Shown here in pieces: positions 1-64,000 of a DNA stretch of 64,000 bases (position 1 is its first letter; every line of letters starts with the position of its first letter). A model generated the notes under the pieces. That model was not told where the DNA came from. It worked only from the letters and a program-made list of their open reading frames with translations, and did no database searches. Source of the DNA: Halorutilales archaeon Cl-col2-1 (GTDB taxonomy: Archaea > Halobacteriota > Halobacteria > Halobacteriales > Afararchaeaceae); NCBI GenBank assembly GCA_041891055.1, contig CP169074.1, forward strand, positions 1,312,001 to 1,376,000. The letters run 5' to 3'. The position numbers and the translations under genes are program-made.

Positions 1-1374
1 CCTACCTTCAGGAGAGTCTATAACGGATGTGACATCGTCATAGTCTCCACTACCGCGAGACATCCTGTTGACTTCGTCTACGATGGGTTTAGTAGCCCAT
101 TCAGGGGTTTCAGAGGTAGTCGTAGCTCCCTCTTTATCAAGTAGTCCGACCTCATCGAGTGTGTGAACAGCTCCGGAGAGTCCGAGATTATTAATGAACT
201 CCTCTCGGCGATCCAGATCAAGTGCCGCTACGGATAGGGAGAGAATGAGGTCAGACAGATCACAGGGCTCGAACCTGTTGAAGTCAGGTGTGCCTCTTAC
301 CGAAAACCCTCTAGGCGTGAAGTCAATCGAATTAACCTCCGACTCTTCGCTTTTGTTACCGGTCAATGATGCGGCTAACGTCTTCGGATTGTCGACAGTA
401 GCAGAGACCATAGTCACCTGTGGATCATTTTTTGAGTAATACGACTTTAGCCGTTGAGTTAAGAGAGAAATCGCCGCACCTTGGATACCGCTCCAGACAT
501 GCGCTTCGTCGAACACTATATGCTTCAGGGGCTGTTCTCCGGGAGAATGACCGAGTATGTCGAGCGTCTCTTCGTTGTCCGAGACGAACATGTAGTCGAG
601 TGCTTCCGGATTGGTGAGCAGTATGTCAACCCCTTGTCGGATAGCATCTTTTGTGACCCGTATCCACGAGTACTGGTTGTCATCTGTACCGACACTCGTA
701 CTGCTCAGGACACGGAGTTTTTCGTCTTCATCCCTTGGATCAACTAGTCCACGGATATACGCCCCTTCCTCCACTTCATAGTCACGCGTTCCGACGCGTT
801 GCGGTGTGTCAGAGTCCCATATTCCTATGGTTATCCTCTCCTCTGGGGCGCGGTTCCGGTTGATATGGTCTAAGTAAGTGATGAAACGGTTCAGCTGATC
901 GACTCCGAGAGTCTTCATAGGATAGACCACAAGGGATTTCAACCCCTCTTCGTCGGTTGAGAGGCAGTGGTTCAGCATCGGAAGGAAGAATGCCTCAGTC
1001 TTACCTGCTGCCGTAGGAACAGCGAGAATGCTGTCCTTGTTCGTTTTCTCAATAGCTTCTATGGTCTCAGCCTGATGCTGATAGAGGGAACCAGAAGGGT
1101 CTCCTCCGAAGAGTTCCTGAACTATAGCATCGGTAATATCCGAGTGATAACCCAACTCCTCTTGAAGGAAAGGAGCGGCTGGGTTATCATGGAACTTCGG
1201 AGCGTCGACGAACTCTACGAAAGGTCCTTTTTGCTCGATTAATTCATTAGCGACGAAGGACTGAGCGTTTGAGACTCCGTCTACTTCGTTAAGCTTCGTC
1301 ATCGAGCGGTTCCACCACGTAATTTCGGATGCCCGATCGAGAGCAGAGTTGAGAGTGTCTTGGGGAGTCTGCAT
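1..1374 (-). CDS. SF2 DEAH-box helicase of the DrmA/DpdJ/DruE-like defence type, N-terminal part (continues beyond the left edge)
   Basis: Not in the ORF track. Manual translation from the ATG at 1374 is open to base 1: MQTPQDTL...LYQHQ (Q motif), VPTAAGKTEAF (I), VYPMKTLGVDQ (Ia), LLTNPEALD (Ib), VFDEAH (II), MVSAT (III). Confidence 0.9.
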   Translation of the reverse strand, partial: MQTPQDTLNSALDRASEITWWNRSMTKLNEVDGVSNAQSFVANELIEQKGPFVEFVDAPKFHDNPAAPFLQEELGYHSDITDAIVQELFGGDPSGSLYQHQAETIEAIEKTNKDSILAVPTAAGKTEAFFLPMLNHCLSTDEEGLKSLVVYPMKTLGVDQLNRFITYLDHINRNRAPEERITIGIWDSDTPQRVGTRDYEVEEGAYIRGLVDPRDEDEKLRVLSSTSVGTDDNQYSWIRVTKDAIRQGVDILLTNPEALDYMFVSDNEETLDILGHSPGEQPLKHIVFDEAHVWSGIQGAAISLLTQRLKSYYSKNDPQVTMVSATVDNPKTLAASLTGNKSEESEVNSIDFTPRGFSVRGTPDFNRFEPCDLSDLILSLSVAALDLDRREEFINNLGLSGAVHTLDEVGLLDKEGATTTSETPEWATKPIVDEVNRMSRGSGDYDDVTSVIDSPEGR

Positions 1375-1454
1375 CTTGTCAGTACCCAAACAAAACAGGA
1401 TGCTTAGTTATTAAATTGAGGGTCGTTCATTCAATAGTTCTTTATTTGATCCAA

Positions 1455-2114
1455 TTATGTATGGACTTCATCAGGAGGAATTATATTTAGGTGATGTTCT
1501 GAAGAGTAATGTTTTTCGATAGCGTCGTTAATATCTGATTCTCTATCTATCATATCACGGTAATCAAGAGTGACAACCATATTTCCCCCACAGTGATCGC
1601 ACCAAACTGCTCCTTGTGCCAAGACGATGCTATCTTGATAATTATCGATCCGTGAATCTATATCCTCCGCTAATTCGTCCTTATGATCACCCGTATATAT
1701 TTTCGTTCTTTTCTTTACTGTTCGCTTCCTTGACCTGACTGAGCGGATGAATTTACGTAGCTCGTAAAATTTATTTTCATCATCAATCGATGCGAATTCC
1801 ATCTGCAGGTCTCGAAGGTGGTCTCGGTCATTATCCGTTACTTTTACAGATGGATTTCTGCTTTCGAAATCTATTACTTCGTACCTGAATATTGGATGGG
1901 TTTCTGAGTCACTCTCCTGTTCAACGAACTTCCGAAGATCAATATAGATTTGTCCCCTTGTAGAACATCTCATTTCAAATTCATCCTCAACTTCTGTGGA
2001 GATGAATTTGTCATCTCTTCCCTCAATAACGGAGATGCTACCTTCATCTCCTTCAAGCCAGACTTGTACGTAATTCAAAAGGACACTTGTATCGAGGAAC
2101 AGTTGTGAAGGCAC
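1455..2114 (-). CDS. PIN-domain protein (putative RNase toxin)
   Basis: N-terminal LFLDTSVLL, acidic EVEDE, DSIVLAQG and VTLD motifs typical of the PIN fold; GTG start 5 bp after the upstream stop. Confidence 0.7.
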   Translation of the reverse strand: MPSQLFLDTSVLLNYVQVWLEGDEGSISVIEGRDDKFISTEVEDEFEMRCSTRGQIYIDLRKFVEQESDSETHPIFRYEVIDFESRNPSVKVTDNDRDHLRDLQMEFASIDDENKFYELRKFIRSVRSRKRTVKKRTKIYTGDHKDELAEDIDSRIDNYQDSIVLAQGAVWCDHCGGNMVVTLDYRDMIDRESDINDAIEKHYSSEHHLNIIPPDEVHT

Positions 2115-2119
2115 TTATG

Positions 2120-3148
2120 TCACCCTGAATTGATTTTGTCATAAGTCTCTGTCAATTCACTAACCGTCTCTTTAACAGAGGTTTCCGAGGATTCTGGGTA
2201 ATAGTCATCAGGTTCAGGGATAAGCCCTGCATCAGCGCACAGCCCCTCTAAATTGTACAGAAAATCGTCATAATTCTTGTCAAGGAACTGTAGTTCATCG
2301 CTCGCTCCTTCCCGAATTTCATTCTTATTTATTCCATGTGGAGTTTCTCGGGAAATTGTTTCTGCGACATATTTCCACGCGTAATCGTGATAGAAATCGC
2401 TCAACTCCCGTATGATTGTCCGAGGATCACAGTCTAGTTCATCTTGGTTGCTTTGACCGAGCTTCATGTAGATGTCTTCAACAAGGTCAGTATATGTAAT
2501 AAATTGCTCTGCAACCTCATTGAAGACCTCTAGCTTCAACAGTTCTCCATGGAGATCGCTGATGATGCGTCCAAGTTCTCGACAGTAGTCTTCGTCGACA
2601 AAAACAACATTAAGGCTTTCCGCATCGTCCCACAGAAAGCGTTGGAATTTGACATTATGAAGGTACAGTTGCTTGAATTGGGAGGGGGCATTCTCCATAT
2701 AAAAATCACGGAGAAAATCATGCAAATCGGACTCAAGAATCTCTTCCAAGCCCTCAAATTCGCCCAGTTCAAGACCCAAATAGAACTCTTGATATTCTTG
2801 GGGAGAAGGATATCTATCTGTAACTCTAGGTCTCACACTTGGAGTGAATGGATGGGGGATTTCGTTCAAAGCTGTTGGTTGTATACCCTCCGGTGAGGGA
2901 ACACTATTCCCTAAATCAGGTCCGTAGGTATGCCAGCTATATTGTACTGGAATACGAGACCAGTCCACCCCAAGGAATATCGTCTTATGAAGTTTAATTT
3001 CCCCGTGGGTTGCTTGTTTAAATGGTCTTGATCCGGTATCCAACTCGGATAACGCTCCTTCCAGACCATGGATGAGATCATCCAGGAGCTGCTTTTCCTG
3101 CGCGCGAGATATGTTTTCCATGTTTTTTACCCCATGCCGTGAACTCAT
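2120..3148 (-). CDS. Panacea/SocA (DUF4065)-like N-terminal domain protein, putative antitoxin
   Basis: IKLHKTIF...YSWHTYGP resembles the KLxKLxY...W.YGP signature; directly upstream of the PIN gene. The start may be the ATG at 3121. Confidence 0.5.
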   Translation of the reverse strand: MSSRHGVKNMENISRAQEKQLLDDLIHGLEGALSELDTGSRPFKQATHGEIKLHKTIFLGVDWSRIPVQYSWHTYGPDLGNSVPSPEGIQPTALNEIPHPFTPSVRPRVTDRYPSPQEYQEFYLGLELGEFEGLEEILESDLHDFLRDFYMENAPSQFKQLYLHNVKFQRFLWDDAESLNVVFVDEDYCRELGRIISDLHGELLKLEVFNEVAEQFITYTDLVEDIYMKLGQSNQDELDCDPRTIIRELSDFYHDYAWKYVAETISRETPHGINKNEIREGASDELQFLDKNYDDFLYNLEGLCADAGLIPEPDDYYPESSETSVKETVSELTETYDKINSG

Positions 3149-3318
3149 ACGGCTATTAGATATCCAACCACATAATATTCATGGATGGATGACGGTAATC
3201 TCTCTGATGGTGATAGTAGTGATACTGACGGCACAAATACTGCATGAATGACCCGTAATCAGATGGAAATACCACCAAAGGATTGAAGCCCCAGTCAATT
3301 GAATAACATCTTATTCCA

Positions 3319-6300
3319 ATGAAATACTTCGACAGAAACTCCGATGAATCCCGAATGGACTCTCAAGTCCGCCCTCTTCTCCAAGGACTTCTACAGAACA
3401 AACAGATATTCACCGAGGACGATACTGACGACGCGCCAGAGGTTACTGGAGCACTGAAGTACACTCAGGAGGAGCAAAAACGCCGAGACGTAGATGACTA
3501 CGACGGTGACAATCCGTTTGTCGAGTCTATAATAGATATATTCGGTTTCCAGCCTCTCGACTTCCAAGTAAACAGCTGGAGGGTAATGGAAGAACTCGAC
3601 GCAAGACGGCAACAGAGGGACAGGTCACAACGGGTTATATTCTCGGCTCCCACCGGCTTTGGGAAGACAGAGAGCTTCTTAGGACCGCTTTATCAGCTAC
3701 TCCGTCGCGGTGATCAGGAAATGTCTATTCTGGTGTACCCTAGCCGTGCGCTTCTTCAGGATCAGTTGGCGCGTATTCTAGAGCATATCCATACAATAAG
3801 AGAGGATAGTGGTGACCATCTCTCAGTAGGCATCTGGACGGGACAGACTCCGTATAAAATCTCTGACGTTGAAAATGATTTCTTTGAGCGAGAGGGATCC
3901 GAACAGGAGTTCAAGCTGGCTAACTGTTGGTGCGGCGAAGAAGACGAAACTAATTCATTCGTATATCGGGGCGGAAGCGACGGCTACAGTGTAGTCTGCG
4001 AAAACAATGAGGACCACTCGTTTAGTAACCGTGAGCTCGTCCTCAACCGTACAGATATGCGCAAGGGGGGACATCCCAACATTCTGCTAACTACCTTAGA
4101 GTCCTTGGAGCTATTCGGTCTCAAGCCGAACTACGATATCATAAGCCACGCTGACTCAATAGTCTTTGATGAAATCCACCTGTATACCGGATTAAGGGGC
4201 GCACACACCGCTAACATAGTCAACAACATCGAATCCGTTACCGATGACTCCATACTCTGGGTAGGCTCAAGTGCAACTATTGACAACGAAGAGAGATTCG
4301 CAAACAAGATATTCCCTTCGGGCGGAGAGCTAGAGTCAGTTTCGCCCCCTGACTCCGACTTTGCCACAGATCACGACGACAAGGAACACTACTACTTCAT
4401 GAAGTCGACTGAGTCCGGTCCAGGTGTATCCTCTATGTATATACAGCAGATAATGTTGCTCGGACACTCCCTACTTGAGAAACAGAACGGCGACCGTGGT
4501 AAGATACTTTCATTTATTGATAGTATAAGCCAGGTTAACCAGAAGAGAACCCAGCTTGAGGACGCTGACAGCAACCGGAGTCTATGGCAACACCACGTGG
4601 GGTCAGGTGACACCAGCGACTGGGAAGTGGTCGCTCAAGATATGGGGTATAACTTCCTCCGAAACGACCTTGATTTTGGATCCGTATACTCGGACGTTGG
4701 GTTCGACGCTTCGGTAAAGGACAACGACGTTCTACTATCTACGAACTTTCTTGAGGTCGGCATCGATGTAGGCGACATAACGATAGTAACCCAGTACCGT
4801 ACCCCGTGGAACCTTTCTTCGTTTGTTCAGCGAGCGGGTCGCGCTGCACGCGAAGAAGGAACTGACTCACACATCTTTGTCTTTCTCTCTGACCTAACAG
4901 AAGACTCCAATATGTTCTACCGAGCCGACCGTTTCCTGTCTTCCGAAATACGAACCCCGTTAAAAACCGATAACGAGGTTGTCAAATGGATACACGACCG
5001 GTTTGAGATCTATTACGAAATCGCCACCCAGATATCCGACCGTAGATACTACTCTACTAAGGAGGAAACGGAGGACTTCCACGAAAGGTTCCTTGTTGAC
5101 GAGCTGGGCTGGGAGGACTACCACACCTTAATTACAGATCCGGGGCAGGTTCTCGCAAGAGAGTTAGATATCTATGACTCGTTCGACAGCTTGGTAGGGC
5201 AGAGACCGGTTGAAGAAGTATTGGCTAGACTAGAAGAAGAACAAGATGAGATAGATAATCAGCTGTCCATTGAAGGAGTCGAAGGAGATACCGTTTCCTC
5301 TCTTTCAAATTCTATTCACGAAAATATCCTTAGATTCGTCCAAGAGCGCTCAGACGTTGTAGAGGAATGCGGAGAATCCGAGGTTCCGGAAAACCTACTT
5401 GATGACCTATCGTCTAAGCTTGATTCTATCCGGAAAACTCTCACAGATCAGCCTGGGAATACGACAGGCTCAGTCTCCGAAACTGGATATCAGGAAGTAC
5501 TCCCTGACTTATTTGACGTAACTAGTGACATACTCAGGTTACGGAATAACATACAAAACGACTCAGTTAACGTAGGTCAGTTTGAATTTAGTGCTCAGGA
5601 TATAAGCGACCAAGTATCTGAGCTAAAGAGGCTGACAGATGATGAGGAGGTGAAGAAGTTAGAAAAGAAACGGAAAAAGACCCAGTACCTCATGAAGGCT
5701 CTGGAGGAGATACACGACTACAACGAAATTCAGACAAATCATCTAAGCCTCCACTACGTGAAGCATCTCCTGCGAGGTGGCTATTACTTCAACAGGTTCC
5801 TACGGGTGGATGGAGGTTCGTTAGGCGACGGTGATATATGGTATATACCCGAGAACTACTTCAACGACGCTGGCAAGTACTTCACTGTAAAGTACGGTGA
5901 TAATGAGGGTAGCGATTCAGAGGAACCTATCGACAAGCTCGTACATTCGTACACTCCCTTCAGGAGCGAATATCAGCAAGACGCTGGTCATCTGCAGGCG
6001 TTTGTTCCCATGACCGTGGTGGAAGAAGACGGCACGGTACGGTTCGACTTCAGCGATATCGATGAAGGGGAGACACATGACGACCTTTTCGTCCCTGATT
6101 CTATCACCCTCTCCGACATAGATGACCTGAGCGGGAGTAAAGCCCTGAACATAGTTCGGTACTGTCCACAGTGTCTACAGATTCTTGACGAAGGTAGCTG
6201 TCTTCGTCACAACGATTCCAGGCTGGGTAAGATACACTCCAGTCCGAATGTAGAGACAACACTAACCGAACGTGTAGAGGAGTCAAAACAGGGCAATATG

Positions 6301-7356
6301 TCACTCGCAGATGTCTCCGGAAAGGTACGTCTCACAGGTACGTCGCTAGAGATTACACCCGCAACATACAGTTCCCAGAGTTCCCAGAATGGGAAGTATA
6401 TCTTCACAGGTGGCGATAGAATCAGTCGGGAGATTACGGCTCCTGAACAGACACTAGGTTTCACCATCGATACACGGGGACTGATATTTGACATTAGTGA
6501 TTATCTGGATGTCGTTGGTGATGATGTTACGACAGAACACGCGTCTCGGTACAACGACTTCGACGAGGTTTCGGCTCGGTACGTGGCAACCCACACAGCG
6601 GCACACTTCTATACGCAGTTCGTCGCAGATCTGGCGGGAATAAGCCCTAATATGTTGTTCTACGGTTTCGATATGGATAACGAGGAAGTATACGTGTTTG
6701 AACGCTCCCAGGGTGGACAGGGTATCGTTGACTTGGTCTTCAATGATGTCCGCCAAGATCCTGCAACTGCGCTTGAGTCAATTACCCGCATCAGCTACAA
6801 TCTCCAAGTTATCAACGAACGTCTCTGGGCAGACGAAGAGTTCGTTGAGAATTTAGAAGAATCCCGAAACAAGGATCAACTAGAGGAGTTGGTTAGAAGT
6901 TTTGATGAGGTTCCTGTATATAATCACATTGTCGACCTGATTGTGGAAGAGGTGCAGTCCTCAGTAGACAGAGCTACTCAGCTGGCACAAGAGGAGTCAA
7001 TATCAAGGGAAACAGCCTACGAGGTGAAACACACCGTATCAAAAGAGCGTGTAGCTGGTGTTGAGACCTTTCCCGAAGAGAAAGTGTCCAACGTAGTCCC
7101 AAATATCGGAGACCACGAAAGAATCAAAACCCTATTCTTCTCACCAGATATTGACGGCTGTGTAGAGAACCTTCATCTATCCGAATGTATATCCTCCTAC
7201 GATCAGTCTGATGCACTCAGCTACGTATTCCTTGAAGAACTCCGAGAGGAACTGATTGAATACATCCCAAGCAATAAAAGCGCAGACCACATCTTCAACA
7301 AAGAGATGTTCCCAGGAGGTGAGTACGATGGTACAAACATTTTCGTTACCCTCTAG
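3319..7356 (+). CDS. Large SF2 helicase with C-terminal DUF1998-like region (DpdJ-like)
   Basis: APTGFGKT, YPSRALLQDQ, DEIH, SSAT, LEVGIDVG, QRAGRAAR; Cys/His clusters (CWC..C..H, CPQC..C..H); C-terminal HTAAH...FERSQGGQG...DGC; followed by a PLD gene as in dpdJ-dpdK. Confidence 0.8.
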   Translation: MKYFDRNSDESRMDSQVRPLLQGLLQNKQIFTEDDTDDAPEVTGALKYTQEEQKRRDVDDYDGDNPFVESIIDIFGFQPLDFQVNSWRVMEELDARRQQRDRSQRVIFSAPTGFGKTESFLGPLYQLLRRGDQEMSILVYPSRALLQDQLARILEHIHTIREDSGDHLSVGIWTGQTPYKISDVENDFFEREGSEQEFKLANCWCGEEDETNSFVYRGGSDGYSVVCENNEDHSFSNRELVLNRTDMRKGGHPNILLTTLESLELFGLKPNYDIISHADSIVFDEIHLYTGLRGAHTANIVNNIESVTDDSILWVGSSATIDNEERFANKIFPSGGELESVSPPDSDFATDHDDKEHYYFMKSTESGPGVSSMYIQQIMLLGHSLLEKQNGDRGKILSFIDSISQVNQKRTQLEDADSNRSLWQHHVGSGDTSDWEVVAQDMGYNFLRNDLDFGSVYSDVGFDASVKDNDVLLSTNFLEVGIDVGDITIVTQYRTPWNLSSFVQRAGRAAREEGTDSHIFVFLSDLTEDSNMFYRADRFLSSEIRTPLKTDNEVVKWIHDRFEIYYEIATQISDRRYYSTKEETEDFHERFLVDELGWEDYHTLITDPGQVLARELDIYDSFDSLVGQRPVEEVLARLEEEQDEIDNQLSIEGVEGDTVSSLSNSIHENILRFVQERSDVVEECGESEVPENLLDDLSSKLDSIRKTLTDQPGNTTGSVSETGYQEVLPDLFDVTSDILRLRNNIQNDSVNVGQFEFSAQDISDQVSELKRLTDDEEVKKLEKKRKKTQYLMKALEEIHDYNEIQTNHLSLHYVKHLLRGGYYFNRFLRVDGGSLGDGDIWYIPENYFNDAGKYFTVKYGDNEGSDSEEPIDKLVHSYTPFRSEYQQDAGHLQAFVPMTVVEEDGTVRFDFSDIDEGETHDDLFVPDSITLSDIDDLSGSKALNIVRYCPQCLQILDEGSCLRHNDSRLGKIHSSPNVETTLTERVEESKQGNMSLADVSGKVRLTGTSLEITPATYSSQSSQNGKYIFTGGDRISREITAPEQTLGFTIDTRGLIFDISDYLDVVGDDVTTEHASRYNDFDEVSARYVATHTAAHFYTQFVADLAGISPNMLFYGFDMDNEEVYVFERSQGGQGIVDLVFNDVRQDPATALESITRISYNLQVINERLWADEEFVENLEESRNKDQLEELVRSFDEVPVYNHIVDLIVEEVQSSVDRATQLAQEESISRETAYEVKHTVSKERVAGVETFPEEKVSNVVPNIGDHERIKTLFFSPDIDGCVENLHLSECISSYDQSDALSYVFLEELREELIEYIPSNKSADHIFNKEMFPGGEYDGTNIFVTL

Positions 7357-7774
7357 CGGATTACGTTACTTGCTCGGTTACTCATTAGCACAAAAGGATC
7401 ATGTTGCTATATGCACGCCGTGGCTGAGCGACGTAGAGCTACGGCTACCGCTAAGTCCCGAAGTAGAAGATCGTCGTATTTCGCTGTCTGCTGCTCTCGA
7501 AAAGTTTGACACAAGAGTGGATGTGTATATCAGAGAAGGTCAGTCACACAATGAGTATATTCTTTCAAAAATAGGAGAGAATGCTAATATAACTAAAGAT
7601 GAGAATCTACACGCCAAGGCTATCGTAACCAACGAGTACGTGTATCTCGGCTCCGCAAATATAACAAGAGGTGGATTGTTGACGAATCTCGAGCTGTGTC
7701 AGGTGATAGAAAACGAGTATGAGAGCGTAGAGAAGTACCTGGAGGCTGAGTTAGAACTCTCAGTTTCTCCATAA
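7328..7774 (+). CDS. Single-HKD phospholipase D-family nuclease (DpdK/DrmC-like)
   Basis: CTPWLSD and LHAKAIVTNEYVYLGSANIT. The ATG at 7328 is preceded by GGAGGTGA and overlaps the helicase end, so it is preferred over the ORF-track start at 7256. Confidence 0.8.
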   Translation: MVQTFSLPSSGLRYLLGYSLAQKDHVAICTPWLSDVELRLPLSPEVEDRRISLSAALEKFDTRVDVYIREGQSHNEYILSKIGENANITKDENLHAKAIVTNEYVYLGSANITRGGLLTNLELCQVIENEYESVEKYLEAELELSVSP

Positions 7775-7783
7775 TCAGGACTA

Positions 7784-8338
7784 TCAGTTGGATTCCTGAT
7801 TTAATCTCGGGTTGTCAACTTCAAGAAAGTCCGAAAGATTCTCCAGCAGAATTTCTTGGTGTTCGTAGACAGTCTTTCGCGTTTTCTTACTGTGACCAGA
7901 CAGTTTGACCTTGTCCACCATTCTTATCAGATGTTCCAGCTTCTGCTTCGATCTGTTGTACGGCTCAGATCGGAACTCAAGCTCTTCTTCGGTAATTAAC
8001 TCGACGACACCATCCGGCTCGTTTAGATTGATGCTCGTTGACGGAAGAGATGAGGACTGCCCCTCTTCGAAGTTCAGGTATGGTTCGTACTCAGTGAGTA
8101 GTAGCTGCTCTGCCTTATCAGTGCCATCAGTTTCCCACCATTCGACTCTATGAATATCCCATATATCCAACCTACCATAGCTAACTACACTTGAGTCTTG
8201 ACGAATAAAATGCTCTCTCAGACGCCTTCTTAGGCTACTATCTGTCTTACCTGCATATGCCGGCTCATCGTCTAAGTCATACATGCAGTACACTCCACAT
8301 TCACCCCTTGGAACGGTCTTAAGCTCCTCGGAAATCAT
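7784..8338 (-). CDS. GIY-YIG nuclease family protein
   Basis: GVYCMY...AYAGKT...LRRRLREHF...E...LN matches the GIY-YIG hairpin plus conserved R, E and N. Confidence 0.85.
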   Translation of the reverse strand: MISEELKTVPRGECGVYCMYDLDDEPAYAGKTDSSLRRRLREHFIRQDSSVVSYGRLDIWDIHRVEWWETDGTDKAEQLLLTEYEPYLNFEEGQSSSLPSTSINLNEPDGVVELITEEELEFRSEPYNRSKQKLEHLIRMVDKVKLSGHSKKTRKTVYEHQEILLENLSDFLEVDNPRLNQESN

Positions 8339-9900
8339 CGCAACTCCTCTACTATGATAGCGTTCACTAACTCAGAAGCACCGTCGTACGAGTATGTTAT
8401 CTGCTTGTTTTCGAAGTCAATAGAGACATTACCCTGTAAGTATCCTTTGCGTTCTTGTTCCCGGAGATAGTCCAAGTCACCCCACTCCCAAGCTACGATA
8501 GCGTCAATAACTTCCAGATTCCTTTCCTTCTCGAAGTGATCTTGAACAGACATCTCTACTGAGGTAGCCTCAAGCCCCTGCCCATTGCGTATGAAGGCAG
8601 TTACATCGTGATCAGGTCGGTAGTCCTCAAGCTCCACTATAGGCTCTTCTTTATCACGATTGACTCTCTCAAGCGCGACGAGGAGTTCTGCTGTGTTTTC
8701 AGGCACAAATTCTGAATCCTGCCTCTTAATTAGTTTCTCACGTCTCTGCTCGACGGACTTCGACTGAGACTCAGATCTACGTTGCGCTTCTCCTCTTCGT
8801 AGCGTATCTTGGTACTTCGAGAACCACGGATCGCTACATACTTTGGAGATGTAGTGCCTGACCTCTTCCAAAAGACGGTCGTATAAATCACTACTCTTGT
8901 TGCGGATCTTACCCCTGTTGGCTGAGAGTTCAAGATCCTGACAGTTAGCCACAAAGAAGAGATGTGTGTGTTCTACGTTGTCCGGAACAACCTCATTAGC
9001 TTGTTCGACCTTGATATGATCCTTTGCTAACCAGACTCCGAACTGTGCAGAATGTTTCCCGTACGTGGCAAGTTTGTTACGTGCTCTTTTACCTCCTACC
9101 ATGCCGACAATCTCCACCTCAGAAGTACCACCATCATGCTCTACCTGCAAAGTCTTTGCAGGATAGTGCTTGCACATCCATTCTCCAGGGAACCTCCCCC
9201 CCGCAGGCTCTATCTGCTCTTCGGGAAACTCAAAGTGGTTGTTGATTCTCAGATCTTTCTGAGTATCGTCGATGTAGGCATCCAGATCAACAATTACCTC
9301 CATCTCACGGGAATCGTCTTCGAAGAAGTGAGCAGTAGATCCTGCAACTGTCTTCCACTTCAGATAGTGTTCTATCTTATTGTAGGTTAACGAACCTTCA
9401 CTAAGTCCTTTACCCGACCTGAAGCCGATAATCTCAATCTTCGTACCTTCCCGATTATCCCTCTGCTGCTCTGTGACCTCATACTCCGGTAATTCTCTCT
9501 CATTTAGCTTTTCCCAAGGTCGATTCATCTTCGCCGACAGATGTTTATCGTTCTTTGAGGTCTCAACTCGTATCTGATCACTCTTGTAGAAAATCTTAGT
9601 ACCATGTCCCTTGTACCCGATACCATCTTCTTTGTTGGAGTTTCCTAAATCAAAGAAAGACTCTAAATCGTCTTTATCCATCCCATTTCCGTCATCCTCT
9701 AAGACAATGTCCGCTCCTTCATCACGGGTACGTATTGTTATCTCGAAACGACCGGCGTCCGCATCGTATGCGTTAGATAAGGATTCTCGTATTACCTCGA
9801 GAGGATCCTCAAAATCACTAGCAATTTCCAGGAACTCGTTAACTTCGTTTACTTTCGGTGTTTTCCTCGTTTCTCCTTCCGTTTTTGTTTCTGTTTTCAT
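8335..9900 (-). CDS. GHKL (MORC/MutL/Hsp90-like) ATPase
   Basis: Bergerat boxes RESLSNAYDA, EDDGNGM, GIGYKGHG and GT; S5-like region (LSANRGKI); coiled segment; C-terminal DAIVAWE region. Confidence 0.85.
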   Translation of the reverse strand: MKTETKTEGETRKTPKVNEVNEFLEIASDFEDPLEVIRESLSNAYDADAGRFEITIRTRDEGADIVLEDDGNGMDKDDLESFFDLGNSNKEDGIGYKGHGTKIFYKSDQIRVETSKNDKHLSAKMNRPWEKLNERELPEYEVTEQQRDNREGTKIEIIGFRSGKGLSEGSLTYNKIEHYLKWKTVAGSTAHFFEDDSREMEVIVDLDAYIDDTQKDLRINNHFEFPEEQIEPAGGRFPGEWMCKHYPAKTLQVEHDGGTSEVEIVGMVGGKRARNKLATYGKHSAQFGVWLAKDHIKVEQANEVVPDNVEHTHLFFVANCQDLELSANRGKIRNKSSDLYDRLLEEVRHYISKVCSDPWFSKYQDTLRRGEAQRRSESQSKSVEQRREKLIKRQDSEFVPENTAELLVALERVNRDKEEPIVELEDYRPDHDVTAFIRNGQGLEATSVEMSVQDHFEKERNLEVIDAIVAWEWGDLDYLREQERKGYLQGNVSIDFENKQITYSYDGASELVNAIIVEELR

Positions 9901-9901
9901 C

Positions 9902-11143
9902 TTAGAAGTAACCTCCTAATGATTCATTTACGACTCTGTGAGCGTGTTTACGTGTCGACTCCTCACGTGCAATATTATTGTCTATATAATTCCTAAGTGC
10001 ATCCTGTCCCTCCTCAATCTTGTTCCGTATCCTTTCTAATTCTCGTTTCTGAACTATTAGGTTATGCACAGCTATTGGACCGGCTATATCCTTTTCGTAC
10101 TTCGTATTTCCTTTCATACGACTCACAAGCTCATCAGAGCTGCATACAGGACAGTCGCATTCCTCGTAATTAGCTTCGTCTTTATGTACTGTCTTCGTCA
10201 GGGATGTCGAATACTTTCCATTTATCCCCCCACGCATATACGAAGATGAGTCAAAAGTATCCACACCCAAAGCGGCAAGTAGAGGTATAGCCCCTTTGGA
10301 GATTCCAAAAACGTGTAATGGGAGATCTTCTAATCCTTCTTCTTGCATTACCTCCTTACACCCGATAACTGCCTCGATAAGGGTATCACGGTCATCTTTC
10401 TTTGGAACTAGCCCACCTAGTGCGATACCGTCAAACGAATTATATATTCTCTGTATACCCATCTCGTCTTTAAGATGAGTTAAGAAAGTTTTGATCATCG
10501 AATAGTTATAGCCATGTAATGTGAGATACTTGGCCCCAGCATAGCCTGAGGACAGTTCTGCAAATTGACGAGCGTCTTTACCAGTCTTCCTCGCTTTTCT
10601 TATTCTATCGTCATGGTTATCCTCAGGTGAGATAGGACGATCAAGATTTACGAGAATATCTCCTCCCAACTTTCTCTGCATTTCGTATATCCTCTCCTGA
10701 TTCATCTCTATCTCAAAGTCACTCCCATCAAGCTTCCCTTTCCTTAGTATTTGAAAACCTCCAGAATCAATAAATATCATACCATTAAATCCCTCAAATA
10801 CGTCTCGCGCTTTGATTGGTTCAGAAAGATAGTCTCGGAGATAGTTTCTACTAATTCCATATTGAGTTAGTGATGATATCGACATCATAGCAGTATCAAA
10901 ATATTCACTGCAGTCAACGCTGTCAACCCTATCAGCACCCACCATCAATTCTTTGACTGTCCTGTGAACGCTCCCCCCAAACATACTGGAAGCACGCCCT
11001 CCACCATAGAAATTCACTACAGGAAAAAGATTTGGCGTCTCAATTTCGGCTGTTCCAGCAGACAAAGTTCCTGTCCTAGCATCACCAGTAGTAGAAGATA
11101 CTTCAAATGAGACTTCCTGCGAACCCATACCTATACTACTCAT
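9902..11143 (-). CDS. TGT-family transglycosylase B (DpdA-like, no PUA domain)
   Basis: ARTG, ETPNLFPV, FIDSGGFQ, LDRPI, ALGGLVP, LHVFG, GVDTFDSSSY and zinc site CDCPVC...HN; catalytic Asp residues present. Confidence 0.9.
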   Translation of the reverse strand: MSSIGMGSQEVSFEVSSTTGDARTGTLSAGTAEIETPNLFPVVNFYGGGRASSMFGGSVHRTVKELMVGADRVDSVDCSEYFDTAMMSISSLTQYGISRNYLRDYLSEPIKARDVFEGFNGMIFIDSGGFQILRKGKLDGSDFEIEMNQERIYEMQRKLGGDILVNLDRPISPEDNHDDRIRKARKTGKDARQFAELSSGYAGAKYLTLHGYNYSMIKTFLTHLKDEMGIQRIYNSFDGIALGGLVPKKDDRDTLIEAVIGCKEVMQEEGLEDLPLHVFGISKGAIPLLAALGVDTFDSSSYMRGGINGKYSTSLTKTVHKDEANYEECDCPVCSSDELVSRMKGNTKYEKDIAGPIAVHNLIVQKRELERIRNKIEEGQDALRNYIDNNIAREESTRKHAHRVVNESLGGYF

Positions 11144-11589
11144 GCTTTAATCACTCTCTTATCTCGAACGAATTTTTTTAATACATGCCCACGTTCACCG
11201 AGACCTCCCTCTAGCATTATCACTTCAGCATCTGTCTTGGATTCTATTCCATCTATTGCTCTACGGTATAGCTCCCCCATATTAATGACAACTTTACTGT
11301 AGTCGTTCTTCTCAATTGTCCTAGATAATTCGTGCACAACGTCGGTATTAAGCTCGTCGGCACGTGAGGCAGTCATCTTTTTATCATACGTTACTATTTT
11401 CTCCTCTGGATCCAGCAATCCATATTCCGCAGAAAGTATACATATATCAATATCATCGTCGTATTCCCCCTCCCGTCTTGCTTTTTTAATTATCTTGTAA
11501 TAGTATCCAGAATATAGATCAAAGGCAGGAACCGGTTCAGAAACTGACTTCTTCGAGCTAGAGCAACTTTGAACGAGTAGTGTCGACAT
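11140..11589 (-). CDS. DUF6884/YaaA-like small protein
   Basis: LLVQSCSSSKK...PAFDLYSG...ILSAEYGLL...YD pattern; ATGA-coupled to TGT B. Confidence 0.7.
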   Translation of the reverse strand: MSTLLVQSCSSSKKSVSEPVPAFDLYSGYYYKIIKKARREGEYDDDIDICILSAEYGLLDPEEKIVTYDKKMTASRADELNTDVVHELSRTIEKNDYSKVVINMGELYRRAIDGIESKTDAEVIMLEGGLGERGHVLKKFVRDKRVIKA

Positions 11590-11626
11590 CTGTAGAATAC
11601 GTTTTAATCACCGAGACCTATATAAC

Positions 11627-13624
11627 TTACTCAACTGACGGACTGATTCCCCTCAAGTGACTGACTAACTCCTCTATATTGGACTTTCGAAAATGTTCTC
11701 TAAGTTTCAGGATGTTCGGATCATCTGGCAACACAGTTCCATCACCATATCTAGAAAAGGCTTCATCTACTGCTTCTCTGTAGTTTTTACTAACCACATA
11801 TCCTAAGATTTCATCGTATTCATCTCCATACTGCTCAAGATACTCAGTTAATCTCTTCGTGATCAAATCCTTCTGACCTTCATCCTCAGAAGTTAATACA
11901 TATTCGTACTCTAAAACCGCCTGTTCTTCTTCGTATTCTTCAGGAACTGGCCCAAACATACCCGAAAGGGTTACTTTATGTATATCATTACGCATAGAGG
12001 AAACTTCATCAAGCACTGCTCTCTGTGTACGTGATGACCCATAGGGCTTCTCTTTACTGCACGGTAAGATCAATAAGATAGGTTTGTCTGGTGGGGAGTA
12101 ATTTCTCTGTAATATATTGAAACTATTCGCTCCATGCTCAAGAGATATTGTTCGATTAGTTGTGCCCCCCTTCACTCCGGCATCAAATCTATCTAATTTA
12201 GACTGGTGTTTCGTCATCTTAGACCCAGGCAAAAGATCATAATCACCTCTGTCCTCAATATCTTTCCTTAGCTTTTCATCCCTGACTTGCGCTTGTTTTA
12301 GTCCTTTTTGGATCCCATTGTCTTCGCGTGCGAATTCAATAACATAATCAAGAAGATTTCCATTCTTAATAGCCTCTTGAACCCGCCTTACTTCTCTGTT
12401 ATATACCTCGAAGTTATGACGAGCAAGCCATCCGTAGTATTTGCTCTTCGTGAACCCATCAGTTCCATATGTCGGCTCACGTTCTATATACTCATTTAAT
12501 TTTTTAAGAGAGAGTCTATTTCCTTCCTCATCAAGAGCCTCAGATTCCTCACTACATAGTGGACATCCATCTATATTACACGGGAATGTGTCTTTTTCCT
12601 CTGCTAGTTCACTTAATTCTACTCTCTCCCACGTTTCAGGTATAATATACTTCCTGAATTTAGCAGCTTGAACATGGCTTGAGCAATCAAATGAATCAAC
12701 CCCTAGAAGAGAAAGAATACCCGCTTGTTTACCTCCTACTCCAAAAGAATGTAAAGCTATTTTATCCTTCTTTTCCTCTGGAATAGCATCTTTAGCTCCT
12801 TGGATTATATCAACCAGAGTCTTTGTTTTGCTTCGAAGGGGTACTAAAGATCCAATGGCAAATCCATGAAAAGGTTGCTGTACGTTTTCCTCCTCAATAC
12901 GTTCAAGGAAATTCATCACATACCAGTTCATTGTCTCATAGTCATGTCCATGAATAGCAACAAAAACAGCTGGGTCAGCTACTTTCTTCTGCTTCTTTAA
13001 ACGGCGTATACTTTCTTTATCTTGTTCAGAACGTATTTCTATCTTATCAGGGCCCTCAATAAGTTTTAAACAGCGTACAGCACTTTCGATACTTTGATTC
13101 ATTCGGTCAATCTTTTCCCCTTCTTTTAGATTCTGTGGGATTGGATAATCAAGGGTAGCTATAATATCAGCCCCAAAGTCCGTCTGTAATTTCAAAATGC
13201 TGTCAGGATCTGTATATATACCCCATTCATTTTCTTCACCTCCTTCGTCAGGAGCTAGTCCAAATGTCTTAGAATTCATTAATTTAAATCCGCCAGAATC
13301 AATAAAAAGAGGTGCATTCATGTCAACACGACTTTCTAAATGTTCTCGAAGAGTTTTTTTACGCCATTTCTCGTTAAGATTCTTGGGAGAGACCCCATAC
13401 TCAGTAAAGCTCATAGCTTGAAACATAATGCCCTGAAGATCGTCTTCATCAAGTATATTATCCCGGAAGTGCCTCCATATTGATCCAGAGTCTAAAGTAG
13501 TGCCGCCAATTAGATTTATAACAGGGAAAAGAGCAGGTGTATTAACCTCCCCATTACGGACAGAAAGGGTGCCAAGCCTACCATAGCCATCATCACTGAC
13601 TTCATCAATAGAAAACTCCGTCAT
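11627..13624 (-). CDS. TGT-family transglycosylase A fused to a C-terminal DUF5591 (ArcS-type) domain
   Basis: GRLG, TPALFPV, FIDSGGF, LDYPI, AIGSLVP, LHSFG, GVDSFDCSSH and zinc site C..GCPLC...HN; C-terminal LILPCSKEKPYGSSRTQ...GPVPEEYE. Confidence 0.88.
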   Translation of the reverse strand: MTEFSIDEVSDDGYGRLGTLSVRNGEVNTPALFPVINLIGGTTLDSGSIWRHFRDNILDEDDLQGIMFQAMSFTEYGVSPKNLNEKWRKKTLREHLESRVDMNAPLFIDSGGFKLMNSKTFGLAPDEGGEENEWGIYTDPDSILKLQTDFGADIIATLDYPIPQNLKEGEKIDRMNQSIESAVRCLKLIEGPDKIEIRSEQDKESIRRLKKQKKVADPAVFVAIHGHDYETMNWYVMNFLERIEEENVQQPFHGFAIGSLVPLRSKTKTLVDIIQGAKDAIPEEKKDKIALHSFGVGGKQAGILSLLGVDSFDCSSHVQAAKFRKYIIPETWERVELSELAEEKDTFPCNIDGCPLCSEESEALDEEGNRLSLKKLNEYIEREPTYGTDGFTKSKYYGWLARHNFEVYNREVRRVQEAIKNGNLLDYVIEFAREDNGIQKGLKQAQVRDEKLRKDIEDRGDYDLLPGSKMTKHQSKLDRFDAGVKGGTTNRTISLEHGANSFNILQRNYSPPDKPILLILPCSKEKPYGSSRTQRAVLDEVSSMRNDIHKVTLSGMFGPVPEEYEEEQAVLEYEYVLTSEDEGQKDLITKRLTEYLEQYGDEYDEILGYVVSKNYREAVDEAFSRYGDGTVLPDDPNILKLREHFRKSNIEELVSHLRGISPSVE

Positions 13625-13733
13625 ATCTATACAGTAGATACTAAGAGAATTAGAGCTTTCGGAAAGGTGTATCCGAAACTTCAGGTATATTGGGAGACTT
13701 GAAAAGTATAGGAGTAGTTCAATAAGCTACGCC

Positions 13734-14411
13734 ATGACAGAAAATAACCAAGCTATAGCGATACCTCAAATATCACTAATTGCTCTGTTTGTCACTGCGT
13801 TAATTACTGCTCAAGTAACTGCCTCGAAGGTTATAGAGATCGGACTACCATTCGGATTACCAGTAACGGGGGAGTCAATAATAGTCCCAGCAGCAGTTTT
13901 TGCATACGCTCTTACTTTCTTCTCCTCTGACTGCTATGCTGAACTCTACGGTAAGCAAGCAGCACAAGCTCTTGTTAACGTCGCATTCATCATGAATTTC
14001 GTTCTATTAGCTCTAGTTTGGCTCGCTATATACGCACCTATCTTTCCAGATTCTCCTGTCGGACAAAATGAATTTGTCCAGACTCTTGGTGCTAGTACTG
14101 GAATAGTCATGGGGAGTTTATTAGCGTATATCGTAAGTCAAAACTGGGATGTTATAGTGTTCCACCGTCTCAAGAACTTTTCTGACGGAGATGATCTATG
14201 GCTTCGTAACATTATCTCTACTTCCACGAGTCAGCTAATAGATACAGTTATATTCATCTCAATTGCATTTATTGTCTTCCAAGGATTGTCTCTTGAAGCA
14301 GGAATAGCTCTCCTCATCGGACAATATGTATTCAAACTGCTTATAGCAGTACTCGACACACCATTTGTGTACATAGTAGTGGGTATAATAAGATCCAATC
14401 AAGATGGATAG
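13734..14411 (+). CDS. yhhQ: Queuosine-precursor (preQ0/preQ1) transporter, YhhQ/Vut_1 family
   Basis: Multi-TM protein with SDCYAELYG, SLLAYIVSQNWDV, WLRNIISTSTSQLIDTVIF and DTPF motifs. Confidence 0.9.
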   Translation: MTENNQAIAIPQISLIALFVTALITAQVTASKVIEIGLPFGLPVTGESIIVPAAVFAYALTFFSSDCYAELYGKQAAQALVNVAFIMNFVLLALVWLAIYAPIFPDSPVGQNEFVQTLGASTGIVMGSLLAYIVSQNWDVIVFHRLKNFSDGDDLWLRNIISTSTSQLIDTVIFISIAFIVFQGLSLEAGIALLIGQYVFKLLIAVLDTPFVYIVVGIIRSNQDG

Positions 14412-14452
14412 TAACTCAATAGTCTAACAAGAAGTATCCATGAAGTGAGTGT

Positions 14453-14590
14453 GAGTACGCGCGTAAAGTCGACATCGACAAAGATGTCAAGCTGTTTCGT
14501 CTCCAGGGACTCAAGTATCAGCTCGCTATCTTCGTGACTGACAAAGCTGAAGAACTTGAAAAAACAGAATAGAAGAGCTTACGAGTTTTC
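14453..14590 (+). pseudogene. Degenerate copy of the 3' end of the 16784-17409 gene
   Basis: Translates EYARKVDIDKDVKLFRLQGLKYQLA versus EYVRKADVDEDVKESRLQGLKDQLA; identical 18-mer TCGTCTCCAGGGACTCAA at 14497 and 17274. Confidence 0.85.
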
Positions 14591-14625
14591 GTGTGGGGTC
14601 AGAGATAGAAAGATAAGTCTGTCTT

Positions 14626-14813
14626 TGGGTTAGTCAGCTAGCCAACAATTTGTAGTCTGTTGGTTAGATAGAGTAGGTTCATTCTCCAGATCAAAAGTGG
14701 TAAGTTGAGTCAGGTGACTCAGCTTAACAGCTTATCTAACTACCCCGCTTTGGAGTGTATTTCTGATTTAGCTAACCAACATTTATAGTTAGATCTCCGA
14801 GGATGTTGGTTAG
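14626..14813. repeat. Cluster of inverted CTAACCAACA/TGTTGGTTAG boxes and a TGAGTCA-GG-TGACTCA palindrome
   Basis: CTAGCCAACA 14638, TGTTGGTTAG 14658, palindrome 14706-14721, CTAACCAACA 14772, TGTTGGTTAG 14804. Confidence 0.7.
14744..14759. repeat. Left arm of a 16-bp perfect long-range inverted repeat (partner 16420-16435)
   Basis: CCCGCTTTGGAGTGTA is the reverse complement of TACACTCCAAAGCGGG. Confidence 0.85.
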
Positions 14814-14866
14814 TTCTGGTAACAAAAATTGAGTAGAATGGATTCAAGAAGAGCTATTCAGACTAA

Positions 14867-15079
14867 TTATTCCTCACGCGGATCTTTATTGAACTCATAT
14901 AGACCTCTAGCGACTTTCTTTATCCACCCTGCATCAGTAAGACGGCGTAGACAGTATTCCACATTCCCTTTTTCCATGCCGGTTTCATTAATTATGAAGC
15001 GAGGATTTGCTCGACCTTTCTTTAACACATTCAGAACCTCTTCACACCTTTCCGACGGCTCGAAGTCTTCGTTTACCAT
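14867..15079 (-). CDS. Small winged-helix regulator, halovirus/provirus repressor-like
   Basis: 70 aa; GRANPR...VEYCLRRLTDAGWIKKVARGLYE...DPR wHTH pattern seen in haloarchaeal mobile elements. Confidence 0.7.
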   Translation of the reverse strand: MVNEDFEPSERCEEVLNVLKKGRANPRFIINETGMEKGNVEYCLRRLTDAGWIKKVARGLYEFNKDPREE

Positions 15080-15203
15080 TTCTACACTGTCCCTAGTACT
15101 CGTGGTACAAAATAGACTTTGATATGTAATATAGTTTGTGTAGAGTTTTGTTATCTACTTTGTAATACCAAGCTTTATGTGGACAGGGTATATATAGAAT
15201 ATT

Positions 15204-15265
15204 GAGCGCGGTGTCACTGATTCAGTATGAAGTGGTCAGGGTGTTGGAGCACCCTAACCGCGCTT
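15204..15265 (+). promoter_or_regulatory. Structured 5' leader downstream of TATA-like TTTATG (~15174)
   Basis: Hairpin GGTCAGGGTG-TTGGAG-CACCCTAACC (15234-15259) and an overlapping alternative pairing GCGCGGT (15206) with ACCGCGC (15257). Confidence 0.5.
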
Positions 15266-15284
15266 CCCTATGGTGTGAGAAGCA

Positions 15285-15401
15285 ATGAAAGCTACGAATA
15301 CGACCCAGAAAGATGTATCGCTGTTAGAGCAGCTGCTAGATGGAGCAGATGTTGGAGTAAGAGAGTCAAATGAAAAACAAAAGAGTACTCCTCTCAGCTA
15401 A
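15285..15401 (+). CDS. Small ORF or truncated gene (38 aa)
   Basis: MKATNTTQKDVSLLEQLLDG...; follows the structured leader and ends 2 bp before the next ATG. Confidence 0.35.
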   Translation: MKATNTTQKDVSLLEQLLDGADVGVRESNEKQKSTPLS

Positions 15402-15403
15402 AA

Positions 15404-15652
15404 ATGACTTCCGGGAAACAAACAGACAAGCAAGACCTGATCGACGAGCTGAAGAGGCTAGCAGATATGACAGACGACGAACCCAAAGTCAAGCATGTCC
15501 GCAAGTATGGCGAATATTCCTATACAGCGTACAGGCGTTACTTTGATTCTTGGGAAGAGGCTCTCGATGCTGCTGGTATCACTGAAAAATCAAGCGAAAT
15601 TAAGATCGAAATCAAAATCGAGTTAGACAAAACCTTTTCTTTCTCTATCTGA
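15404..15652 (+). CDS. Homing-endonuclease-associated repeat protein (no nuclease domain)
   Basis: LIDELKRLA...P....GEYS...YRRYFDSWEEALDAAG is the HNH-associated repeat pattern. Confidence 0.75.
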   Translation: MTSGKQTDKQDLIDELKRLADMTDDEPKVKHVRKYGEYSYTAYRRYFDSWEEALDAAGITEKSSEIKIEIKIELDKTFSFSI

Positions 15653-15840
15653 GAATCTTTTGACCTGGGTCAGTTGACCCATCCTATCCTCTCATACTTC
15701 TTTACGACACAAAACTAGCCTCCTACACATATTCAAAAGAAAGTATTTAGAGACCTCTAAATAACGAAAACATATATGCTGAATATTACTTTACCTTCTC
15801 CAAAGTCTTTAAATCCATACACATCAAAGATCTATGTAGT

Positions 15841-16296
15841 ATGACTTACGAGAACCTTGATCTCAAAATCATAAACCTGCTCGAGGACGATGCACGTAGA
15901 AGTCTTAGGAGCCTAGCCGAAGAGCTCGATGTCTCGGTCACAACTGTAAGCAACCATCTTGAGAACATGCAAGAGGAGGGTATAGTAAAAGGCTTCAAAC
16001 CAGTCGTCAACTACGACGAACTCGGTTACGGCGTCACAGCCACAGTGATGATAAAAGCCGAGGGTAACAGCATCCTCGATCTCACAGAAGACCTCAAAGA
16101 CATAGACTCGTTCTTGAGTGTCTATGAGGTCACAGGAGAGTTCGACATAATCGCTATAGGCAAGTTCGAGAGCACGGAGGCAATGAACAACGTAATCAAG
16201 AACCTCTTAGAGAATCCCAACATAGCTGAGACCAACACCAACGTCGTCTTAGAAACTCACAAAGAAAACGAAGACATCGAGTTCGAAGTAGAATAG
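15841..16296 (+). CDS. lrp: Lrp/AsnC family regulator (haloarchaeal Lrp-like)
   Basis: MTYENLD...SLRSLAEELDVSVTTVSNHL HTH and a RAM domain with YEVTGEFDI. Confidence 0.85.
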   Translation: MTYENLDLKIINLLEDDARRSLRSLAEELDVSVTTVSNHLENMQEEGIVKGFKPVVNYDELGYGVTATVMIKAEGNSILDLTEDLKDIDSFLSVYEVTGEFDIIAIGKFESTEAMNNVIKNLLENPNIAETNTNVVLETHKENEDIEFEVE

Positions 16297-16419
16297 AAGA
16301 CTACTACTCTAACTGTATTCAGCTAAGTCTGCTAGTTCTTGGGTCTCATAAGCTTTTCAAGAGTAGATCTTTTCTCTGGGAGTAGTCACATAGAGAAATA
16401 CTGGTTAGCTCAGACACGT

Positions 16420-16435
16420 TACACTCCAAAGCGGG
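16420..16435. repeat. Right arm of the 16-bp long-range inverted repeat
   Basis: TACACTCCAAAGCGGG, preceded like its partner by TGGTTAGCT. Confidence 0.85.
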
Positions 16436-16512
16436 AGTGTGAAGACGGTTCGAAGATGAAATTCGACTCTAGTTCAGGTTAGCTTTAAATAACAGACGTA
16501 TAATTTCTGAAT

Positions 16513-16776
16513 GTGTCCTCCGAAAATATAGAAGACATACGCCAAGAGTACCGACAGCGCATCGACGATCTCCTAAAAGAAAAATCCGACAAGAAGCATA
16601 TCACACTCAAACATGTCCGAAAAGCTGTCCTACGAGAAGAACACAAAACCGAGAAAGGCGGCTACTATATGACCTTACCTCGACGTATACTCAAAGAAGA
16701 CCTCGACGTCGACTGGTGGCGAGAAGGACAGTACGCCACCTTAGTTAACCCGTACTTCAAAAAAGAGAACGATTGA
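16513..16776 (+). CDS. Hypothetical protein
   Basis: 87-aa ORF with a TTTAAA TATA-like box about 28 bp upstream. Confidence 0.55.
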   Translation: MSSENIEDIRQEYRQRIDDLLKEKSDKKHITLKHVRKAVLREEHKTEKGGYYMTLPRRILKEDLDVDWWREGQYATLVNPYFKKEND

Positions 16777-16783
16777 CACAAAA

Positions 16784-17409
16784 ATGACCTTCAGCGACGT
16801 CTGGTACACTCTCTTAGAGGAACTCGAAGACTTCTCCGAAGATACTACCATAACCACACCGATAACCAACAAGAAACTCTCGAACGTTACGACGTCGATG
16901 AAATAGAGAGCGTAGATACTGACGAACTCGTGAACTTCTACACTCTCCTCTCAGACGTACAGCGTGGTGCTGATAATCTACGCAAGGAGGTGAGCCAAGA
17001 GCTCTTAGACCGGGTAGAGGACGACTCGCCTGTGCACGGACAGTTCGGTTCAGTCTCGAAGACAACACGGAGAGTACGGGATCTACGTGATGAAGACGAG
17101 GTAGCACAGGTGTTAGAAGAGTCTGGTGTACCCAGAGAGAAAATTACGGGAGTCGTTGAGGACAAAGTTAGAGAGGCTCTCGAAGTCGCTGACATCCCAG
17201 AAGACGAGGTCTACGAGATAGAAGAAAGAGAGTATGTGCGTAAAGCCGACGTCGACGAGGACGTCAAGGAGTCTCGTCTCCAGGGACTCAAAGATCAACT
17301 CGCCGCCTTCGAGACTGACGAGGCTGAAGAGCTGCGTGACGAGGTCGAAGAGCTAGAGAATAGGATAGAAGAGCTCACTAGCTTTAGAGCAGGATCTAGT
17401 TTTGAGTAG
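16784..17409 (+). pseudogene. Haloarchaeal hypothetical gene with frameshift or internal deletion
   Basis: The frame from ATG 16784 (MTFSDVWYTLLEELE...TTP) stops early; a second frame resumes LERYDVDE...VNFYTLLSDVQR...HGQFGSV...RLQGLKDQL to the stop at 17409. Confidence 0.65.
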
Positions 17410-17935
17410 CTAGTCCAAGTAGATCTATGTACTATCTCCTGCTAGTTTTGTTGTGTCAGCTTTAACAAACTATAGGATGTCAAAAGTGCCGTATGGACGT
17501 AGATTTGCCTTAATCGGAGAGTATGATAACTAGCATAACTAACTAGCAACAGACCGACAGCACCGACATATAGATTTGGGTGTGCTAAACAACTATAACT
17601 AGCAACACCAATATTATATCGGATTTGAATATTAATTAAACTATAGGAGATATATTATCAAAGTATCCTGAATTCGGTCGTCTATAGTGATATACTCGCT
17701 AATATTTCAAATCTGCTTAGATAGAGTATGTCACATAATAGTGCGTAACTAGATATATGGCGATATTTATCGAGTGTTCTAGTTCTGAACGTGATATTTG
17801 GCTCTCAAACTGGGTGCTTTTTACGGACATCACCATGAGACCCATTATATGAAACGCTGTAACTACTCAATCAGCAGATCTACAAGTATTTCCCTAGGTG
17901 TTCAGAACTACACATGAACGCATCAGAAAGACGGA

Positions 17936-19207
17936 TTATTCGAATTTTTTGAGTTCAGTCTGTCTTCCATCATCGGAGGTATCGCCATCATATTCTATGC
18001 CATCCTCAGGGAATGCAGATGTAAATTTATCCCTAGCGTACTGTCGGATAAAGTCTTTTTTCTTATCATCGTCAAGATAGCTATTTTCTATGACATCTAT
18101 CGAGGAGCTTGCTTGATCCTCTGCTACTATTTCGAGGGTTCTATGCAGTTCTGCGTTTGCGCTGTGGTAGAATGTATACCAAAATCTACGCAGATTTTTA
18201 GGTGTAGGGGTAGATTCATCGCTTAAGGACACATTTGCTCTATTAGCTATGTCCTTAACCCAGTGTCTTAGTGTCTGATCGGTTCTGGACCCGGACTGAG
18301 TATCAGATGGGAATACTTTGCCGTTCCAGTTATCTTCGTTTCTCAGCTGATTTATATAATACTCAATAGCTTTTTTACCCCCCATGATAGCTACTTCTCC
18401 GGGGCCGTTCTTCCTTTCGCGGTATTCAATGCTTGGGTTATTGTCAATATCTATGTCTTGAGGGACATCTATCCTAATGATATCAGATGGGCGTGCTCCT
18501 GCTCCACCCATCAGGGCTAACAGAGCCTGTTCACGTAAGCTATCTGCCTCATACCACATGCGGCGTATTTGATCAGCAGATAGTGCCTCCGTCTTCGAGT
18601 CTGTCTCTCTCTCCCACCCAAACTCATCTAGTAGTCCATCTGCAGGATTATAATCAATTTCGCCGCGTCTGGCGCAATATTCGTAAAATTCTCTTAAATC
18701 AGTAGCGTAATTTATTTTGGATTGACCACTCTGGTAATAGTCGTCGATGACCTCAAAGACTCTCTCCAAGATGGCAAACCCAGATCTCTCTGAGCCACGT
18801 GCTAGACACATCAAGTCTCCGTCTCCAGTTATCTTATGTACGTAATCTAGGATAGTCGACAGACGTGATCTCCTTGACTCACGTGTAGTCTCGGCAAGTT
18901 TTTGGTGGTTTACTACATCATCTATATAGTTGTCGAGTTTACGCTGGGTCTCACTATGGTTGCCTGGCCAGTCATAGTCTAGGTTATCATCATCCCGGAA
19001 TCCATAGTGTTCGACCAACATCTCATGGGTGCTCATACCATACTCCCTTCTGGCCGCTCTGTGGATAGCACTGTATCCATTTTCGTTTATCCACTTATGT
19101 GATGGGAGCTCCAACTCTGGTTTGCCATCTTTTTTCAATTTTTCTTTTATTTCGGAGTTTACTATATCATCTATAAACTCTTTGGTATATTTTTTCCCGG
19201 ACATCAT
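17936..19207 (-). CDS. Divergent tyrosine recombinase-like protein
   Basis: SAM-like core, NPA, GARPSD (R), RKNG (K), TPKNLRR in place of HxxR, C-terminal SY; ATGA-coupled to the upstream integrase. Confidence 0.75.
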   Translation of the reverse strand: MMSGKKYTKEFIDDIVNSEIKEKLKKDGKPELELPSHKWINENGYSAIHRAARREYGMSTHEMLVEHYGFRDDDNLDYDWPGNHSETQRKLDNYIDDVVNHQKLAETTRESRRSRLSTILDYVHKITGDGDLMCLARGSERSGFAILERVFEVIDDYYQSGQSKINYATDLREFYEYCARRGEIDYNPADGLLDEFGWERETDSKTEALSADQIRRMWYEADSLREQALLALMGGAGARPSDIIRIDVPQDIDIDNNPSIEYRERKNGPGEVAIMGGKKAIEYYINQLRNEDNWNGKVFPSDTQSGSRTDQTLRHWVKDIANRANVSLSDESTPTPKNLRRFWYTFYHSANAELHRTLEIVAEDQASSSIDVIENSYLDDDKKKDFIRQYARDKFTSAFPEDGIEYDGDTSDDGRQTELKKFE

Positions 19208-20322
19208 CCTATACGATCAAGAGTGTCACGACGCTCCTCAGGCGTCGGATTAGTATACTTTATAGTCGTTTCAATATTTTTGTGTCTTAGTTGCTCTTTT
19301 GTTTGTTCTATGCCCCCTTCGGTAGTCATATGGTCTCCAACACTGTGTCTAATACTATACCATGTTATTTTGCGGTTTTCCGTCGGGATCCCAGCCTCAT
19401 CGCATATATCACGGATTAGACGACCGAGAGATTTAGATTTATAAGGATTAGCCTCTCTAGTTAGCCAAATCTCGTTACGTCCGTCGTATTTTGATTTATT
19501 TTGTCTTTGCTCAAGCCAGTGACGGAGTGCATCTGTGCTTTTTTCGGTGAGGGATACCTCCCAACTCTCACGGTTTTTTGCGGCGTCGTCCTTAGGTATA
19601 TATAGAGTGCTTTTCTCGAGGCGGATCCAATCCAGACTAGCACGCTCTACCTCGATAGGGCGGAGACCAGCATCGAGACTGACCCATACTAGACTAGAGA
19701 TTTTCCAGCTGTCTCTGACTCTGTCCCAGTCAGCAGGTGTCACCTCCGTCTTCGGCTTCTCGAGGCGCTGAGCTAGATAAGCTTGCCATCGATCCCTCTC
19801 GTCTGGACTGACAGAGTGATACTGTGGTATGGTATCATACTCTAGTGCTACGTCTCTTATCTGCCTCCTCTCCTCGCGCGTAAACGAGTCAGCCTGCTTG
19901 CCAGCAGACTCATCAAAATTATATTGAGGGGTCCATTTGTCTCCGCCTTTTTGATCCGCACGCCAGCTAAAGTATTTTTGCAGAGTGTTGACGAGCTTTC
20001 TTTTGTTGCTTCCGCTATAAATATCTCCGCTATCATCAAGTATAGTATCCTGCATCAGTCCCTGTAGGTACGCCTCTGCGTGGTCATGTGTTATCCTACC
20101 ATACCCATAGTTGTCCCATATCCAGCGCTTTATCTGATCGAGGCGACTGAGATAGTTATCCGTTGTCGACTCCGCTAACCCAGTGTGACTTTCTGGGTAT
20201 TTGCCTTTTTCTAGGCACCAGTTCACAAATTCTTTGTGCTCTTGCGCTTGCAGCATCTGTTTTTTGTCGCTGAGACGCTCTCCCATTGACTCTGAGAGAT
20301 AGTTATCTTGGGTCATCGACAT
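19204..20322 (-). CDS. Tyrosine integrase, haloarchaeal SNJ2-like type
   Basis: DAGLRPIEV, IPK...K, WYSIRHS, QLRHK, TIKY. Confidence 0.9.
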   Translation of the reverse strand: MSMTQDNYLSESMGERLSDKKQMLQAQEHKEFVNWCLEKGKYPESHTGLAESTTDNYLSRLDQIKRWIWDNYGYGRITHDHAEAYLQGLMQDTILDDSGDIYSGSNKRKLVNTLQKYFSWRADQKGGDKWTPQYNFDESAGKQADSFTREERRQIRDVALEYDTIPQYHSVSPDERDRWQAYLAQRLEKPKTEVTPADWDRVRDSWKISSLVWVSLDAGLRPIEVERASLDWIRLEKSTLYIPKDDAAKNRESWEVSLTEKSTDALRHWLEQRQNKSKYDGRNEIWLTREANPYKSKSLGRLIRDICDEAGIPTENRKITWYSIRHSVGDHMTTEGGIEQTKEQLRHKNIETTIKYTNPTPEERRDTLDRIG

Positions 20323-20377
20323 CAAGACATATATGATACCAATAAATCAGACTCATCCTCAAATCGAGATTTGATGG

Positions 20378-20528
20378 GGTAGTGTTCAGATAAGGATTTC
20401 AATTGAAGAGGTTGGGTTTTGACCGGTGTCAGTTCAAATCGCGAGCCAGAGAGAGAACAAGTTTAGGTGGACAAAAATAAGTTTGTAGATGTATTCCTTC
20501 CCACGAATCCGCTTATCTGAACACCGCC
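20378..20528. mobile_element. 151-bp MITE with 17-bp TIRs and 8-bp target-site duplication
   Basis: GGTAGTGTTCAGATAAG (20378) and CTTATCTGAACACCGCC (20512) match 15/17 in inverted orientation; TTTGATGG flanks both sides (20370-20377 and 20529-20536). Confidence 0.9.
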
Positions 20529-20576
20529 TTTGATGGGGGGCAAAGTTTAATATCCCTAAGTATTTATCCAAATTAG

Positions 20577-21788
20577 ATGTCAGATATTGAAAGTGGAATT
20601 ATATTAAGTGAACTAGAAAGAAAATATCTGGAGACAGGAGAGACAGGTAGTTATAGTGAGCCTGAGTTGAATAAAAGAATAGAATCTAAAGCAGAGGAAG
20701 ATCTTCCACAAGACATCATAGATCTAATACAGGATATTTCTCTACTATATCGAGAAGGAATTCTTGAAAGTGAAGGAGGAGAAAAAGGAAGAGAAACTCT
20801 AAGAAAAAAGATATCTGATTCTAGAATAACTGAAAAAGCGGAAACGCCAACTGAATCAGACATACAACTTATACAAGCGGAGAAAAGTAGTGAAGAAATA
20901 CATTTAGGTATCGAAATAGGCAATATACTAAAATTTCTTTACTCAGATATTAATAAATCGGATTTTGATTCACCGTCACCTGAAGCTGAATACTGGCATA
21001 ATTTGATATGGGGAATAGTTCTTTCATTTACTTATAACTATACCTATAATGCCCAGAAAACATACACAGAAAGGCTGGATCTCCTACGGGAATTAGATAA
21101 ACTTGGAAACCTTAAGCTAAATACGTCAATAGAACAAACAAAAGGAGTGGAATACCTCTCGAAAAGGTCTAGACCTACTCTAGGTATAATTAAAAAAGTA
21201 TTGAGTGAAAATGGTATTCATTATACTCCATTGTTAAAACACCGTATATTTAGGGAAGTAGGGGTGAATTTTGATTTAGATCCCAAAGATACTGATGAAA
21301 AGAAAGAAGACGAGTTAGGAGAGAAGATAAACGAACTAATTTCTCAGTATAATCTTAGAGAGGTAGAGAAAATACACGACTATCTTAGAAGAGATAAAAA
21401 ACATATCCGAAGTAAATACTATAAGGACACAAATGTCGAAGAACTATTGAAATTTATTTGGGGTAGAAAAGGAAAGAAGAGAAGTTATATTGCAAAGGAA
21501 ATGAAACGAGATAAAAAATTTGTGTCTCAGGCTTTGAAAGAGATTAGTGGAGATAGCGACAGATGGGAAAATAGACCACTAGTAAAAAAAGAAGATAAAA
21601 GGTGGTATACAACCTCGTACGGAGATCTTCTAATTAGATATAGTGGGAAAGAAAATCCGCATGAATGGCTACATTATTTAGCTATACTACAAGGCGATAA
21701 GAATGAACTAAAAAAAGATTGTGACGATAGAGAGAATTGGGAAGATGGAATACAAATACTAACCAAGGTTATTGAGGATCTTTGTTAA
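20577..21788 (+). CDS. Hypothetical Lys-rich protein, possible C-terminal wHTH
   Basis: 403-aa AT-rich ORF convergent with the integrase; KRSYIAKEM...VSQALKEI...WYTTSYG is wHTH-like. Confidence 0.7.
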   Translation: MSDIESGIILSELERKYLETGETGSYSEPELNKRIESKAEEDLPQDIIDLIQDISLLYREGILESEGGEKGRETLRKKISDSRITEKAETPTESDIQLIQAEKSSEEIHLGIEIGNILKFLYSDINKSDFDSPSPEAEYWHNLIWGIVLSFTYNYTYNAQKTYTERLDLLRELDKLGNLKLNTSIEQTKGVEYLSKRSRPTLGIIKKVLSENGIHYTPLLKHRIFREVGVNFDLDPKDTDEKKEDELGEKINELISQYNLREVEKIHDYLRRDKKHIRSKYYKDTNVEELLKFIWGRKGKKRSYIAKEMKRDKKFVSQALKEISGDSDRWENRPLVKKEDKRWYTTSYGDLLIRYSGKENPHEWLHYLAILQGDKNELKKDCDDRENWEDGIQILTKVIEDLC

Positions 21789-21789
21789 T

Positions 21790-22896
21790 CTAACCCATCC
21801 TATCTAGTGCATCCTTTCTGTCCTCTACGGGGGTCTGATCATATTTCATGGTCGTCTTCTCACTTTTGTGCCTCAACTGAGCCTGAGCGGCTGCGAGATC
21901 CTCTTCTCTAGTCATATACGTCCCGACAGAGTGGCGTATAGAATACCAGCTCATCTTTCTGTTATCCGTCGATATACCGGCTATATCACATAATCTTCGT
22001 AGGACATGTCTCAGAGAAGCTGACGAGTAAGGGTTAGCCTGTCTCGTTAGCCAGATCTTGTCGGTATCATCATACATGTCATACATCTTGCGCTGCTTAA
22101 CCCATCTCTTGAGTATATTCGCTGTCTTGTCTCGTAGACCTACCACCCAGTTCTCGTTATTCTTACTACTCTCTTCTTTCGGGATCCTCAGAACACCGTT
22201 TTTGAGGTCGAGCCACCCAATAACAGCTCTTTCAACTTCTATGGGACGTAGTCCGGCGTCAAGGCTTGTCCATACTAGACTGGGTATCTTCCAGTCGTTA
22301 GCTTTGTCCCAGTCTTCAGGAGAGACCTCATTCTTGGGTTTCTCGAACCTCTGAGCAAGATATGCTTTCCAGTGATCACGTCCTTCTGGAGAGAGATGGT
22401 TGTAGTGAGGCACGCTCCCGTATTCGAGAGCTGCTTCACGTATTTTCTTTCTCTCGTCCATCGTCAGGTAGTCTCTTGGCTGGGAGGCACCGCTACTGTC
22501 ACTGAATCTAATTTCGGGATCCCAGTTATCCCAGTTGTGTTCGTGTTTGTGCCACTTGAAAAGCATCTGGACGGATTTCTGGCAGTTGCTTTTGTGGACA
22601 TTGCTTTTGTCTTGGTGTGCAAGTTCTTTCATCCATCCGTCGGCGTGTTCGTGGGTTATGTCTGTGGTGTAGTGTCCTTCTTGTTCCCAGACCCAGCGGT
22701 AGAACTGATCCATCCGGTATGCTCGGGCTTCTACGGTGCTCTGCGCATAGCCTTTAACTTTACCCGGTTCTTTGCCGAACGTGAGAAGCCACGAGAGGCA
22801 TTCTTTGCGGTGTTGTCTGTAGTCTACTAGTTGTCGTTTGTTTAGTTTTTCTTCTGTTGGTGCAGGTATTACGGTTATATCGTTTAATTCGTCCAT
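21790..22896 (-). CDS. Tyrosine integrase, haloarchaeal SNJ2-like type, adjacent to tRNA-Glu
   Basis: DAGLRPIEV, IPKEESSKN, WYSIRHS, QLRHKS, TMKY; ATG 22896 (MDELND) preferred over TTG 22938. Confidence 0.92.
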   Translation of the reverse strand: MDELNDITVIPAPTEEKLNKRQLVDYRQHRKECLSWLLTFGKEPGKVKGYAQSTVEARAYRMDQFYRWVWEQEGHYTTDITHEHADGWMKELAHQDKSNVHKSNCQKSVQMLFKWHKHEHNWDNWDPEIRFSDSSGASQPRDYLTMDERKKIREAALEYGSVPHYNHLSPEGRDHWKAYLAQRFEKPKNEVSPEDWDKANDWKIPSLVWTSLDAGLRPIEVERAVIGWLDLKNGVLRIPKEESSKNNENWVVGLRDKTANILKRWVKQRKMYDMYDDTDKIWLTRQANPYSSASLRHVLRRLCDIAGISTDNRKMSWYSIRHSVGTYMTREEDLAAAQAQLRHKSEKTTMKYDQTPVEDRKDALDRMG

Positions 22897-23054
22897 CGTA
22901 TCCTCGTGATGTTTAAGCGAATCGTAATGGTCACGCAATATAATAATCGCCCGACATCGTCGGGGTGACTGTTCAACTGAGTTTCATTGCCCTAACCCAA
23001 CATAATTATCCGATCTTTGTCGGGGTTGAAAACACCAGAAGGAGACGGGTTGAA

Positions 23055-23129
23055 TGCTCCGTCAGGGATTTGAACCCTGGTCATTGCCTCGAGAGGGCAA
23101 TATGATTGGCCGGACTACACCAACGGAGC
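23055..23129 (-). tRNA. tRNA-Glu (CTC), CCA not encoded
   Basis: GCTCCGT/ACGGAGC acceptor stem, TTGCC-CTCTCGA-GGCAA anticodon arm, CAGGG-TTCAAAT-CCCTG T arm. Confidence 0.97.
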
Positions 23130-23337
23130 GCGCATTACTTCGTATGCCCAAAAAGGTATTAACCCTTTTGCTTTCGGCGTGTGAGACTCAATAGGGAGAG
23201 AATGTCTGAGACGCGCCGATAAACTGATCTGAAGCCTCTCGTAGAGTAATACGCAGTTATGAAAGAGATGAAAACATCTGAACTATGAGAAGGGATTTAA
23301 CCCGTCTCATCGTATCTGTGGCAAGAGAAAGATAAAG

Positions 23338-24174
23338 ATGAGACTTATTCGCGGTTTCGCTTTCGTGGCTCTCGGTATACTCGCCGTCGTGGCTGTCTCG
23401 GGAGGGGCGGCTGCACAGTCCGATCCGGGCTCGTTAACTGTAGACGTGAACCAGAACTCGACGGACGTAGTCATATCAGTGACACAGAACTCAACGCCTG
23501 TCGAAGGGGCGCGTGTCGAGGTGTCGAGCATAGGCGACGACGCCGTCTTCGACGGTGTCTACACTACGGGGGAAGACGGGAGGATAGCCATAGACAGTAA
23601 GTCGGTGGCTTCCTTCGGGTCTGAGGCGGGTGTCGTACAGATCAGGATCAACGTCAGACACGAAAATACCAACTCGGCTTTCTTCACGACAGTCGTCACA
23701 GACAGAGGACTCGGAGAATCGACGCCGCTTGGACAGCGTATCTCATTAGCTCTGCGTGACTCGGTGGCTACGACACGGGGAACTGTCGAGGGAAGCCTCC
23801 TAGTGACACGTATCGGATCATCTGAGACGGAGAATGCCTCGGAAGTCGAGCTTCTCGGAGACCACGCCAACCACGTCTTAGAGCTTCTGAGACAGCAGAG
23901 AGAGAGCGAGAGAAGGCTCCAGACGAGGTTTGCGATGGGGAACATAGACATATTCGAGTTCCACAGCCGAATGGTAGAGATGTCGGCGAGGGAGAAGGCT
24001 CTCAAGAGTGATCTCGAAGTCACTGTAAGACGTCTCGAACGGACACCCGACTCAGATCTGAGGCAGAACGGCTACGACCCCGTTAGGACAGGTATACTCT
24101 ACAGGAACCTGAGGAGCGATATACAGATCAGATACGAGGACATAAGTCTGTCGCAGAACGAGTCGTCGACGTAG
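23338..24174 (+). CDS. Secreted hypothetical protein
   Basis: Signal peptide (MRLIRG...AAAQ), Ig-like beta region, then a helical region. Confidence 0.75.
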   Translation: MRLIRGFAFVALGILAVVAVSGGAAAQSDPGSLTVDVNQNSTDVVISVTQNSTPVEGARVEVSSIGDDAVFDGVYTTGEDGRIAIDSKSVASFGSEAGVVQIRINVRHENTNSAFFTTVVTDRGLGESTPLGQRISLALRDSVATTRGTVEGSLLVTRIGSSETENASEVELLGDHANHVLELLRQQRESERRLQTRFAMGNIDIFEFHSRMVEMSAREKALKSDLEVTVRRLERTPDSDLRQNGYDPVRTGILYRNLRSDIQIRYEDISLSQNESST

Positions 24175-24248
24175 TCCGGTGGTGGGCTCTCGTCGCCAGT
24201 CTCGTTCGGAATCCTCAAGAGCGAGACCGACTTATCTCTCCTAACCAG

Positions 24249-26312
24249 ATGCTTACAGTTCTCATATCTCCCAACTCGAACAAGGACGAGTACAGGGTGA
24301 TTCCCTCGAGAGACGGAAACCGTCTCTTCGTGGGGACTCTCGAAGTCGGAGAGACATCGAAAGGTCCACGTCCGAAGAAGTTCCGGGTAAGGAGAGACGG
24401 CGACGAGGAGCTTCAGAAGCCCGACGACTTCATCGATCTCGTGAGGATGGCTGACGAGATAGTTCTGACTCAGAGCGGCAACGAGGGGATGAAGGACGAC
24501 GTGAGAGAGCTTCTTTCAGCGTACCAGCTTGAGAGCCGTGAGGAAGATGTCTGCCGTTACTGTCTCATAGACAACGAGTACACGCCACTCGGATACGACC
24601 GTATCAAACACGGAGACGAGTTCATCTGTCCCGACTGCGCGAAGCAGGAGCTAAGGAGAGAGGTGTCTTACAAGGGAGACCTGTCGTCGTCATCGTCGTC
24701 TGACTCGACGTCGGCAGCGATAGACAGGATGTACGAGATACTGATGGAGGTTCGTGACCTCGAAAAAGTCGTGGGTCTCCTCAATTCCAGCCTCGACCCC
24801 GAGCTCACGAAGTTCGACGAGATCTCGGAGAACGTCGAGACACGCGAGGAGATACGTCTCGATGACCTGCCCCTGAGAGACGAGTTCCGGTCTCTGTTGC
24901 CGTTCGACACACTCCTACCCGTCCAGTCGAAGAGCGTCGAGAACGGTCTCTTAGACGGCGAGGATCAGCTCGTAGTTAGTGCGACCGCGACGGGTAAGAC
25001 ACTCATAGGAGAGCTCGCAGGTATACAAAGAGCACTCGAAGGCAAGGGGAAGACGTTGTTCCTCGTTCCCCTCGTCGCCCTCGCCAACCAGAAGTACTCA
25101 CGTTTCAACGAGGACTACTCGGGTATACTCGACGTAACACAGCGTGTGGGATCGAACCGCATATACGGAGGAGAGGAGAGCTTCGACCCGAGTGCTGACG
25201 TCGTAGTAGGAACCTACGAGGGTATCGACCACGCTCTGAGGACGGGGCGTGACCTCGGAGAGATAGGTACGGTTGTCATAGACGAGGTTCACAACCTGAT
25301 GGACGACGAGAGAGGGCACAGGCTCGACGGTCTCATAACACGTCTGAGACATTACACTGGCGAAGTAAAGGGGTCAGGTACGGACACAGACACAGTTACA
25401 GATACCCAGTGGATATTCCTGTCAGCGACGGTCGGTAATCCCGTGGAGCTCTCGGAGAAGCTCAACGCGAGACTCGTCGAGTACGAGGATCGTCCGGTTC
25501 CGATAGAGCGCCATCTCACATTCGCTTCGAGGAGAGAGAAGCCCGACATAATAAACAGGCTCGTCAAACGCGAGTACAACAAGAAGTCGTCGAAGGGATA
25601 CAGGGGTCAGACGATAGTCTTCACCAACTCACGGCGGCGTTGCCACAAGATAGCGGGGAAGATAGACACCACGGCGGCGGCGTACCACGCCGGACTGTCG
25701 TCGAACGAGAGGAAACAGGTCGAGAGGTACTTCGGAGAGGGGGAGATTTCGACCGTCGTGACGACGGCGGCACTAGGAGCCGGCGTCGACTTCCCGGCGT
25801 CACAGGTTATATTCGAGAGTCTCGCGATGGGTATAGACTGGCTCACAGTACAGGAGTTCGAACAGATGCTCGGAAGGGCGGGGAGACCCGACTACCACGA
25901 CCGTGGAGTCGTCTACCTACTCGCAGAGATCGACGGCGTCTACCACAGAAGTATGGAGAGAACCGAGGAGGAGGTCGCTGTCGACCTCCTCAAGGGCGAG
26001 ATGGGGGGTGTCGCGGTCGAGTACGACTCGAGTGCGGTGATGGAGGAGACACTCGCCAACCTCGCCGCAGGTGGCGACGATTACGCGAGTCTCAACGACG
26101 ACCTTATGTACGAGATCGACACCGACCGGGCTGTCTCGAAGCTCAGAGAGTACGGTCTGATGAGGAACGGCAGGATCACCGAGATGGGTAGGATAGGCGC
26201 GTCACATTTCCTGACGCCGAAGCAGGTCGAGACGATGGAGAAGAGCGCGAGACGTGAGGATCCGCCACACAAGACCGTCGCCGAACTTGAGCTTCTCGGC
26301 GACGAGATGTAA
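24249..26312 (+). CDS. Archaea-specific Ski2-like DEAD/DEAH helicase (ASH-Ski2 type)
   Basis: N-terminal CRYC...CPDC zinc motif, SATATGKT, DEVH, SAT, QMLGRAGRP. Confidence 0.88.
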   Translation: MLTVLISPNSNKDEYRVIPSRDGNRLFVGTLEVGETSKGPRPKKFRVRRDGDEELQKPDDFIDLVRMADEIVLTQSGNEGMKDDVRELLSAYQLESREEDVCRYCLIDNEYTPLGYDRIKHGDEFICPDCAKQELRREVSYKGDLSSSSSSDSTSAAIDRMYEILMEVRDLEKVVGLLNSSLDPELTKFDEISENVETREEIRLDDLPLRDEFRSLLPFDTLLPVQSKSVENGLLDGEDQLVVSATATGKTLIGELAGIQRALEGKGKTLFLVPLVALANQKYSRFNEDYSGILDVTQRVGSNRIYGGEESFDPSADVVVGTYEGIDHALRTGRDLGEIGTVVIDEVHNLMDDERGHRLDGLITRLRHYTGEVKGSGTDTDTVTDTQWIFLSATVGNPVELSEKLNARLVEYEDRPVPIERHLTFASRREKPDIINRLVKREYNKKSSKGYRGQTIVFTNSRRRCHKIAGKIDTTAAAYHAGLSSNERKQVERYFGEGEISTVVTTAALGAGVDFPASQVIFESLAMGIDWLTVQEFEQMLGRAGRPDYHDRGVVYLLAEIDGVYHRSMERTEEEVAVDLLKGEMGGVAVEYDSSAVMEETLANLAAGGDDYASLNDDLMYEIDTDRAVSKLREYGLMRNGRITEMGRIGASHFLTPKQVETMEKSARREDPPHKTVAELELLGDEM

Positions 26313-26609
26313 CTACGAGTTACGGTCGACCCAGTCTTCGTAGTCGTCGTTGGCTTCGGATTTCCGTCTTATCACAGCAGGCACATCGTAGGGATGGATA
26401 TCCTCGACGGCTTGGCGCACCTCCTCGAAGTCGCGTGACGTCTTTACGTCGACCGCGTACTCCGACTCCACGACTGTCTCGCCCTCCCATCTATATACTG
26501 ACCGTATCTCGTGGTAGTTGACACACGCCGCATATCCCGCATCGACTAGCTCGAAGGCGATCTCCTCGGCGGAGTCGACGTCGGGAACCGTGGTGTGTAC
26601 CTCGATCAT
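26313..26609 (-). CDS. cutA: Divalent-cation tolerance protein CutA
   Basis: AACVN...SVYRWEG...HPYDVP...Y..W. Confidence 0.92.
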   Translation of the reverse strand: MIEVHTTVPDVDSAEEIAFELVDAGYAACVNYHEIRSVYRWEGETVVESEYAVDVKTSRDFEEVRQAVEDIHPYDVPAVIRRKSEANDDYEDWVDRNS

Positions 26610-26669
26610 GGCTGGCTGTCACGTCTGAGACACAAAACCGTTTTGTAAATCCGGGCAGAATACTCCGTA

Positions 26670-27983
26670 ATGGTATCATTCGCAGCCTGGCTTCTGTTCG
26701 GATTCGGTCTCTACTGGACAGCAGTCATCATGCTCTCGTCGGGCGGCTTCTTAGAGAAGTACAACATAGACACAATGGGACCTCTGTTTCTTCTCAGGAC
26801 GGAACGGTGGAAGGACTTACTCGACCGTCTCGCGCGTCCCAAGAGGTTCTGGAGGGCATACGGAAACCTCGGGATAGCGGTCGCAGTCGGCGTAATGGTT
26901 ATCTCGTTCTTCCTACTCGTGATGACGGGGTACAGAAACCTCGTCTCACCGCCCGAGCCGAGCCAGTTCAACCAGCCCGAGAACGTCCTCGTGATTCCGG
27001 GAGTCAACGACTTCCTTCCTCTCTCCATGGCTCCCGAGATAGTCGCCGGACTCGCTATAGGAATCATAGTCCACGAGGGCGGACACGGTATCATGTGCAG
27101 GGTCGGCGACATAGAAGTATCGAGCATGGGACTCCTGACCTTCGCAGTCCTCCCCGTCGGCGCTTTCGTCGAGCCCGACGAGGACGAGGTCGAGAAGGCT
27201 AGCTCGGGGTCGAAGACACGTATGTTCGCAGCGGGTGTGATGAACAACTTCGTTCTGACAGTCTTCGTCTTCGTCCTCCTCGGTCTGAGTATGACCGCGG
27301 TCCAGCCCATAGACGGAGTGGGTGTCAAGACGGTCGTTGAGGAGTCGCCCGCCGCGGAGTCGGGTCTGGAGCCGGGAGACATCATAAAGTCGATAGAGGG
27401 AACACAGGTCGGAACAGTCGAGAAGTTCATGTCGGTGATGAGAGAGACATCGCCGGGAGAAACCGTCGAGATAGAGGTATACAGGGAAGGCGAGATACGC
27501 ACGGTAGCCACCACACTCGGCGAGAACCCGCGTGACACCTCGATCGGATACTTAGGGGTCTCGGCGTTCGGAATTACGGACGTCTACTCGTCGCTCGCTT
27601 CGCTGAACCCGAGGGACTGGCTCGTGACAGTCTTCCTGCCGTTCGGTATACTCGGGTCGGCTTTCCCCGGTTTCACCGGTGAGATAGCCGGCTTCTACGA
27701 ACTCACGGGCGTCGCGGCGTCACTCGGCGGTCTCTACTGGCTGATACCCAACCTCCTCTTCTGGACGGCTTGGGTTAACTTCAACCTAGGACTCTTCAAC
27801 TGCGTCCCAGCGGTTCCGCTCGACGGAGGACATATACTCCGTGAGGGAGCCGAGAAGGTCGTCAGTCCTTTCGTCAAGGGTGACACGAAAGAGAAGGTCG
27901 CGGGCGCACTCACGGGCGCGACTGCCATACTCATGTTCGGCAGCCTTCTCCTGATGATGTTCGGTCCACGTCTTATGGGGTGA
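26670..27983 (+). CDS. Site-2 (M50) membrane metalloprotease with PDZ domain
   Basis: HEGGH, GAFVEPDE, PDZ (SPA..GLEPGD), FNCVPAVPLDGG. Confidence 0.92.
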   Translation: MVSFAAWLLFGFGLYWTAVIMLSSGGFLEKYNIDTMGPLFLLRTERWKDLLDRLARPKRFWRAYGNLGIAVAVGVMVISFFLLVMTGYRNLVSPPEPSQFNQPENVLVIPGVNDFLPLSMAPEIVAGLAIGIIVHEGGHGIMCRVGDIEVSSMGLLTFAVLPVGAFVEPDEDEVEKASSGSKTRMFAAGVMNNFVLTVFVFVLLGLSMTAVQPIDGVGVKTVVEESPAAESGLEPGDIIKSIEGTQVGTVEKFMSVMRETSPGETVEIEVYREGEIRTVATTLGENPRDTSIGYLGVSAFGITDVYSSLASLNPRDWLVTVFLPFGILGSAFPGFTGEIAGFYELTGVAASLGGLYWLIPNLLFWTAWVNFNLGLFNCVPAVPLDGGHILREGAEKVVSPFVKGDTKEKVAGALTGATAILMFGSLLLMMFGPRLMG

Positions 27984-28437
27984 ACTCGTAGACTAAGAGA
28001 TTCTCTCCGCTAAAACGTCTCATCTCGACGACCTCGAATCCTCTTTCTTCGAGAGCTTCACGTAGAGACGCACCCGACTCGGCGACGGCGACACGAACCG
28101 GGGCGTCTTCGTCGTCGGCTACTTCGAGAGGCTCGTCGAGTAGAACCCGAAGAGTATCGTCCTCGCCGTCTCCAACCCCGAGGTGGTGTATAACTACCGA
28201 CTCCGTGTCGGGACGTACCTCGTAGCTGACGTATCCTATTACCTCGTCCTTGCTCTCGTCTTTGTCTTCGTCTTCGTCTTCGGCTTCGACTTTAGTCTCA
28301 GCCACCTTGATACTCCTGTCGTGTACCATGTCCTTGACGGAGTCGACCGATAGGCTTTCGTCGAGGACGTCTTCGGAGGCTATCTCGGCTATGCGTTCGG
28401 CGTCTTCCTCTGTGGCGTCTCTTATACTAATACTCAT
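27973..28437 (-). CDS. GNAT-like hypothetical protein
   Basis: IRDATEED N-terminus, VIGYVSY, LEERGF. Confidence 0.6.
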   Translation of the reverse strand: MSISIRDATEEDAERIAEIASEDVLDESLSVDSVKDMVHDRSIKVAETKVEAEDEDEDKDESKDEVIGYVSYEVRPDTESVVIHHLGVGDGEDDTLRVLLDEPLEVADDEDAPVRVAVAESGASLREALEERGFEVVEMRRFSGENLLVYEFTP

Positions 28438-28852
28438 GGCTCGCATCTATCCTAAGGTTCCGTCTGTGTGTGGCTAACGACTCGACATCGTAGACCTCCT
28501 TTGCGCTCAGGCTCCGGAGACGCCCCCTGTAACGTGTCACGGGTGACACACCGTAAGCCTCTAGGAGATCCTTGAGCTCCGAATGTAACGTGTCGCCGTG
28601 TTCGTCCCAGTCGGTAAGTAGAACCGCGGACGAGTACGACGTCGATATATGTACCGCAGTCTCCGAGAGGCTCCTCCCGTTTCCGCTCACCCGAACGTAG
28701 TCGGCGTCGATACCCAGGTCACGGAGAGCCTCCTCGTCGTTACGCCCCTCTACGACTATGACGGCGTCGTCGGACTCGGCGTTTATCTCGTCGAGGACAG
28801 AGTCGAACCGTCTCAGACGTTCACGGGGCGTCTCCCAGTCCATGCTATACAT
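28427..28852 (-). CDS. Small TOPRIM-domain protein
   Basis: VVEGRND and LLTDWDEHG TOPRIM motifs. Confidence 0.88.
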   Translation of the reverse strand: MYSMDWETPRERLRRFDSVLDEINAESDDAVIVVEGRNDEEALRDLGIDADYVRVSGNGRSLSETAVHISTSYSSAVLLTDWDEHGDTLHSELKDLLEAYGVSPVTRYRGRLRSLSAKEVYDVESLATHRRNLRIDASHEY

Positions 28853-28944
28853 ATGACACAGGGAGTCAAAAGTCTCACGCGTGGCGTCGTGTCGCGCGTT
28901 GACAAGACGAAGAGTTTTTGTCGTTCTGAGACCGAGTCTGAGTA

Positions 28945-29199
28945 ATGCCAGCCGTCGTACGTGAGGAGGACTGTATAGGGTGCACCAAGTGTGAGAAGGT
29001 GTGTCCGGTCGATACCATCGAGATGGTGAAGGGAGACGGCGCTGACCGGGGTAACGGAATGGTGGCTGTCGTAAACGCTGACGGCTGTGTCGGATGTGCG
29101 GAGTGCCTGATTGAGTGCCCCGTCGACTGTATCTACATGGATCACGACGCGGATACGGACGCCGAAGAAGACGTAGACCAAGACTACATAAGTATATAA
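28945..29199 (+). CDS. 2x[4Fe-4S] ferredoxin
   Basis: CIGCTKCEKVCP and CVGCAECLIECP. Confidence 0.92.
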   Translation: MPAVVREEDCIGCTKCEKVCPVDTIEMVKGDGADRGNGMVAVVNADGCVGCAECLIECPVDCIYMDHDADTDAEEDVDQDYISI

Positions 29200-29203
29200 A
29201 AAT

Positions 29204-30403
29204 ATGCGTACAGTAGTAAAGTTCGGAGGAACGAGCGTAGGATCGGGTGAGCGTATAAAGAGAGCCGCCGAGTCAGTCGCCGAGGAGAGGAGGAAGGGTA
29301 ACGAGATAGTCGTAGTCGTCTCGGCGATGGGAGACACGACCGACCATCTCATAGACGAGATGGAGGCTGTCGGGGTAGACGAGTCGGAGGGTGAGGACGC
29401 CAACGAGGTCGTGAGCATGGGGGAACGCACCTCAGTGCGTCTCTTCAAAGCCGCACTCGAAAACCTCGGCGTCGACGCGTCTTTCGTCGAGCCAGGCGAC
29501 GCCAACTGGCCGATTATAACTGACGAGGCGGGGGAGCTAAACGAGGACTCAACTTCGGCAAAAGTCGCAGATCTCGCCGAGTCTCTCGAAGACGAGGTCG
29601 TAGTCGTCTGTGGCTTCTTAGGAGAGACACCCGACGGAAGACTAACGACTCTCGGAAGAGGAGGAAGCGACACCACGGCGATGATACTCGGACGTTACCT
29701 CGACGCCGACGAAGTCGTCATAGTCACAGACGTCGACGGTGTAATGACGGGAGACCCGAGTAGTGTCGAGGGCACGAGTACGATAGACGAGATTACGGTC
29801 AACGAGATGCAGGATCTCTCCCTGAGGGGCGCACAGGTGGTCGCACCGAGCGCTCTGAGATACAAGAGGGATGGAACGGGAGTACGTATAGTCCACCACA
29901 AACACGGCGACCTCAACGCCACGGGAACCGAGATAGTAGGAAGCTCTGACAGCATGCACGAAGTAGATCTACGTGACAGTCCGGTAGCCGCCGTTACGGT
30001 GGCAGGGAGTAATATTCTGGAGACACCCAACCTCTTAGCACGTCTCTCGACGGCGCTGGGTGACGAGGACATAAACATCTTCGGCGTCTCAACGGGAAGC
30101 GACTCGATGTCGTTCTTCGTCGACGAGAACGTCGCCGACGAGGCTGAGTCGATACTCCACGGAGAGGTCACAGACGGTGACAGCCTCTCAAGCGTGACTC
30201 TCCGTGAGGAGATAGCTATGGTCGTGATCACGGGAGGCGAGTTCATAGAGACGCCTGGAGTGATCTACGACGCGATACGCCCCCTCAGAAAGAACGACAT
30301 AAACATAATAGAGCTCCTTTCGAGCGCGACCTCTATAGTTATATTCATCGACTGGGACGAGGGCAAGAGGGTGCGTGACCTCGTAGAGTCAGTCTACGAG
30401 TAA
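29204..30403 (+). CDS. lysC: Aspartate kinase
   Basis: VVKFGGTS, VVSAMGDTTD, LGRGGSD, two ACT domains. Confidence 0.95.
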   Translation: MRTVVKFGGTSVGSGERIKRAAESVAEERRKGNEIVVVVSAMGDTTDHLIDEMEAVGVDESEGEDANEVVSMGERTSVRLFKAALENLGVDASFVEPGDANWPIITDEAGELNEDSTSAKVADLAESLEDEVVVVCGFLGETPDGRLTTLGRGGSDTTAMILGRYLDADEVVIVTDVDGVMTGDPSSVEGTSTIDEITVNEMQDLSLRGAQVVAPSALRYKRDGTGVRIVHHKHGDLNATGTEIVGSSDSMHEVDLRDSPVAAVTVAGSNILETPNLLARLSTALGDEDINIFGVSTGSDSMSFFVDENVADEAESILHGEVTDGDSLSSVTLREEIAMVVITGGEFIETPGVIYDAIRPLRKNDINIIELLSSATSIVIFIDWDEGKRVRDLVESVYE

Positions 30404-30450
30404 ATACAAAGAAGCAGAGACAGAGAAAAGACTACGAGACAACTACCAAA

Positions 30451-31662
30451 GTGATACCGAGACAGAGGATAAACGACCGTACTGTCTTCGCCTCAGTCGT
30501 CTTCGTAGTCCTTCTGGCTCAGGTTCTCCTCTATCCCGGAATAGACAGACTAGTCGAGTCTCTAGGGGCTGAGACACGTCTCAACGCGAGTATGTGGTTC
30601 CTCGTCGCCGAGTTCGCGGCTTTCGTTGTCTTCGCGGCTCCGTGGGGTGCGGCGAGCGACGCAGCGGGCAGACGTGTCCCCTTCATAGTCGTCGGATCAG
30701 TCGGGGGCGCGGTGTCGTATGTTCTGATCGGCGTGGTTCCCAGCAATCTCGATGTCTCGTTCGCTGCTATTCTAGGACTCCGTCTTCTCCAAGGGGCTTT
30801 CACGATAGGTGCTTTCTCTCTCGCTATGACTACTCTGATGGATCTCGAAGGTGGACACGGACGTAACATGGGTGCGGTAGGTGTCGCAGTGGGTCTCGGA
30901 ACGGGACTCGGAGCACCCCTCGGCGGACAGCTGTACGAGGTCGGGACTCTCGTGCCGCTCTACACAGCCGCGGGGCTCTTAGTAGTCGCAGGAGGCTCGA
31001 CCGTCCTAGTCGAAGACACGCAAGACTCGGGGTCTGAGGACGACGGAGACGAAGGAGACGACGACGGTATGAGAGAGATACTCAAGAGCCTCCACGAGAC
31101 ACCGTCGCTCGGAATACCCTACGTCTTCGGCTTCCTAGACAGGATGACTGCGGGCTTCTTCGCCCTCGTTGGAACTCTCTACTTCCGAACCGTCTTTGGT
31201 CTGAGTCCGCTTGAAACCGGTCTAACACTCGGACTCTTCTTCTTCCCATTCGCCGTCCTCCAGTATCCCTTCGGAGTAGTCTCCGACCGGATAGGCAGGG
31301 TCATCCCCGTCGTACTGGGATCTCTTCTCTATGGAGTCGCCGTGATAGGCGTGGGTGCGGCCCCTACGGTGAAGTCGTCACAGGCTACTCTCGTCGTAGT
31401 CGGTATCTTAGGTGCTCTGATGACGCCTGCGACGATGGCACTCGTAACCGACCTCGCGGATGAGACGAGGAGAGGCGTGGCGATGGCAGGCTTCAACATC
31501 GCAGGGAGCATCGGATTCGTCACCGGAATACTCGTCGGAGGCACCGTCGCCGACGAGTACGGATACCTCGAAGCCTTTGTGGTGGCTGGCGGCTTCGAGG
31601 TCATCGTGGCTATCGTCGCTGTCGTACCCCTGCTGAGACTCGACATACCGTCTCCGTCTTAG
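30451..31662 (+). CDS. MFS transporter
   Basis: About 12 TM segments; motif A-like SDAAGRR and SDRIGR. Confidence 0.9.
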   Translation: MIPRQRINDRTVFASVVFVVLLAQVLLYPGIDRLVESLGAETRLNASMWFLVAEFAAFVVFAAPWGAASDAAGRRVPFIVVGSVGGAVSYVLIGVVPSNLDVSFAAILGLRLLQGAFTIGAFSLAMTTLMDLEGGHGRNMGAVGVAVGLGTGLGAPLGGQLYEVGTLVPLYTAAGLLVVAGGSTVLVEDTQDSGSEDDGDEGDDDGMREILKSLHETPSLGIPYVFGFLDRMTAGFFALVGTLYFRTVFGLSPLETGLTLGLFFFPFAVLQYPFGVVSDRIGRVIPVVLGSLLYGVAVIGVGAAPTVKSSQATLVVVGILGALMTPATMALVTDLADETRRGVAMAGFNIAGSIGFVTGILVGGTVADEYGYLEAFVVAGGFEVIVAIVAVVPLLRLDIPSPS

Positions 31663-31679
31663 AATCCAAAACCAAACCG

Positions 31680-33272
31680 GTGAACTACCCCGACCTAATC
31701 GGATTCTTGAGCTACTTCCGTAGCTCTACAATTTCAAGCGAAGCAAAGCTTCGCGTACTCATCGAGAATCTCCGATTTTTCGAGACATTAGGAAGGGGCT
31801 TCCTGCATCTACCACCCTACTTGCAGATACAGTAGTAGTCGAACTACTTGCTGCACCCACAGAGGCAGGAGTGTCCACAGGAGTAACTTCGGCTTGTCCC
31901 AAGCCTAGCTCGTTCAGTCCCCGTTGTAACACGTTACGGCTAGCGTTATAGTCGCGGTCAGCCGTATAGCCACACGAAGGACAGCTATGCTCCCTTACCC
32001 ACAACTCCTTCTCAGTCTCACAACCACACTCAGCACACTCTTTCGTAGTTCCTTGTGGTTCGACTTTAACAAGGTGAGTACCAGCTTTCTCGGCTTTGTA
32101 CTCAAGCATCTCGATAAAGCGTCCCCACGCAGAATGGCTAACGTTCTTATTCCTTGTACTGCTTTCACTCTCCTTCATCTGAGTAATATTCAAATCCTCT
32201 ACGGCTACTACGTCGTAGTTCTCGACGTAGTAGGTAGACAGCTTATGTAAGAAGTCATCACGCTTGTTGCGAATATTTTCGTGTACTTGAGCTAGTTTCT
32301 TACGTTGCTTCTCCCAGTTGTTGCTACCTCTCTCTTTCCGAGAGAGGTTGCGCTGTTCTTTCTTCAGCCTATCAAGCTCTTGGGATACGTCAAGACTACC
32401 TACGCTCAGTTTGTCAGAGTCGAAGACATAGTTAGTGATCCCTACATCTATACCTACGCAGTCTTTTACTTCTATGTCTTCTACGGATGGTTTTCTGGGT
32501 GTACTGTCGAACTCTAGAAGGAAGATACTGTACCAATGACCCGAACTGTAACGCTTGAGTGTAACTTCCTTCACTTCGGCGTTATCGGGTATTTCTCGGT
32601 GGTAACGTATGGGTATCTCACCTATTTTACTCAGGTATAGTTTGTCGAGTCTGTCGTCGGTTTCGATGAGATCGAAACCCGACTGGTTGTATGTGAATGA
32701 CTTGTACCAACCCTTGCCTTTGTAGCGGAGTCTATCGACGGCTTGTGCTTGGTTTTCTATTCCGTCGTCTTCTTCGAGCCGGGAGATGTTACTGTGTAGA
32801 CGGTTGTTGACCATCTGGAGGACTTTCGAGTGAACGTCTTGTAGCTCCGTCCAGTCTTTCTTGAGGTCAGGTAGTTTGTTCTGTTGAGTGGTTTTGTTGA
32901 TGAACGGATTGTCTTTGGCTTCTTCGAGTAAGTGGTTGTAGAGGTTTCTACAGGTGTCGAGCGTCTGTTCCAGACGATCTTTTTGTTTTTCGTCTGGATA
33001 TAGTCGATACCTGTAGGAATGCGTGGTCATTTTGTCTTTACTTCGTGTATATTTCGGTAGTTAGTAAGAAAAAACTTCGGGTGATGGGAAGCTGACCTGA
33101 ATGGTTGTTTTCGTACTCAGACAGCTGTCGTAAAATCTATGATTCTGAGATGAGTGAGACCCAAGATTTACACATATCCACAAATCCGGAGAGTTTGTGA
33201 CTGTATCCCCCACATACTCGCTCACAGCTGACGCCGTTTGCTCCTTGAGGAAGAGGACTTAGCCTCGAAAGA
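31680..33272 (-). mobile_element. IS200/IS605-family tnpB-only element 1 (IS1341-like)
   Basis: Right end GGGGTAGTTCAC (minus strand) ends at 31680; left end shares CTGTATCCCC...GCTCCTTGAGGAAG.GGACTTAGC with element 2; no tnpA. Confidence 0.85.
31759..33030 (-). CDS. tnpB: TnpB RNA-guided endonuclease
   Basis: YRYRLYP, RuvC D (GIDVG), E (VEDL), D (DRDYNA), zinc ribbon CAEC/CPSC. Confidence 0.95.
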   Translation of the reverse strand: MTTHSYRYRLYPDEKQKDRLEQTLDTCRNLYNHLLEEAKDNPFINKTTQQNKLPDLKKDWTELQDVHSKVLQMVNNRLHSNISRLEEDDGIENQAQAVDRLRYKGKGWYKSFTYNQSGFDLIETDDRLDKLYLSKIGEIPIRYHREIPDNAEVKEVTLKRYSSGHWYSIFLLEFDSTPRKPSVEDIEVKDCVGIDVGITNYVFDSDKLSVGSLDVSQELDRLKKEQRNLSRKERGSNNWEKQRKKLAQVHENIRNKRDDFLHKLSTYYVENYDVVAVEDLNITQMKESESSTRNKNVSHSAWGRFIEMLEYKAEKAGTHLVKVEPQGTTKECAECGCETEKELWVREHSCPSCGYTADRDYNASRNVLQRGLNELGLGQAEVTPVDTPASVGAASSSTTTVSASRVVDAGSPFLMSRKIGDSR

Positions 33273-33301
33273 GTTAAACTCGCGTTCTCGCTATGGGTGG
33301 T

Positions 33302-33649
33302 ATGGACTACACGGTTGTTCTCGAAGGGGCGTGGATTGTCGAGGACGTTGATGACATCGACGATGCGCTCTCGGTTGCTGTAAGTGAGGCGGGTAGTCAG
33401 CTCAACGACGCCGGTAAGGAGTACGTCGAGGTCGAACTCGGCTATCTCAACTGTCCCGCGTGTGGAGAGCCCTTCGACTCGGCGTGTGTCTTCGCCAGCA
33501 CAGCGCTAGTGGGTCTCGTCTTCGAGATAGACGTCTATAACGTCGACTCGGAGGATCACGCTCGGAAGATAGCCAAGAAAGAGGTGGGTCAGGCTGTCTC
33601 AGGAGTTCCCCTCGAAGTCGTCGACGTAGTCGAGAAAGAAGAGGAGTAA
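33302..33649 (+). CDS. UPF0212/DUF555 family protein
   Basis: AWIV.DV...DDA...A.SEAG, CPACGEPFDS, ALVGL; leaderless ATG 33302 (alternative 33293). Confidence 0.8.
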   Translation: MDYTVVLEGAWIVEDVDDIDDALSVAVSEAGSQLNDAGKEYVEVELGYLNCPACGEPFDSACVFASTALVGLVFEIDVYNVDSEDHARKIAKKEVGQAVSGVPLEVVDVVEKEEE

Positions 33650-33685
33650 CCGAGACACGAAGACAGAATTGAGTGGAGAAAGACA

Positions 33686-35362
33686 GTGAGAAAGGTCTCC
33701 GGTACGTATACACATCTGACTCTCTTTTTACTCCTAGCTGGTATCCTCGTAGCCGGACTGCCCGCCGGTGTCTCGGCGTCACCTGAGGTGGTCGAAGTCT
33801 ATCCAGATACCTATGCAGACGGCGACGCGGGCGAGTACGTGGGCATAGACACCGACGGAACGAACCTGACGGACTGGAGTGTCACCGATGGCGAGGACAC
33901 CGTGAGACTCCGTGCACGAGATTACGAAGACGAGGATCGCCTTTACCTAGGGAGTGAGAACGCACAGCGCGAGGCAGGGGTCGATACCGACGCCGGTCTG
34001 GGTCTCGCTCTCGCCAACTCGGGCGACGAGGTACGTCTTGTGAACCCCGAAGGAGAAGCCGTCGACGAGGTTGTATACGGCGAAGACAAGAGGCTCGATC
34101 CGAACGAGGGCGACATACTGGTCAAGGAAGACGGGGATTGGGAGATACGTACTCTCGGAGCCACGGATTTCGAGTACGCCGACTTCGACGCAGACTCAGT
34201 CACCGGGTTCGTCGCACCTGACTCGTCGGCTGAAGCAGTCTCGCGCGTGATAGAGTCAGCCGACGAACGGATTCTCGTCAGCGGATACGAGTTCGACAGC
34301 GAGTACATCGCTCGCCTACTCACAGAAGCCGAGGAAAAGGGCGTCGAAGTCGAGGTCTTAGTCGAGGGGTCACCAGCGGGCGGCTTTGAATCCGACGACT
34401 CGGAGGTTCTGGGTAGTCTGTCATCCGACGGAATAGAGGTCGACGTAGTCGAGGGCGACAGGAAGAGGTACAGGTTCGTCCACGCTAAGTACATAGTCGT
34501 CGACTCCGAGCGCGCCGTTGTGACCTCGGAGAACTGGGTAAGTCACTCAGTCTCGCCCGAAGCGACGGGTCCGAGAGGCTGGGGTATCGTGGTCGAGGAT
34601 GATGAGGTTGCCGGTACACTCAGTCGTGTCTTCCGTAACGACACCGACGAGGACTGGTACTCTGTCAAAAACTGGTCGGAGTCGTCACCGAGCCGTATTG
34701 AAGGAACAGTCGAGGAAGGAGAAAACTCCGAGTACGAGTCTCCGAGAACCGACTTCGGCACCGAGACATTCGACGACGCCGATGTAGGAGTCGTTCTCTC
34801 GCCCGACTCGTCGGTCGACCCCGTCGTAGAGATGATCGACTCAGCCGACGAGACTGTTTACGTGCAGCAAGCGTACATACGTGACCCCGAGACGAATCCC
34901 TATCTGAACCAGGTCGTCGAAGAGGCGCGCGAGGGGACACAGGTACGTGTCCTCCTTGACGGGAGATGGTTCACGCGCGAGGAAAACTCGGAGATAGCCG
35001 ACAGGCTCAACTCGATAGGCGACGAGGACGGCGTCGACATAGAGGCGCGCGTCTCCGAAACACCGGTACACAACAAGGGCGTAGTCGTAGACGGAGAGGA
35101 GGTTCTGGTTTCGAGTATCAACTGGAACCTCAACTCGATAAACAACAACAGGGAGGTCGGCGTGATAGTCGACGACAACGAGACGGCTTCCTACTTCGAG
35201 ACGGTATTCGAGTCCGACTGGGAGACAAGCGAGGACACGAGGACAAGTCCCCGCAGCGGAACGGTACCGGGTCTCGTACGCCCGAATATCGTCGAGATAC
35301 TCCTCATCCTCATAACCGCGGGTATCTCCATCTGGCTGGGTCTGAAGTACGTCTACGACTAG
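33686..35362 (+). CDS. Secreted phospholipase D-like protein with lamin-tail domain
   Basis: Signal peptide, LTD-like (EVYP...EYV...LANSGD), two HKD motifs (HAKYIVVD, HNKGVVVD), C-terminal TM. Confidence 0.88.
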   Translation: MRKVSGTYTHLTLFLLLAGILVAGLPAGVSASPEVVEVYPDTYADGDAGEYVGIDTDGTNLTDWSVTDGEDTVRLRARDYEDEDRLYLGSENAQREAGVDTDAGLGLALANSGDEVRLVNPEGEAVDEVVYGEDKRLDPNEGDILVKEDGDWEIRTLGATDFEYADFDADSVTGFVAPDSSAEAVSRVIESADERILVSGYEFDSEYIARLLTEAEEKGVEVEVLVEGSPAGGFESDDSEVLGSLSSDGIEVDVVEGDRKRYRFVHAKYIVVDSERAVVTSENWVSHSVSPEATGPRGWGIVVEDDEVAGTLSRVFRNDTDEDWYSVKNWSESSPSRIEGTVEEGENSEYESPRTDFGTETFDDADVGVVLSPDSSVDPVVEMIDSADETVYVQQAYIRDPETNPYLNQVVEEAREGTQVRVLLDGRWFTREENSEIADRLNSIGDEDGVDIEARVSETPVHNKGVVVDGEEVLVSSINWNLNSINNNREVGVIVDDNETASYFETVFESDWETSEDTRTSPRSGTVPGLVRPNIVEILLILITAGISIWLGLKYVYD

Positions 35363-36156
35363 TTCCTTCCGAACCCGGGGTACGGCGGCGGCGACCTCTT
35401 GTGTACCGAAGTCTCGTACATCTTCTCAAACCTCTCGACAGTCTCGACGTCTACATCTACCTCATCGGCTGTCTCCCCGACGGATAGACCTCTGTCAACG
35501 AGACATCTCAGGACGTCGTCTATGGTGTCGTAGGTCGCGCCTAGCTCCGACTCGTCTGTCTGTCCCTCCCAGAGACCCGCTGTGGGTGTCTTCTCGACGA
35601 ACTGTTCGTCGATCCCGAGATGGCGCGCGACGTCTCTGACCTCCGACTTATAGAGACCTCCGAGTGGGAGTATGTCGACGGCTCCGTCGCCGTACTTCGT
35701 GAAGTAGCCTATCAGAAGCTCAGTCCGGTTCCCCGTTCCGAGGACGAGGAGATTCCTCTGGTTCGCCTCAAGGTACTCGAAGACCATACGTGACCTCGCA
35801 CGGACGTTTCCGACCGCCTCCTTCTTCGGCTCGTACTCGACTGAGTCGACGAACTCGTCGACTACGGGCTCTATCTGAATCTCCTTCTTTTCTATACCGA
35901 GGCTGTCAGCTATCGAGTGTGCGTCCTTGACGTTGTGTTCCTCGCTAGGCTCGCCGGGCATCACCATCCCGACTACTTTTTCACTTCCGAGAGCCTCGAC
36001 AGCCACAGCCGCCGACGCAGTCGAGTCTATGCCTCCGCTGAGCCCGACCACGACGCCGTCGGCTCCCGCCTCGTCGACCTTGCGCGTGACGAAGTCGGTT
36101 ACTGTGTCGACCGCCTCGGCGGTGTCGGTACTCGGTGTCTCTGTCTCTGTCTCCAT
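35359..36156 (-). CDS. nadE: NH3-dependent NAD+ synthetase
   Basis: GLSGGIDS, GNVRAR, GYFTKYGDG, PTAGLWEGQTDE. Confidence 0.96.
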   Translation of the reverse strand: METETETPSTDTAEAVDTVTDFVTRKVDEAGADGVVVGLSGGIDSTASAAVAVEALGSEKVVGMVMPGEPSEEHNVKDAHSIADSLGIEKKEIQIEPVVDEFVDSVEYEPKKEAVGNVRARSRMVFEYLEANQRNLLVLGTGNRTELLIGYFTKYGDGAVDILPLGGLYKSEVRDVARHLGIDEQFVEKTPTAGLWEGQTDESELGATYDTIDDVLRCLVDRGLSVGETADEVDVDVETVERFEKMYETSVHKRSPPPYPGFGRN

Positions 36157-36199
36157 GATACGACATGGATCTCAGCGTATATAATATATTGTCTCTGTC

Positions 36200-38872
36200 T
36201 CAGTCACTGCGTCCGTGTAGAGCGGTTACGCCTACGACGACGAGGAGAGCCACGATAGCCGCCGGTACTCCGAATCCTGGGAGACCCTCGCCGCCTTCAC
36301 CATCGTCGTCGATTCCGAGCTCTGACCTGAGCTCCTGATTGCGCTGACGTACTGTCTCCGACGTGTTCTTGAGCCTCGCGTTCTCCGACTCCGCAGCCTC
36401 GACACGGCTTTCGAGTCGGGAGTTGGTCTGACTGAGATCCTCGACACGTCTCTGGAGTCTCCGGTTTTCGCCACGGACTGCTTCTATCTGATCCTTTAAG
36501 CTGTCGAGCCTCTGGGAGAGACGTGGTCTCGTCTGGTCGAGTCCCATCTCCCTCTCGCCAACTAGCTCCAACTCAACGGTGTCGGACGAGACTCCGGCGT
36601 TGGCGACTATCTCATAGCTTCCAACTTTGAGTCCATCGGTCTCAACCGTCGTTAGCCAGAAGCCGCGTCCCTTCTGCCATGTGTCGACTACCTCTATGTC
36701 GAACTCGTTCGCAGAGGGGCCGTCGACAGCCTTGATTTCGATGGTGTTCTCGTCGGGATCGAGGTTAGTACTTCCACGTACGACGACCTCCTCACCGACC
36801 TCTATCTCGGGGATACCCTCGACATCGGTGGTCGGTACTGAAGCATTCACAGGGGCGATGTCGTGAATTTCGAGCGAAGGGTCAGTGTAGGAGAAGTCCC
36901 CCGAGTGGACGAGGTCGTCGGAGCCCGTCTCGTTGACCGACTCGGCGAGAACGCGTTCGACGATCTGTGGTCTGTTTGCGTTCGGGAAGACAGTCTCGGC
37001 GTCGTTTATGAGAGAAGTGAGGCTCGACGTGTTCGATGACCGTCCCGAGTGAACACCGAGACCTCCCGAGAATCTTCCGTCACCTATCTCACCGTCACGT
37101 CCCGACGCGATTACGACGAGTTCGAGACGTCCCTGTGAGAATGAGTCGGGTATCTCGATTCTCTCGTCTATACGGTCTCTGGAGCTCAGGAATAGCCTCT
37201 CAGCGTGGGTGGCTCCGAACCTGTCGAAGAGAGCCACAACTACGTCGTCGTTTCCCAGGGCGCTCCCCGAGATATGTACCGAGTCGTCCGAGGTCGACAC
37301 CTCGCCATCAACCGAGTATGTGTCGACTGATAGGCTCGGCTCGACTATCTCGATACTGTGGAAGTCGCTCGTGGCAGTGAAGAACTCGGTGTCGTTGAGG
37401 ACAGTGTAGTTGGAGTACCGCCGCGCGTCGGATGTCTCTATGACGCCTATCGAGTAGGTTCCGGTGTAGCTGAGAATCTCGGAGGCTCTCGGGGTAAGAA
37501 CGTCGGAGTCGTCGGGGTCACTCGGAACAAAACGCTCGACCGACCACGATTCACCCTCGACTAGTGTCTCCGAGAGGAGGTACCAGTCGGACGAGTCCCT
37601 GACATAGACCGAGACCGAACTTATGCTCGAAGATGTAGTTCCGTTCACGTAGGTTCTCTCACCCGGTACGTAGGTCCACGGCTCCTGGATACGTACCTCA
37701 GGCTCGGAGACGTCGAGCGCGGCGGAGTCTATATAGTCGCCCGTCGAGACCTCGTCGAAAGCCTCCGTCTGGGACGAGTTGCCGGCGAAGAGGTAGAAGT
37801 CGACCGACTTGTCCTTGAGAACGCGTGTGTCTATAAGTCCCTCTCCGGTGCTGCCGTCTATTGCTACGGTTGCGACTACGTAGTCGGGAGTCGTCGTGAT
37901 ATTGACGGTTCCGTCCTCGTCGTCGCCAACGAGTTCGAAGACCTCTCTTATGTTATAGCCTTCGGCGATGTCACGCTTCCCGACGGCGACAGAGTGGTAG
38001 ATGCCGTCGTCGGACTCCGTGACAGTGAATCCAACACGTTCGCCCTGTGTAGCAGTGCCGGAGTCGAGTGAGAGCGACGGGTTCTTCTCGGCGACGACGC
38101 TCAACGACTCCGAGGACGACGCGTCACCGAAGGTGAGGTCATCGGAGCCCTCAACTGTAATTTCGTAACTCCCCGTCTCCCATCCGGTGAAGTTGAGACC
38201 CCAGTAAGCGGGGTCGTCTATACCGTGACTCGTTCTTCCGAGACCCTGTGTGCGGTTACTGACATGTTCGGGTTCTCCTGTCGAGACGTTGTAATGGTCA
38301 GTCTCATTTAGCTCGTCTATCTGGGAGTCGGAGAGGTTCTTGTAGTCCTCAACCAGAACAGAATCAGTTATGTCAGTTCCCGCGGGACTGGTTACAGTTA
38401 ACTCGATGTCCTCGGCTTTCATAAAATTCCAGTCCGCCGTGACTAAAACTGCCTCAGTCGTGGCTATTTCACCACCACCTACTGTCCCCATCCCTTCATT
38501 ATAAGTTTCAAACTCCCTCACCTCCGGAGATATTACTTCAGCCTTGTATCCTGTTTCATTCATCCGTTCTGCGTACTTGCCCGTCTCTTGGGCTTGAGGG
38601 ACTGAAGTAGTGATTTCAAACCGTTCTCCTTCAGCAGCTATACCTTCAATACCGTAAAGAACACCTGGAAGATCATCAGGCTTCCAGATTATGTCCTCCT
38701 CGCCTTGAAAAACATCGGTATAAGTTTCATTGTTCAGAGTTATAGTCCGATTTCCGTAGTCCTCATCTGTGAGACCTCTCGACGCCGTAGCCGACCCCGT
38801 GACGACTGTGAGTATAAAAGCCAGAGCCAGACAGACCAGAAGTAGACGTCTCACGTAGGTGGGAGGATTCAT
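36200..38872 (-). CDS. PGF-CTERM cell-surface glycoprotein with coiled-coil stalk
   Basis: Signal peptide, many N-x-S/T sequons, GSTNL domain, heptad region, LPGFG plus TM plus basic tail. Confidence 0.88.
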   Translation of the reverse strand: MNPPTYVRRLLLVCLALAFILTVVTGSATASRGLTDEDYGNRTITLNNETYTDVFQGEEDIIWKPDDLPGVLYGIEGIAAEGERFEITTSVPQAQETGKYAERMNETGYKAEVISPEVREFETYNEGMGTVGGGEIATTEAVLVTADWNFMKAEDIELTVTSPAGTDITDSVLVEDYKNLSDSQIDELNETDHYNVSTGEPEHVSNRTQGLGRTSHGIDDPAYWGLNFTGWETGSYEITVEGSDDLTFGDASSSESLSVVAEKNPSLSLDSGTATQGERVGFTVTESDDGIYHSVAVGKRDIAEGYNIREVFELVGDDEDGTVNITTTPDYVVATVAIDGSTGEGLIDTRVLKDKSVDFYLFAGNSSQTEAFDEVSTGDYIDSAALDVSEPEVRIQEPWTYVPGERTYVNGTTSSSISSVSVYVRDSSDWYLLSETLVEGESWSVERFVPSDPDDSDVLTPRASEILSYTGTYSIGVIETSDARRYSNYTVLNDTEFFTATSDFHSIEIVEPSLSVDTYSVDGEVSTSDDSVHISGSALGNDDVVVALFDRFGATHAERLFLSSRDRIDERIEIPDSFSQGRLELVVIASGRDGEIGDGRFSGGLGVHSGRSSNTSSLTSLINDAETVFPNANRPQIVERVLAESVNETGSDDLVHSGDFSYTDPSLEIHDIAPVNASVPTTDVEGIPEIEVGEEVVVRGSTNLDPDENTIEIKAVDGPSANEFDIEVVDTWQKGRGFWLTTVETDGLKVGSYEIVANAGVSSDTVELELVGEREMGLDQTRPRLSQRLDSLKDQIEAVRGENRRLQRRVEDLSQTNSRLESRVEAAESENARLKNTSETVRQRNQELRSELGIDDDGEGGEGLPGFGVPAAIVALLVVVGVTALHGRSD

Positions 38873-38954
38873 CTCTGAATAAGTAATGTCCACGTTACAG
38901 GACATAAAATCTTACCGCTACGTATCGCTCGAAAGGATAGTGAACTACCCCACC

Positions 38955-40187
38955 CTACTCGCTCACCGCTGGTGCGGTTCGCTCGATGAGGGTAGGGCTT
39001 CCTGTTTCCACGACACGCTTTGCAGACACCGAATCGGTGTCCGTAGGGAGCGCAGTCTCCACAGGCGTTGATTCGGAGTGTCCCACTCCTACATCGTCGA
39101 GACCGCGAGAAAGAATGTTCCACGCCGCATTCGCGTCTCTATCCGTCTCAAACCCACATGACGGGCAGGAATGCTCGCGCACCCATAGCGGTTTGTTCGT
39201 CTCCGTCCCGCACGACGCGCAGTCTTTGGTCGTTCCTCGGGGGTCTACGGCAACGAAGTGCGTTCCCTCCCGCTCGCACTTGTATTCGAGCATCCGAAGG
39301 AATGTTCCCCACGCCGCGCCTGCTCGGTTCCGTGAATTGCCCGGCAGTTCAACCAAGCCCTCCGCGTCCAAGTCCTCGACCGCCACCACGTCGTACTCTC
39401 GGGCGTAATAGTTCGACAATTTGTGGAGGAAATCTCGACGCTTGCGTTTCAGGTCGGCGTGCCGTCGAGCGACCGTCTTGCGCTGTTTCTCCCAATTGTT
39501 CGAGCCGTGTTCCTTCCGCGAGAGGCTACGTTGAGCGCGTTCTAATCGCTCGCGCTCGTCGGAGAAGTCCGGTGACTCGACAGCGGTTCCATCAGTATCG
39601 TGTGCGTACTTGAGAATCCCCACGTCGATTCCAACGACCGTCTCAGGGTTCTCTGGTTTTTCGGGCGTGTCCTTGTCCATGTCGATGCCGAACGTGGCAT
39701 ACCACTCGCCTGTCGGTTCTCGTTTGACCGTGACCTGTTTGATGGTCGCGTTCTCGGGAATGTCTCGGTGGAGGTGAATCGGAATATCACCAATCTTACT
39801 CAACCACAGGACAGGCCGACCACTCGTATTCTTGAGTTTGAAGCCGGACTGATTGTAGGTGAGAGACCGATACTCCCGAGGCGGTTTCCACTTGAGTTTC
39901 CCCACGGCACGTCCGTTCTCCTTCTGTGCTTTGAGCGTGGAGAGGTTGTCGTAGACGCGCTTGACAACCATCTGGAGAACTTTCGAGTGAACATCGCTCA
40001 GGTCGTCCCACCACTCTTTGAGGTCAGGAAGCGTGTCCTGTACCTCGTATCGGGCGGGAATGTCGTCTGCCTCGTTGAATTTGTAGAGGACGTGATTGTA
40101 CAGTTGCCTACAAGTATCGACGTGGTGCAGAAGTGTCTCGGTGAGGGCTTCTGGCGGGTTGAGTCGATACTTGTAGTTGTAATGCAT
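38955..40187 (-). CDS. tnpB: TnpB RNA-guided endonuclease
   Basis: YKYRL, GIDVG, VEDL, DRDANA, CASC/CPSC. Confidence 0.95.
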   Translation of the reverse strand: MHYNYKYRLNPPEALTETLLHHVDTCRQLYNHVLYKFNEADDIPARYEVQDTLPDLKEWWDDLSDVHSKVLQMVVKRVYDNLSTLKAQKENGRAVGKLKWKPPREYRSLTYNQSGFKLKNTSGRPVLWLSKIGDIPIHLHRDIPENATIKQVTVKREPTGEWYATFGIDMDKDTPEKPENPETVVGIDVGILKYAHDTDGTAVESPDFSDERERLERAQRSLSRKEHGSNNWEKQRKTVARRHADLKRKRRDFLHKLSNYYAREYDVVAVEDLDAEGLVELPGNSRNRAGAAWGTFLRMLEYKCEREGTHFVAVDPRGTTKDCASCGTETNKPLWVREHSCPSCGFETDRDANAAWNILSRGLDDVGVGHSESTPVETALPTDTDSVSAKRVVETGSPTLIERTAPAVSE

Positions 40188-40313
40188 CTATGACTCTCTT
40201 TCTTCGATGAGTTCGTCCAGTTTCTCTTGGACGAACGAAGAGAGATTCAGATGGTTGTCCTGAATCCACTCCTCTTGGTCGTCACGGATGGAGATGTTCT
40301 TTCGCGTTGCCAC
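40188..40313 (-). CDS. 41-aa ribbon-helix-helix-like protein inside IS element 2
   Basis: Manual translation MATRKNISIRDDQEEWIQDNHLNLSSFVQEKLDELIEERES; its TAG abuts the tnpB ATG. Confidence 0.65.
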   Translation of the reverse strand: MATRKNISIRDDQEEWIQDNHLNLSSFVQEKLDELIEERES

Positions 40314-40501
40314 ACTATACTTTACACAAGTTGTGTAAATAAGGGTTGTGGTTGACGTGGGCATGTGGGCCAGTCGTCGCGGAGTGTTTGGAAGACGATG
40401 ACGGGCGTCGTCAGATTCCGACAGAATCTGACTGTCAATCAGAAATAGGAGATTTCTGATGACGCTGTATCCCCTCCCTACTGTGCTACTCGGCCTTCGG
40501 C

Positions 40502-40532
<31 letters not shown>

Positions 40533-40575
40533 GCCTGAAAACAGTTAAGTCTGTGCTCCGTCTAACCCGTGACGG

Positions 40576-41547
40576 ATGGACGAACGTGACACGACTCGGC
40601 GCGGCTTTCTCGTCTCTGTGGGAGCCGCAGTAGCAGTCTCGGGAGCCGGCTGTCTCGGGAACGAGGAAGAAGGGAGCTCCGATGAGACAGGTGCACCGGG
40701 TATAGGTGGAGGAGGGAACGACACCGAATCCGAGACTGAAACCGAGACAGAGAACGGGGAGTCAGAGACAGAAGGTGAGACTGGAGACGGCACCGGGACG
40801 GACAGAGGAGAAAGCGAGACAGTGAGACCCGACGCGGATGTGACTGTCGTCGACGAGACAGTCGGTATCTACGGAAACACAGTATTCGGAGAGGTCGAGA
40901 ACACGGGGTCGACTCCCGTTGTCGGCTCGAGCATTGAGGTTAGCGCGGAGACTCTAGACGACTACTTCGCCGAGAGTCTCGTGAGCGGTGACACCGACCT
41001 CGAAGATATCTATCTCGAACCGGGAGACAGGCTGCCTTTCGACCTCAGTGTGGGTCTCGACATGGAGTTCGAGGACGCGGCACGTGAGGCGGAGGACAGG
41101 ATACGTGCTGCGTCATCACGTGCCGAACACGCTCGGAGGATAGCCCAGTACCTTGACATGGGAACACGTCATTCTCCTACGTCTGAGCGTGAGACGCCCA
41201 ACCCGGAGGACGTGAGACAGACTCTCTCCGAACTCAACGACTCTGTGGAGATGAGAGCCTCAGTAAACGACAACGGATACTACATCGACAAGGACGCCGA
41301 CTCGGACGCCGAGATAAGGCTCTCGGTAAGTAACACGACTTCGAGGAGTGTCGAGAACTTCGGGGTTCTGATTCTTCTCAGGGAGACGGGTGAGTATCCG
41401 CGTGTTGTCGACTTCACGTTTATGAAGAGAAGCCTCGATCCTAGTGAGTCGGAAGTTCTGTCACACACATTCGATCAGAGAAATACGGCGGTGAGACAGC
41501 CCGAGATACGTCTCACGGTGTACACCGACACACAGATCAGTGACTGA
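40576..41547 (+). CDS. Tat-exported lipoprotein
   Basis: TRRGFL...GAGC lipobox, ET-rich linker, GEVENTG. Confidence 0.8.
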   Translation: MDERDTTRRGFLVSVGAAVAVSGAGCLGNEEEGSSDETGAPGIGGGGNDTESETETETENGESETEGETGDGTGTDRGESETVRPDADVTVVDETVGIYGNTVFGEVENTGSTPVVGSSIEVSAETLDDYFAESLVSGDTDLEDIYLEPGDRLPFDLSVGLDMEFEDAAREAEDRIRAASSRAEHARRIAQYLDMGTRHSPTSERETPNPEDVRQTLSELNDSVEMRASVNDNGYYIDKDADSDAEIRLSVSNTTSRSVENFGVLILLRETGEYPRVVDFTFMKRSLDPSESEVLSHTFDQRNTAVRQPEIRLTVYTDTQISD

Positions 41548-41564
41548 ACTGAATACCATCAGTC

Positions 41565-41837
41565 TCAGTCTCTGGCTCCGACAAACTTGTATGTGTACGG
41601 ACTCGTCTCACGTATTACGAGATCGGGATGGCTCTGATTCGATCCGAGTATGGTCGCGATCTTGTGCGAACTCGAAATCTCGATACGGCTGTCAGTGTTC
41701 GCGTTGACCACCTCAAGAATCTGTCTCGCCGTAAGCTCCTCGCCCGTGAGATCCTCGTCGTACACGATCTTACGGATTGTCTCGAAGTTCGGGCTCGTGT
41801 TGTTCGAGCCTGAACCCGTGACACTCATGTCGGGCAT
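41565..41837 (-). CDS. Small hypothetical (wHTH-like) protein
   Basis: ELTARQILE...SSHKIATILG. Confidence 0.55.
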   Translation of the reverse strand: MPDMSVTGSGSNNTSPNFETIRKIVYDEDLTGEELTARQILEVVNANTDSRIEISSSHKIATILGSNQSHPDLVIRETSPYTYKFVGARD

Positions 41838-41952
41838 CGAAAGCCTATTAGTACCGGTTACACTTATACCTATGTCAGACTACTGTCACACAACGTGAAA
41901 AGCTATATTCGAGTGTGGTGTACGGTGTAAAACCAGATATTATTAAACTATT

Positions 41953-42408
41953 CTACTCGTAGACCCACGTCTCGTCGATTCTCTCGTACTCCTCGATCTC
42001 GTCTTCGTCGAAGTAAATCGATATCTCTCTCTCGGCGCTCTCGGGCGAGTCTGCGGCGTGTACGCAGTTACGTCCTATGTCGAGGGCGTAGTCTCCACGT
42101 ATCGTTCCGGGAGACGCCTCGGCTGGGTCGGTCGCACCTATCATCTTTCTCACGATGTCTATGGCGTCGTCGCCCTCGACAACCATAGGGACGGCGGGTC
42201 CGCTCGTGATGAACTCGACGAGGTCGTCGTAGAAGGGCTTGTCCTCGTGCTCGGCGTAATGCTGTTCACCCTGTTCCTGCGAGGGGGTCAGAACCTTCAT
42301 CGCGGCTATCTTGAGACCGCGTTCCTCGACCCTCGAAATCACCTCGCCGACAAGACCGCGCTGGAAGGCGTCGGGCTTGACCATCAGGAAGGTCTGTTGG
42401 CGCGCCAT
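41953..42408 (-). CDS. ndk: Nucleoside-diphosphate kinase
   Basis: [26 protein letters not shown]. Confidence 0.97.
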
Positions 42409-42591
42409 CTACGTCTGAGCCTCCTCCTCGGTCGAAGTCCACTCTACGTCGCGCGAGACCCTTATCTCGGCGTTCTTCTCACACTTCGACGAGCAGAACC
42501 TGAGTATCTCGCCGTCGTTCTTCACGAACATTATGCCCGTCCCGGGCTCTATCTCGGAGCCACAGAACGTGCAGTCGTGTGTCTCTACCAT
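42409..42591 (-). CDS. rpl24e: 50S ribosomal protein L24e
   Basis: CTFCG.IEPGTG...FCSSKC...WT. Confidence 0.96.
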
Positions 42592-42601
42592 TATGATCCC
42601 T

Positions 42602-42964
42602 CTATCTCAGGTTCTCTATGTCCTCGGCGACGCTCTCGACGTCGTCCTCGGCGTTTCCTGCGTCGACTACGGCGGCAGAGGCGCTTCCGACCTCAAGACC
42701 CGCAGCGTATCCGACGTCGTCCTGGTTCTCGATATAGACGTAAGGCACGTCCTTCTCGTCACACAGAGCCGGAAGATGCATAACGACCTCCTCGGGCTGG
42801 ACATCCTCGGCTATCACGACGAGATCTGCCTCGCCTCTCTCGACAGCCTTCGTGGTCTCGTTGGTGCCCTTACGTATGCTGCCCGTGTCTCTGGCTACCT
42901 CTACAGCCTCTAGTGCTTTCTCCTGCAGTTCCTCTGGTACATCGAAGTTTACGTATACTGACAT
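42602..42964 (-). CDS. rpl7ae: 50S ribosomal protein L7Ae
   Basis: [27 protein letters not shown]. Confidence 0.97.
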
Positions 42965-43037
42965 TTTTTACCTCGTTCCGCGCAAGAAGCGCGTCATTAC
43001 TTTGTTGTCTATAGAGCTATGCTGGTTATATACTCTG

Positions 43038-43592
43038 TTATCTCGCTGCCTCGGCGACGCGTTCCTTCTCCTCCTTCTTGCTCACGGAGGAACACTGAAC
43101 GTCGTAGTCGGCGGCGTCTATTATCTCGCGGGCTAAGACGTCGCTCGCGTCGGTCTTAGACTTGTAGCTTCCGTTAGCTACCGCGTCGGCTATGAACATC
43201 AGAGCCTGGTCGACACGTCTCTGGGGTGCGACATCGACTGCCTTAGGAACCGAGATTCCACCGTACTTGAGCCTCACGGTCTCCTCGCGGGGTCCTGCGT
43301 TCTCTATGGCGTAGACGAGAAGCTGTGCAGGGTTCTCACCCGTCTCCTCGTGTATCTTGTCGAAGGCGTCACGGACGATCTTGAGAGTCTTCTGTTTCTT
43401 CCCCGTGTTAGTCTGTGTCTGCATCAGACGGTTGGCGAGACGCTCGACAGCCGAGACCTCCCTCTTCGCGAACTGCTTGTTGGCGTGCTGACCCATCGTG
43501 TTCGCGACGGGGGTTATGTTGATGTAGGGCTCGGTCGACCTGTCACTGTACTCTATCTCGTCGACGTCCCATTTGCCGAATAGCTGCGCCAT
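43038..43592 (-). CDS. rps7: 30S ribosomal protein S7
   Basis: LFGKW, ENAGPREE, AVDVAPQRRVD, KEEKERVAEAAR. Confidence 0.97.
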   Translation of the reverse strand: MAQLFGKWDVDEIEYSDRSTEPYINITPVANTMGQHANKQFAKREVSAVERLANRLMQTQTNTGKKQKTLKIVRDAFDKIHEETGENPAQLLVYAIENAGPREETVRLKYGGISVPKAVDVAPQRRVDQALMFIADAVANGSYKSKTDASDVLAREIIDAADYDVQCSSVSKKEEKERVAEAAR

Positions 43593-43593
43593 G

Positions 43594-44022
43594 CTATCTC
43601 ACCGGCTTCTCCTTGTTTCCTCTCACCATCTCTATGAGAGCTACGCCGTTGACCTTGGTGACCTTGTACTTGACACCAGAGAGGTCACCCATCGCACCAC
43701 CACGAGAGCCACCGATTCCCGCTATAGTGACCTCGTCGTGCTCGTCTATGAAGTCTATCGCGCCGTCACCCGGTGCGAAAGCCGTGACCTGCTTGCCGTT
43801 CTTGATAAGCTGGACACGGACACATTTCCTTATAGCCGAGTTGGGCTGTTTCGCCTCTATTCCGACCTTCTCGAGTACGATACCCTTAGCCTGGGGTGCT
43901 CCACCGAGGGGATCGCTCTTCTCCCTCAGACCGCGCGCGCGGCGGGCGTACTTCGAGTCGCTCCACCGCTGATTCTGGCGGTCTTTCTTCATCTTACGTG
44001 CCGCGTATTTACCGTTACCCAT
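43594..44022 (-). CDS. rps12: 30S ribosomal protein S12
   Basis: [22 protein letters not shown]. Confidence 0.98.
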
Positions 44023-44090
44023 GGTTATACGACCTACTTAGGCTAACCATATAAGAGAAACGGTTCTGGGCAAGAAGGCGACGTAACGTC

Positions 44091-44819
44091 TTAGCCACCC
44101 TTAGTGAAGACTATCACGAGGGCTAAGGCGACTCCCGAAAGCAGGGCTAGAGTCGAGTGTGGCTTCTCGTGTTCCATAGCCTCGGGAAGGAGATGTGACG
44201 CCGAGACGTAGAGGAGAACCCCCGATACGAAGCCGAGCATCAGACCCAGGCTACCCTTACCGAGCGCGCTGACGAAGGGATACGCGATGAAGGCTCCTAT
44301 GGGTGTCGTGAGTGCTGCTATAAGGAAGGCGTAGACACCCGCAAGTCTCTCACTCATTCCTCCTTTTATGAGGACGAGGAAGGTTATGACGCCCTCAGCG
44401 AACTCGTGTACGACGAGTCCGGTTCCCGCGAGTACACCCGTGAGGACGCTGACCTGGAAGGTGACGGTGTAGACGACGCCATCGACGAGAGAATGTATTC
44501 CGATCCCCTGTGCGGCTGTGACGCCGAAGGCGAGTGTCTCCTCCCCCGTGAGGTGCTTTATGACCTTGTTCGAGAAGAACATGAAGAGGAATCCACCGAC
44601 TGCGGTGAAGCCCGCCTGTGAGCTCTGACTCAGAGCGTTTGGGAGTGCGAGTACGAGAGGAGTAGTTATGAGGACGCCCGCGGCGAAACACATGAAGTAG
44701 GTCTTCGACCTCTCCGCCCAGTCCTTGTAGCGGTATATCGCGAGTATGCCCACCGAGTTGACCGCCATCGCCGCGACACCGAAGAGGGCTATCCACGTGA
44801 AGGTGTCTATATCCGCCAT
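44091..44819 (-). CDS. ZIP family metal transporter
   Basis: FAAGVL, HSLVDG, HEFAEG, GVLLYV..HLLPEA. Confidence 0.9.
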   Translation of the reverse strand: MADIDTFTWIALFGVAAMAVNSVGILAIYRYKDWAERSKTYFMCFAAGVLITTPLVLALPNALSQSSQAGFTAVGGFLFMFFSNKVIKHLTGEETLAFGVTAAQGIGIHSLVDGVVYTVTFQVSVLTGVLAGTGLVVHEFAEGVITFLVLIKGGMSERLAGVYAFLIAALTTPIGAFIAYPFVSALGKGSLGLMLGFVSGVLLYVSASHLLPEAMEHEKPHSTLALLSGVALALVIVFTKGG

Positions 44820-44828
44820 TTTTACGAC

Positions 44829-45119
44829 CTATGAGCCGTCGACCCTTAGATACTCCGAGAGACACGACTCGAATCTCTCCTTGACGTTGTCGTCGGCATC
44901 GGGCTTGATCCTGAGCTTAATCTCGTTCTTCCCGAGGTTCGTGGTGACGACTACATCGGGAGTCTCCATCCGCAGAAGAGACGAGCCTTCCCCGAGAGGT
45001 CTCTCAATCTCTCCCACGGGTTCGAGACAGTCACGTATCTCCTCGGTGACCGGCTCGTGGGTCTCGTAGACGTAAGCCGTGTCGTCGCCGCACGTCCTCA
45101 TCTCTCGGGGATCGAACAT
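44829..45119 (-). CDS. Hypothetical protein
   Basis: 96-aa acidic ORF in an operon, with 3-9 bp gaps to its neighbours. Confidence 0.65.
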   Translation of the reverse strand: MFDPREMRTCGDDTAYVYETHEPVTEEIRDCLEPVGEIERPLGEGSSLLRMETPDVVVTTNLGKNEIKLRIKPDADDNVKERFESCLSEYLRVDGS

Positions 45120-45122
45120 CTT

Positions 45123-46358
45123 CTACTTCTCGACTATTATCTCGGAGTAGTCGTCGCCCATAGCGACACACGACGTCTGTTTCGCCGTGAATCCGGCTTC
45201 CTTGTCGCTGAAGAGATCCGCGTAGAAGGAGTCGTCGAGCTCTGGCTCCTCAGTTATGTCTCCGTGGTAGAGGAGGTTCATGACCGAGGACGCGACCCCC
45301 TGTGCGAGGTAGTCTACGGGATGGTCGGACTCGCCGAACCACTTGAGATGTCCGACCGACTCGTAGGGCTCGTAGACGTGGACGACGAGTCGCTCACCCG
45401 GGACGAGTTCGTCGACTCTCCAGACGCCCCAGCCGAGAGCGTTTATGACGGCTACGATGCCGTGTAGCCAGTCGTCACGCGTCTCGATCATCGGCTCGAC
45501 GACAGCCTTCCACTCCTCCGACTTCATTATGCCTCCCATCGTGTTGAAGCCACAGATATGTCCCGCCTCTACGAGCATGTCGGTCGCGATCTCGACGGTT
45601 CCCGCCTGGTCAAGGAGTGCGTTCTCGAAACGGAACGAGAGCTTGTTGTAGTAGTCGGCGAATCCCCACGTGAGTTCGACGCCGAAGTAGGGTATGAGAC
45701 CCGAGTCGTTCCCTGAGACGCCGAGGCTGAGTACGTTCTCGACGACCTCTTCCTCGTCGACCGAGCTCTCGACCTGTCTCTCGGGGGGCTCAGCGAGATC
45801 TGGTAGGGAGTTAGAAGAGGTCTTGTCAAGCCAGTCGTAGCTCGCCGACTCGTCGACGGTGTACTCAGAGACGCCGTCTCCGAGTGAGATAGAGCTCTCG
45901 TGTCCCAGGTCGAAGCCGTCGGCGACACCCGCTGCCTTGAGAGTTCCCGCTATGAACCCCTTGTCGAAGTACTCGGCGGGGTCTTCCCTCTCGCCGACGT
46001 TGAGCTTCGAAGCCCTCGCGTAATGGGAGTTACGGCTCACGACCTTCCCCGAACCGATGTCCGAGAAGTCGACTGTGCCGTGTCCCGTGAATCTGAAGAC
46101 CTCCTCGGCGAACTCTAGTGCCTCGTCGCTTGAGGCGTCGTTACGGTCAACGTACTCCGAGACGAGTAGGTATGCGGTCTCAGCCGCCGACTGGAGAAAG
46201 ACCCTCTCCGAGTCGATGTAGTTGGGATCCTCTATATACTGGTGTAGAGAGCGGTTGTAATGGTTACAGTGGGCGAGCACGGGCTGTCTCTCTATCTCGG
46301 CGCGTCCCCTCTGTGTGTCGTAGTCGATACCAGGCTCCGTGTCTGTCATCGGAACCAC
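45123..46358 (-). CDS. Tandem V4R-like domain protein
   Basis: Two repeats with G.G (TGHG, LGWG), FDKGFIAG / YLAQG, and C..MGD; HCNHYN and GHICG motifs. Confidence 0.6.
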   Translation of the reverse strand: MVPMTDTEPGIDYDTQRGRAEIERQPVLAHCNHYNRSLHQYIEDPNYIDSERVFLQSAAETAYLLVSEYVDRNDASSDEALEFAEEVFRFTGHGTVDFSDIGSGKVVSRNSHYARASKLNVGEREDPAEYFDKGFIAGTLKAAGVADGFDLGHESSISLGDGVSEYTVDESASYDWLDKTSSNSLPDLAEPPERQVESSVDEEEVVENVLSLGVSGNDSGLIPYFGVELTWGFADYYNKLSFRFENALLDQAGTVEIATDMLVEAGHICGFNTMGGIMKSEEWKAVVEPMIETRDDWLHGIVAVINALGWGVWRVDELVPGERLVVHVYEPYESVGHLKWFGESDHPVDYLAQGVASSVMNLLYHGDITEEPELDDSFYADLFSDKEAGFTAKQTSCVAMGDDYSEIIVEK

Positions 46359-46624
46359 CCCAGGACTCTGTCGAGAAAACTGTCGGCGAGCTCAGACTCG
46401 CCCTCGCCACCACCCGCTCTCTTCTCGAACTCCTCACCCGTTATCTCCTCAGCCGCCTTCCTCACAGCCTCGTACTCGTCGTCTGAGACCGTGTCGTTTT
46501 CGCCTATCGACCCGAGGTCGACGCCCGTCTTGAGCTGTATCCTGCCGTACGCCTTCCAAGGGGGCTCGTCGCTCGGATACGCCTCCTCTATCTCAGTCTT
46601 GAGACGGTAAATGTCAGAAGCCAT
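46346..46624 (-). CDS. Small hypothetical protein
   Basis: 92-aa ORF overlapping the V4R gene start. Confidence 0.65.
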   Translation of the reverse strand: MASDIYRLKTEIEEAYPSDEPPWKAYGRIQLKTGVDLGSIGENDTVSDDEYEAVRKAAEEITGEEFEKRAGGGEGESELADSFLDRVLGWFR

Positions 46625-46678
46625 CTTATCTATCTACGTATATCACGCCTCAGAATTAGCTCTTTGGGTTGACTATAT

Positions 46679-47734
46679 ATGGTGAGACACGTATTAAACG
46701 ACGTGAAACCAAGACTGCAACCCGACGAAAACGCCGTATTACTCGGCGATGACGCGAGGAACCGGTTCTACGGCTCTAGCGGCTACGGACGTCCCGAGGA
46801 CTCGGGGCTGAGTCTCAGCCTCGTCGAGGCGGCACATCTTCTGAGACGCGGCAAGATAAAAGACATTGAGGGCAAGGGGTTCAATGGGTTCGTCGAGGAA
46901 GCCTCGGAACTCAACGATGATTTCGCCGCCGTCTTCGAGGTCTACTCCGATCTCCGTGAAAGGGGTTACTACCTCCAGCACCGTCCGGGCGAGAGTTCGA
47001 TCGATGTCTATCCGAGAGGTAAGCTACCGTCGGAGAGCACGCCGAAGGATGTTGTCCAGGTCACCGACGAGGACGGACGCGTACACGTAGACGAACTCGT
47101 CAGGGATGGTGACGGCGGTAGTATACTCGGCGTCGTCGACTCCGAGGGCGACGTGACCTACTTCAGAGCCGAGAGATGGGACGAGAACGGAGGGACTGAG
47201 CCGTACCCCGCGACTGAGACAAGCCTCAACGCACGTCTACTGGGCAGAAGGATCGTCGTCGATAGCGAGAACGGAGAGTACGGCGGTCTCCACTCGTCTT
47301 CTTTCTATGGGAGCGAAAACGAGGACGACGGACGTCTCATGCTCTCGCCCGAGGAAGCCGTCTATCTCGACGACGAAGGCGTGGTGAGACTGAGCCACGA
47401 GGACAGACTGAGTACCGAGAGACTTCTCGACAACGACGTCTTTGAAATTTACTCCGACCTACGCGGGAGAGGTCTGTGTCCCAAGACGGGGTTCAAGTTC
47501 GGAACCGAGTTCCGCGTCTACGAGACTGTGACCGACGTCGAAGACCTTCCCCACTCGGAGATACTCGTCGACACTGTCAAGACCGACAAGGTCTTCGATA
47601 TACACGAGTTATCGCGCGCGGTACGTCTCGCACACGGAGTCAGAAAGGAAATGGTATTCGGAGTAGTCGGAGCCGAAAGCAACGCGAGCGGAGACGGAGT
47701 CAAGTACGTGAGCGTGAGTCGGTACAGACCTTAA
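46679..47734 (+). CDS. endA: tRNA-splicing endonuclease (two-unit, alpha2 type)
   Basis: Duplicated units LSLVEA/LSPEEA and VYSDLRERG/IYSDLRGRG, KTGFKFGTEFRVY, H, VRLAHGVRK. Confidence 0.95.
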   Translation: MVRHVLNDVKPRLQPDENAVLLGDDARNRFYGSSGYGRPEDSGLSLSLVEAAHLLRRGKIKDIEGKGFNGFVEEASELNDDFAAVFEVYSDLRERGYYLQHRPGESSIDVYPRGKLPSESTPKDVVQVTDEDGRVHVDELVRDGDGGSILGVVDSEGDVTYFRAERWDENGGTEPYPATETSLNARLLGRRIVVDSENGEYGGLHSSSFYGSENEDDGRLMLSPEEAVYLDDEGVVRLSHEDRLSTERLLDNDVFEIYSDLRGRGLCPKTGFKFGTEFRVYETVTDVEDLPHSEILVDTVKTDKVFDIHELSRAVRLAHGVRKEMVFGVVGAESNASGDGVKYVSVSRYRP

Positions 47735-48536
47735 CTGCCTTGATCGTATCGGACGCCGTTACGGAAGAACTTACGTATCCAGACGACTCCGTCCGAAATC
47801 CCTGAGGAGCCGATTCTCTCGACGAAGTCGTCAACGTGGGCTTTGCCTGTTACTAGAACTGCGTTTTCGTAACATGACGACTCTGCAAGGTACAGGCTCT
47901 ATCCAACATTATCTCGTTTCTCTCGTTGATGGTTCAGTAGATGGCGATGTTAAGAGCGACGATTGTTGAGAGAAAGAGTATGACCGATCCTACAGAGATC
48001 TGTAAGAGAAGCCAGACAGGGAAGACCAGTAGAGCCGTCACAGTTCCGGCACGGCGTGAGATTCGGGCTGTCCCGAAGACGAGACCGACTGCGGCGAAGG
48101 CGACTACATAGGTTGTCACGACTGCGGCTGGAAAGACAGCTAAGTATCCGACCACAATCATCCAGTTTAAACCGACTGAAACGATGCCGCCCGCCGAGAA
48201 GATTACGCTGAAATGGGGATCGATTCTGTGAACCTCTATGTCATCCTTATCGGCTACCTCGTACGCGGCTCTGATCTCGGGTGGCACGAGGTCACGTGTG
48301 ACGACGGCGTATGCCGCGAGTGAAACGACTGAGTAGATACCAAAGCCAAGGACTACGAGCGGAAGCCTGAGGAGACCACGAAGCCAGTCAGCTAGACCGG
48401 GTCGTTCATCGGGGTACTCGACGAAGATGGCATCAGCATCTTCTTCTTCGACCCTCTCACGAAGTTCATCACGGACTACCGAGAGTCTATCTATATGTAT
48501 TACACCGAATATTCCTAGGCTGAGGTCAGGTGGCAT
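47731..48536 (-). pseudogene. TraB/PrgY-like membrane protein gene with premature stop and frameshift
   Basis: GVIH...FVE N-terminus; after the TGA at 47934 the frame continues TINERNEIML, and another frame gives YENAVLVTGKAH to TAA 47731. Confidence 0.6.
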
Positions 48537-48554
48537 TTGTTTTGGCTCCGTAGA

Positions 48555-49496
48555 TTATGCTTCACCCACGTAGAGAGTATAGCTGTAGTACTCGGCGTCG
48601 TACCAAAGATGTCCGTTCTCGGACGTGTCGTCGAGACTCAGTCTGTCGAGTAGACTCTCGAAAGCCTCGGTGAGTGGTGTCTCCTCGGTGTATGTATCAT
48701 TGGCTATAGCCTTCTCAAGTAGGTCACTCTCCTCGTCTGGTAGATCTCCGGGATCGATCTCGGCGTCGACACGTGACTCGAAGACTACGTCACGGAACTC
48801 ATCACGTGAGTCAGCCACCTTCACCGTGAGAGTACTGTACTCGGTCTCGGTGATGTTCTCGTCTGTGACGTCGATAGTGTAAGCCCACTGTCCTGTCTCT
48901 TCCATCCTCACGACCTCGCCGTTGAGTTCACGCGTCCCCAGACGGCTCTCGACCTCGGCGGGTCGACGCAGAACGTAGGCGTCTCCGTGGAGTAGATCCG
49001 AGGCTCCCCCCTCGCCATTAGTGACGTGGTTAGTATGCAGAATCTTGAGGACACGTGCCACGGGTCGTTCGAGGTCATCGATTCCGACTGCGTCACGCGG
49101 GATGTTTTCCTCCGAGACTCGGCTGGCTTCGACTACTGTGCGCTCGGTCTTTCTGCGCCCGGTGATGGTATTTTTGACTTGGTAATATCCTTCCTCCGCC
49201 TCGACGTAAGCGTCGTCAGGAAGAGGTGTGTAGCCGTAAGTAGTGTGGCGTCCCTCAGGTAGTATATTGCCGAGTGTTTCCCTCGCGCGGTCTCCGAAGA
49301 GGTCGTCGTAGTCGGGCTGGTAGAGGGAGTGTTCGACAGGAGAGGTGGAGATACTTTCTACGTCCAAGGAGTACCCCGTCGTCTCTGACTGTGAGTGGAG
49401 TCCCGAGAGACATCCCGTGAGCGAAGTCAGAGCCGCTAATCCCGTGGCACGAACTGCTTGTCGACGTGTGATAGACAGTCCGTCTCTCGGATTCAT
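48555..49496 (-). CDS. Tat lipoprotein, hypothetical
   Basis: ITRRQAV...LTGC lipobox; start taken at ATG 49496. Confidence 0.75.
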   Translation of the reverse strand: MNPRDGLSITRRQAVRATGLAALTSLTGCLSGLHSQSETTGYSLDVESISTSPVEHSLYQPDYDDLFGDRARETLGNILPEGRHTTYGYTPLPDDAYVEAEEGYYQVKNTITGRRKTERTVVEASRVSEENIPRDAVGIDDLERPVARVLKILHTNHVTNGEGGASDLLHGDAYVLRRPAEVESRLGTRELNGEVVRMEETGQWAYTIDVTDENITETEYSTLTVKVADSRDEFRDVVFESRVDAEIDPGDLPDEESDLLEKAIANDTYTEETPLTEAFESLLDRLSLDDTSENGHLWYDAEYYSYTLYVGEA

Positions 49497-49554
49497 ATTA
49501 GCTACTCTATCGACGGAGTCCTCGGATAAAGTATTTCTGTAGGAAGAGACCATC

Positions 49555-49923
49555 TCATCCGGAGTTTTCCGGGAACTCGACACGGAGATACGAGGTTCCT
49601 TTCACGTAGTTGTAGGCTTCGACGGCTACGCCGAACGCTGAGAGTATTGTCAGGATAAGCAGAGCCCGGCTCTTCGGCGTCAAGAGATACTGTCCGCCAA
49701 CGAGGTAGAGGACAAACGTACCACGGAGAAGATTATAGACCGGATGGTCTCGAAACGAGTCGAATGTACTCGCACCGAGGAAGAGTATGGGTACCGCGAA
49801 GTAGACATATATAAGAGGAGATGCTTCTGTAAGCCAGACAGCAGCCAGAAGGAAGGCGAGCAAGAGTACTGTGAGACCACCCCGGTAGGGACTGATACGG
49901 TCACGAAGACTGTCAGAGCCCAT
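49555..49923 (-). CDS. Small membrane protein
   Basis: About four hydrophobic segments. Confidence 0.6.
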   Translation of the reverse strand: MGSDSLRDRISPYRGGLTVLLLAFLLAAVWLTEASPLIYVYFAVPILFLGASTFDSFRDHPVYNLLRGTFVLYLVGGQYLLTPKSRALLILTILSAFGVAVEAYNYVKGTSYLRVEFPENSG

Positions 49924-50101
49924 AGTGTTGGTTACTCAACGGTGTAGTAAAGCAGTTTCTGGTCAGATCTGTGTCATAAGTCATGAAGTCTTCGGTGCCT
50001 GTGAGTTCCGATTCGACTTGTATAGTCGACACCGTATATACAGAAGAAGTAACTGCGCCGAGACCGTGATACTCTTCTTTCACGAAGACCCACAGAGAGT
50101 A

Positions 50102-51430
50102 ATGTCTAGCTCCTCCCTCCGAGACTTCGACTTCGAACACGTCCCCGAGGACTACGGCTCGTCGTTCGAGAACGCACTCGAAAAGGCGCGCAACGGCGAA
50201 CGTCTCAGTGTCGACGACGGCGTCCAGCTTATCACGACTGGAACCGACGTCGAGGGAATAGACGAAGACAGGAAAGAGAAGGTTCTGAGGGCAGCGGACG
50301 AGAGAAGGAGGGAGGTCGTCGGGGACGAGGTCACTTTCGTCGCCAACATAAACAACAACGTCACGACGGCGTGTGACACGGGCTGTCTCTTCTGTAACTT
50401 CAAAGACCCCTCGGAGGCGTTCGAGGTCGGAAACGAGGGACGCGGATTTACGAAGACGCCCGACGAGTCGAGGGAGATAGTCGAGGACGCAGTCGAGATG
50501 GGAGTCTACGAGGTCTGTTCAGTCAGCGGTCTCCATCCCGCCTTCGCTCTCGACGACGAACACAGGGAGATACTCGAATCCTCGACGGACGACGGCGTCA
50601 GGTACGTTCCGTCGTCGGAGTACACCAAGAGTCCCGGGACGTACGTCGAACAGATAGAAGCGATGGACGTCGGCGGCGTACACGTACATTCTATGACGCC
50701 CGAGGAGGCGGCACACGCTAAGAGAGGGACTGACTGGAGCTACGAAGACGTGTACACGAGACTCAGGGAAGCGGGACTCGACTCTGCGCCGGGCACCGCG
50801 GCAGAGATACTCGTCGACGAGGTCAGGGACGTGATCTGTCCCAACAAGATAGGTACTCAGGGCTGGATCGACGCCATAGAAGGGGCTGTCTCGGCGGGTC
50901 TCGGTGTCACAGCGACGATCATGTACGGACACGTCGAGAACGAGGCTCACAGGGTACTACATCTCAAACGAGTACGTGATCTACAGGACTCGACGGGAGG
51001 AATCACTGAGTTCGTGCCTCTGTCTTTCGTCCACGAGAACACGCCGCTCTACGAGAGGGGCTTCGTCGAGTCAGGGGCATCCAACGACGAGGACGAGCTA
51101 CTCTTCGCAGTCTCACGTCTCTTCCTCGACAACATAGACAACATACAGACTAGCTGGGCGAAGTTCGGCGACCAAAAAGCACTGAGGATGCTCGACTGCG
51201 GTGCCAACGACTTCATGGGTACACTCCTCTCGGAGGAGATCACCAAACGCGCGGGAGGTGACTACGGCGAGTTCCGTTCTTTCGACGACTACGTCGAGAT
51301 GATAGAGTCTATAGGACGTGTTCCAGTCGAACGTTCGACCGATTACTCCGAGAAAAGACAGTTCGAAAACGATGTGCCGCCATATGGTCCTCGTCTGGGG
51401 CCGCAGTCCGACGGCAGTCCTCTTATCTAA
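50102..51430 (+). CDS. cofH: FO synthase subunit 2 (radical SAM)
   Basis: CDTGCLFC, PGTAAEIL, TIMYGHVE, EFVPL, GANDFMGTL. Confidence 0.92.
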   Translation: MSSSSLRDFDFEHVPEDYGSSFENALEKARNGERLSVDDGVQLITTGTDVEGIDEDRKEKVLRAADERRREVVGDEVTFVANINNNVTTACDTGCLFCNFKDPSEAFEVGNEGRGFTKTPDESREIVEDAVEMGVYEVCSVSGLHPAFALDDEHREILESSTDDGVRYVPSSEYTKSPGTYVEQIEAMDVGGVHVHSMTPEEAAHAKRGTDWSYEDVYTRLREAGLDSAPGTAAEILVDEVRDVICPNKIGTQGWIDAIEGAVSAGLGVTATIMYGHVENEAHRVLHLKRVRDLQDSTGGITEFVPLSFVHENTPLYERGFVESGASNDEDELLFAVSRLFLDNIDNIQTSWAKFGDQKALRMLDCGANDFMGTLLSEEITKRAGGDYGEFRSFDDYVEMIESIGRVPVERSTDYSEKRQFENDVPPYGPRLGPQSDGSPLI

Positions 51431-51659
51431 ACTTCTACGCGTATACTTCCGACTCTACCTCGGAGAAGCCTGCGAAAAGCTTTGCTTCCTTCTCAGTCGA
51501 GTCTTGGAGTATGAACTTTCTGTTTGCCATAACGTACATACATACTGTCTGTACGGATTTATACCTAACTGTGTCGTAACTTTTGTTATGAATGTGTTTT
51601 TTCGTTAAGGATGAGTGAGAAACCGTGTCGTATTTACTCCGTCTCCCCAAAGGCGGTTT

Positions 51660-52685
51660 ATGACGAGCGTCAAGAACTTCAGTATATACGAGGAGGCGAC
51701 CTCCGAAGAACTCGGCAGGGGGGAGTTCGTCTTTACCGACGACTACTCTGTCTTCGACTGGGGAAAGATGCCCGACAAGATAGAGTCGAAGGGGAAATCT
51801 CTCTGCACGATGGGGGCGTACAACTTTGAACTCTTAGAGGACGAGGGAATAGAGACACATTACATAGGGGTCAGAGAAGACGCCGTAAGCCTCGAAGAAG
51901 CCGACGAAGCTCCCGAGAGGATGTCTATACGTCTCACACAGGTTCCCGACCTGGAGTTTGACGAGAAGACGGGTGAGTACGACTACGAGAGCTTCCACGA
52001 TGAGGGAGGCGACAACTACCTGATACCCTTAGAGATAGTCTTCAGGAACTCCGTACCGATAGGCTCGTCTCTCAGAAAGAGGAAAGAGCCCGCCGACGTA
52101 GGGCTCGACTACGACGACTGGCCCGACGACCACGTCGATCTCGACTCGCCGATAGTCGAGTTCTCGACGAAGTTCGAGGACAAGGACAGATACCTCAACG
52201 AAGACGAGGCGTCAGAGATCAGCGGCAAGGCGGAGATCGAGGAACTCCGTGAGACGGCGAGCGAGGTCAACCGCGTCGTGACCGAGAGGGCAGACGAGGT
52301 CGGTCTATCACACGAGGACGGCAAGATAGAGTGTCTCTACTACGACGGCGATATACTCGTCGCAGATGTCGTCGGAACCTTCGACGAGAACCGTTTCCTA
52401 TACGACGGCGAACAGATAAGCAAGGAGTTCCTCCGTGGCTTCTACAAGGGATACGATCCCGACTGGGTCTCAGCGGTCGAAGACGCGAAGAAAGAGGCGG
52501 ACGAGAGGGACGTCGCCGACTGGAAGTCGCTGTGTGAGGCCGATCCTAAGCCTCTGCCTGACGAGACCGCAGCGACCGCGAGCGAACTCTACACCTCGGG
52601 CGCGAACCTCTACACGGGAAGAAACTGGTTCGACGCTCCCGAACTCGCCGAAGTAGTCGAGAAGATGCGTCGACAGACGTCTTAG
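51660..52685 (+). CDS. purC: Phosphoribosylaminoimidazole-succinocarboxamide synthase
   Basis: TDDYSVFDWG, IPLEIVFRN, EFSTK, DGKIE, DENRF, SKEFLR. Confidence 0.93.
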   Translation: MTSVKNFSIYEEATSEELGRGEFVFTDDYSVFDWGKMPDKIESKGKSLCTMGAYNFELLEDEGIETHYIGVREDAVSLEEADEAPERMSIRLTQVPDLEFDEKTGEYDYESFHDEGGDNYLIPLEIVFRNSVPIGSSLRKRKEPADVGLDYDDWPDDHVDLDSPIVEFSTKFEDKDRYLNEDEASEISGKAEIEELRETASEVNRVVTERADEVGLSHEDGKIECLYYDGDILVADVVGTFDENRFLYDGEQISKEFLRGFYKGYDPDWVSAVEDAKKEADERDVADWKSLCEADPKPLPDETAATASELYTSGANLYTGRNWFDAPELAEVVEKMRRQTS

Positions 52686-52772
52686 AACCGGGTTTTTCCT
52701 ACTAAAAGAATATTTAGAATCAAAGAAGATGACGGAAGTTTTTATTACCTCATCTTCGTGATATAGTATGAT

Positions 52773-54761
52773 ATGTCAGACGATCCCGACGTGGAGTTGG
52801 AGGCAAGGCTAGAAGAACAGGAAGTATTCGAGCCCTCAGACGAGTTCGTCGAACAGGCGAACGTATCCGACGAAGAGATATACGACGAGTTCGAGGAGAA
52901 CTGGCCCGAGTCGTGGGAACGCGCCGCCGAGATGCTCGACTGGTACGAGGAGTACGACGAAGTACTTGACGACTCCGACGCACCCTTCTACGAGTGGTTC
53001 ACGGGAGGTAAGCTCAACGCGTCTTACAACTGCATAGACAGACACATAGAGAACGGCAGGAAGAACCACGCCGCGATAAAGTGGGAGGGTGAGTACGGAG
53101 AGACACGTACCTACACCTACCAGGATCTCTACCGTGAGGTCAACGAGTTCGCCGCCGCGCTCCGCGAGATGGGTGTCGAGGAGGGCGACGTCGTCACCCT
53201 CTACATGCCGATGGTTCCCGAGCTTCCGATAGCGATGCTCGCGTGTGCGAGGATAGGCGCGCCCCACAGCGTAGTCTTCGCCGGCTTCTCCGCGGAGGCA
53301 CTCGCCACGAGGATGGACTCGGCGGCTTCGGAGTACCTCGTGACGTGTGACGGATACTACAGGAGAGGAGACGCCCTCGAGCACCTCGACAAGGCAAACG
53401 AGGGTCTCGAAGAGCTCGAGAGTGAAAGTCACGACGTCGAGGATGTCATAGTCGTCGACCGTCTCGGAGACGAATACGACCATGAACTCGGCGAGAACCA
53501 GCACGACTACGACGAACTCGTCGAGGAACAGAAGGGCGAGAGGGTCGAGCCCGTGGAGAGAGACGCCGAGGACATGCTCTTCCTGATGTACACTTCGGGT
53601 ACGACGGGCAAGCCCAAGGGTGTCAAACACACCACGGGAGGCTACCTGTCTTACGTGACATGGACATCGCACGCAGTCCTCGACATCAAGCCCGAGGACT
53701 CGTACTGGTGTTCCGCCGACATAGGATGGATCACGGGACACTCCTACATCGTCTACGGTCCCCTCTCGCTCGGTACGACGAGCATCATGTACGAGGGCGC
53801 GCCCGACTTCCCCGAGAAGGACAGGTTCTGGGAGCTCGTCGAGAAGTACAGCGTCGATATATTCTACACAGCACCGACTGCGATACGTGCGTTCATGAAA
53901 TGGGGAGACGAGTACCCCGCAATGCACGACCTGTCGTCGCTCCGTCTCCTCGGAACTGTCGGAGAGCCGATCAATCCGCGCGCGTGGAAGTGGTACTACA
54001 AACACATCGGAAACGAGGACTGCCCCGTAGTAGACACATGGTGGCAGACTGAGACGGGCGGAATGATGGTCACGACACTCCCCGGAGTGAAGGACATGAA
54101 GCCCGGAAGCGCAGGTCCGCCACTCCCCGGAATTGACGGTCAGATCGTCGACACAAACGGTGACGAAGTCGACGAAGGAAGGGCAGGATACCTCACGGTC
54201 AACAAGCCCTGGCCCGGAATGCTCAGGACGGTCTATAAGAACAACGACCGTTACATATCCGAATACTGGGAGGAGTACTCCGACCCCGAGGAAGACGAGT
54301 GGGTCTACTTCCCCGAGGACGGTGCTAAGATAGACAGCGACGACTACATCACTGTCCTCGGACGTGTCGACGACGTCGTCAACGTCTCGGGACACCGTCT
54401 CGGCACGATGGAGATAGAGAGTGCCGTCGTAGGAGTCCCCGGAGTCGCAGAAGCCGCCGCTGTCGGAGGAGACCACGAGCTCAAGGGCGAGGCTGTCTAT
54501 GTCTATGTCATCACGGAGGAGGGACAGAGGGGCAACGACGAGCTACGTCAGGAGATAATGGACGAGGTCGACGACGCGATAGGTCCGATAGCGCGACCCG
54601 AGGACGTCTTCTTCACACCCGAGCTTCCGAAGACAAGGTCGGGCAAGATAATGAGACGTCTCCTCGAAGACATAGTCAACGGCGACGAGCTCGGAGACAC
54701 GAGCACCCTCCGCAACCCCGAGATAGTCGACGACATACAGGATCTCGTCGAGAGCAGATAG
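52773..54761 (+). CDS. acs: Acetate-CoA ligase (AMP-forming)
   Basis: YTSGTTGKPKG, DTWWQTETGG, PKTRSGKIMRR. Confidence 0.96.
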   Translation: MSDDPDVELEARLEEQEVFEPSDEFVEQANVSDEEIYDEFEENWPESWERAAEMLDWYEEYDEVLDDSDAPFYEWFTGGKLNASYNCIDRHIENGRKNHAAIKWEGEYGETRTYTYQDLYREVNEFAAALREMGVEEGDVVTLYMPMVPELPIAMLACARIGAPHSVVFAGFSAEALATRMDSAASEYLVTCDGYYRRGDALEHLDKANEGLEELESESHDVEDVIVVDRLGDEYDHELGENQHDYDELVEEQKGERVEPVERDAEDMLFLMYTSGTTGKPKGVKHTTGGYLSYVTWTSHAVLDIKPEDSYWCSADIGWITGHSYIVYGPLSLGTTSIMYEGAPDFPEKDRFWELVEKYSVDIFYTAPTAIRAFMKWGDEYPAMHDLSSLRLLGTVGEPINPRAWKWYYKHIGNEDCPVVDTWWQTETGGMMVTTLPGVKDMKPGSAGPPLPGIDGQIVDTNGDEVDEGRAGYLTVNKPWPGMLRTVYKNNDRYISEYWEEYSDPEEDEWVYFPEDGAKIDSDDYITVLGRVDDVVNVSGHRLGTMEIESAVVGVPGVAEAAAVGGDHELKGEAVYVYVITEEGQRGNDELRQEIMDEVDDAIGPIARPEDVFFTPELPKTRSGKIMRRLLEDIVNGDELGDTSTLRNPEIVDDIQDLVESR

Positions 54762-54916
54762 ACGCCGAGACGTCTTTTTCCGACTTCTCTTTTAAGCGCA
54801 ATTATCCCAAACAGTAATGTAAATTATTATTTATAATCGTGCCTTCAGAGAGATAAATTATGACATATACCGAAAACAAAAATTCTTATGATAACTTGGT
54901 ATGTTAATCTCTAACT

Positions 54917-56527
54917 ATGAAGAAGGAGCTTCTAGTAACCGACTTCCTCGACAGGGCGCGCCGGCACTACGGCGACGCCGAGGCAGTCGTAGCGACAACA
55001 GGAGAGAGGTACACCTACGACGAGCTAGGAGACAGAGTCGACCGTCTCTCCGCCGCTCTCCAGGACAGAGGTATAGAGAAGGGGGACAAGGTCGGTGTCT
55101 TAGACCCCAACACGCATTACCACCTTGAGTCGGCGTACGGTATCATGCAGATAGGCGGTGTACACACTCCCCTCAACTACCGCTTAACGCCCGACGACTA
55201 CGAGTACATACTCAACGACGCGGAGGTAAAAGCGATCTACGCCGACTACGAGTACGCCGACAAAATAAACGAAATACGTGACGACGTCCCAACAGAGGTC
55301 TTCATCACTAACGATCCTTCGGAAGTCGAAGGCGACTGGGAGGACTTCGACGACGTACTCGACGACGCTGATCCCGACTCCTACGAACGTCCCGAAATGT
55401 CCGAGGACGAAGTCATCACTATAAACTACACCTCCGGCACTACCGGCGACCCCAAGGGCGTCATGCGTACTCACCGGACTGAGACACTCCACGCCTACAT
55501 AATAACCAACCACCACGAGGTCTACGACGACGACGTCTACCTCTGGACTCTCCCGATGTTCCACGTCAACGGCTGGGGACACATATACGCCGTAACCGGC
55601 ATGGGCGCGAAACACGTCTGTACGCGCGGAATCGACGCCGAGTGGATATTCGACACAGTGCGCGACGAAGACGTCTCGTTCCTCTGTGCCGCTCCTACCG
55701 TCCTCAACCTCCTCATCGAGTACTACCACGAGAACGAACCCGAGACTGCGGGCGACAACGACGTCCGTGTCACTACCGCCGGTAGCGCGCCCCCTGAGGC
55801 TACTATACGTACTGTCGAGGACGACTTCGGCTGGTACCTCAAACACCTCTACGGTGCGACAGAGACGGGTCCTCTCATAACTCAGTCCGACGCTCGACGG
55901 TACATCGACGATGAGACGAGGTTCGACATCAAGAAGAAACAGGGCATGGGCGTCTTAGGAACACACGTCGATGTCGTAGACGAGAACGGAGAGTCAGTCC
56001 CGCGGGACAACTCGACTCTCGGAGAGATAGTCGTCAAGGGCAACCAGATCATGGACGGATACTGGAACAAGCCCGAGGAGACCGAGAAGGCGTTCAACGA
56101 CAGACGCGAGGGCTGGTTCCACACAGGCGACTTAGCCGTCATAGACGAAAACGGCATGGTCTCGATACAGGACAGGAAGAAGGACATCATCATCTCGGGT
56201 GGAGAGAACATCTCGTCGATAGAGCTCGAAGACGCTCTCTTCGACCACCACAAGGTCGGCGATGTCGCCGTAATACCCGCTCCGAGCGAGGAGTGGGGCG
56301 AAGTCCCCAAGGCTTTCGTCGTCCCCGAAAACAACGACCCAGAAAACCCCGGCATGACCCAGGACGAGCTCATCGAGTTCTGCCGCGAAAACCTCGCCTC
56401 CTACAAAATAATCAAGGACGCCGAGTTCGTCGACTCCCTTCCCACCACCGCAACCGGAAAGGTTCAGAAGAACAAGCTACGTGAGGAGGAGTGGGAGGAA
56501 GAAGACCGCATGGTCGGTCAGGGATAG
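54917..56527 (+). CDS. Acyl-CoA synthetase (fatty-acid-CoA ligase family)
   Basis: YTSGTTGDPKG, YGATET, GWFHTGD, SGGENIS, TGKVQK. Confidence 0.92.
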   Translation: MKKELLVTDFLDRARRHYGDAEAVVATTGERYTYDELGDRVDRLSAALQDRGIEKGDKVGVLDPNTHYHLESAYGIMQIGGVHTPLNYRLTPDDYEYILNDAEVKAIYADYEYADKINEIRDDVPTEVFITNDPSEVEGDWEDFDDVLDDADPDSYERPEMSEDEVITINYTSGTTGDPKGVMRTHRTETLHAYIITNHHEVYDDDVYLWTLPMFHVNGWGHIYAVTGMGAKHVCTRGIDAEWIFDTVRDEDVSFLCAAPTVLNLLIEYYHENEPETAGDNDVRVTTAGSAPPEATIRTVEDDFGWYLKHLYGATETGPLITQSDARRYIDDETRFDIKKKQGMGVLGTHVDVVDENGESVPRDNSTLGEIVVKGNQIMDGYWNKPEETEKAFNDRREGWFHTGDLAVIDENGMVSIQDRKKDIIISGGENISSIELEDALFDHHKVGDVAVIPAPSEEWGEVPKAFVVPENNDPENPGMTQDELIEFCRENLASYKIIKDAEFVDSLPTTATGKVQKNKLREEEWEEEDRMVGQG

Positions 56528-56583
56528 TGAACACCCTCTTTTTTTAGACGTATTTATAATAGTTCAATATTATAATAGAGTCC

Positions 56584-56599
56584 GATAATTTAAATTATC
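56584..56599. promoter_or_regulatory. Perfect 16-bp palindrome, candidate operator upstream of the ABC transporter
   Basis: GATAATTTAAATTATC; related GTAATGTAAATTAT at ~54814. Confidence 0.45.
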
Positions 56600-56683
56600 T
56601 TCAATTAACCTAAACGTCTATTATCATATAAAATGTCGTGCATAACCGTAATTATTAATACCTAGACCGGTTCTTTTTCTCAC

Positions 56684-58123
56684 ATGGCTCGAGACAACAA
56701 CGAAGCTCGAGATTCAGACGGGCTTTCGAGACGTGACGTAGTGAAGATGGCAGGAGCAACGAGTGTCGCAGGAATAACCGGACTCGCCGGCTGTACCGGA
56801 GGCGGCGGTGGCGGTGAAGGCGGAGACGGCGGTGGCGGCGGCGACGGAGGAGACGGCGGCGGTGGCGGAGGGGGCTCCGAGTACCCCGAGATAGGAAACT
56901 ACACGCCCGGACTCGACGCCGGAGAGGAAGACGTCGTCTTCGGGTTCAACGTTCCTCAGTCAGGGCCTTACTCCGCAGAGGGCGAGGACGAACTCAGAGC
57001 CTACGAGCTCGCTGTCAAGCACCTCAACAACGGTGGCGGCTGGGTTGACGACTGGGATGACCTCTCGGGCGACGGCGTCCTCGGAAACGAGGTCGACTAC
57101 GTCGACGGAGATACAGCGACAGACCCCGACACCGGAAGACAGTCAGCGTCGCGCATGATACAGCGTGACAATATCATAATGTTCTCGGGCGGATCTTCGA
57201 GTGCTGTCGCGATAGCTCAGCAGGGGCTCGCGCAGGACGAGAAGGTTCAGTTCATGGCGTGTATGACTCACTCGAACGACACCACAGGTAAGGACTGTGT
57301 ACGTTACTCGTTCCGTGAGTGTTTCAACGCCTACATGACGGGACAGGCGCTCGCGCCCGTCCTGAAGGAGGAGTACGGCGAGGACATGAGCTTCTACCAG
57401 CTCTACGCCGACTACTCGTGGGGACAGACACAGCAAGCTTCGATGAACCAGTTCCTCACCGACATCGCAGGCTGGGAACAGGTCGACAGCGTCGCTACGC
57501 CTCTCGGTACGAGCGACTTCTCGAACTACCTCTCCGATGCCGCGGACTCGGGTGCCGACGTCCTGATACTCAACCACTACGGACTCGACGCCGCGAACTC
57601 GCTCCCACAGGCGGTAGACGCGGGAATCAAGGAGGACATGGAGATAGTCGTCCCCCTCTACAACCGCCTGATGGCTGATGCAGCCGCGGATTCGATAGAG
57701 GGAGTCTTCGGAACAGTCGCGTGGACATCGCTGATAGACAACGAGTACGCCAACTCGTTCACTGAGGTCTTCGGAAACGAGTACGACGGACGTATCCCAT
57801 CAGGTCCCGCTCTCCTCGCGTACGCACAGACTCTCCAGTACGCCGCCGCGGTCGAGCGTGCAGGTACGTTCTACCCGCCCGAGGTCATAAGAGAGCTAGA
57901 GGGACACGAGTACGACAACGCCGGATACGGTGAAGAGGTCATGAGGGAGTGTGACCATCAGGCGTTCCACGACATCGCTGTCGTCAGAGGACTCCCCGAG
58001 TCGGATCAGGAAGACGGCAAGTACTTCGAGCTTGTCAGCCAGACGGCGCGCGACGACATCACGTACGGATGTGACGAAGGTCCTGCCGCCGAGTGTGAGC
58101 TCGGGAACTACGGCGACGAGTAG
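56684..58123 (+). CDS. ABC transporter substrate-binding lipoprotein (LivJ/K-like)
   Basis: SRRDVV...LAGC, Gly-rich linker, PQSGPYS, ADYSWG, MRECDHQ. Confidence 0.9.
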   Translation: MARDNNEARDSDGLSRRDVVKMAGATSVAGITGLAGCTGGGGGGEGGDGGGGGDGGDGGGGGGGSEYPEIGNYTPGLDAGEEDVVFGFNVPQSGPYSAEGEDELRAYELAVKHLNNGGGWVDDWDDLSGDGVLGNEVDYVDGDTATDPDTGRQSASRMIQRDNIIMFSGGSSSAVAIAQQGLAQDEKVQFMACMTHSNDTTGKDCVRYSFRECFNAYMTGQALAPVLKEEYGEDMSFYQLYADYSWGQTQQASMNQFLTDIAGWEQVDSVATPLGTSDFSNYLSDAADSGADVLILNHYGLDAANSLPQAVDAGIKEDMEIVVPLYNRLMADAAADSIEGVFGTVAWTSLIDNEYANSFTEVFGNEYDGRIPSGPALLAYAQTLQYAAAVERAGTFYPPEVIRELEGHEYDNAGYGEEVMRECDHQAFHDIAVVRGLPESDQEDGKYFELVSQTARDDITYGCDEGPAAECELGNYGDE

Positions 58124-58242
58124 ACGTCGTAACGAGTTTCAACCACCACATTCATCATTTATAGATATACATCCATCTAACAGCCAAATATGTCAGAGAA
58201 CTATCATAACAGCCGTATAGACGGAGGTAAGGGGGTGACCCC

Positions 58243-59208
58243 ATGAGTCTGGCAGCCGATATCGCCAGTGTTCTCCTCAACAGCCTTCAGACGGGAGCAA
58301 TATACGTCTTGCTCGCCGTGGGTCTCTCGATTATACTCGGGACTCTCAAGTTCGTCAACTTCGCTCACGGTGCTCTCTACCTCATAGGAGCGTACGCGGG
58401 TATTCTGATAGCCGGAGAGATGAGCCTGAGCAACGGAAAGTTACAGGAGTGGGGGATGTCGACTATCGGTCTCGACCTCGGCTACACCGCCGCCCTGATT
58501 CTGGTTCCGATACTTGTGTTCGTGATAGGACTCCTGATGGAGAGGTTCGTCGCGCGACCTTTCTACGACAGACCCGATACTGACCAGATACTCGTGACGT
58601 TCGGTCTCGCAGTCATAGTTCAGGAGCTCTTCAGAGCGATGTTCGGCGGAAACTCACAGAACTTCAGCCAGCCCCAGTGGGCGAGCGGCGCTGTTAATCT
58701 CCCTGTGGTCGGTAACTTCCCCGAGTGGCGTCTCTGGGTCATAGGAATTACCGCGGTGCTCGTCTTACTCGTGATCGGTCTGATAGAGTACACCGACTTC
58801 GGTCTGATAGTCAGAGCCGGTACTCTCGACTCCGAGATGGTACGTCTCTTAGGTATCAAGCTCGACAGACAGTACCTCATCGTCTTCGGAATAGGTGCGG
58901 CGCTCGCTGGCGTCGCGGGAGTCGTCGGAGGACCCCTCGAACTCGTCAACCCGAACGTCGGCACGGGAATACTCGTTCCGGCGTTCATCACTGTCGTGAT
59001 AGGAGGGGTTGGTAGTACACGCGGAGCCGTCGCTGGAGGACTACTCCTCGGATTCGTCGAGTCGACGCTGATAGCTCTTCCAAGTCTGACAGTCGGATCG
59101 TTCACGCTCAACTTCGCACCGTGGTCACAGGTCGGAATGTACGCACTCGCCGCGATAGTCCTACTCGTGCGTCCTCAGGGACTCTTCGGTAAGGAGGTGG
59201 AAGCATGA
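58243..59208 (+). CDS. livH: Branched-chain-type ABC permease
   Basis: GLSIILG...NFAHG, VVIGGVGS. Confidence 0.88.
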   Translation: MSLAADIASVLLNSLQTGAIYVLLAVGLSIILGTLKFVNFAHGALYLIGAYAGILIAGEMSLSNGKLQEWGMSTIGLDLGYTAALILVPILVFVIGLLMERFVARPFYDRPDTDQILVTFGLAVIVQELFRAMFGGNSQNFSQPQWASGAVNLPVVGNFPEWRLWVIGITAVLVLLVIGLIEYTDFGLIVRAGTLDSEMVRLLGIKLDRQYLIVFGIGAALAGVAGVVGGPLELVNPNVGTGILVPAFITVVIGGVGSTRGAVAGGLLLGFVESTLIALPSLTVGSFTLNFAPWSQVGMYALAAIVLLVRPQGLFGKEVEA

Positions 59209-60305
59209 GTCTCGCACAGACTTGGGACAGCATAAAGGAGAGAGAGCTCTTCGTGATGGGTGCGGTTCTGGTAGTCTTCGCAGTCTTCCCGTACCTACTC
59301 ACCGACTTCTTCGTGATGAACATGGTAGTCGAGTCGCTCGAATCCGCGGGGATGGAAGGCATAGCCGACCTACTCGACAACATGAGAGGCTGGAACGAGC
59401 TAGCCTCCCTGGTACTCATCTGGGGTATCTTCGCTATGGGATACGACCTTCTCCTCGGATACACAGGTCTCCTCTCGTTCGGACATGCCGCATTCTGGGG
59501 AGTCGGTGCCTACTCGGCGGGGTACTTCAGCGCGCACGTCTCGTCGAGCCCGATTCTGATACTCATAGTCGGAACCGTAGTCGCGGTTCTGACGGCGTGG
59601 CTACTCGGCTATCTCTCGCTGAGACGCGGAGGCATATACTTCTCGATACTCACACTCGTCTTCGCACAGATGATGTTCTACCTCGCGTCTTCGCCACTCT
59701 CGTTCATAACCAACGGAGAGAACGGCTTCACCGACATGGAGGTCGGAGAGCTCTTCGGAACCTACGACCTAGGAAGCGAGTTCATAGTCTTAGGAGACTT
59801 CATAGGAGGCTGGCTCTACGTCTTCGTGGCGATCATAGGCGTGATCTGTGTAGGAATAGCTTACAGAATACTTAACTCGCCGTACGGTCTCGTCTTCCAC
59901 GCTATACACGAGAACGAACAGAGGGCGGAGTTCGTCGGACTCAACGTCGGAAGGTACAAGCTGATGTCGTTCGTGATATCGGGCTTCTTCGCGGGTGTCG
60001 CCGGGAGCCTCTTCGCGATCCACGGAAGCTACGTTCCGCTTGAGTCACTCTACTGGACCACGAGCGGGGAGGTCGTCATAATGTCGATACTAGGAGGTAC
60101 GGGTTCGCTCTTCGGTCCGATATTCGGAGCCGGAGTCTACCTCTACATCGAGAACATAGTGGTCAGTCTTCCCGTGATAGGCGACTTCTGGCACCTCATA
60201 CTCGGTGTCGTCTTCGTCATCACGATAGCCTTCTTCCCGAGCGGAGTCTGGGGAGCCGTCTCGAAGATACGTTCGTTAGTACGGCGGACAGGAGGTGATA
60301 GATAA
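59205..60305 (+). CDS. livM: Branched-chain-type ABC permease
   Basis: GYTGLLSFGHAAF, ENE.RA..G, ILGGTGS. Confidence 0.88.
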   Translation: MSLAQTWDSIKERELFVMGAVLVVFAVFPYLLTDFFVMNMVVESLESAGMEGIADLLDNMRGWNELASLVLIWGIFAMGYDLLLGYTGLLSFGHAAFWGVGAYSAGYFSAHVSSSPILILIVGTVVAVLTAWLLGYLSLRRGGIYFSILTLVFAQMMFYLASSPLSFITNGENGFTDMEVGELFGTYDLGSEFIVLGDFIGGWLYVFVAIIGVICVGIAYRILNSPYGLVFHAIHENEQRAEFVGLNVGRYKLMSFVISGFFAGVAGSLFAIHGSYVPLESLYWTTSGEVVIMSILGGTGSLFGPIFGAGVYLYIENIVVSLPVIGDFWHLILGVVFVITIAFFPSGVWGAVSKIRSLVRRTGGDR

Positions 60306-61063
60306 TGGCACTTCTCGAAACTGACAACCTCGTCAAGTCTTTCGACGGACTTGTGGCAACGGACGACGTGAATATATCTCTCGAAGAGGGCGAGAGGGTA
60401 AGTCTCATAGGTCCCAACGGAGCCGGCAAGTCGACCCTCATAAACCTAATAACGAGACGTCTCGACCCCACCGAGGGAGACATACGTTTCAAGGGCGAGA
60501 GCATAACCGATCTCGAACCCCACGAGGTCGTCCAGAAGGGAGTCTCGAAGTCGTTCCAGACAGCTTCGATATTCCCCGATCTCACAGTCGAGGAGAACGC
60601 CAGGATAGCCGCACTCGCGTCGGAAGAGGGATCCTTCGGCTTCAACTTCCTCAAGCACTGGAGGAACTACGGCAACGTCGACGGACTCGCACGCGACTCT
60701 CTTGAATCAGTGGGTCTTCTCGATCAGAGGGACGTGACTGCGAAGGATCTGCCGTACGGAGACAAGAGACGTCTCGAAATCGCGCTCGCCTTAGCCGGAG
60801 AGCCCGACCTTCTCCTGATGGACGAGCCCACTGCAGGAATGTCGCCCGACGAGACCGCCTCGACCGTCGAGCTCATAGAGGAGGTCTACGACAGACTCGA
60901 CCTCACATTCCTCTTAGTCGAACACGACATGGAGATAGTCTTCAGCATATCCGACCGTATAATCGTCCTCAACAGGGGAGAGGTCATAGCCGACGGTACC
61001 CCCGAAGAGGTGAGAGGTGACCCCGACGTTCAGGAAGCCTACCTAGGAGGTGTCGACGAATGA
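60305..61063 (+). CDS. livG: ABC ATP-binding protein
   Basis: GPNGAGKS, LPYG, MDEP.AG, VQEAYLG. Confidence 0.9.
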   Translation: MALLETDNLVKSFDGLVATDDVNISLEEGERVSLIGPNGAGKSTLINLITRRLDPTEGDIRFKGESITDLEPHEVVQKGVSKSFQTASIFPDLTVEENARIAALASEEGSFGFNFLKHWRNYGNVDGLARDSLESVGLLDQRDVTAKDLPYGDKRRLEIALALAGEPDLLLMDEPTAGMSPDETASTVELIEEVYDRLDLTFLLVEHDMEIVFSISDRIIVLNRGEVIADGTPEEVRGDPDVQEAYLGGVDE

Positions 61064-61803
61064 GCCTTCTTGAAGTAGACTCACTCGACTCGTACTACGG
61101 CGAGAGCCACATACTCCGTGACCTCTCGATGGAGGTCAAGGAGGGTGAAATCTGTGCGCTCTTAGGGCGTAACGGAGCCGGAAAGACGACGACCCTCAGG
61201 TCGATATCCGGGGCTACGCCTCCCGAGATACGTGGTGGATCGGTGAGATTCAAGGGCGAGGATATCACGGGACAGCCCGCCGAGAACATAGCTGTTAAGG
61301 GAATCTCGCTCGTTCCCGAGGAGAGACGTGTCTTCTCGAACCTCACCGTCGCGGAGAACCTCCATCTCTCGGAGGTCTATGCCGACCTTCCGAACACGCT
61401 CGGAAGATCACTCGACTTCGGAGAGAAGGGAATGTCGACTGACGAGGTCTACGACGAGTTCCCACGTCTGAGGGAAAGAAAGACACAGAAAGCCGGGACT
61501 CTGTCGGGAGGAGAGCAGCAGATGCTCGCGATAGCGCGTGCCCTCAAGCAGAACACCGATCTACTCATGCTCGACGAGCCCTACGAGGGACTCGCGCCAC
61601 AGATAATAGACAACGTCGAGGACGCGATCACCGACATAAGCGAGTCGGGGAAGACCGTCCTACTCGTCGAACAGAACGCCGTCGCGGCGATGAAGATCGC
61701 CGACCGGTGTTATGTCGTAGACCACGGAGAGGTCGTATTCGAGGGAACCGCGGATGAGCTACGTGAAGACACAGAGACGAGAGAGGAGTACCTGGGTGTA
61801 TAA
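61060..61803 (+). CDS. livF: ABC ATP-binding protein
   Basis: GRNGAGKT, LSGGEQQML, LDEP, VEQN. Confidence 0.9.
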   Translation: MSLLEVDSLDSYYGESHILRDLSMEVKEGEICALLGRNGAGKTTTLRSISGATPPEIRGGSVRFKGEDITGQPAENIAVKGISLVPEERRVFSNLTVAENLHLSEVYADLPNTLGRSLDFGEKGMSTDEVYDEFPRLRERKTQKAGTLSGGEQQMLAIARALKQNTDLLMLDEPYEGLAPQIIDNVEDAITDISESGKTVLLVEQNAVAAMKIADRCYVVDHGEVVFEGTADELREDTETREEYLGV

Positions 61804-61804
61804 G

Positions 61805-62557
61805 ATGTCAACGAACACAGACACCGACGACGGAGAAGATGGAGACAGAGCCGAGGAACGCGTCGACGTCCTCATAGACGAGGGCGTTCTGAGAGTCGGA
61901 GACGACGGAACCGTGACAACGACGACGGAGTACGAGAAGACGCGGTCGGTCTACTACAACACCTACTCGGAGGTCTCAGAGGAAGAGTTCGAGAAATCCG
62001 TCGCCGATGTCTTCGGCATAAGCAGCGACGAGGCGACAGATAGGATAGAAGAGATGGGTGTCACACGCGACGACTTTATCACCTATATGGCGGTTCAGTC
62101 GGAGGTCGACCGCGACCTCCCCCAGACCGAGTTAACCGTGATGGCGGATGTAGTCGGTGAGGTCAGTCCGGTCTCTGCAGTTCCCGAGTACATCGACGAG
62201 ATAGACGACGAGACCTACGCCGACTACCTCGACGAGAACCCCGACGCAGTCGTGACAGTCTGGAAGTTCGACTGCGCGCCGTGTGACGAGATGAAGAACG
62301 AGTTCAGAGACGTTCGGAAATCTCTGATTTCGGAGCCATCCAGAACAAGTTCTGGAGACGTCGTCGGTGACGCTCCGATGGAGAAGGACGTCGCCTTCGC
62401 GGGAGTAAACGGCGAGGAGGTCGCCGACTTCAGACGTGAGTACGAGGTCGACGTGGCTCCCGCGGTTCTCTTCTTCTCCGACGGTGAACTCGTCGAGAAG
62501 AGGGAAGGGTACACGAGCCCCGACGAAGTAGAAGAGATCATCGAGTCGGTCTACTAG
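61805..62557 (+). CDS. Thioredoxin-domain protein
   Basis: WKFDCAPC and APAVLFF; ATG at 61805. Confidence 0.8.
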   Translation: MSTNTDTDDGEDGDRAEERVDVLIDEGVLRVGDDGTVTTTTEYEKTRSVYYNTYSEVSEEEFEKSVADVFGISSDEATDRIEEMGVTRDDFITYMAVQSEVDRDLPQTELTVMADVVGEVSPVSAVPEYIDEIDDETYADYLDENPDAVVTVWKFDCAPCDEMKNEFRDVRKSLISEPSRTSSGDVVGDAPMEKDVAFAGVNGEEVADFRREYEVDVAPAVLFFSDGELVEKREGYTSPDEVEEIIESVY

Positions 62558-62681
62558 ATCGCTTTTCTCTCTTAACCACGGGTCGCCCGCTGCTCTTCAA
62601 CTCGACTCGTAATATCGGATAGTGGTAAGTATCTCGAAATCCGAGGACGTTCTATATAGTAGGAGTGTGATACGACGCACG

Positions 62682-62900
62682 ATGGAACTCACGGACGACC
62701 AGAGAGCCATCGTTGAACTCCTGAGTGAGAGGTTCGAGGACGGCGACGTCTTCTTCAAGAGCCGGGAGATATCGCGCGAACTCGGCATGTCGAGTAGAAA
62801 GGTCGGCGCGAACCTGAGACGTATCTCCGAGAAGTACGACCGTCTCTCTGTCGAGAGGTGGAGCGAGAGTAACTCGACGACGTGGAGAGTCGAGAAATGA
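62682..62900 (+). CDS. Small haloarchaeal wHTH protein
   Basis: FFKSREI..ELGMSSRKVG...ERWS...TTWRV. Confidence 0.7.
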   Translation: MELTDDQRAIVELLSERFEDGDVFFKSREISRELGMSSRKVGANLRRISEKYDRLSVERWSESNSTTWRVEK

Positions 62901-62906
62901 TCGTGT

Positions 62907-63317
62907 TCAGACCTCGCCTTCGTCGTACTCCTTCGTTCCGGTGACCATCACGGGTCTGTCGGTGTTGAGTATCACCGACTGAGTTACGCTTCCGAAGAGT
63001 ACCTTTCCTGTCGCAGACCTCTTTCTGCCACCGAGACAGATCATGTCGACGTCCTCCTCCTCAGCGGTGTCGAGTATCTCGGTCGAGGGTTCTCCGCTCG
63101 ACTCAAGAACCTCAGTCTCGATTCCGTGGTCTTCGAGGTGTTCTATGGCGTCCCTCACCGTGGCAATCTGTGTCGCAGAGGCTCCGCTCGGGTTGTCGGT
63201 GAAGACATAGAGGACTGTGACCTTGAGGTCTTCCTTCCCGGGAAGTTCGGATATTGTCTCCGCCTCTGTTATGGCTCTGTCCTCGTTCTCGTCGACGGCG
63301 AGTAACACGTTGTACAT
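62907..63317 (-). CDS. Universal stress protein
   Basis: VLLAVD, GGRKRS..GKVLFGSVTQSVIL..DRPV. Confidence 0.92.
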   Translation of the reverse strand: MYNVLLAVDENEDRAITEAETISELPGKEDLKVTVLYVFTDNPSGASATQIATVRDAIEHLEDHGIETEVLESSGEPSTEILDTAEEEDVDMICLGGRKRSATGKVLFGSVTQSVILNTDRPVMVTGTKEYDEGEV

Positions 63318-63410
63318 AGACGAATATCAGGGGAAGAAGGCTATTATAGATTTGGTCTCGACTGCGTAGAAACACAACTGTTTTTGTCACAACCCCCGAA
63401 GCTACGCCTA

Positions 63411-63656
63411 ATGTACGAGGCTGTTGTCCGCGTCTCACTCAAGAAGGGCGTCCTCGATCCCGAGGCGAAGACCATACAGAAGTCACTCGAACGTCTTGGC
63501 TTCGACCTCGAAGAACTCAGCACCGCCGACGAGTACATAATAGATCTCGAAGCCGACTCGGAGGAGGACGCTAGACAGAGGGTTGACGAGATGTGTGAAC
63601 GTCTCCTAACGAATCCCGTGATACACGACTACACAGTCGAGATAAGAGCCGCGTAA
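63411..63656 (+). CDS. purS: FGAM synthase subunit PurS
   Basis: VLDPEA, MCERLLTNPVIHDY. Confidence 0.95.
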   Translation: MYEAVVRVSLKKGVLDPEAKTIQKSLERLGFDLEELSTADEYIIDLEADSEEDARQRVDEMCERLLTNPVIHDYTVEIRAA

Positions 63657-63657
63657 A

Positions 63658-64000
63658 ATGACTGCAACAGACAGATCCGAGTCCACGTCCGTGGGAGTCC
63701 TCAAGTTCGGTGGGTCGAACTGTGACATCGACGTCAAGAAGGTTCTCGACTCGATGGGAGAGGACGCCGAGCTGGTCTGGTACAAGGAGAGCCTCAAAGG
63801 ACACGACGGCGTCGTTCTTCCCGGTGGTTTCTCTTACGGAGACTACCTCAGAGCGGGCGCGATAGCCTCTGAGACCGACATAATGGAAGATGTCGTGGGG
63901 ATAGCCGACGAGGGTAAGCCCGTCTTAGGAATCTGTAACGGCGCGCAGATACTGTGTGAGTCAGGAATAGTCGAGGGGGCGTACGCCCAGAACGTCTCGG
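63658..64000 (+). CDS. purQ: FGAM synthase I glutaminase PurQ (partial)
   Basis: Manual translation FGGSNCD...PGGFSYGDYLRAG...LGICNG; runs off the right edge. Confidence 0.95.
   Translation, partial: MTATDRSESTSVGVLKFGGSNCDIDVKKVLDSMGEDAELVWYKESLKGHDGVVLPGGFSYGDYLRAGAIASETDIMEDVVGIADEGKPVLGICNGAQILCESGIVEGAYAQNVS

What the first reader, a model, noticed from the sequence alone, without database searches (positions are those of the whole stretch)
7784..14411. Candidate new archaeal 7-deazaguanine DNA modification-restriction system built on two TGTs
Seen: a five-gene minus-strand operon, TGT-A::DUF5591 > DUF6884-like > TGT-B > GHKL ATPase > GIY-YIG. It has ATGA overlaps at 11140-11143 and 8335-8338 and a 1-bp gap at 9901, sits head-to-head with yhhQ, and lies in a tRNA-anchored island. 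Both TGTs keep the catalytic Asp motifs (DSGGF, LD.P, GVD.FD) and the zinc site. Both carry the GG/GS-LVP pocket that resembles preQ0-using archaeal TGT and DpdA rather than bacterial GGLAVG, and both lack the PUA domain of tRNA-acting ArcTGT. Known: bacterial Dpd systems use one DpdA with DpdB and DpdC to put preQ0/ADG into DNA, and restrict with DpdD-K. Inference: this is a different architecture, with two paralogous transglycosylases (possibly one per strand of an asymmetric site, like paired Type IIS methyltransferases, or making two different marks), no DpdB, and a GHKL plus GIY-YIG effector.
Basis: partly seen in the sequence, partly recalled or inferred. Interest (0 to 1): 0.92.

Follow-up and report, generated by a model that had tools for sequence, protein, structure and literature searches.

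The report
Haloarchaeal Dpd-like (BRIGADE) DNA-modification defence island
This is one copy of a defence island of salt-loving archaea that probably marks the cell's own DNA with 7-deazaguanine bases and cuts unmarked DNA; the class was named BRIGADE in a 2025 preprint but has never been tested, and its doubled base-swapping enzymes remain unexplained.

Summary
The five ORFs, their ATGA overlaps, the 1-nt gap, the divergent yhhQ and the low-GC island beside a tRNA are all real. The TGT catalytic Asp and zinc residues are intact and conserved across relatives.

Directly adjacent lie a DpdJ-like helicase (3319-7356), a DpdK-like PLD nuclease (7256-7774) and the start of a second, Druantia/ARMADA-like YprA helicase that runs off the window (1-1389).

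The same gene set recurs in 18 Halobacteria genomes and 2 haloarchaeal plasmids:
- DUF6884>TGT-B>GHKL is contiguous in 21 of 21 loci.
- A long TGT::DUF5591 gene lies within 10 kb in 16 of 18 genome loci.
- GIY-YIG is in only 6 of 21 and YhhQ in 2 of 21.

This matches BRIGADE type I, a Dpd-like system named by Bell et al. (bioRxiv, September 2025) and found only in halophilic archaea. It is a new member of a named but uncharacterised kind.

My reading, which is inference: TGT-B, with the GHKL ATPase standing in for DpdB, inserts preQ0 into DNA. The DpdC-like DUF6884 and the ArcS-like domain of TGT-A then convert it. The helicases and the PLD nuclease restrict.

The parts
1..1389 (-). N-terminal part (463 codons; likely start near 1302) of a roughly 1570-aa Druantia/ARMADA-like YprA-family DEAH helicase. 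It runs off the left end of the window.
   Evidence: Open-ended ORF. It is 61.6% identical over 437 aa to the full-length Natrinema plasmid protein. That protein carries the MrfA Zn-binding domain (Pfam MZB), and its best PADLOC hits are DruE3/DruE1 (8e-45, 3e-42).
1455..3148 (-). Two unknown ORFs (219 aa at 1455-2114; 342 aa at 2120-3148). Whether they belong to the system is uncertain.
   Evidence: No family in Pfam, NCBIfam or PADLOC. Homologues (27% and 24% identity) were found only in the Natrinema plasmid, directly after its PLD gene.
3319..7356 (+). DpdJ-like (Dpd-branch YprA-type) DEAD/DEAH helicase, 1345 aa. Predicted restriction component.
   Evidence: NCBIfam DpdJ 4.5e-41 (140.6 bits, below the cut-off of 800) and PADLOC DpdJ 6.3e-45 are the best hits. 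Homologues of 44-60% identity lie next to the TGT module in L001, L002/L003, L006, L007, L010 and L013.
7256..7774 (+). DpdK-like phospholipase-D-family nuclease. The ORF starts at TTG 7256, but the probable start is ATG 7328.
   Evidence: Pfam PLDc_2 33.2 bits (cut-off 27), NCBIfam DpdK 6.9e-12 and PADLOC DpdK 5.2e-11. The HxK..GSxN motif is visible in the translation. It always follows the DpdJ-like gene in relatives.
7784..8338 (-). GIY-YIG nuclease-domain protein, 184 aa. An accessory component.
   Evidence: Pfam GIY-YIG 24.1 bits against a cut-off of 22.6. The GVY, Y..G, R39/R41/H43 and N89 positions are kept in 6 of 6 copies. It is present in only 6 of 21 loci, at varying positions.
8335..9900 (-). 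GHKL (MutL/Hsp90/MORC-type) ATPase with a transducer-like middle domain, a coiled coil and an unknown C-terminal domain.
   Evidence: HATPase_c_3 54.7 bits. E39, N43, D69, G71, G73 and GYKGHGTK are invariant in 21 of 21. The model has pLDDT 71. Foldseek finds Hsp90, MutL LN40, GyrB, SMCHD1 and MORC2 at E about 3e-9. The gene sits immediately after TGT-B in 21 of 21 loci.
9902..11143 (-). TGT-B: a short ArcTGT-like transglycosylase without tRNA-binding domains. Predicted to insert preQ0 into DNA.
   Evidence: Pfam TGT 102 bits. NCBIfam arcTGT 126.8 (cut-off 350), tgt_general 88.3 (cut-off 47.6), DpdA 28.8 (cut-off 200). 1iq8 at 3.2e-25. D126, D168, D295, D298, C329, C331, C334 and H360 are invariant in 21 of 21.
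11140..11589 (-). DUF6884 protein, related to DpdC, YaaA and the ArcS C1 domain. Predicted to convert the nitrile of preQ0 once it is in DNA.
   Evidence: Pfam DUF6884 58.5 bits. PADLOC PDC-M57A 1e-11 and DpdC 2.8e-8. The CxxxK motif is kept in 20 of 21 copies (the exception is a frameshifted copy) and LSAxxG in 21 of 21. It is always directly upstream of TGT-B.
11627..13624 (-). TGT-A: a complete TGT catalytic domain (about residues 1-434) fused to the ArcS catalytic C1 domain (DUF5591, about 505-628). No C2 or PUA domains.
   Evidence: Pfam TGT 100.6 and DUF5591 56.3. NCBIfam ArcS 99.4 (cut-off 440). Foldseek 1iq8 at 2.8e-17 and Z. mobilis TGT with TMt up to 0.78. Catalytic Asp and Zn ligands are invariant in 20 of 20. 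The PC-x3-KPY-x2-S motif is kept in 20 of 20, and its last His in 18 of 20 (Q in the window and in L004).
13734..14411 (+). YhhQ/Vut_1 queuosine-precursor (preQ0) transporter, divergent from TGT-A. An accessory supply gene.
   Evidence: TIGR00697 142.6 bits against a cut-off of 50.95. Found in only 2 of 21 loci (window and L018). L005 and L018 carry QueD/QueE/QueC instead or as well.
21790..23129 (-). Island border: a tyrosine integrase (21790-22938) and tRNA-Glu(CTC) (23055-23129).
   Evidence: GC steps from 0.36-0.48 to 0.53-0.59 here. The same tRNA-Glu(CTC) plus a 65%-identical integrase flank the system in Halorubrum tibetense L013.

Best explanation
The locus is part of a BRIGADE type I (Dpd-like) restriction-modification island of a haloarchaeon. 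It is carried on an integrative element at tRNA-Glu.

Shown:
- gene content and conserved synteny;
- intact active-site motifs;
- family assignments.

Inferred mechanism:
1. preQ0 made by the host's archaeosine pathway, or imported by YhhQ, is exchanged for guanine in the cell's own DNA by TGT-B.
2. The GHKL ATPase is translationally coupled to TGT-B and supplies the ATP-dependent step. In bacteria the unrelated ParB-like DpdB provides this step.
3. The DpdC-like DUF6884 protein converts the inserted nitrile, for example to the amide dADG.
4. TGT-A is a second complete transglycosylase fused to the ArcS catalytic domain. It inserts and/or converts preQ0 to a second, archaeosine-type derivative.
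5. Unmarked incoming DNA is attacked by the restriction part: the DpdJ-like helicase with the DpdK-like PLD nuclease, the second ARMADA-like YprA helicase module, and the GIY-YIG nuclease where present.
For: System identity:
- The best family hits are DpdJ (PADLOC 6e-45), DpdK (5e-11), DpdC (3e-8) and DpdA (3e-7).
- A second YprA helicase fragment lies at 1-1389.
- The description of BRIGADE type I fits: halophilic archaea only, a predicted 7-deazaguanine cluster, a PLD nuclease, one ARMADA-like and one Dpd-branch YprA helicase (PMC12458937, section 5).

Conservation:
- All 18 loci found with the TGT-B alignment are Halobacteria, and two haloarchaeal plasmids also carry the system.
- DUF6884>TGT-B>GHKL is contiguous in 21 of 21 loci.
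- A long TGT::DUF5591 lies within 10 kb in 16 of 18 genome loci.
- DpdJ/K-like genes are seen in 4 of 18 genome loci, both plasmids and the window.
- The big-helicase module is seen in 11 of 18, both plasmids and the window.
- The TGT-A and TGT-B trees are broadly congruent (quick tree).

Link to the substrate:
- YhhQ scores above its cut-off.
- QueD/E/C lie in L005 and L018, with QueC at 188 bits against a cut-off of 150.
- The pocket is arcTGT-like (with PMC5699537).

Catalysis: every catalytic and zinc residue is invariant in both TGT families, and so are the ATPase motifs of GHKL.

GHKL as partner of TGT-B:
- The genes are separated by a 1-nt gap or overlap in all loci.
- The GHKL model shows no nuclease fold.
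- DpdB's ATPase is required for DpdA insertion in Salmonella (PMC10164549, abstract).
- In a different haloarchaeal plasmid system the short TGT is again followed by an ATPase, this time BrxD-like.
- Complex prediction for TGT-B + GHKL gave weak support. The score was 0.55 and the best control 0.00. That mark was reached by 58 of 80 solved complexes and 2 of 110 mismatched pairs. At 0.60 or under it was reached by only 7 of those 80 and by both mismatches that passed. The runs agree in 100% of contacts and the partner's pLDDT is at least 82.

DNA-acting precedent for the ArcS domain: phage nt-1 ArcS2, which is DUF5591 only, makes dG+ together with DpdA2 in E. coli (PMC10516641, passages).
Against: - No chemistry was measured, so no modified base is shown in any carrier's DNA.
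- Neither TGT reaches any NCBIfam equivalog cut-off. DpdA scores 28.8 against 200, and neither matched a solved DpdA structure at E<=0.01.
- The complex prediction is only 'weak support' and was run with my own alignments.
- GHKL ATPases also occur as parts of restriction enzymes. The best NCBIfam hit is BbrUII/HgiDII at 6e-11.
- The window's ArcS motif has Q in place of the last His (2 of 20).
- Homology between DUF6884 and DUF5591 is weak by sequence: hhalign probability 2.8% and Pfam 0.0018.
- Loci were viewed only to +/-10 kb, so absences and co-occurrence counts are lower bounds.
- The left part of the system lies outside the window.
- No ArcTGT, ArcS or DpdA reference sequences could be put in the tree.
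Confidence: 0.7

Rival explanations
1. The five minus-strand genes form a complete system in which two TGTs mark DNA (one per strand, or two marks), and GHKL plus GIY-YIG form the restriction nuclease.
For: The five genes are tightly packed, with ATGA overlaps and a 1-nt gap. The GIY-YIG start overlaps the GHKL stop in this window. The best NCBIfam hit of GHKL is a restriction-enzyme family, BbrUII/HgiDII, at 6e-11. One Atlas look-alike cluster has PDDEXK_1 on 20% of its members (a lead only).
Against: GIY-YIG is present in only 6 of 21 loci. It lies directly beside GHKL only in the window and, on the opposite strand, in L011. DpdJ-like and PLD genes abut the operon here and travel with it elsewhere. 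GHKL follows TGT-B in 21 of 21 loci whether or not a GIY-YIG gene is present.
Confidence: 0.12
2. The TGT module and the helicase/nuclease modules are separate defence systems that merely share defence islands. The TGT module would be a stand-alone DNA modification, for example protection against other restriction systems or epigenetic marking, with no cognate restriction.
For: The relative order and distance of the modules vary. TGT-A lies 33 kb from TGT-B in the Natrinema plasmid. In 7 of 18 genome loci no big-helicase module is seen within 10 kb, and in 14 of 18 no DpdJ/K. The loci sit among other defence genes such as GmrSD, PbeA, GajB-like and HerA-like.
Against: All three fully viewed loci (the window and both plasmids) have both helicase types near the TGT genes. 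Bell et al. define BRIGADE by this very association. The +/-10 kb view is too short to score absence.
Confidence: 0.1
3. One or both TGTs act on invading DNA rather than on self DNA. They would recognise or swap out 7-deazaguanine bases of modified haloviruses, a modification-dependent defence like the Dag glycosylases.
For: Haloviruses such as HVTV-1 carry dPreQ1 in their DNA (PMC6884629 and PMC10516641, passages). Glycosylases that excise 7-deazaguanines defend bacteria (bioRxiv 10.1101/2025.10.29.685425, passages). Two intact TGTs are otherwise hard to explain.
Against: Precursor supply genes (YhhQ, QueD/E/C) in 3 of 21 loci, and nitrile-converting domains in all loci, point to writing a mark rather than erasing one. 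There is no direct evidence for this reading.
Confidence: 0.05
4. The genes are an alternative, horizontally moving tRNA archaeosine pathway (ArcTGT plus ArcS analogues), not a DNA system.
For: The best TGT-family hits are ArcTGT and ArcS models, and the closest solved structure is ArcTGT 1iq8.
Against: Scores are far below the equivalog cut-offs: 126.8 and 103.7 against 350, and 99.4 against 440. The C2/C3-PUA tRNA-binding domains are absent. The genes lie on low-GC islands and plasmids among helicases and nucleases, and occur only sporadically among Halobacteria.
Confidence: 0.03

Closest known systems
BRIGADE type I (Bell et al., bioRxiv 2025.09.15.676423 / PMC12458937)
   Same: Halophilic-archaeal host, a predicted 7-deazaguanine gene cluster, a PLD nuclease, and one ARMADA/Druantia-like plus one Dpd-branch YprA helicase. 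All four were seen here.
   Different: Nothing contradictory was found. This copy adds YhhQ and a GIY-YIG gene, and the window cuts it off.
Bacterial Dpd system (DpdA-K; Salmonella Montevideo; PMC10164549)
   Same: The logic is the same: a TGT-family enzyme puts preQ0 into DNA with the help of an ATPase, a DpdC-type enzyme converts it, and a DpdJ-type helicase with a DpdK PLD nuclease restricts. The weak but best HMM hits are to DpdA, DpdC, DpdJ and DpdK.
   Different: There is no DpdB and no DpdD-I. The TGTs are arcTGT-like, not DpdA equivalogs (28.8 against 200). There are two TGTs, an ArcS-C1 fusion, a GHKL ATPase in the place of ParB-like DpdB, and a second YprA helicase.
Phage DpdA2 + ArcS2 (Vibrio phage nt-1; PMC10516641)
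   Same: A DUF5591 (ArcS C1) domain without PUA, working with a DNA transglycosylase. It was shown to give dG+ in DNA in E. coli.
   Different: Here DUF5591 is fused to a complete TGT, and the system is cellular and linked to restriction. No sequence match to any phage record was found.
ArcTGT / ArcS tRNA archaeosine pathway
   Same: The fold, catalytic Asp residues, zinc site, preQ0-type pocket and the PC-x3-KPY-x2-S motif.
   Different: There are no C2 or PUA tRNA-binding domains. Scores are below the equivalog cut-offs. The genes sit in a mobile defence-island context. TGT-A has a full-length TGT domain with both catalytic Asp residues. I recall, but could not check, that canonical ArcS has a shortened TGT-like domain.
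Second haloarchaeal plasmid system (Haloferax alexandrinus pBNX82-4, Salinigranum marinum; probably BRIGADE type II)
   Same: It also has two TGT-family genes, a DUF6884-like domain, an ATPase directly after the short TGT, preQ0 synthesis genes and large DEAD/DEAH helicases.
   Different: There the long protein is a true DpdA equivalog (279.7 and 281.4 against a cut-off of 200) fused to a DUF6884-like domain. The ATPase is BrxD-like, not GHKL. The short TGT is only about 27% identical to TGT-B.

Membership tests
BRIGADE type I | Host is a halophilic archaeon | tested here: met
   Lrp_Halo equivalog scores 204 bits against a cut-off of 190 at 15841-16296. All 18 related genome loci and both plasmids are Halobacteria.
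BRIGADE type I | An ARMADA-like YprA-family helicase | tested here: met
   Window 1-1389(-) is 61.6% identical to a 1571-aa homologue that has the MZB/DUF1998 domain and whose best PADLOC hits are DruE. Only the N-terminal 463 codons lie in the window. Clade placement rests on best hits, not on a tree.
BRIGADE type I | A second YprA-type helicase of the Dpd branch | tested here: met
   For 3319-7356 the best NCBIfam and PADLOC hits are DpdJ (4.5e-41 and 6.3e-45), though below the equivalog cut-off (140.6 against 800). It has no MZB hit, which fits the preprint's statement that Dpd helicases lost DUF1998.
BRIGADE type I | A predicted 7-deazaguanine derivative gene cluster | tested here: met
   Two TGTs, a DpdC-like DUF6884, an ArcS C1 domain and YhhQ. 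Relatives carry QueD/E/C.
BRIGADE type I | A PLD (or PD-(D/E)xK) nuclease without a 4-helix-bundle domain | tested here: met
   7256-7774 scores 33.2 bits on PLDc_2 and 6.9e-12 on DpdK. Absence of the 4HB domain was not examined.
BRIGADE type I | Helicase falls in the BRIGADE clade of the authors' YprA tree, or the locus is listed in their Table S1 | not testable with these tools
Bacterial Dpd system | A DpdA-family transglycosylase | tested here: not met
   NF041059 DpdA scores 28.8 bits (TGT-B) and gives no hit for TGT-A, against a cut-off of 200. No solved DpdA was matched at E<=0.01.
Bacterial Dpd system | A ParB-like ATPase, DpdB | tested here: not met
   No DpdB hit in 28 window ORFs, 14 plasmid/locus proteins or 79 further ORFs.
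Bacterial Dpd system | DpdC (conversion of preQ0-DNA to ADG-DNA) | tested here: inconclusive
   PADLOC DpdC scores 2.8e-8 over residues 12-83 only. The protein is 149 aa against 319 positions in the DpdC model. The Pfam family is DUF6884.
Bacterial Dpd system | dPreQ0 or dADG present in genomic DNA | not testable with these tools
   This needs mass spectrometry.
ArcTGT (tRNA G15 transglycosylase) | Equivalog score and C-terminal C1-C2-PUA tRNA-binding domains | tested here: not met
   TIGR00432 scores 126.8 (TGT-B) and 103.7 (TGT-A) against a cut-off of 350. There is no PUA hit. Alignment to 1iq8 ends near residue 327-351 of 582.
ArcS (archaeosine synthase alpha) | C1 domain with PC-x3-KPY-x2-S-x2-H, plus C2 and PUA | tested here: not met
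   The C1 domain is present (DUF5591 56.3 bits). The motif is kept except that the last His is Q. NF040592 scores 99.4 against a cut-off of 440. The protein ends 37 residues after DUF5591, so C2 and PUA are absent.
GHKL ATPase (MutL/Hsp90/MORC type) | Bergerat-fold motifs and a transducer domain | tested here: met
   E39, N43, the D69xGxG motif and the GYKGHGTK lid are invariant in 21 of 21. Foldseek finds MutL LN40, Hsp90, GyrB, SMCHD1 and MORC2 (model pLDDT 71).

The most novel reading that the evidence does not exclude
A cellular organism, not a virus, writes two different 7-deazaguanine marks into its own DNA using two parallel 'TGT + C-x3-K cantaloupe-domain' modules. One module is split (DUF6884 > TGT-B) and driven by a GHKL ATPase that has replaced ParB-like DpdB. 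The other is fused (a full TGT joined to the ArcS catalytic domain) and makes deoxyarchaeosine or a still unknown adduct in chromosomal DNA. The doubled mark would be read by two different YprA helicase machines.
Probability: 0.3. Interest if true: 0.8.

Novelty: new member of a known kind. Interest (0 to 1): 0.55.

Why it matters
7-Deazaguanine DNA marks are known from bacteria (Dpd) and from viruses. No archaeal cell has been shown to carry them. In my searches BRIGADE appears in one preprint that describes it and one that mentions it, and neither gives experiments on it.

This analysis lays out the modification half of the system:
- an invariant DUF6884>TGT-B>GHKL triad;
- a second, fully catalytic TGT fused to the ArcS core;
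- supply genes that come and go.

It also names cultured strains in which the chemistry can be measured directly.

If the GHKL ATPase does DpdB's job, a non-homologous ATPase has been swapped in beside a DNA transglycosylase. That would say something general about why base exchange in duplex DNA needs ATP. If TGT-A makes dG+ or a new adduct in chromosomal DNA, that would be a new natural DNA base context.

Tried and rejected
- **Phage records.** tblastn of TGT-A, TGT-B and the DUF5591 domain found only 5, 3 and 0 records. All hits were at most about 25% identical and looked like bacterial Tgt, so there is no viral relative.
- **hhalign of DUF6884 against the TGT-A C-terminal domain.** Probability was 2.8% (E 0.016). 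The motifs line up in register, but this is not proof of homology.
- **Second copy of the tRNA 3' half (att site).** None in the window. The left island border lies outside it.
- **Tree.** The careful tree did not finish in 300 s, so only the quick SH-aLRT tree is reported. It holds no ArcTGT, ArcS or bacterial DpdA references because I had no tool-given sequences for them.
- **ArcS papers.** Phillips et al. 2010 and 2012 are not held. The statement that canonical ArcS has a shortened TGT-like domain is recalled, not checked.
- **ESM Atlas look-alikes of GHKL.** They were generic HATPase_c_3 clusters and gave no functional lead.
- **HNH-repeat helicase.** The family common in related loci is absent from the window except for one repeat unit.
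- The search for homologous proteins, the search of protein representatives, the metagenome and viral contig collections, and paper supplements (Supplementary Figure S1 and Tables S1/S2 of Bell et al.).

Full report
**What is there.** On the minus strand the order is TGT-A (11627-13624), DUF6884 (11140-11589), TGT-B (9902-11143), GHKL (8335-9900) and GIY-YIG (7784-8338). The junctions were read directly: ATGA at 11143-11140, TAA-g-ATG around 9901, and ATGA at 8338-8335. yhhQ (13734-14411) is divergent, 109 nt from the TGT-A start. All domain calls are above Pfam gathering scores. YhhQ exceeds the NCBIfam equivalog cut-off, 142.6 against 50.95. The region lies in a low-GC block (0.36-0.49 over 1001-23000, against 0.51-0.60 over most of the rest). 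The block ends at an integrase (21790-22938) and tRNA-Glu(CTC) at 23055-23129.

**The two TGTs.** Both align to P. horikoshii ArcTGT (1iq8; 3.3e-14 and 3.2e-25). Both keep the nucleophile Asp of DSGGF, the LD.P Asp, the GVD.FD Asp residues and the zinc ligands. The pocket reads GSLVP/GGLVP, like GGVVP in ArcTGT and unlike GGLAVG in bacterial TGT. According to PMC5699537 (passages), this is the region that sets preQ0 versus preQ1 preference.

Neither protein is a housekeeping enzyme by the curated cut-offs. ArcTGT scores 126.8 and 103.7 against 350, ArcS 99.4 against 440 and DpdA 28.8 against 200. Only the general TGT superfamily model is passed. No PUA domain is detected. The two are about 25.5% identical to each other, so they are old paralogues.

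A model of TGT-A (pLDDT 73.7) matches full TGT folds, with TMt up to 0.78 to Z. mobilis TGT and 1iq8 at 2.8e-17. Its C-terminal DUF5591 is the ArcS catalytic C1 domain. The ArcS motif PC-x3-KPY-x2-S-x2-H (PMC5699537; PMC10516641) reads PCSKEKPYGSSRTQ here. The small DUF6884 protein carries the CxxxK and LSAxxG motifs that Pfam's curators describe for that YaaA-like DNA-binding family (PMC11701544, passages). It also gives a PADLOC DpdC hit at 2.8e-8.

Immediately next to the operon, converging on it, lie a 1345-aa helicase and a PLD-family protein. The helicase's best hits are DpdJ (NCBIfam 4.5e-41; PADLOC 6.3e-45). The PLD protein's best hits are DpdK (6.9e-12; 5.2e-11). Its likely start is ATG 7328.

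At the very left edge, 1-1389(-) encodes the first 463 residues of another large helicase that runs off the window. Its full-length homologue has the MrfA zinc-binding (DUF1998) domain of YprA helicases, and its best hits are Druantia DruE models.

**Conservation.** tblastn against PLSDB found close homologues of both TGTs (54-57% identity) on two haloarchaeal plasmids, from Haladaptatus sp. YSMS36 and Natrinema sp. SYSU A 869. These plasmids also carry homologues of GHKL, DUF6884, the DpdJ-like and DpdK-like genes and the big helicase with four following genes. The best was Halorussus amylolyticus at 71%.

Counts over the 18 genome loci, the 2 plasmids and the window:
- DUF6884>TGT-B>GHKL is contiguous, with overlaps or 1-nt gaps, in 21 of 21. 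The loci were anchored on TGT-B.
- A long TGT::DUF5591 gene lies within 10 kb in 16 of 18 genome loci: 7 of the window's TGT-A type and 9 of a sister type, A2. It is missing from view in L006 and L007.
- Both plasmids have it, 10 and 33 kb from TGT-B, and Haladaptatus has both types.
- DpdJ/DpdK-like pairs are seen in 4 of 18 genome loci, both plasmids and the window.
- The big-helicase module is seen in 11 of 18, both plasmids and the window.
- GIY-YIG is in 6 of 21, at varying positions.
- YhhQ is in 2 of 21.
- QueD/E/C are in 2 of 18 genome loci.

Because only +/-10 kb was fetched, absences are not informative.

Active-site residues are invariant:
- All catalytic Asp and zinc ligands are kept in 20 of 20 TGT-A/A2 copies and 21 of 21 TGT-B copies.
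- The ArcS motif is kept in 20 of 20, except that its last His is Q in the window and in L004.
- DUF6884 keeps C and K in 20 of 21 copies (one copy is frameshifted).
- GHKL keeps its ATP-binding motifs in 21 of 21.

A quick tree (SH-aLRT only; the careful search did not finish) separates A+A2 (98), A (93), A2 (90) and B (90). The branching orders of the A and B groups are broadly parallel, as expected for genes inherited together. L013 (Halorubrum tibetense) carries the system beside the same tRNA-Glu(CTC) and a 65%-identical integrase, so the vehicle is conserved as well.

**Comparison with what is known.** Bell et al. (bioRxiv, 15 Sept 2025; PMC12458937; I read the abstract, section 5 and passages) describe Dpd-like systems 'detected exclusively in halophilic archaea'. 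[quoted passage not shown] In type I, one helicase is ARMADA-like and the other is from the Dpd branch. The authors named these systems BRIGADE and state that they remain to be characterised. Every feature given in that text is met here, so I file the locus as a BRIGADE type I member. Placement in their tree and table could not be checked because supplements are closed.

The main text says nothing about two TGTs, an ArcS fusion, DUF6884 or a GHKL ATPase. Whether Supplementary Figure S1 shows them I cannot tell. My literature searches found no experimental work on these systems and no report of 7-deazaguanines in haloarchaeal cellular DNA.

Against bacterial Dpd, the DpdA equivalog and DpdB tests fail and DpdD-I are absent. 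It works like Dpd but is not a member.

A second group of haloarchaeal plasmids (Haloferax alexandrinus, Salinigranum marinum and others) carries a different doubled set. It has a true DpdA equivalog (279.7 and 281.4 against 200) fused to a DUF6884-like domain. It also has a short arcTGT-like TGT, followed by an unknown gene and a BrxD-like ATPase, together with QueC/FolE/QueE/QueD and large helicases. This is probably type II.

**How it probably works (inference).** In Salmonella, DpdA needs the ATPase DpdB to insert preQ0 into DNA, and DpdC then makes dADG independently (PMC10164549, abstract). Here the only gene that is always welded to TGT-B, besides DUF6884, is the GHKL ATPase. Its model (pLDDT 71) resembles MutL-N, Hsp90, GyrB, SMCHD1 and MORC2 and shows no nuclease fold. 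In the type-II-like plasmids another, unrelated ATPase sits in a similar place.

I therefore propose that GHKL is the functional stand-in for DpdB. A complex prediction for TGT-B with GHKL gave weak support only:
- the score was 0.55, with the best of three controls at 0.00;
- the mark was reached by 58 of 80 solved complexes and 2 of 110 mismatches;
- at 0.60 or under it was reached by only 7 of the 80 and by both passing mismatches;
- the runs agreed in 100% of contacts and the partner's pLDDT was at least 82;
- my own alignments were used.

DUF6884 would play the DpdC role. For TGT-A the precedent is phage nt-1: its DUF5591-only ArcS2 gave dG+ when co-expressed with DpdA2 in E. coli (PMC10516641). 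TGT-A keeps every TGT catalytic residue, so it may both insert and convert, giving a second mark. Restriction would fall to the DpdJ-like helicase with the PLD nuclease and to the second YprA module. GIY-YIG would be an optional extra nuclease.

But it does not explain the 15 loci that have GHKL and no GIY-YIG in view.

**Verdict.** The locus is a new member of a recently named, experimentally untouched class. The doubled TGT-plus-C-x3-K-domain architecture and the conserved GHKL partner are the points worth testing.

Noticed in passing
window 9902-9940 (C-terminus of TGT-B, residues 402-413): The last twelve residues of TGT-B (H-x-V-V-N-x-S-L-G-G-Y-F) are invariant or nearly so in 19 of 19 aligned copies. 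This looks like a docking tail for an unknown partner.
   Followed up: no
window 14453-14556 and 17230-17333: A 104-nt direct repeat, 81% identical, brackets an HNH-repeat fragment (15404-15652), a haloarchaeal Lrp regulator (15841-16296) and small ORFs. It may be the scar of an insertion between yhhQ and the integrases.
   Followed up: no
L005 5471-8629, L017 6781-9354, L014 1535-6196 and others; window 15383-15709: A family of large proteins combines a bacterial-PH domain or SF2 helicase, homing-endonuclease-associated repeats and a helix-hairpin-helix. It sits next to the DUF6884 gene in 13 of 18 related loci. The window keeps only one repeat unit.
   Followed up: partly
window 17936-19207, 19204-20325, 21790-22938: Three tyrosine recombinase genes lie in a row near the tRNA. 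The second and third are 46% identical. Halorubrum tibetense L013 shows homologues of both next to the same tRNA-Glu(CTC).
   Followed up: partly
window 1455-3148: Two unknown minus-strand ORFs (219 and 342 aa) lie between the two helicase genes. Their only homologues are in the Natrinema plasmid, right after its PLD gene. The 219-aa protein begins like a PIN domain (my impression, untested).
   Followed up: no
L022 (NZ_CP106970.1) 11018-17076; L023 (NZ_CP100464.1) 6391-17084: A different haloarchaeal plasmid system has a DpdA equivalog fused to a DUF6884-like domain, a short arcTGT-like TGT, an unknown gene, a BrxD-like ATPase, preQ0 synthesis genes and Csa3. At least 9 plasmids carry this short TGT.
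   Followed up: partly
L003 18549-19027 (Natrinema plasmid): The DUF6884 gene of this plasmid is split by a frameshift: residues 1-35 and 35-146 lie in different frames. About 17 kb of integrase and other genes separate the TGT-B part from the PLD gene. This copy may be decaying.
   Followed up: no
window 31759-33030: A TnpB (IS200/IS605-type RNA-guided nuclease) gene scores 303.7 bits against a cut-off of 100. It coincides with the GC dip at 32-33 kb in the host part of the window.
   Followed up: no

What the first reader, a model, noticed from the sequence alone, without database searches (positions are those of the whole stretch)
7784..14411. Candidate new archaeal 7-deazaguanine DNA modification-restriction system built on two TGTs
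Seen: a five-gene minus-strand operon, TGT-A::DUF5591 > DUF6884-like > TGT-B > GHKL ATPase > GIY-YIG. It has ATGA overlaps at 11140-11143 and 8335-8338 and a 1-bp gap at 9901, sits head-to-head with yhhQ, and lies in a tRNA-anchored island. Both TGTs keep the catalytic Asp motifs (DSGGF, LD.P, GVD.FD) and the zinc site. Both carry the GG/GS-LVP pocket that resembles preQ0-using archaeal TGT and DpdA rather than bacterial GGLAVG, and both lack the PUA domain of tRNA-acting ArcTGT. Known: bacterial Dpd systems use one DpdA with DpdB and DpdC to put preQ0/ADG into DNA, and restrict with DpdD-K. Inference: this is a different architecture, with two paralogous transglycosylases (possibly one per strand of an asymmetric site, like paired Type IIS methyltransferases, or making two different marks), no DpdB, and a GHKL plus GIY-YIG effector.
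Basis: partly seen in the sequence, partly recalled or inferred. Interest (0 to 1): 0.92.

Follow-up and report, generated by a model that had tools for sequence, protein, structure and literature searches.

The report
Haloarchaeal BRIGADE I DNA-marking module
These genes are most likely the DNA-marking half of BRIGADE Type I, an antiviral system of salt-loving archaea that a 2025 preprint predicted but nobody has tested, and they suggest that it uses two guanine-swapping enzymes and an unusual ATP-driven partner to label the cell's own DNA.

Summary
All lie in one 57-kb island integrated at tRNA-Glu. Its two helicases are 64% and 60% identical to listed BRIGADE Type I proteins (Bell et al. 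2025 preprint PMC12458937; prediction only).

What that preprint's text does not describe:
- DUF6884 (DpdC-like) > TGT-B > GHKL is invariant in 39 of 39 relatives among 400 class genomes.
- TGT-A::DUF5591 is present in 35 of those 39. The other four carry a phage-DpdA-like candidate plus a second DUF6884.
- The two TGTs are sister clades outside ArcTGT, bacterial TGT and DpdA, with intact catalytic sites.
- The GHKL C-terminal nuclease-like domain is degenerate, so GHKL more likely replaces DpdB than cuts DNA. GIY-YIG is accessory (11 of 39).

No modified base has been measured. This scan saw the module before in other haloarchaeal genomes (e1-2513253, e1-2513218, e1-2513258).

The parts
11627..13624 (-). 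TGT-A: guanine transglycosylase fused to an ArcS-C1-type (DUF5591) tailoring domain
   Evidence: Pfam TGT and DUF5591. AF2 model pLDDT 92.5. VIA Z 35.6 to ArcTGT 1iq8, 20.6 to DpdA 7ui4; C-terminal domain Z 16.2 to 2q07. D109/D159/H225/D313 invariant in 33 of 33 rows. ArcS motif PCx3KPYx2Sx2H ends in Gln here, His in 29 of 33 rows.
11140..11589 (-). DUF6884, DpdC-like tailoring enzyme (predicted preQ0 to ADG conversion on DNA)
   Evidence: Pfam DUF6884 1e-15. PADLOC DpdC 2.8e-8. Directly upstream of TGT-B in 39 of 39 relatives. DUF6884 is equated with dpdC in the GATOR-GC preprint.
9902..11143 (-). TGT-B: second guanine transglycosylase
   Evidence: Pfam TGT. Below the ArcTGT and DpdA cut-offs. 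D126/D168/D298 and Zn ligands invariant in 37 of 37 rows. Orthologs in 39 of 400 other class genomes.
8335..9900 (-). GHKL/MutL-MORC-type ATPase with a degenerate restriction-endonuclease-like C-terminal domain; probable DpdB substitute
   Evidence: VIA Z 19.2 to MutL and 18.6 to MORC3. ATPase motifs invariant in 39 of 39 rows; C-terminal column identity 0.55 against 0.79. Full-length orthologs in exactly the 39 TGT-B genomes. Complex prediction with TGT-B gives weak support.
7784..8338 (-). Accessory GIY-YIG nuclease
   Evidence: Pfam 4e-5. Near TGT-B in 11 of 39 relatives, often on the opposite strand.
13734..14411 (+). yhhQ/Vut_1 preQ0 transporter, the only copy in the genome
   Evidence: Relatives carry queC/D/E (14 of 39) or yhhQ (3 of 39) nearby.
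3319..7356 (+). [quoted passage not shown]
   Evidence: PADLOC DpdJ 6e-45. [quoted passage not shown]
7256..7774 (+).
   Evidence: PADLOC DpdK 5e-11; NCBIfam DpdK 7e-12.
1..1389 (-). 5' part of a 1588-aa ARMADA-like YprA helicase. It continues beyond the window start and is followed there by 312-aa, 274-aa (HTH, DpdG position), 978-aa (DpdH-like ATPase) and 228-aa genes (C1:1303263-1313389).
   Evidence: [quoted passage not shown]
23055..23095 (-). Island attachment site: 3' end of tRNA-Glu (23055-23129), repeated exactly 57 kb away

Best explanation
The five genes are the self-marking module of a BRIGADE Type I (Dpd-like) restriction-modification island. Step 1: preQ0 comes from the host archaeosine pathway and the island's YhhQ transporter (genes shown, flux inferred). 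Step 2: TGT-A and TGT-B each swap a specific guanine in double-stranded DNA for preQ0 (active sites shown; DNA substrate inferred from context). Step 3: each TGT has its own tailoring domain of one superfamily. DUF6884 serves TGT-B and probably gives dADG, as DpdC does. The fused DUF5591 serves TGT-A and gives dG+ or dADG. The result is two marked sites: the two strands of one asymmetric motif, or two motifs (inferred). Step 4: the GHKL ATPase acts as the ATP-driven clamp or motor for TGT-B, in place of DpdB (inferred). Step 5: unmarked incoming DNA is destroyed by the neighbouring YprA helicases, DpdH-like ATPase and PLD nuclease. GIY-YIG is an optional extra (inferred).
For: BRIGADE I identity. 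DUF6884>TGT-B>GHKL order met in 39 of 39 loci. Full-length GHKL orthologs occur in the same 39 of 400 genomes and no others, apart from one fragment. TGT-A is in 35 of those 39 genomes and in only one genome without TGT-B. The four without it carry a phage-DpdA-like candidate plus a second DUF6884 in the TGT-A position. Catalytic residues are invariant, and His replaces ArcTGT's Gln as in DpdA His181. The pocket fits the preQ0 motif GGhsbb of PMC10164549, with Ser for the second Gly in TGT-A. queC/D/E lie beside 14 of 39 loci. Housekeeping ArcTGT and ArcS exist elsewhere. DUF6884 and the TGT-A C-terminal domain align (hhalign E 4e-4, probability 36%). A phage DUF5591-only ArcS2 makes dG+ with DpdA2 (PMC10516641). 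In bacteria TGT-A lies near a DpdJ-like gene in 10 of 24 non-Poribacteria loci. GHKL-TGT-B complex: weak support, score 0.51 against best control 0.00, runs agree in at least 92% of contacts, partner pLDDT at least 86. This mark was reached by 116 of 157 solved and 2 of 215 mismatched pairs, but at 0.60 or under by only 18 solved and both mismatches.
Against: No base has been measured and BRIGADE is untested. Both TGTs are structurally closer to tRNA-acting ArcTGT (Z 35.6 for TGT-A) than to DpdA (Z 20.6) and score far below the DpdA cut-off. In 42 Poribacteria or unclassified loci, TGT-A sits among housekeeping genes with no helicase. 14 of 39 haloarchaeal loci have neither YprA helicase within about 18 kb at my thresholds. 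Bacterial TGT-A and one Aenigmarchaeota TGT-B have no GHKL gene in the flanks held (0 of 67 loci), so GHKL is not universally needed. The replacement of TGT-A is probably one event: 83-96% identity, three of four genomes from one genus. The DpdA likeness of the replacing protein is only a lead (Atlas 0.93, DpdA family on 17% of members; hhalign probability under 2%). This copy has Gln for the ArcS-motif His.
Confidence: 0.66

Rival explanations
1. One writer, one attacker. TGT-A::DUF5591 writes the self-mark, while TGT-B with GHKL recognises unmarked sites and excises or traps the guanine (base-excision restriction) to recruit the helicase-nuclease machinery.
For: TGT-A occurs without TGT-B or GHKL beside DpdJ/K-like genes in bacteria. 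In BRIGADE II-type loci a second TGT is operonic with a 298-aa protein and a BrxC/D-type ATPase in 11 of 11 loci. Three bacterial plasmid loci with no annotated dpdB in the stretch shown carry DUF6884::DpdA plus a second TGT next to helicases or a P-loop ATPase.
Against: TGT-B is welded to a DpdC-like tailoring gene in 39 of 39 loci, which suits a writer. It keeps the preQ0-type pocket. An Aenigmarchaeota locus has DUF6884>TGT-B>J with no TGT-A in 7.5 kb.
Confidence: 0.13
2. One reading: the five genes are a self-contained restriction-modification system with GHKL and GIY-YIG as the cutting effector.
For: Tight coupling in this genome. The GHKL N-terminus resembles the BbrUII/HgiDII restriction enzymes (6e-11). 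Its C-terminal fold matches domains fused to Mrr_N, EVE and HARE-HTH (TM 0.58-0.59). GIY-YIG keeps Tyr/Arg/His/Glu in 12 of 12 rows. 14 of 39 loci lack both helicases nearby.
Against: No conserved catalytic acidic or lysine set in the GHKL C-terminal domain across 39 rows. GIY-YIG is in only 11 of 39 loci. Many helicase-less loci carry other effector sets: PglZ/HerA, DrmABC-like, PbeA/C, GmrSD-like.
Confidence: 0.09
3. The TGTs act on RNA or on protein, as type IV CBASS Cap10 does, rather than on DNA.
For: Best structural match is ArcTGT. The ArcS-type domain is a tRNA-pathway domain. Poribacteria copies lie in housekeeping neighbourhoods. TGT folds are reused for protein deazaguanylation (10.1101/2025.04.06.647259).
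Against: Housekeeping ArcTGT and ArcS are present and above cut-off. The TGT-A/B clade lies outside the ArcTGT plus bacterial TGT clade. Distribution is patchy and island-borne with DNA helicases and nucleases. The PADLOC CBASS TGT model scores only 2e-4 for TGT-B and nothing for TGT-A. No CD-NTase was identified among the recurring neighbour families scanned.
Confidence: 0.08

Closest known systems
BRIGADE Type I (Bell, ... Koonin, bioRxiv 10.1101/2025.09.15.676423, PMC12458937; predicted only)
   Same: Haloarchaeal; ARMADA-like plus Dpd-like YprA helicases (64% and 60% identical to listed members); small PLD; DpdH-like ATPase; 7-deazaguanine genes. Seven of 13 named haloarchaeal contigs carrying this module are in its Table S1.
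   Different: Its text, legends and text supplements never mention TGT, GHKL, DUF6884 or ArcS; I could not see the figure image. The frequently associated DNA2-like gene was not seen in this island.
Bacterial Dpd system (DpdA/B/C writers, DpdD-K restriction; PMC10164549, PMC5699537)
   Same: TGT-fold writer with a preQ0 pocket and His, DpdC-like tailoring gene, ATPase partner, DpdH/J/K-like restriction genes, yhhQ or que genes, tRNA-anchored island.
   Different: Two TGTs, neither in the DpdA family; GHKL instead of ParB-like DpdB; ArcS-C1 domain fused to TGT-A; no DpdD/E/F identified; an extra ARMADA-like helicase.
BRIGADE Type II-type loci (haloarchaeal DpdA::DUF6884 plus a 344-aa TGT)
   Same: Also two TGT-fold proteins, one fused to or beside a tailoring domain and one operonic with an ATPase, in 11 of 11 loci examined.
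   Different: Uses a true DpdA (above the NF041059 cut-off in 18 of 151 genomes) and a BrxC/D-type P-loop ATPase, not GHKL.
Archaeosine pathway ArcTGT/ArcS and phage ArcS2 (PMC10516641)
   Same: Closest fold; the DUF5591 catalytic motif.
   Different: Separate clade; scores far below both cut-offs; the host has its own ArcTGT and ArcS.
BRC systems (PMC12839542) and type IV CBASS Cap10
   Same: A TGT recruited to antiviral defence, including in archaea.
   Different: BRC has PglZ, HerA and GNAT and no DpdC homolog; Cap10 binds a modified CD-NTase. Neither partner set was identified in this island.

Membership tests
BRIGADE Type I | ARMADA-like YprA helicase of the BRIGADE I group | tested here: met
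   64% identity over 1580 aa to listed WP_276249162.1
BRIGADE Type I | Second YprA helicase from the Dpd branch | tested here: met
   60% identity over 1345 aa to listed WP_276249161.1; PADLOC DpdJ 6e-45
BRIGADE Type I | Small PLD nuclease | tested here: met
   7256-7774, DpdK 5e-11
BRIGADE Type I | DpdHI/BrxC-like ATPase | tested here: met
   978 aa, DpdH 2e-6; ortholog in the listed locus
BRIGADE Type I | DpdG homolog | tested here: inconclusive
   The 274-aa gene holds the position and has an ortholog in the listed locus, but no DpdG model hit
BRIGADE Type I | 7-deazaguanine biosynthesis/insertion genes (many, not all) | tested here: met
   Two TGTs, DUF6884 and yhhQ in the island; queC elsewhere in the genome
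BRIGADE Type I | Halophilic archaeal host | tested here: met
   Housekeeping ArcTGT/ArcS; named close homologs are haloarchaeal
BRIGADE Type I | DNA hypermodification and antiviral activity | not testable with these tools
   Not shown for any BRIGADE system in the preprint
Canonical Dpd | DpdA-family transglycosylase (NF041059) | tested here: not met
   28.8 bits against cut-off 200 for TGT-B, no hit for TGT-A; none in the genome; outside the DpdA clade
Canonical Dpd | DpdB (DndB/ParB-like ATPase) | tested here: not met
   PF14072 absent from the 99.5% complete genome; the control rang in 1 of 14 genomes
Canonical Dpd | DpdC | tested here: inconclusive
   DUF6884 hits DpdC models at 2.8e-8 over 72 residues; a homolog, activity untested
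ArcTGT (TIGR00432) | Score above cut-off and nesting in the ArcTGT clade | tested here: not met
   104 and 127 bits against 350; host copy 541.5; separate clade
Type IV CBASS Cap10 | Cap10-family TGT with a CD-NTase | tested here: inconclusive
   PADLOC TGT 2e-4 at best; no CD-NTase identified in scanned neighbours, but no Cap10 row was in the tree

The most novel reading that the evidence does not exclude
TGT-A and TGT-B define an undescribed subfamily of DNA transglycosylases, separate from DpdA. They write two chemically different marks (dADG via DUF6884, archaeosine dG+ via the ArcS-type domain) into a cellular genome, driven by a MORC/MutL-type ATPase. This writer cassette would plug into several unrelated restriction modules (YprA/Dpd-like, DISARM-like, PglZ/HerA, Pbe-like), and 'two TGTs when DpdB is absent' would be a general rule.
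Probability: 0.25. Interest if true: 0.82.

Novelty: new member of a known kind. Interest (0 to 1): 0.5.

Why it matters
I found no report of a 7-deazaguanine measured in the chromosome of any archaeon; the archaeal cases I read are viruses. About 10% of sampled haloarchaeal genomes carry this cassette, so it is testable in Haloferax volcanii. It gives BRIGADE I a concrete writer: which genes to mutate and which bases to look for. It would show whether a GHKL ATPase can do DpdB's unexplained job and why DpdB-less systems keep two transglycosylases. Because the system is already named, the gain is mechanistic detail rather than a new category.

Tried and rejected
- Viral contigs: no TGT-B relative. 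Phage records: only 8 weak matches at 21-25% identity. A viral origin was not found at this sensitivity.
- The first genome-collection scan failed because the alignment was too diverse. A narrower one worked but is biased to Poribacteria and kept 80 of 116 matches.
- My ORF filter dropped TGT-B in G146, G162 and G356 and GHKL in G146. Counts were redone by tblastn. The alignments use the filtered rows plus this genome (and G288 for TGT-A).
- Foldseek and VIA on the whole GHKL model returned only the ATPase part. The C-terminal fold rests on the Atlas structure search and a motif recalled from memory.
- The 310-aa replacement protein hit nothing useful in Pfam, PADLOC, PHROGs or NCBIfam.
- PUA absence rejected as an argument.
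- 'Obligate heterodimer of the two TGTs' was not tested. TGT-A moves freely relative to TGT-B, up to 180 kb away in G004.
- Papers that did not describe this module in the passages read: 10.64898/2026.10.19.760177, 10.64898/2026.04.15.718813, PMC12839542.
- A phrase search for two-TGT systems found nothing relevant among 14 listed papers.
- The target motif could not be inferred.
Full report
Observation. TGT-B aligns to P. horikoshii ArcTGT across the catalytic aspartates and the G-G-V-V-P loop, with His where ArcTGT has Gln; DpdA has His181 there (PMC10164549). The catalytic aspartates and L-V-P are invariant in 33 TGT-A and 37 TGT-B rows.

Surroundings. The operon converges on a DpdJ-like helicase (3319-7356) and a DpdK-like PLD (7256-7774). 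At the window start a 1588-aa YprA helicase runs out of the window, followed by 312-, 274-, 978- (DpdH-like) and 228-aa genes. An exact 41-bp copy of the tRNA-Glu 3' end 57 kb away bounds an island of 44.2% GC against 55.7%.

Conservation. Among 400 other genomes of the class, 39 have a TGT-B ortholog, the same 39 have a full-length GHKL ortholog, with one further fragment elsewhere, and 36 have TGT-A, 35 of them with TGT-B. Within about 18 kb of TGT-B: DUF6884>TGT-B>GHKL in that order 39 of 39, TGT-A 31, ARMADA-like helicase 20, DpdH-like 20, DpdJ-like 17, PLD 16, queC/D/E 14, GIY-YIG 11, yhhQ 3; several contigs end inside that range. The four genomes lacking TGT-A carry a 310-aa protein plus a second DUF6884 directly upstream. 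The Atlas links that protein to mostly phage clusters, one with 17% DpdA members, but profile support is weak and the four probably reflect one event. Helicase-less loci often carry PglZ/HerA, DrmABC-like, PbeA/C or GmrSD-like genes. Kin are not independent, so these counts are descriptive.

Beyond haloarchaea. TGT-A::DUF5591 occurs in Cyanobacteria, Chloroflexota, Poribacteria and a Symbiobacteriaceae genome (80 of 116 matches kept). It lies near a DpdJ-like gene in 10 of 24 non-Poribacteria bacterial loci and in none of 42 Poribacteria or unclassified loci, which look housekeeping. No GHKL was found in any of 67 non-haloarchaeal loci, several of them short contigs. One Aenigmarchaeota contig has DUF6884>TGT-B>DpdJ-like.

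Phylogeny and structure. In a quick IQ-TREE run (106 rows, 353 columns; 17 of 123 rows left out as redundant, plus ArcS among them), the TGT-A group (SH-aLRT 99) and the TGT-B group (96) are sisters (93). They lie outside ArcTGT plus bacterial TGT (99) and outside DpdA (98). The root is a midpoint, long branches meet, and neither Cap10 nor phage DpdA was included. The TGT-A model matches ArcTGT (Z 35.6, rmsd 2.4, 347 aligned), DpdA (20.6, 3.0, 304) and Cap10 (19.4, 4.0, 293); its C-terminal domain matches AF0587 (16.2, 2.3, 138; recalled as an ArcS homolog). That domain carries the ArcS motif of PMC5699537, with Gln for His in this copy, and aligns weakly with DUF6884. DUF6884 is described as YaaA-like and DNA-binding (PMC11701544) and is equated with dpdC. 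The GHKL matches MutL (Z 19.2, rmsd 3.7, 283 aligned) and MORC3. Its ATPase motifs are invariant, but its C-terminal domain, whose fold resembles domains fused to Mrr_N, EVE and HARE-HTH, keeps no catalytic set. The GHKL-TGT-B prediction gave weak support: 0.51 against best control 0.00, contacts agreeing at 92% or more, partner pLDDT 86 or more. At this score level only 18 of 157 solved pairs and both passing mismatches of 215 fall.

Prior description. Bell et al. (PMC12458937) define BRIGADE as haloarchaeal Dpd-like systems with a predicted 7-deazaguanine cluster, DpdG, DpdHI/BrxC, YprA helicases and PLD; Type I has one ARMADA-like and one Dpd-like helicase. Their Table S1 lists both helicases of plasmid NZ_CP119784.1. 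That plasmid carries DUF6884>TGT-B>GHKL, two TGT-A genes and GIY-YIG, and its helicases are 64% and 60% identical to this island's. Seven of 13 named haloarchaeal contigs are also in the table. The preprint tested only ARMADA. Its text and text supplements contain no TGT, GHKL, DpdA-C, DUF6884 or ArcS; the figure image may show them.

Mechanism. Most likely both TGTs insert preQ0 into DNA, each with its own tailoring domain, GHKL powers TGT-B as DpdB powers DpdA, and the helicase-PLD block restricts unmarked DNA (0.66). Shown: genes, motifs, linkage, clade and family identity. Inferred: the DNA substrate, the final bases, the role of GHKL and the division of labour. A phage DUF5591-only enzyme gives dG+ with DpdA2 (PMC10516641), and PMC6884629 raises amide formation as an alternative. 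A parallel supports a general design: 11 of 11 haloarchaeal DpdA loci also hold a second TGT operonic with an ATPase, as do three bacterial plasmid loci without an annotated dpdB, whereas three loci with dpdB showed one TGT in short flanks of 1.5 kb.

Papers seen. PMC12458937: abstract, passages, figure legends, supplementary PDF text, Table S2, parts 142-143 of Table S1. PMC10164549: passages and Discussion. PMC12839542 and 10.1101/2025.02.24.639861: passages and one section each. 10.1101/2025.04.06.647259: first fifth. PMC5699537, PMC11701544, PMC10516641, PMC6884629, 10.64898/2026.10.19.760177 and 10.64898/2026.04.15.718813: passages only. Thiaville 2016 and Yuan 2018 were not read. Searches.

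Verdict. A real, well-conserved module; a new member of predicted BRIGADE Type I, with an undescribed and testable writer anatomy. Earlier notes of this scan reported the same module on other DNA; at least two called it undescribed, which the preprint's table contradicts at system level. Interest 0.5.

Noticed in passing
L208-L227, L195: BRIGADE II-type loci: DpdA::DUF6884 fusion (about 967 aa, or split) plus a conserved 344-aa TGT > 298-aa protein > BrxC/D-type ATPase operon in 11 of 11 loci; a third TGT clade.
   Followed up: partly
L244, L245, L246: Nostoc, Picosynechococcus and Paenibacillus plasmids carry DUF6884::DpdA plus a second TGT and no annotated dpdB in the stretch shown.
   Followed up: partly
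L114-L178: Poribacteria keep TGT-A::DUF5591 as an apparent orphan among housekeeping genes, sometimes after queD or a DNA methyltransferase; substrate unknown.
   Followed up: partly
L152, L172 and 7 more cyanobacterial loci: TGT-A is followed by a GmrSD_N/DUF262 protein and a MAE_28990 HEPN protein in 9 loci.
   Followed up: partly
L090:15434-16824: A 310-aa phage-DpdA-like candidate plus DUF6884 takes TGT-A's place in 4 genomes; distant relatives in 17 more of 400.
   Followed up: partly
window 1455-3148 (minus): PIN-like 219-aa and 342-aa gene pair between the two helicases, also in three related loci; possibly a toxin-antitoxin pair.
   Followed up: no
window 17936-22938: Three tyrosine recombinases, a fourth at L001:6294-6908, with an Lrp/AsnC regulator and an HNH-repeat gene at 15404-16296.
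   Followed up: no
L002:2181-6215, 9946-14486: The same island holds a 1344-aa TPR-repeat protein and a Tubulin_2 (971 aa) plus 549-aa gene pair, possibly another conflict system.
   Followed up: no
L050/L051, L076/L077, L080/L081: PbeA/PbeC genes, known from phosphorothioate-dependent archaeal defence (recalled), sit next to this TGT cassette in three genomes.
   Followed up: no
G000:C1:531284-531865: A second QueC-family gene above cut-off.
   Followed up: no
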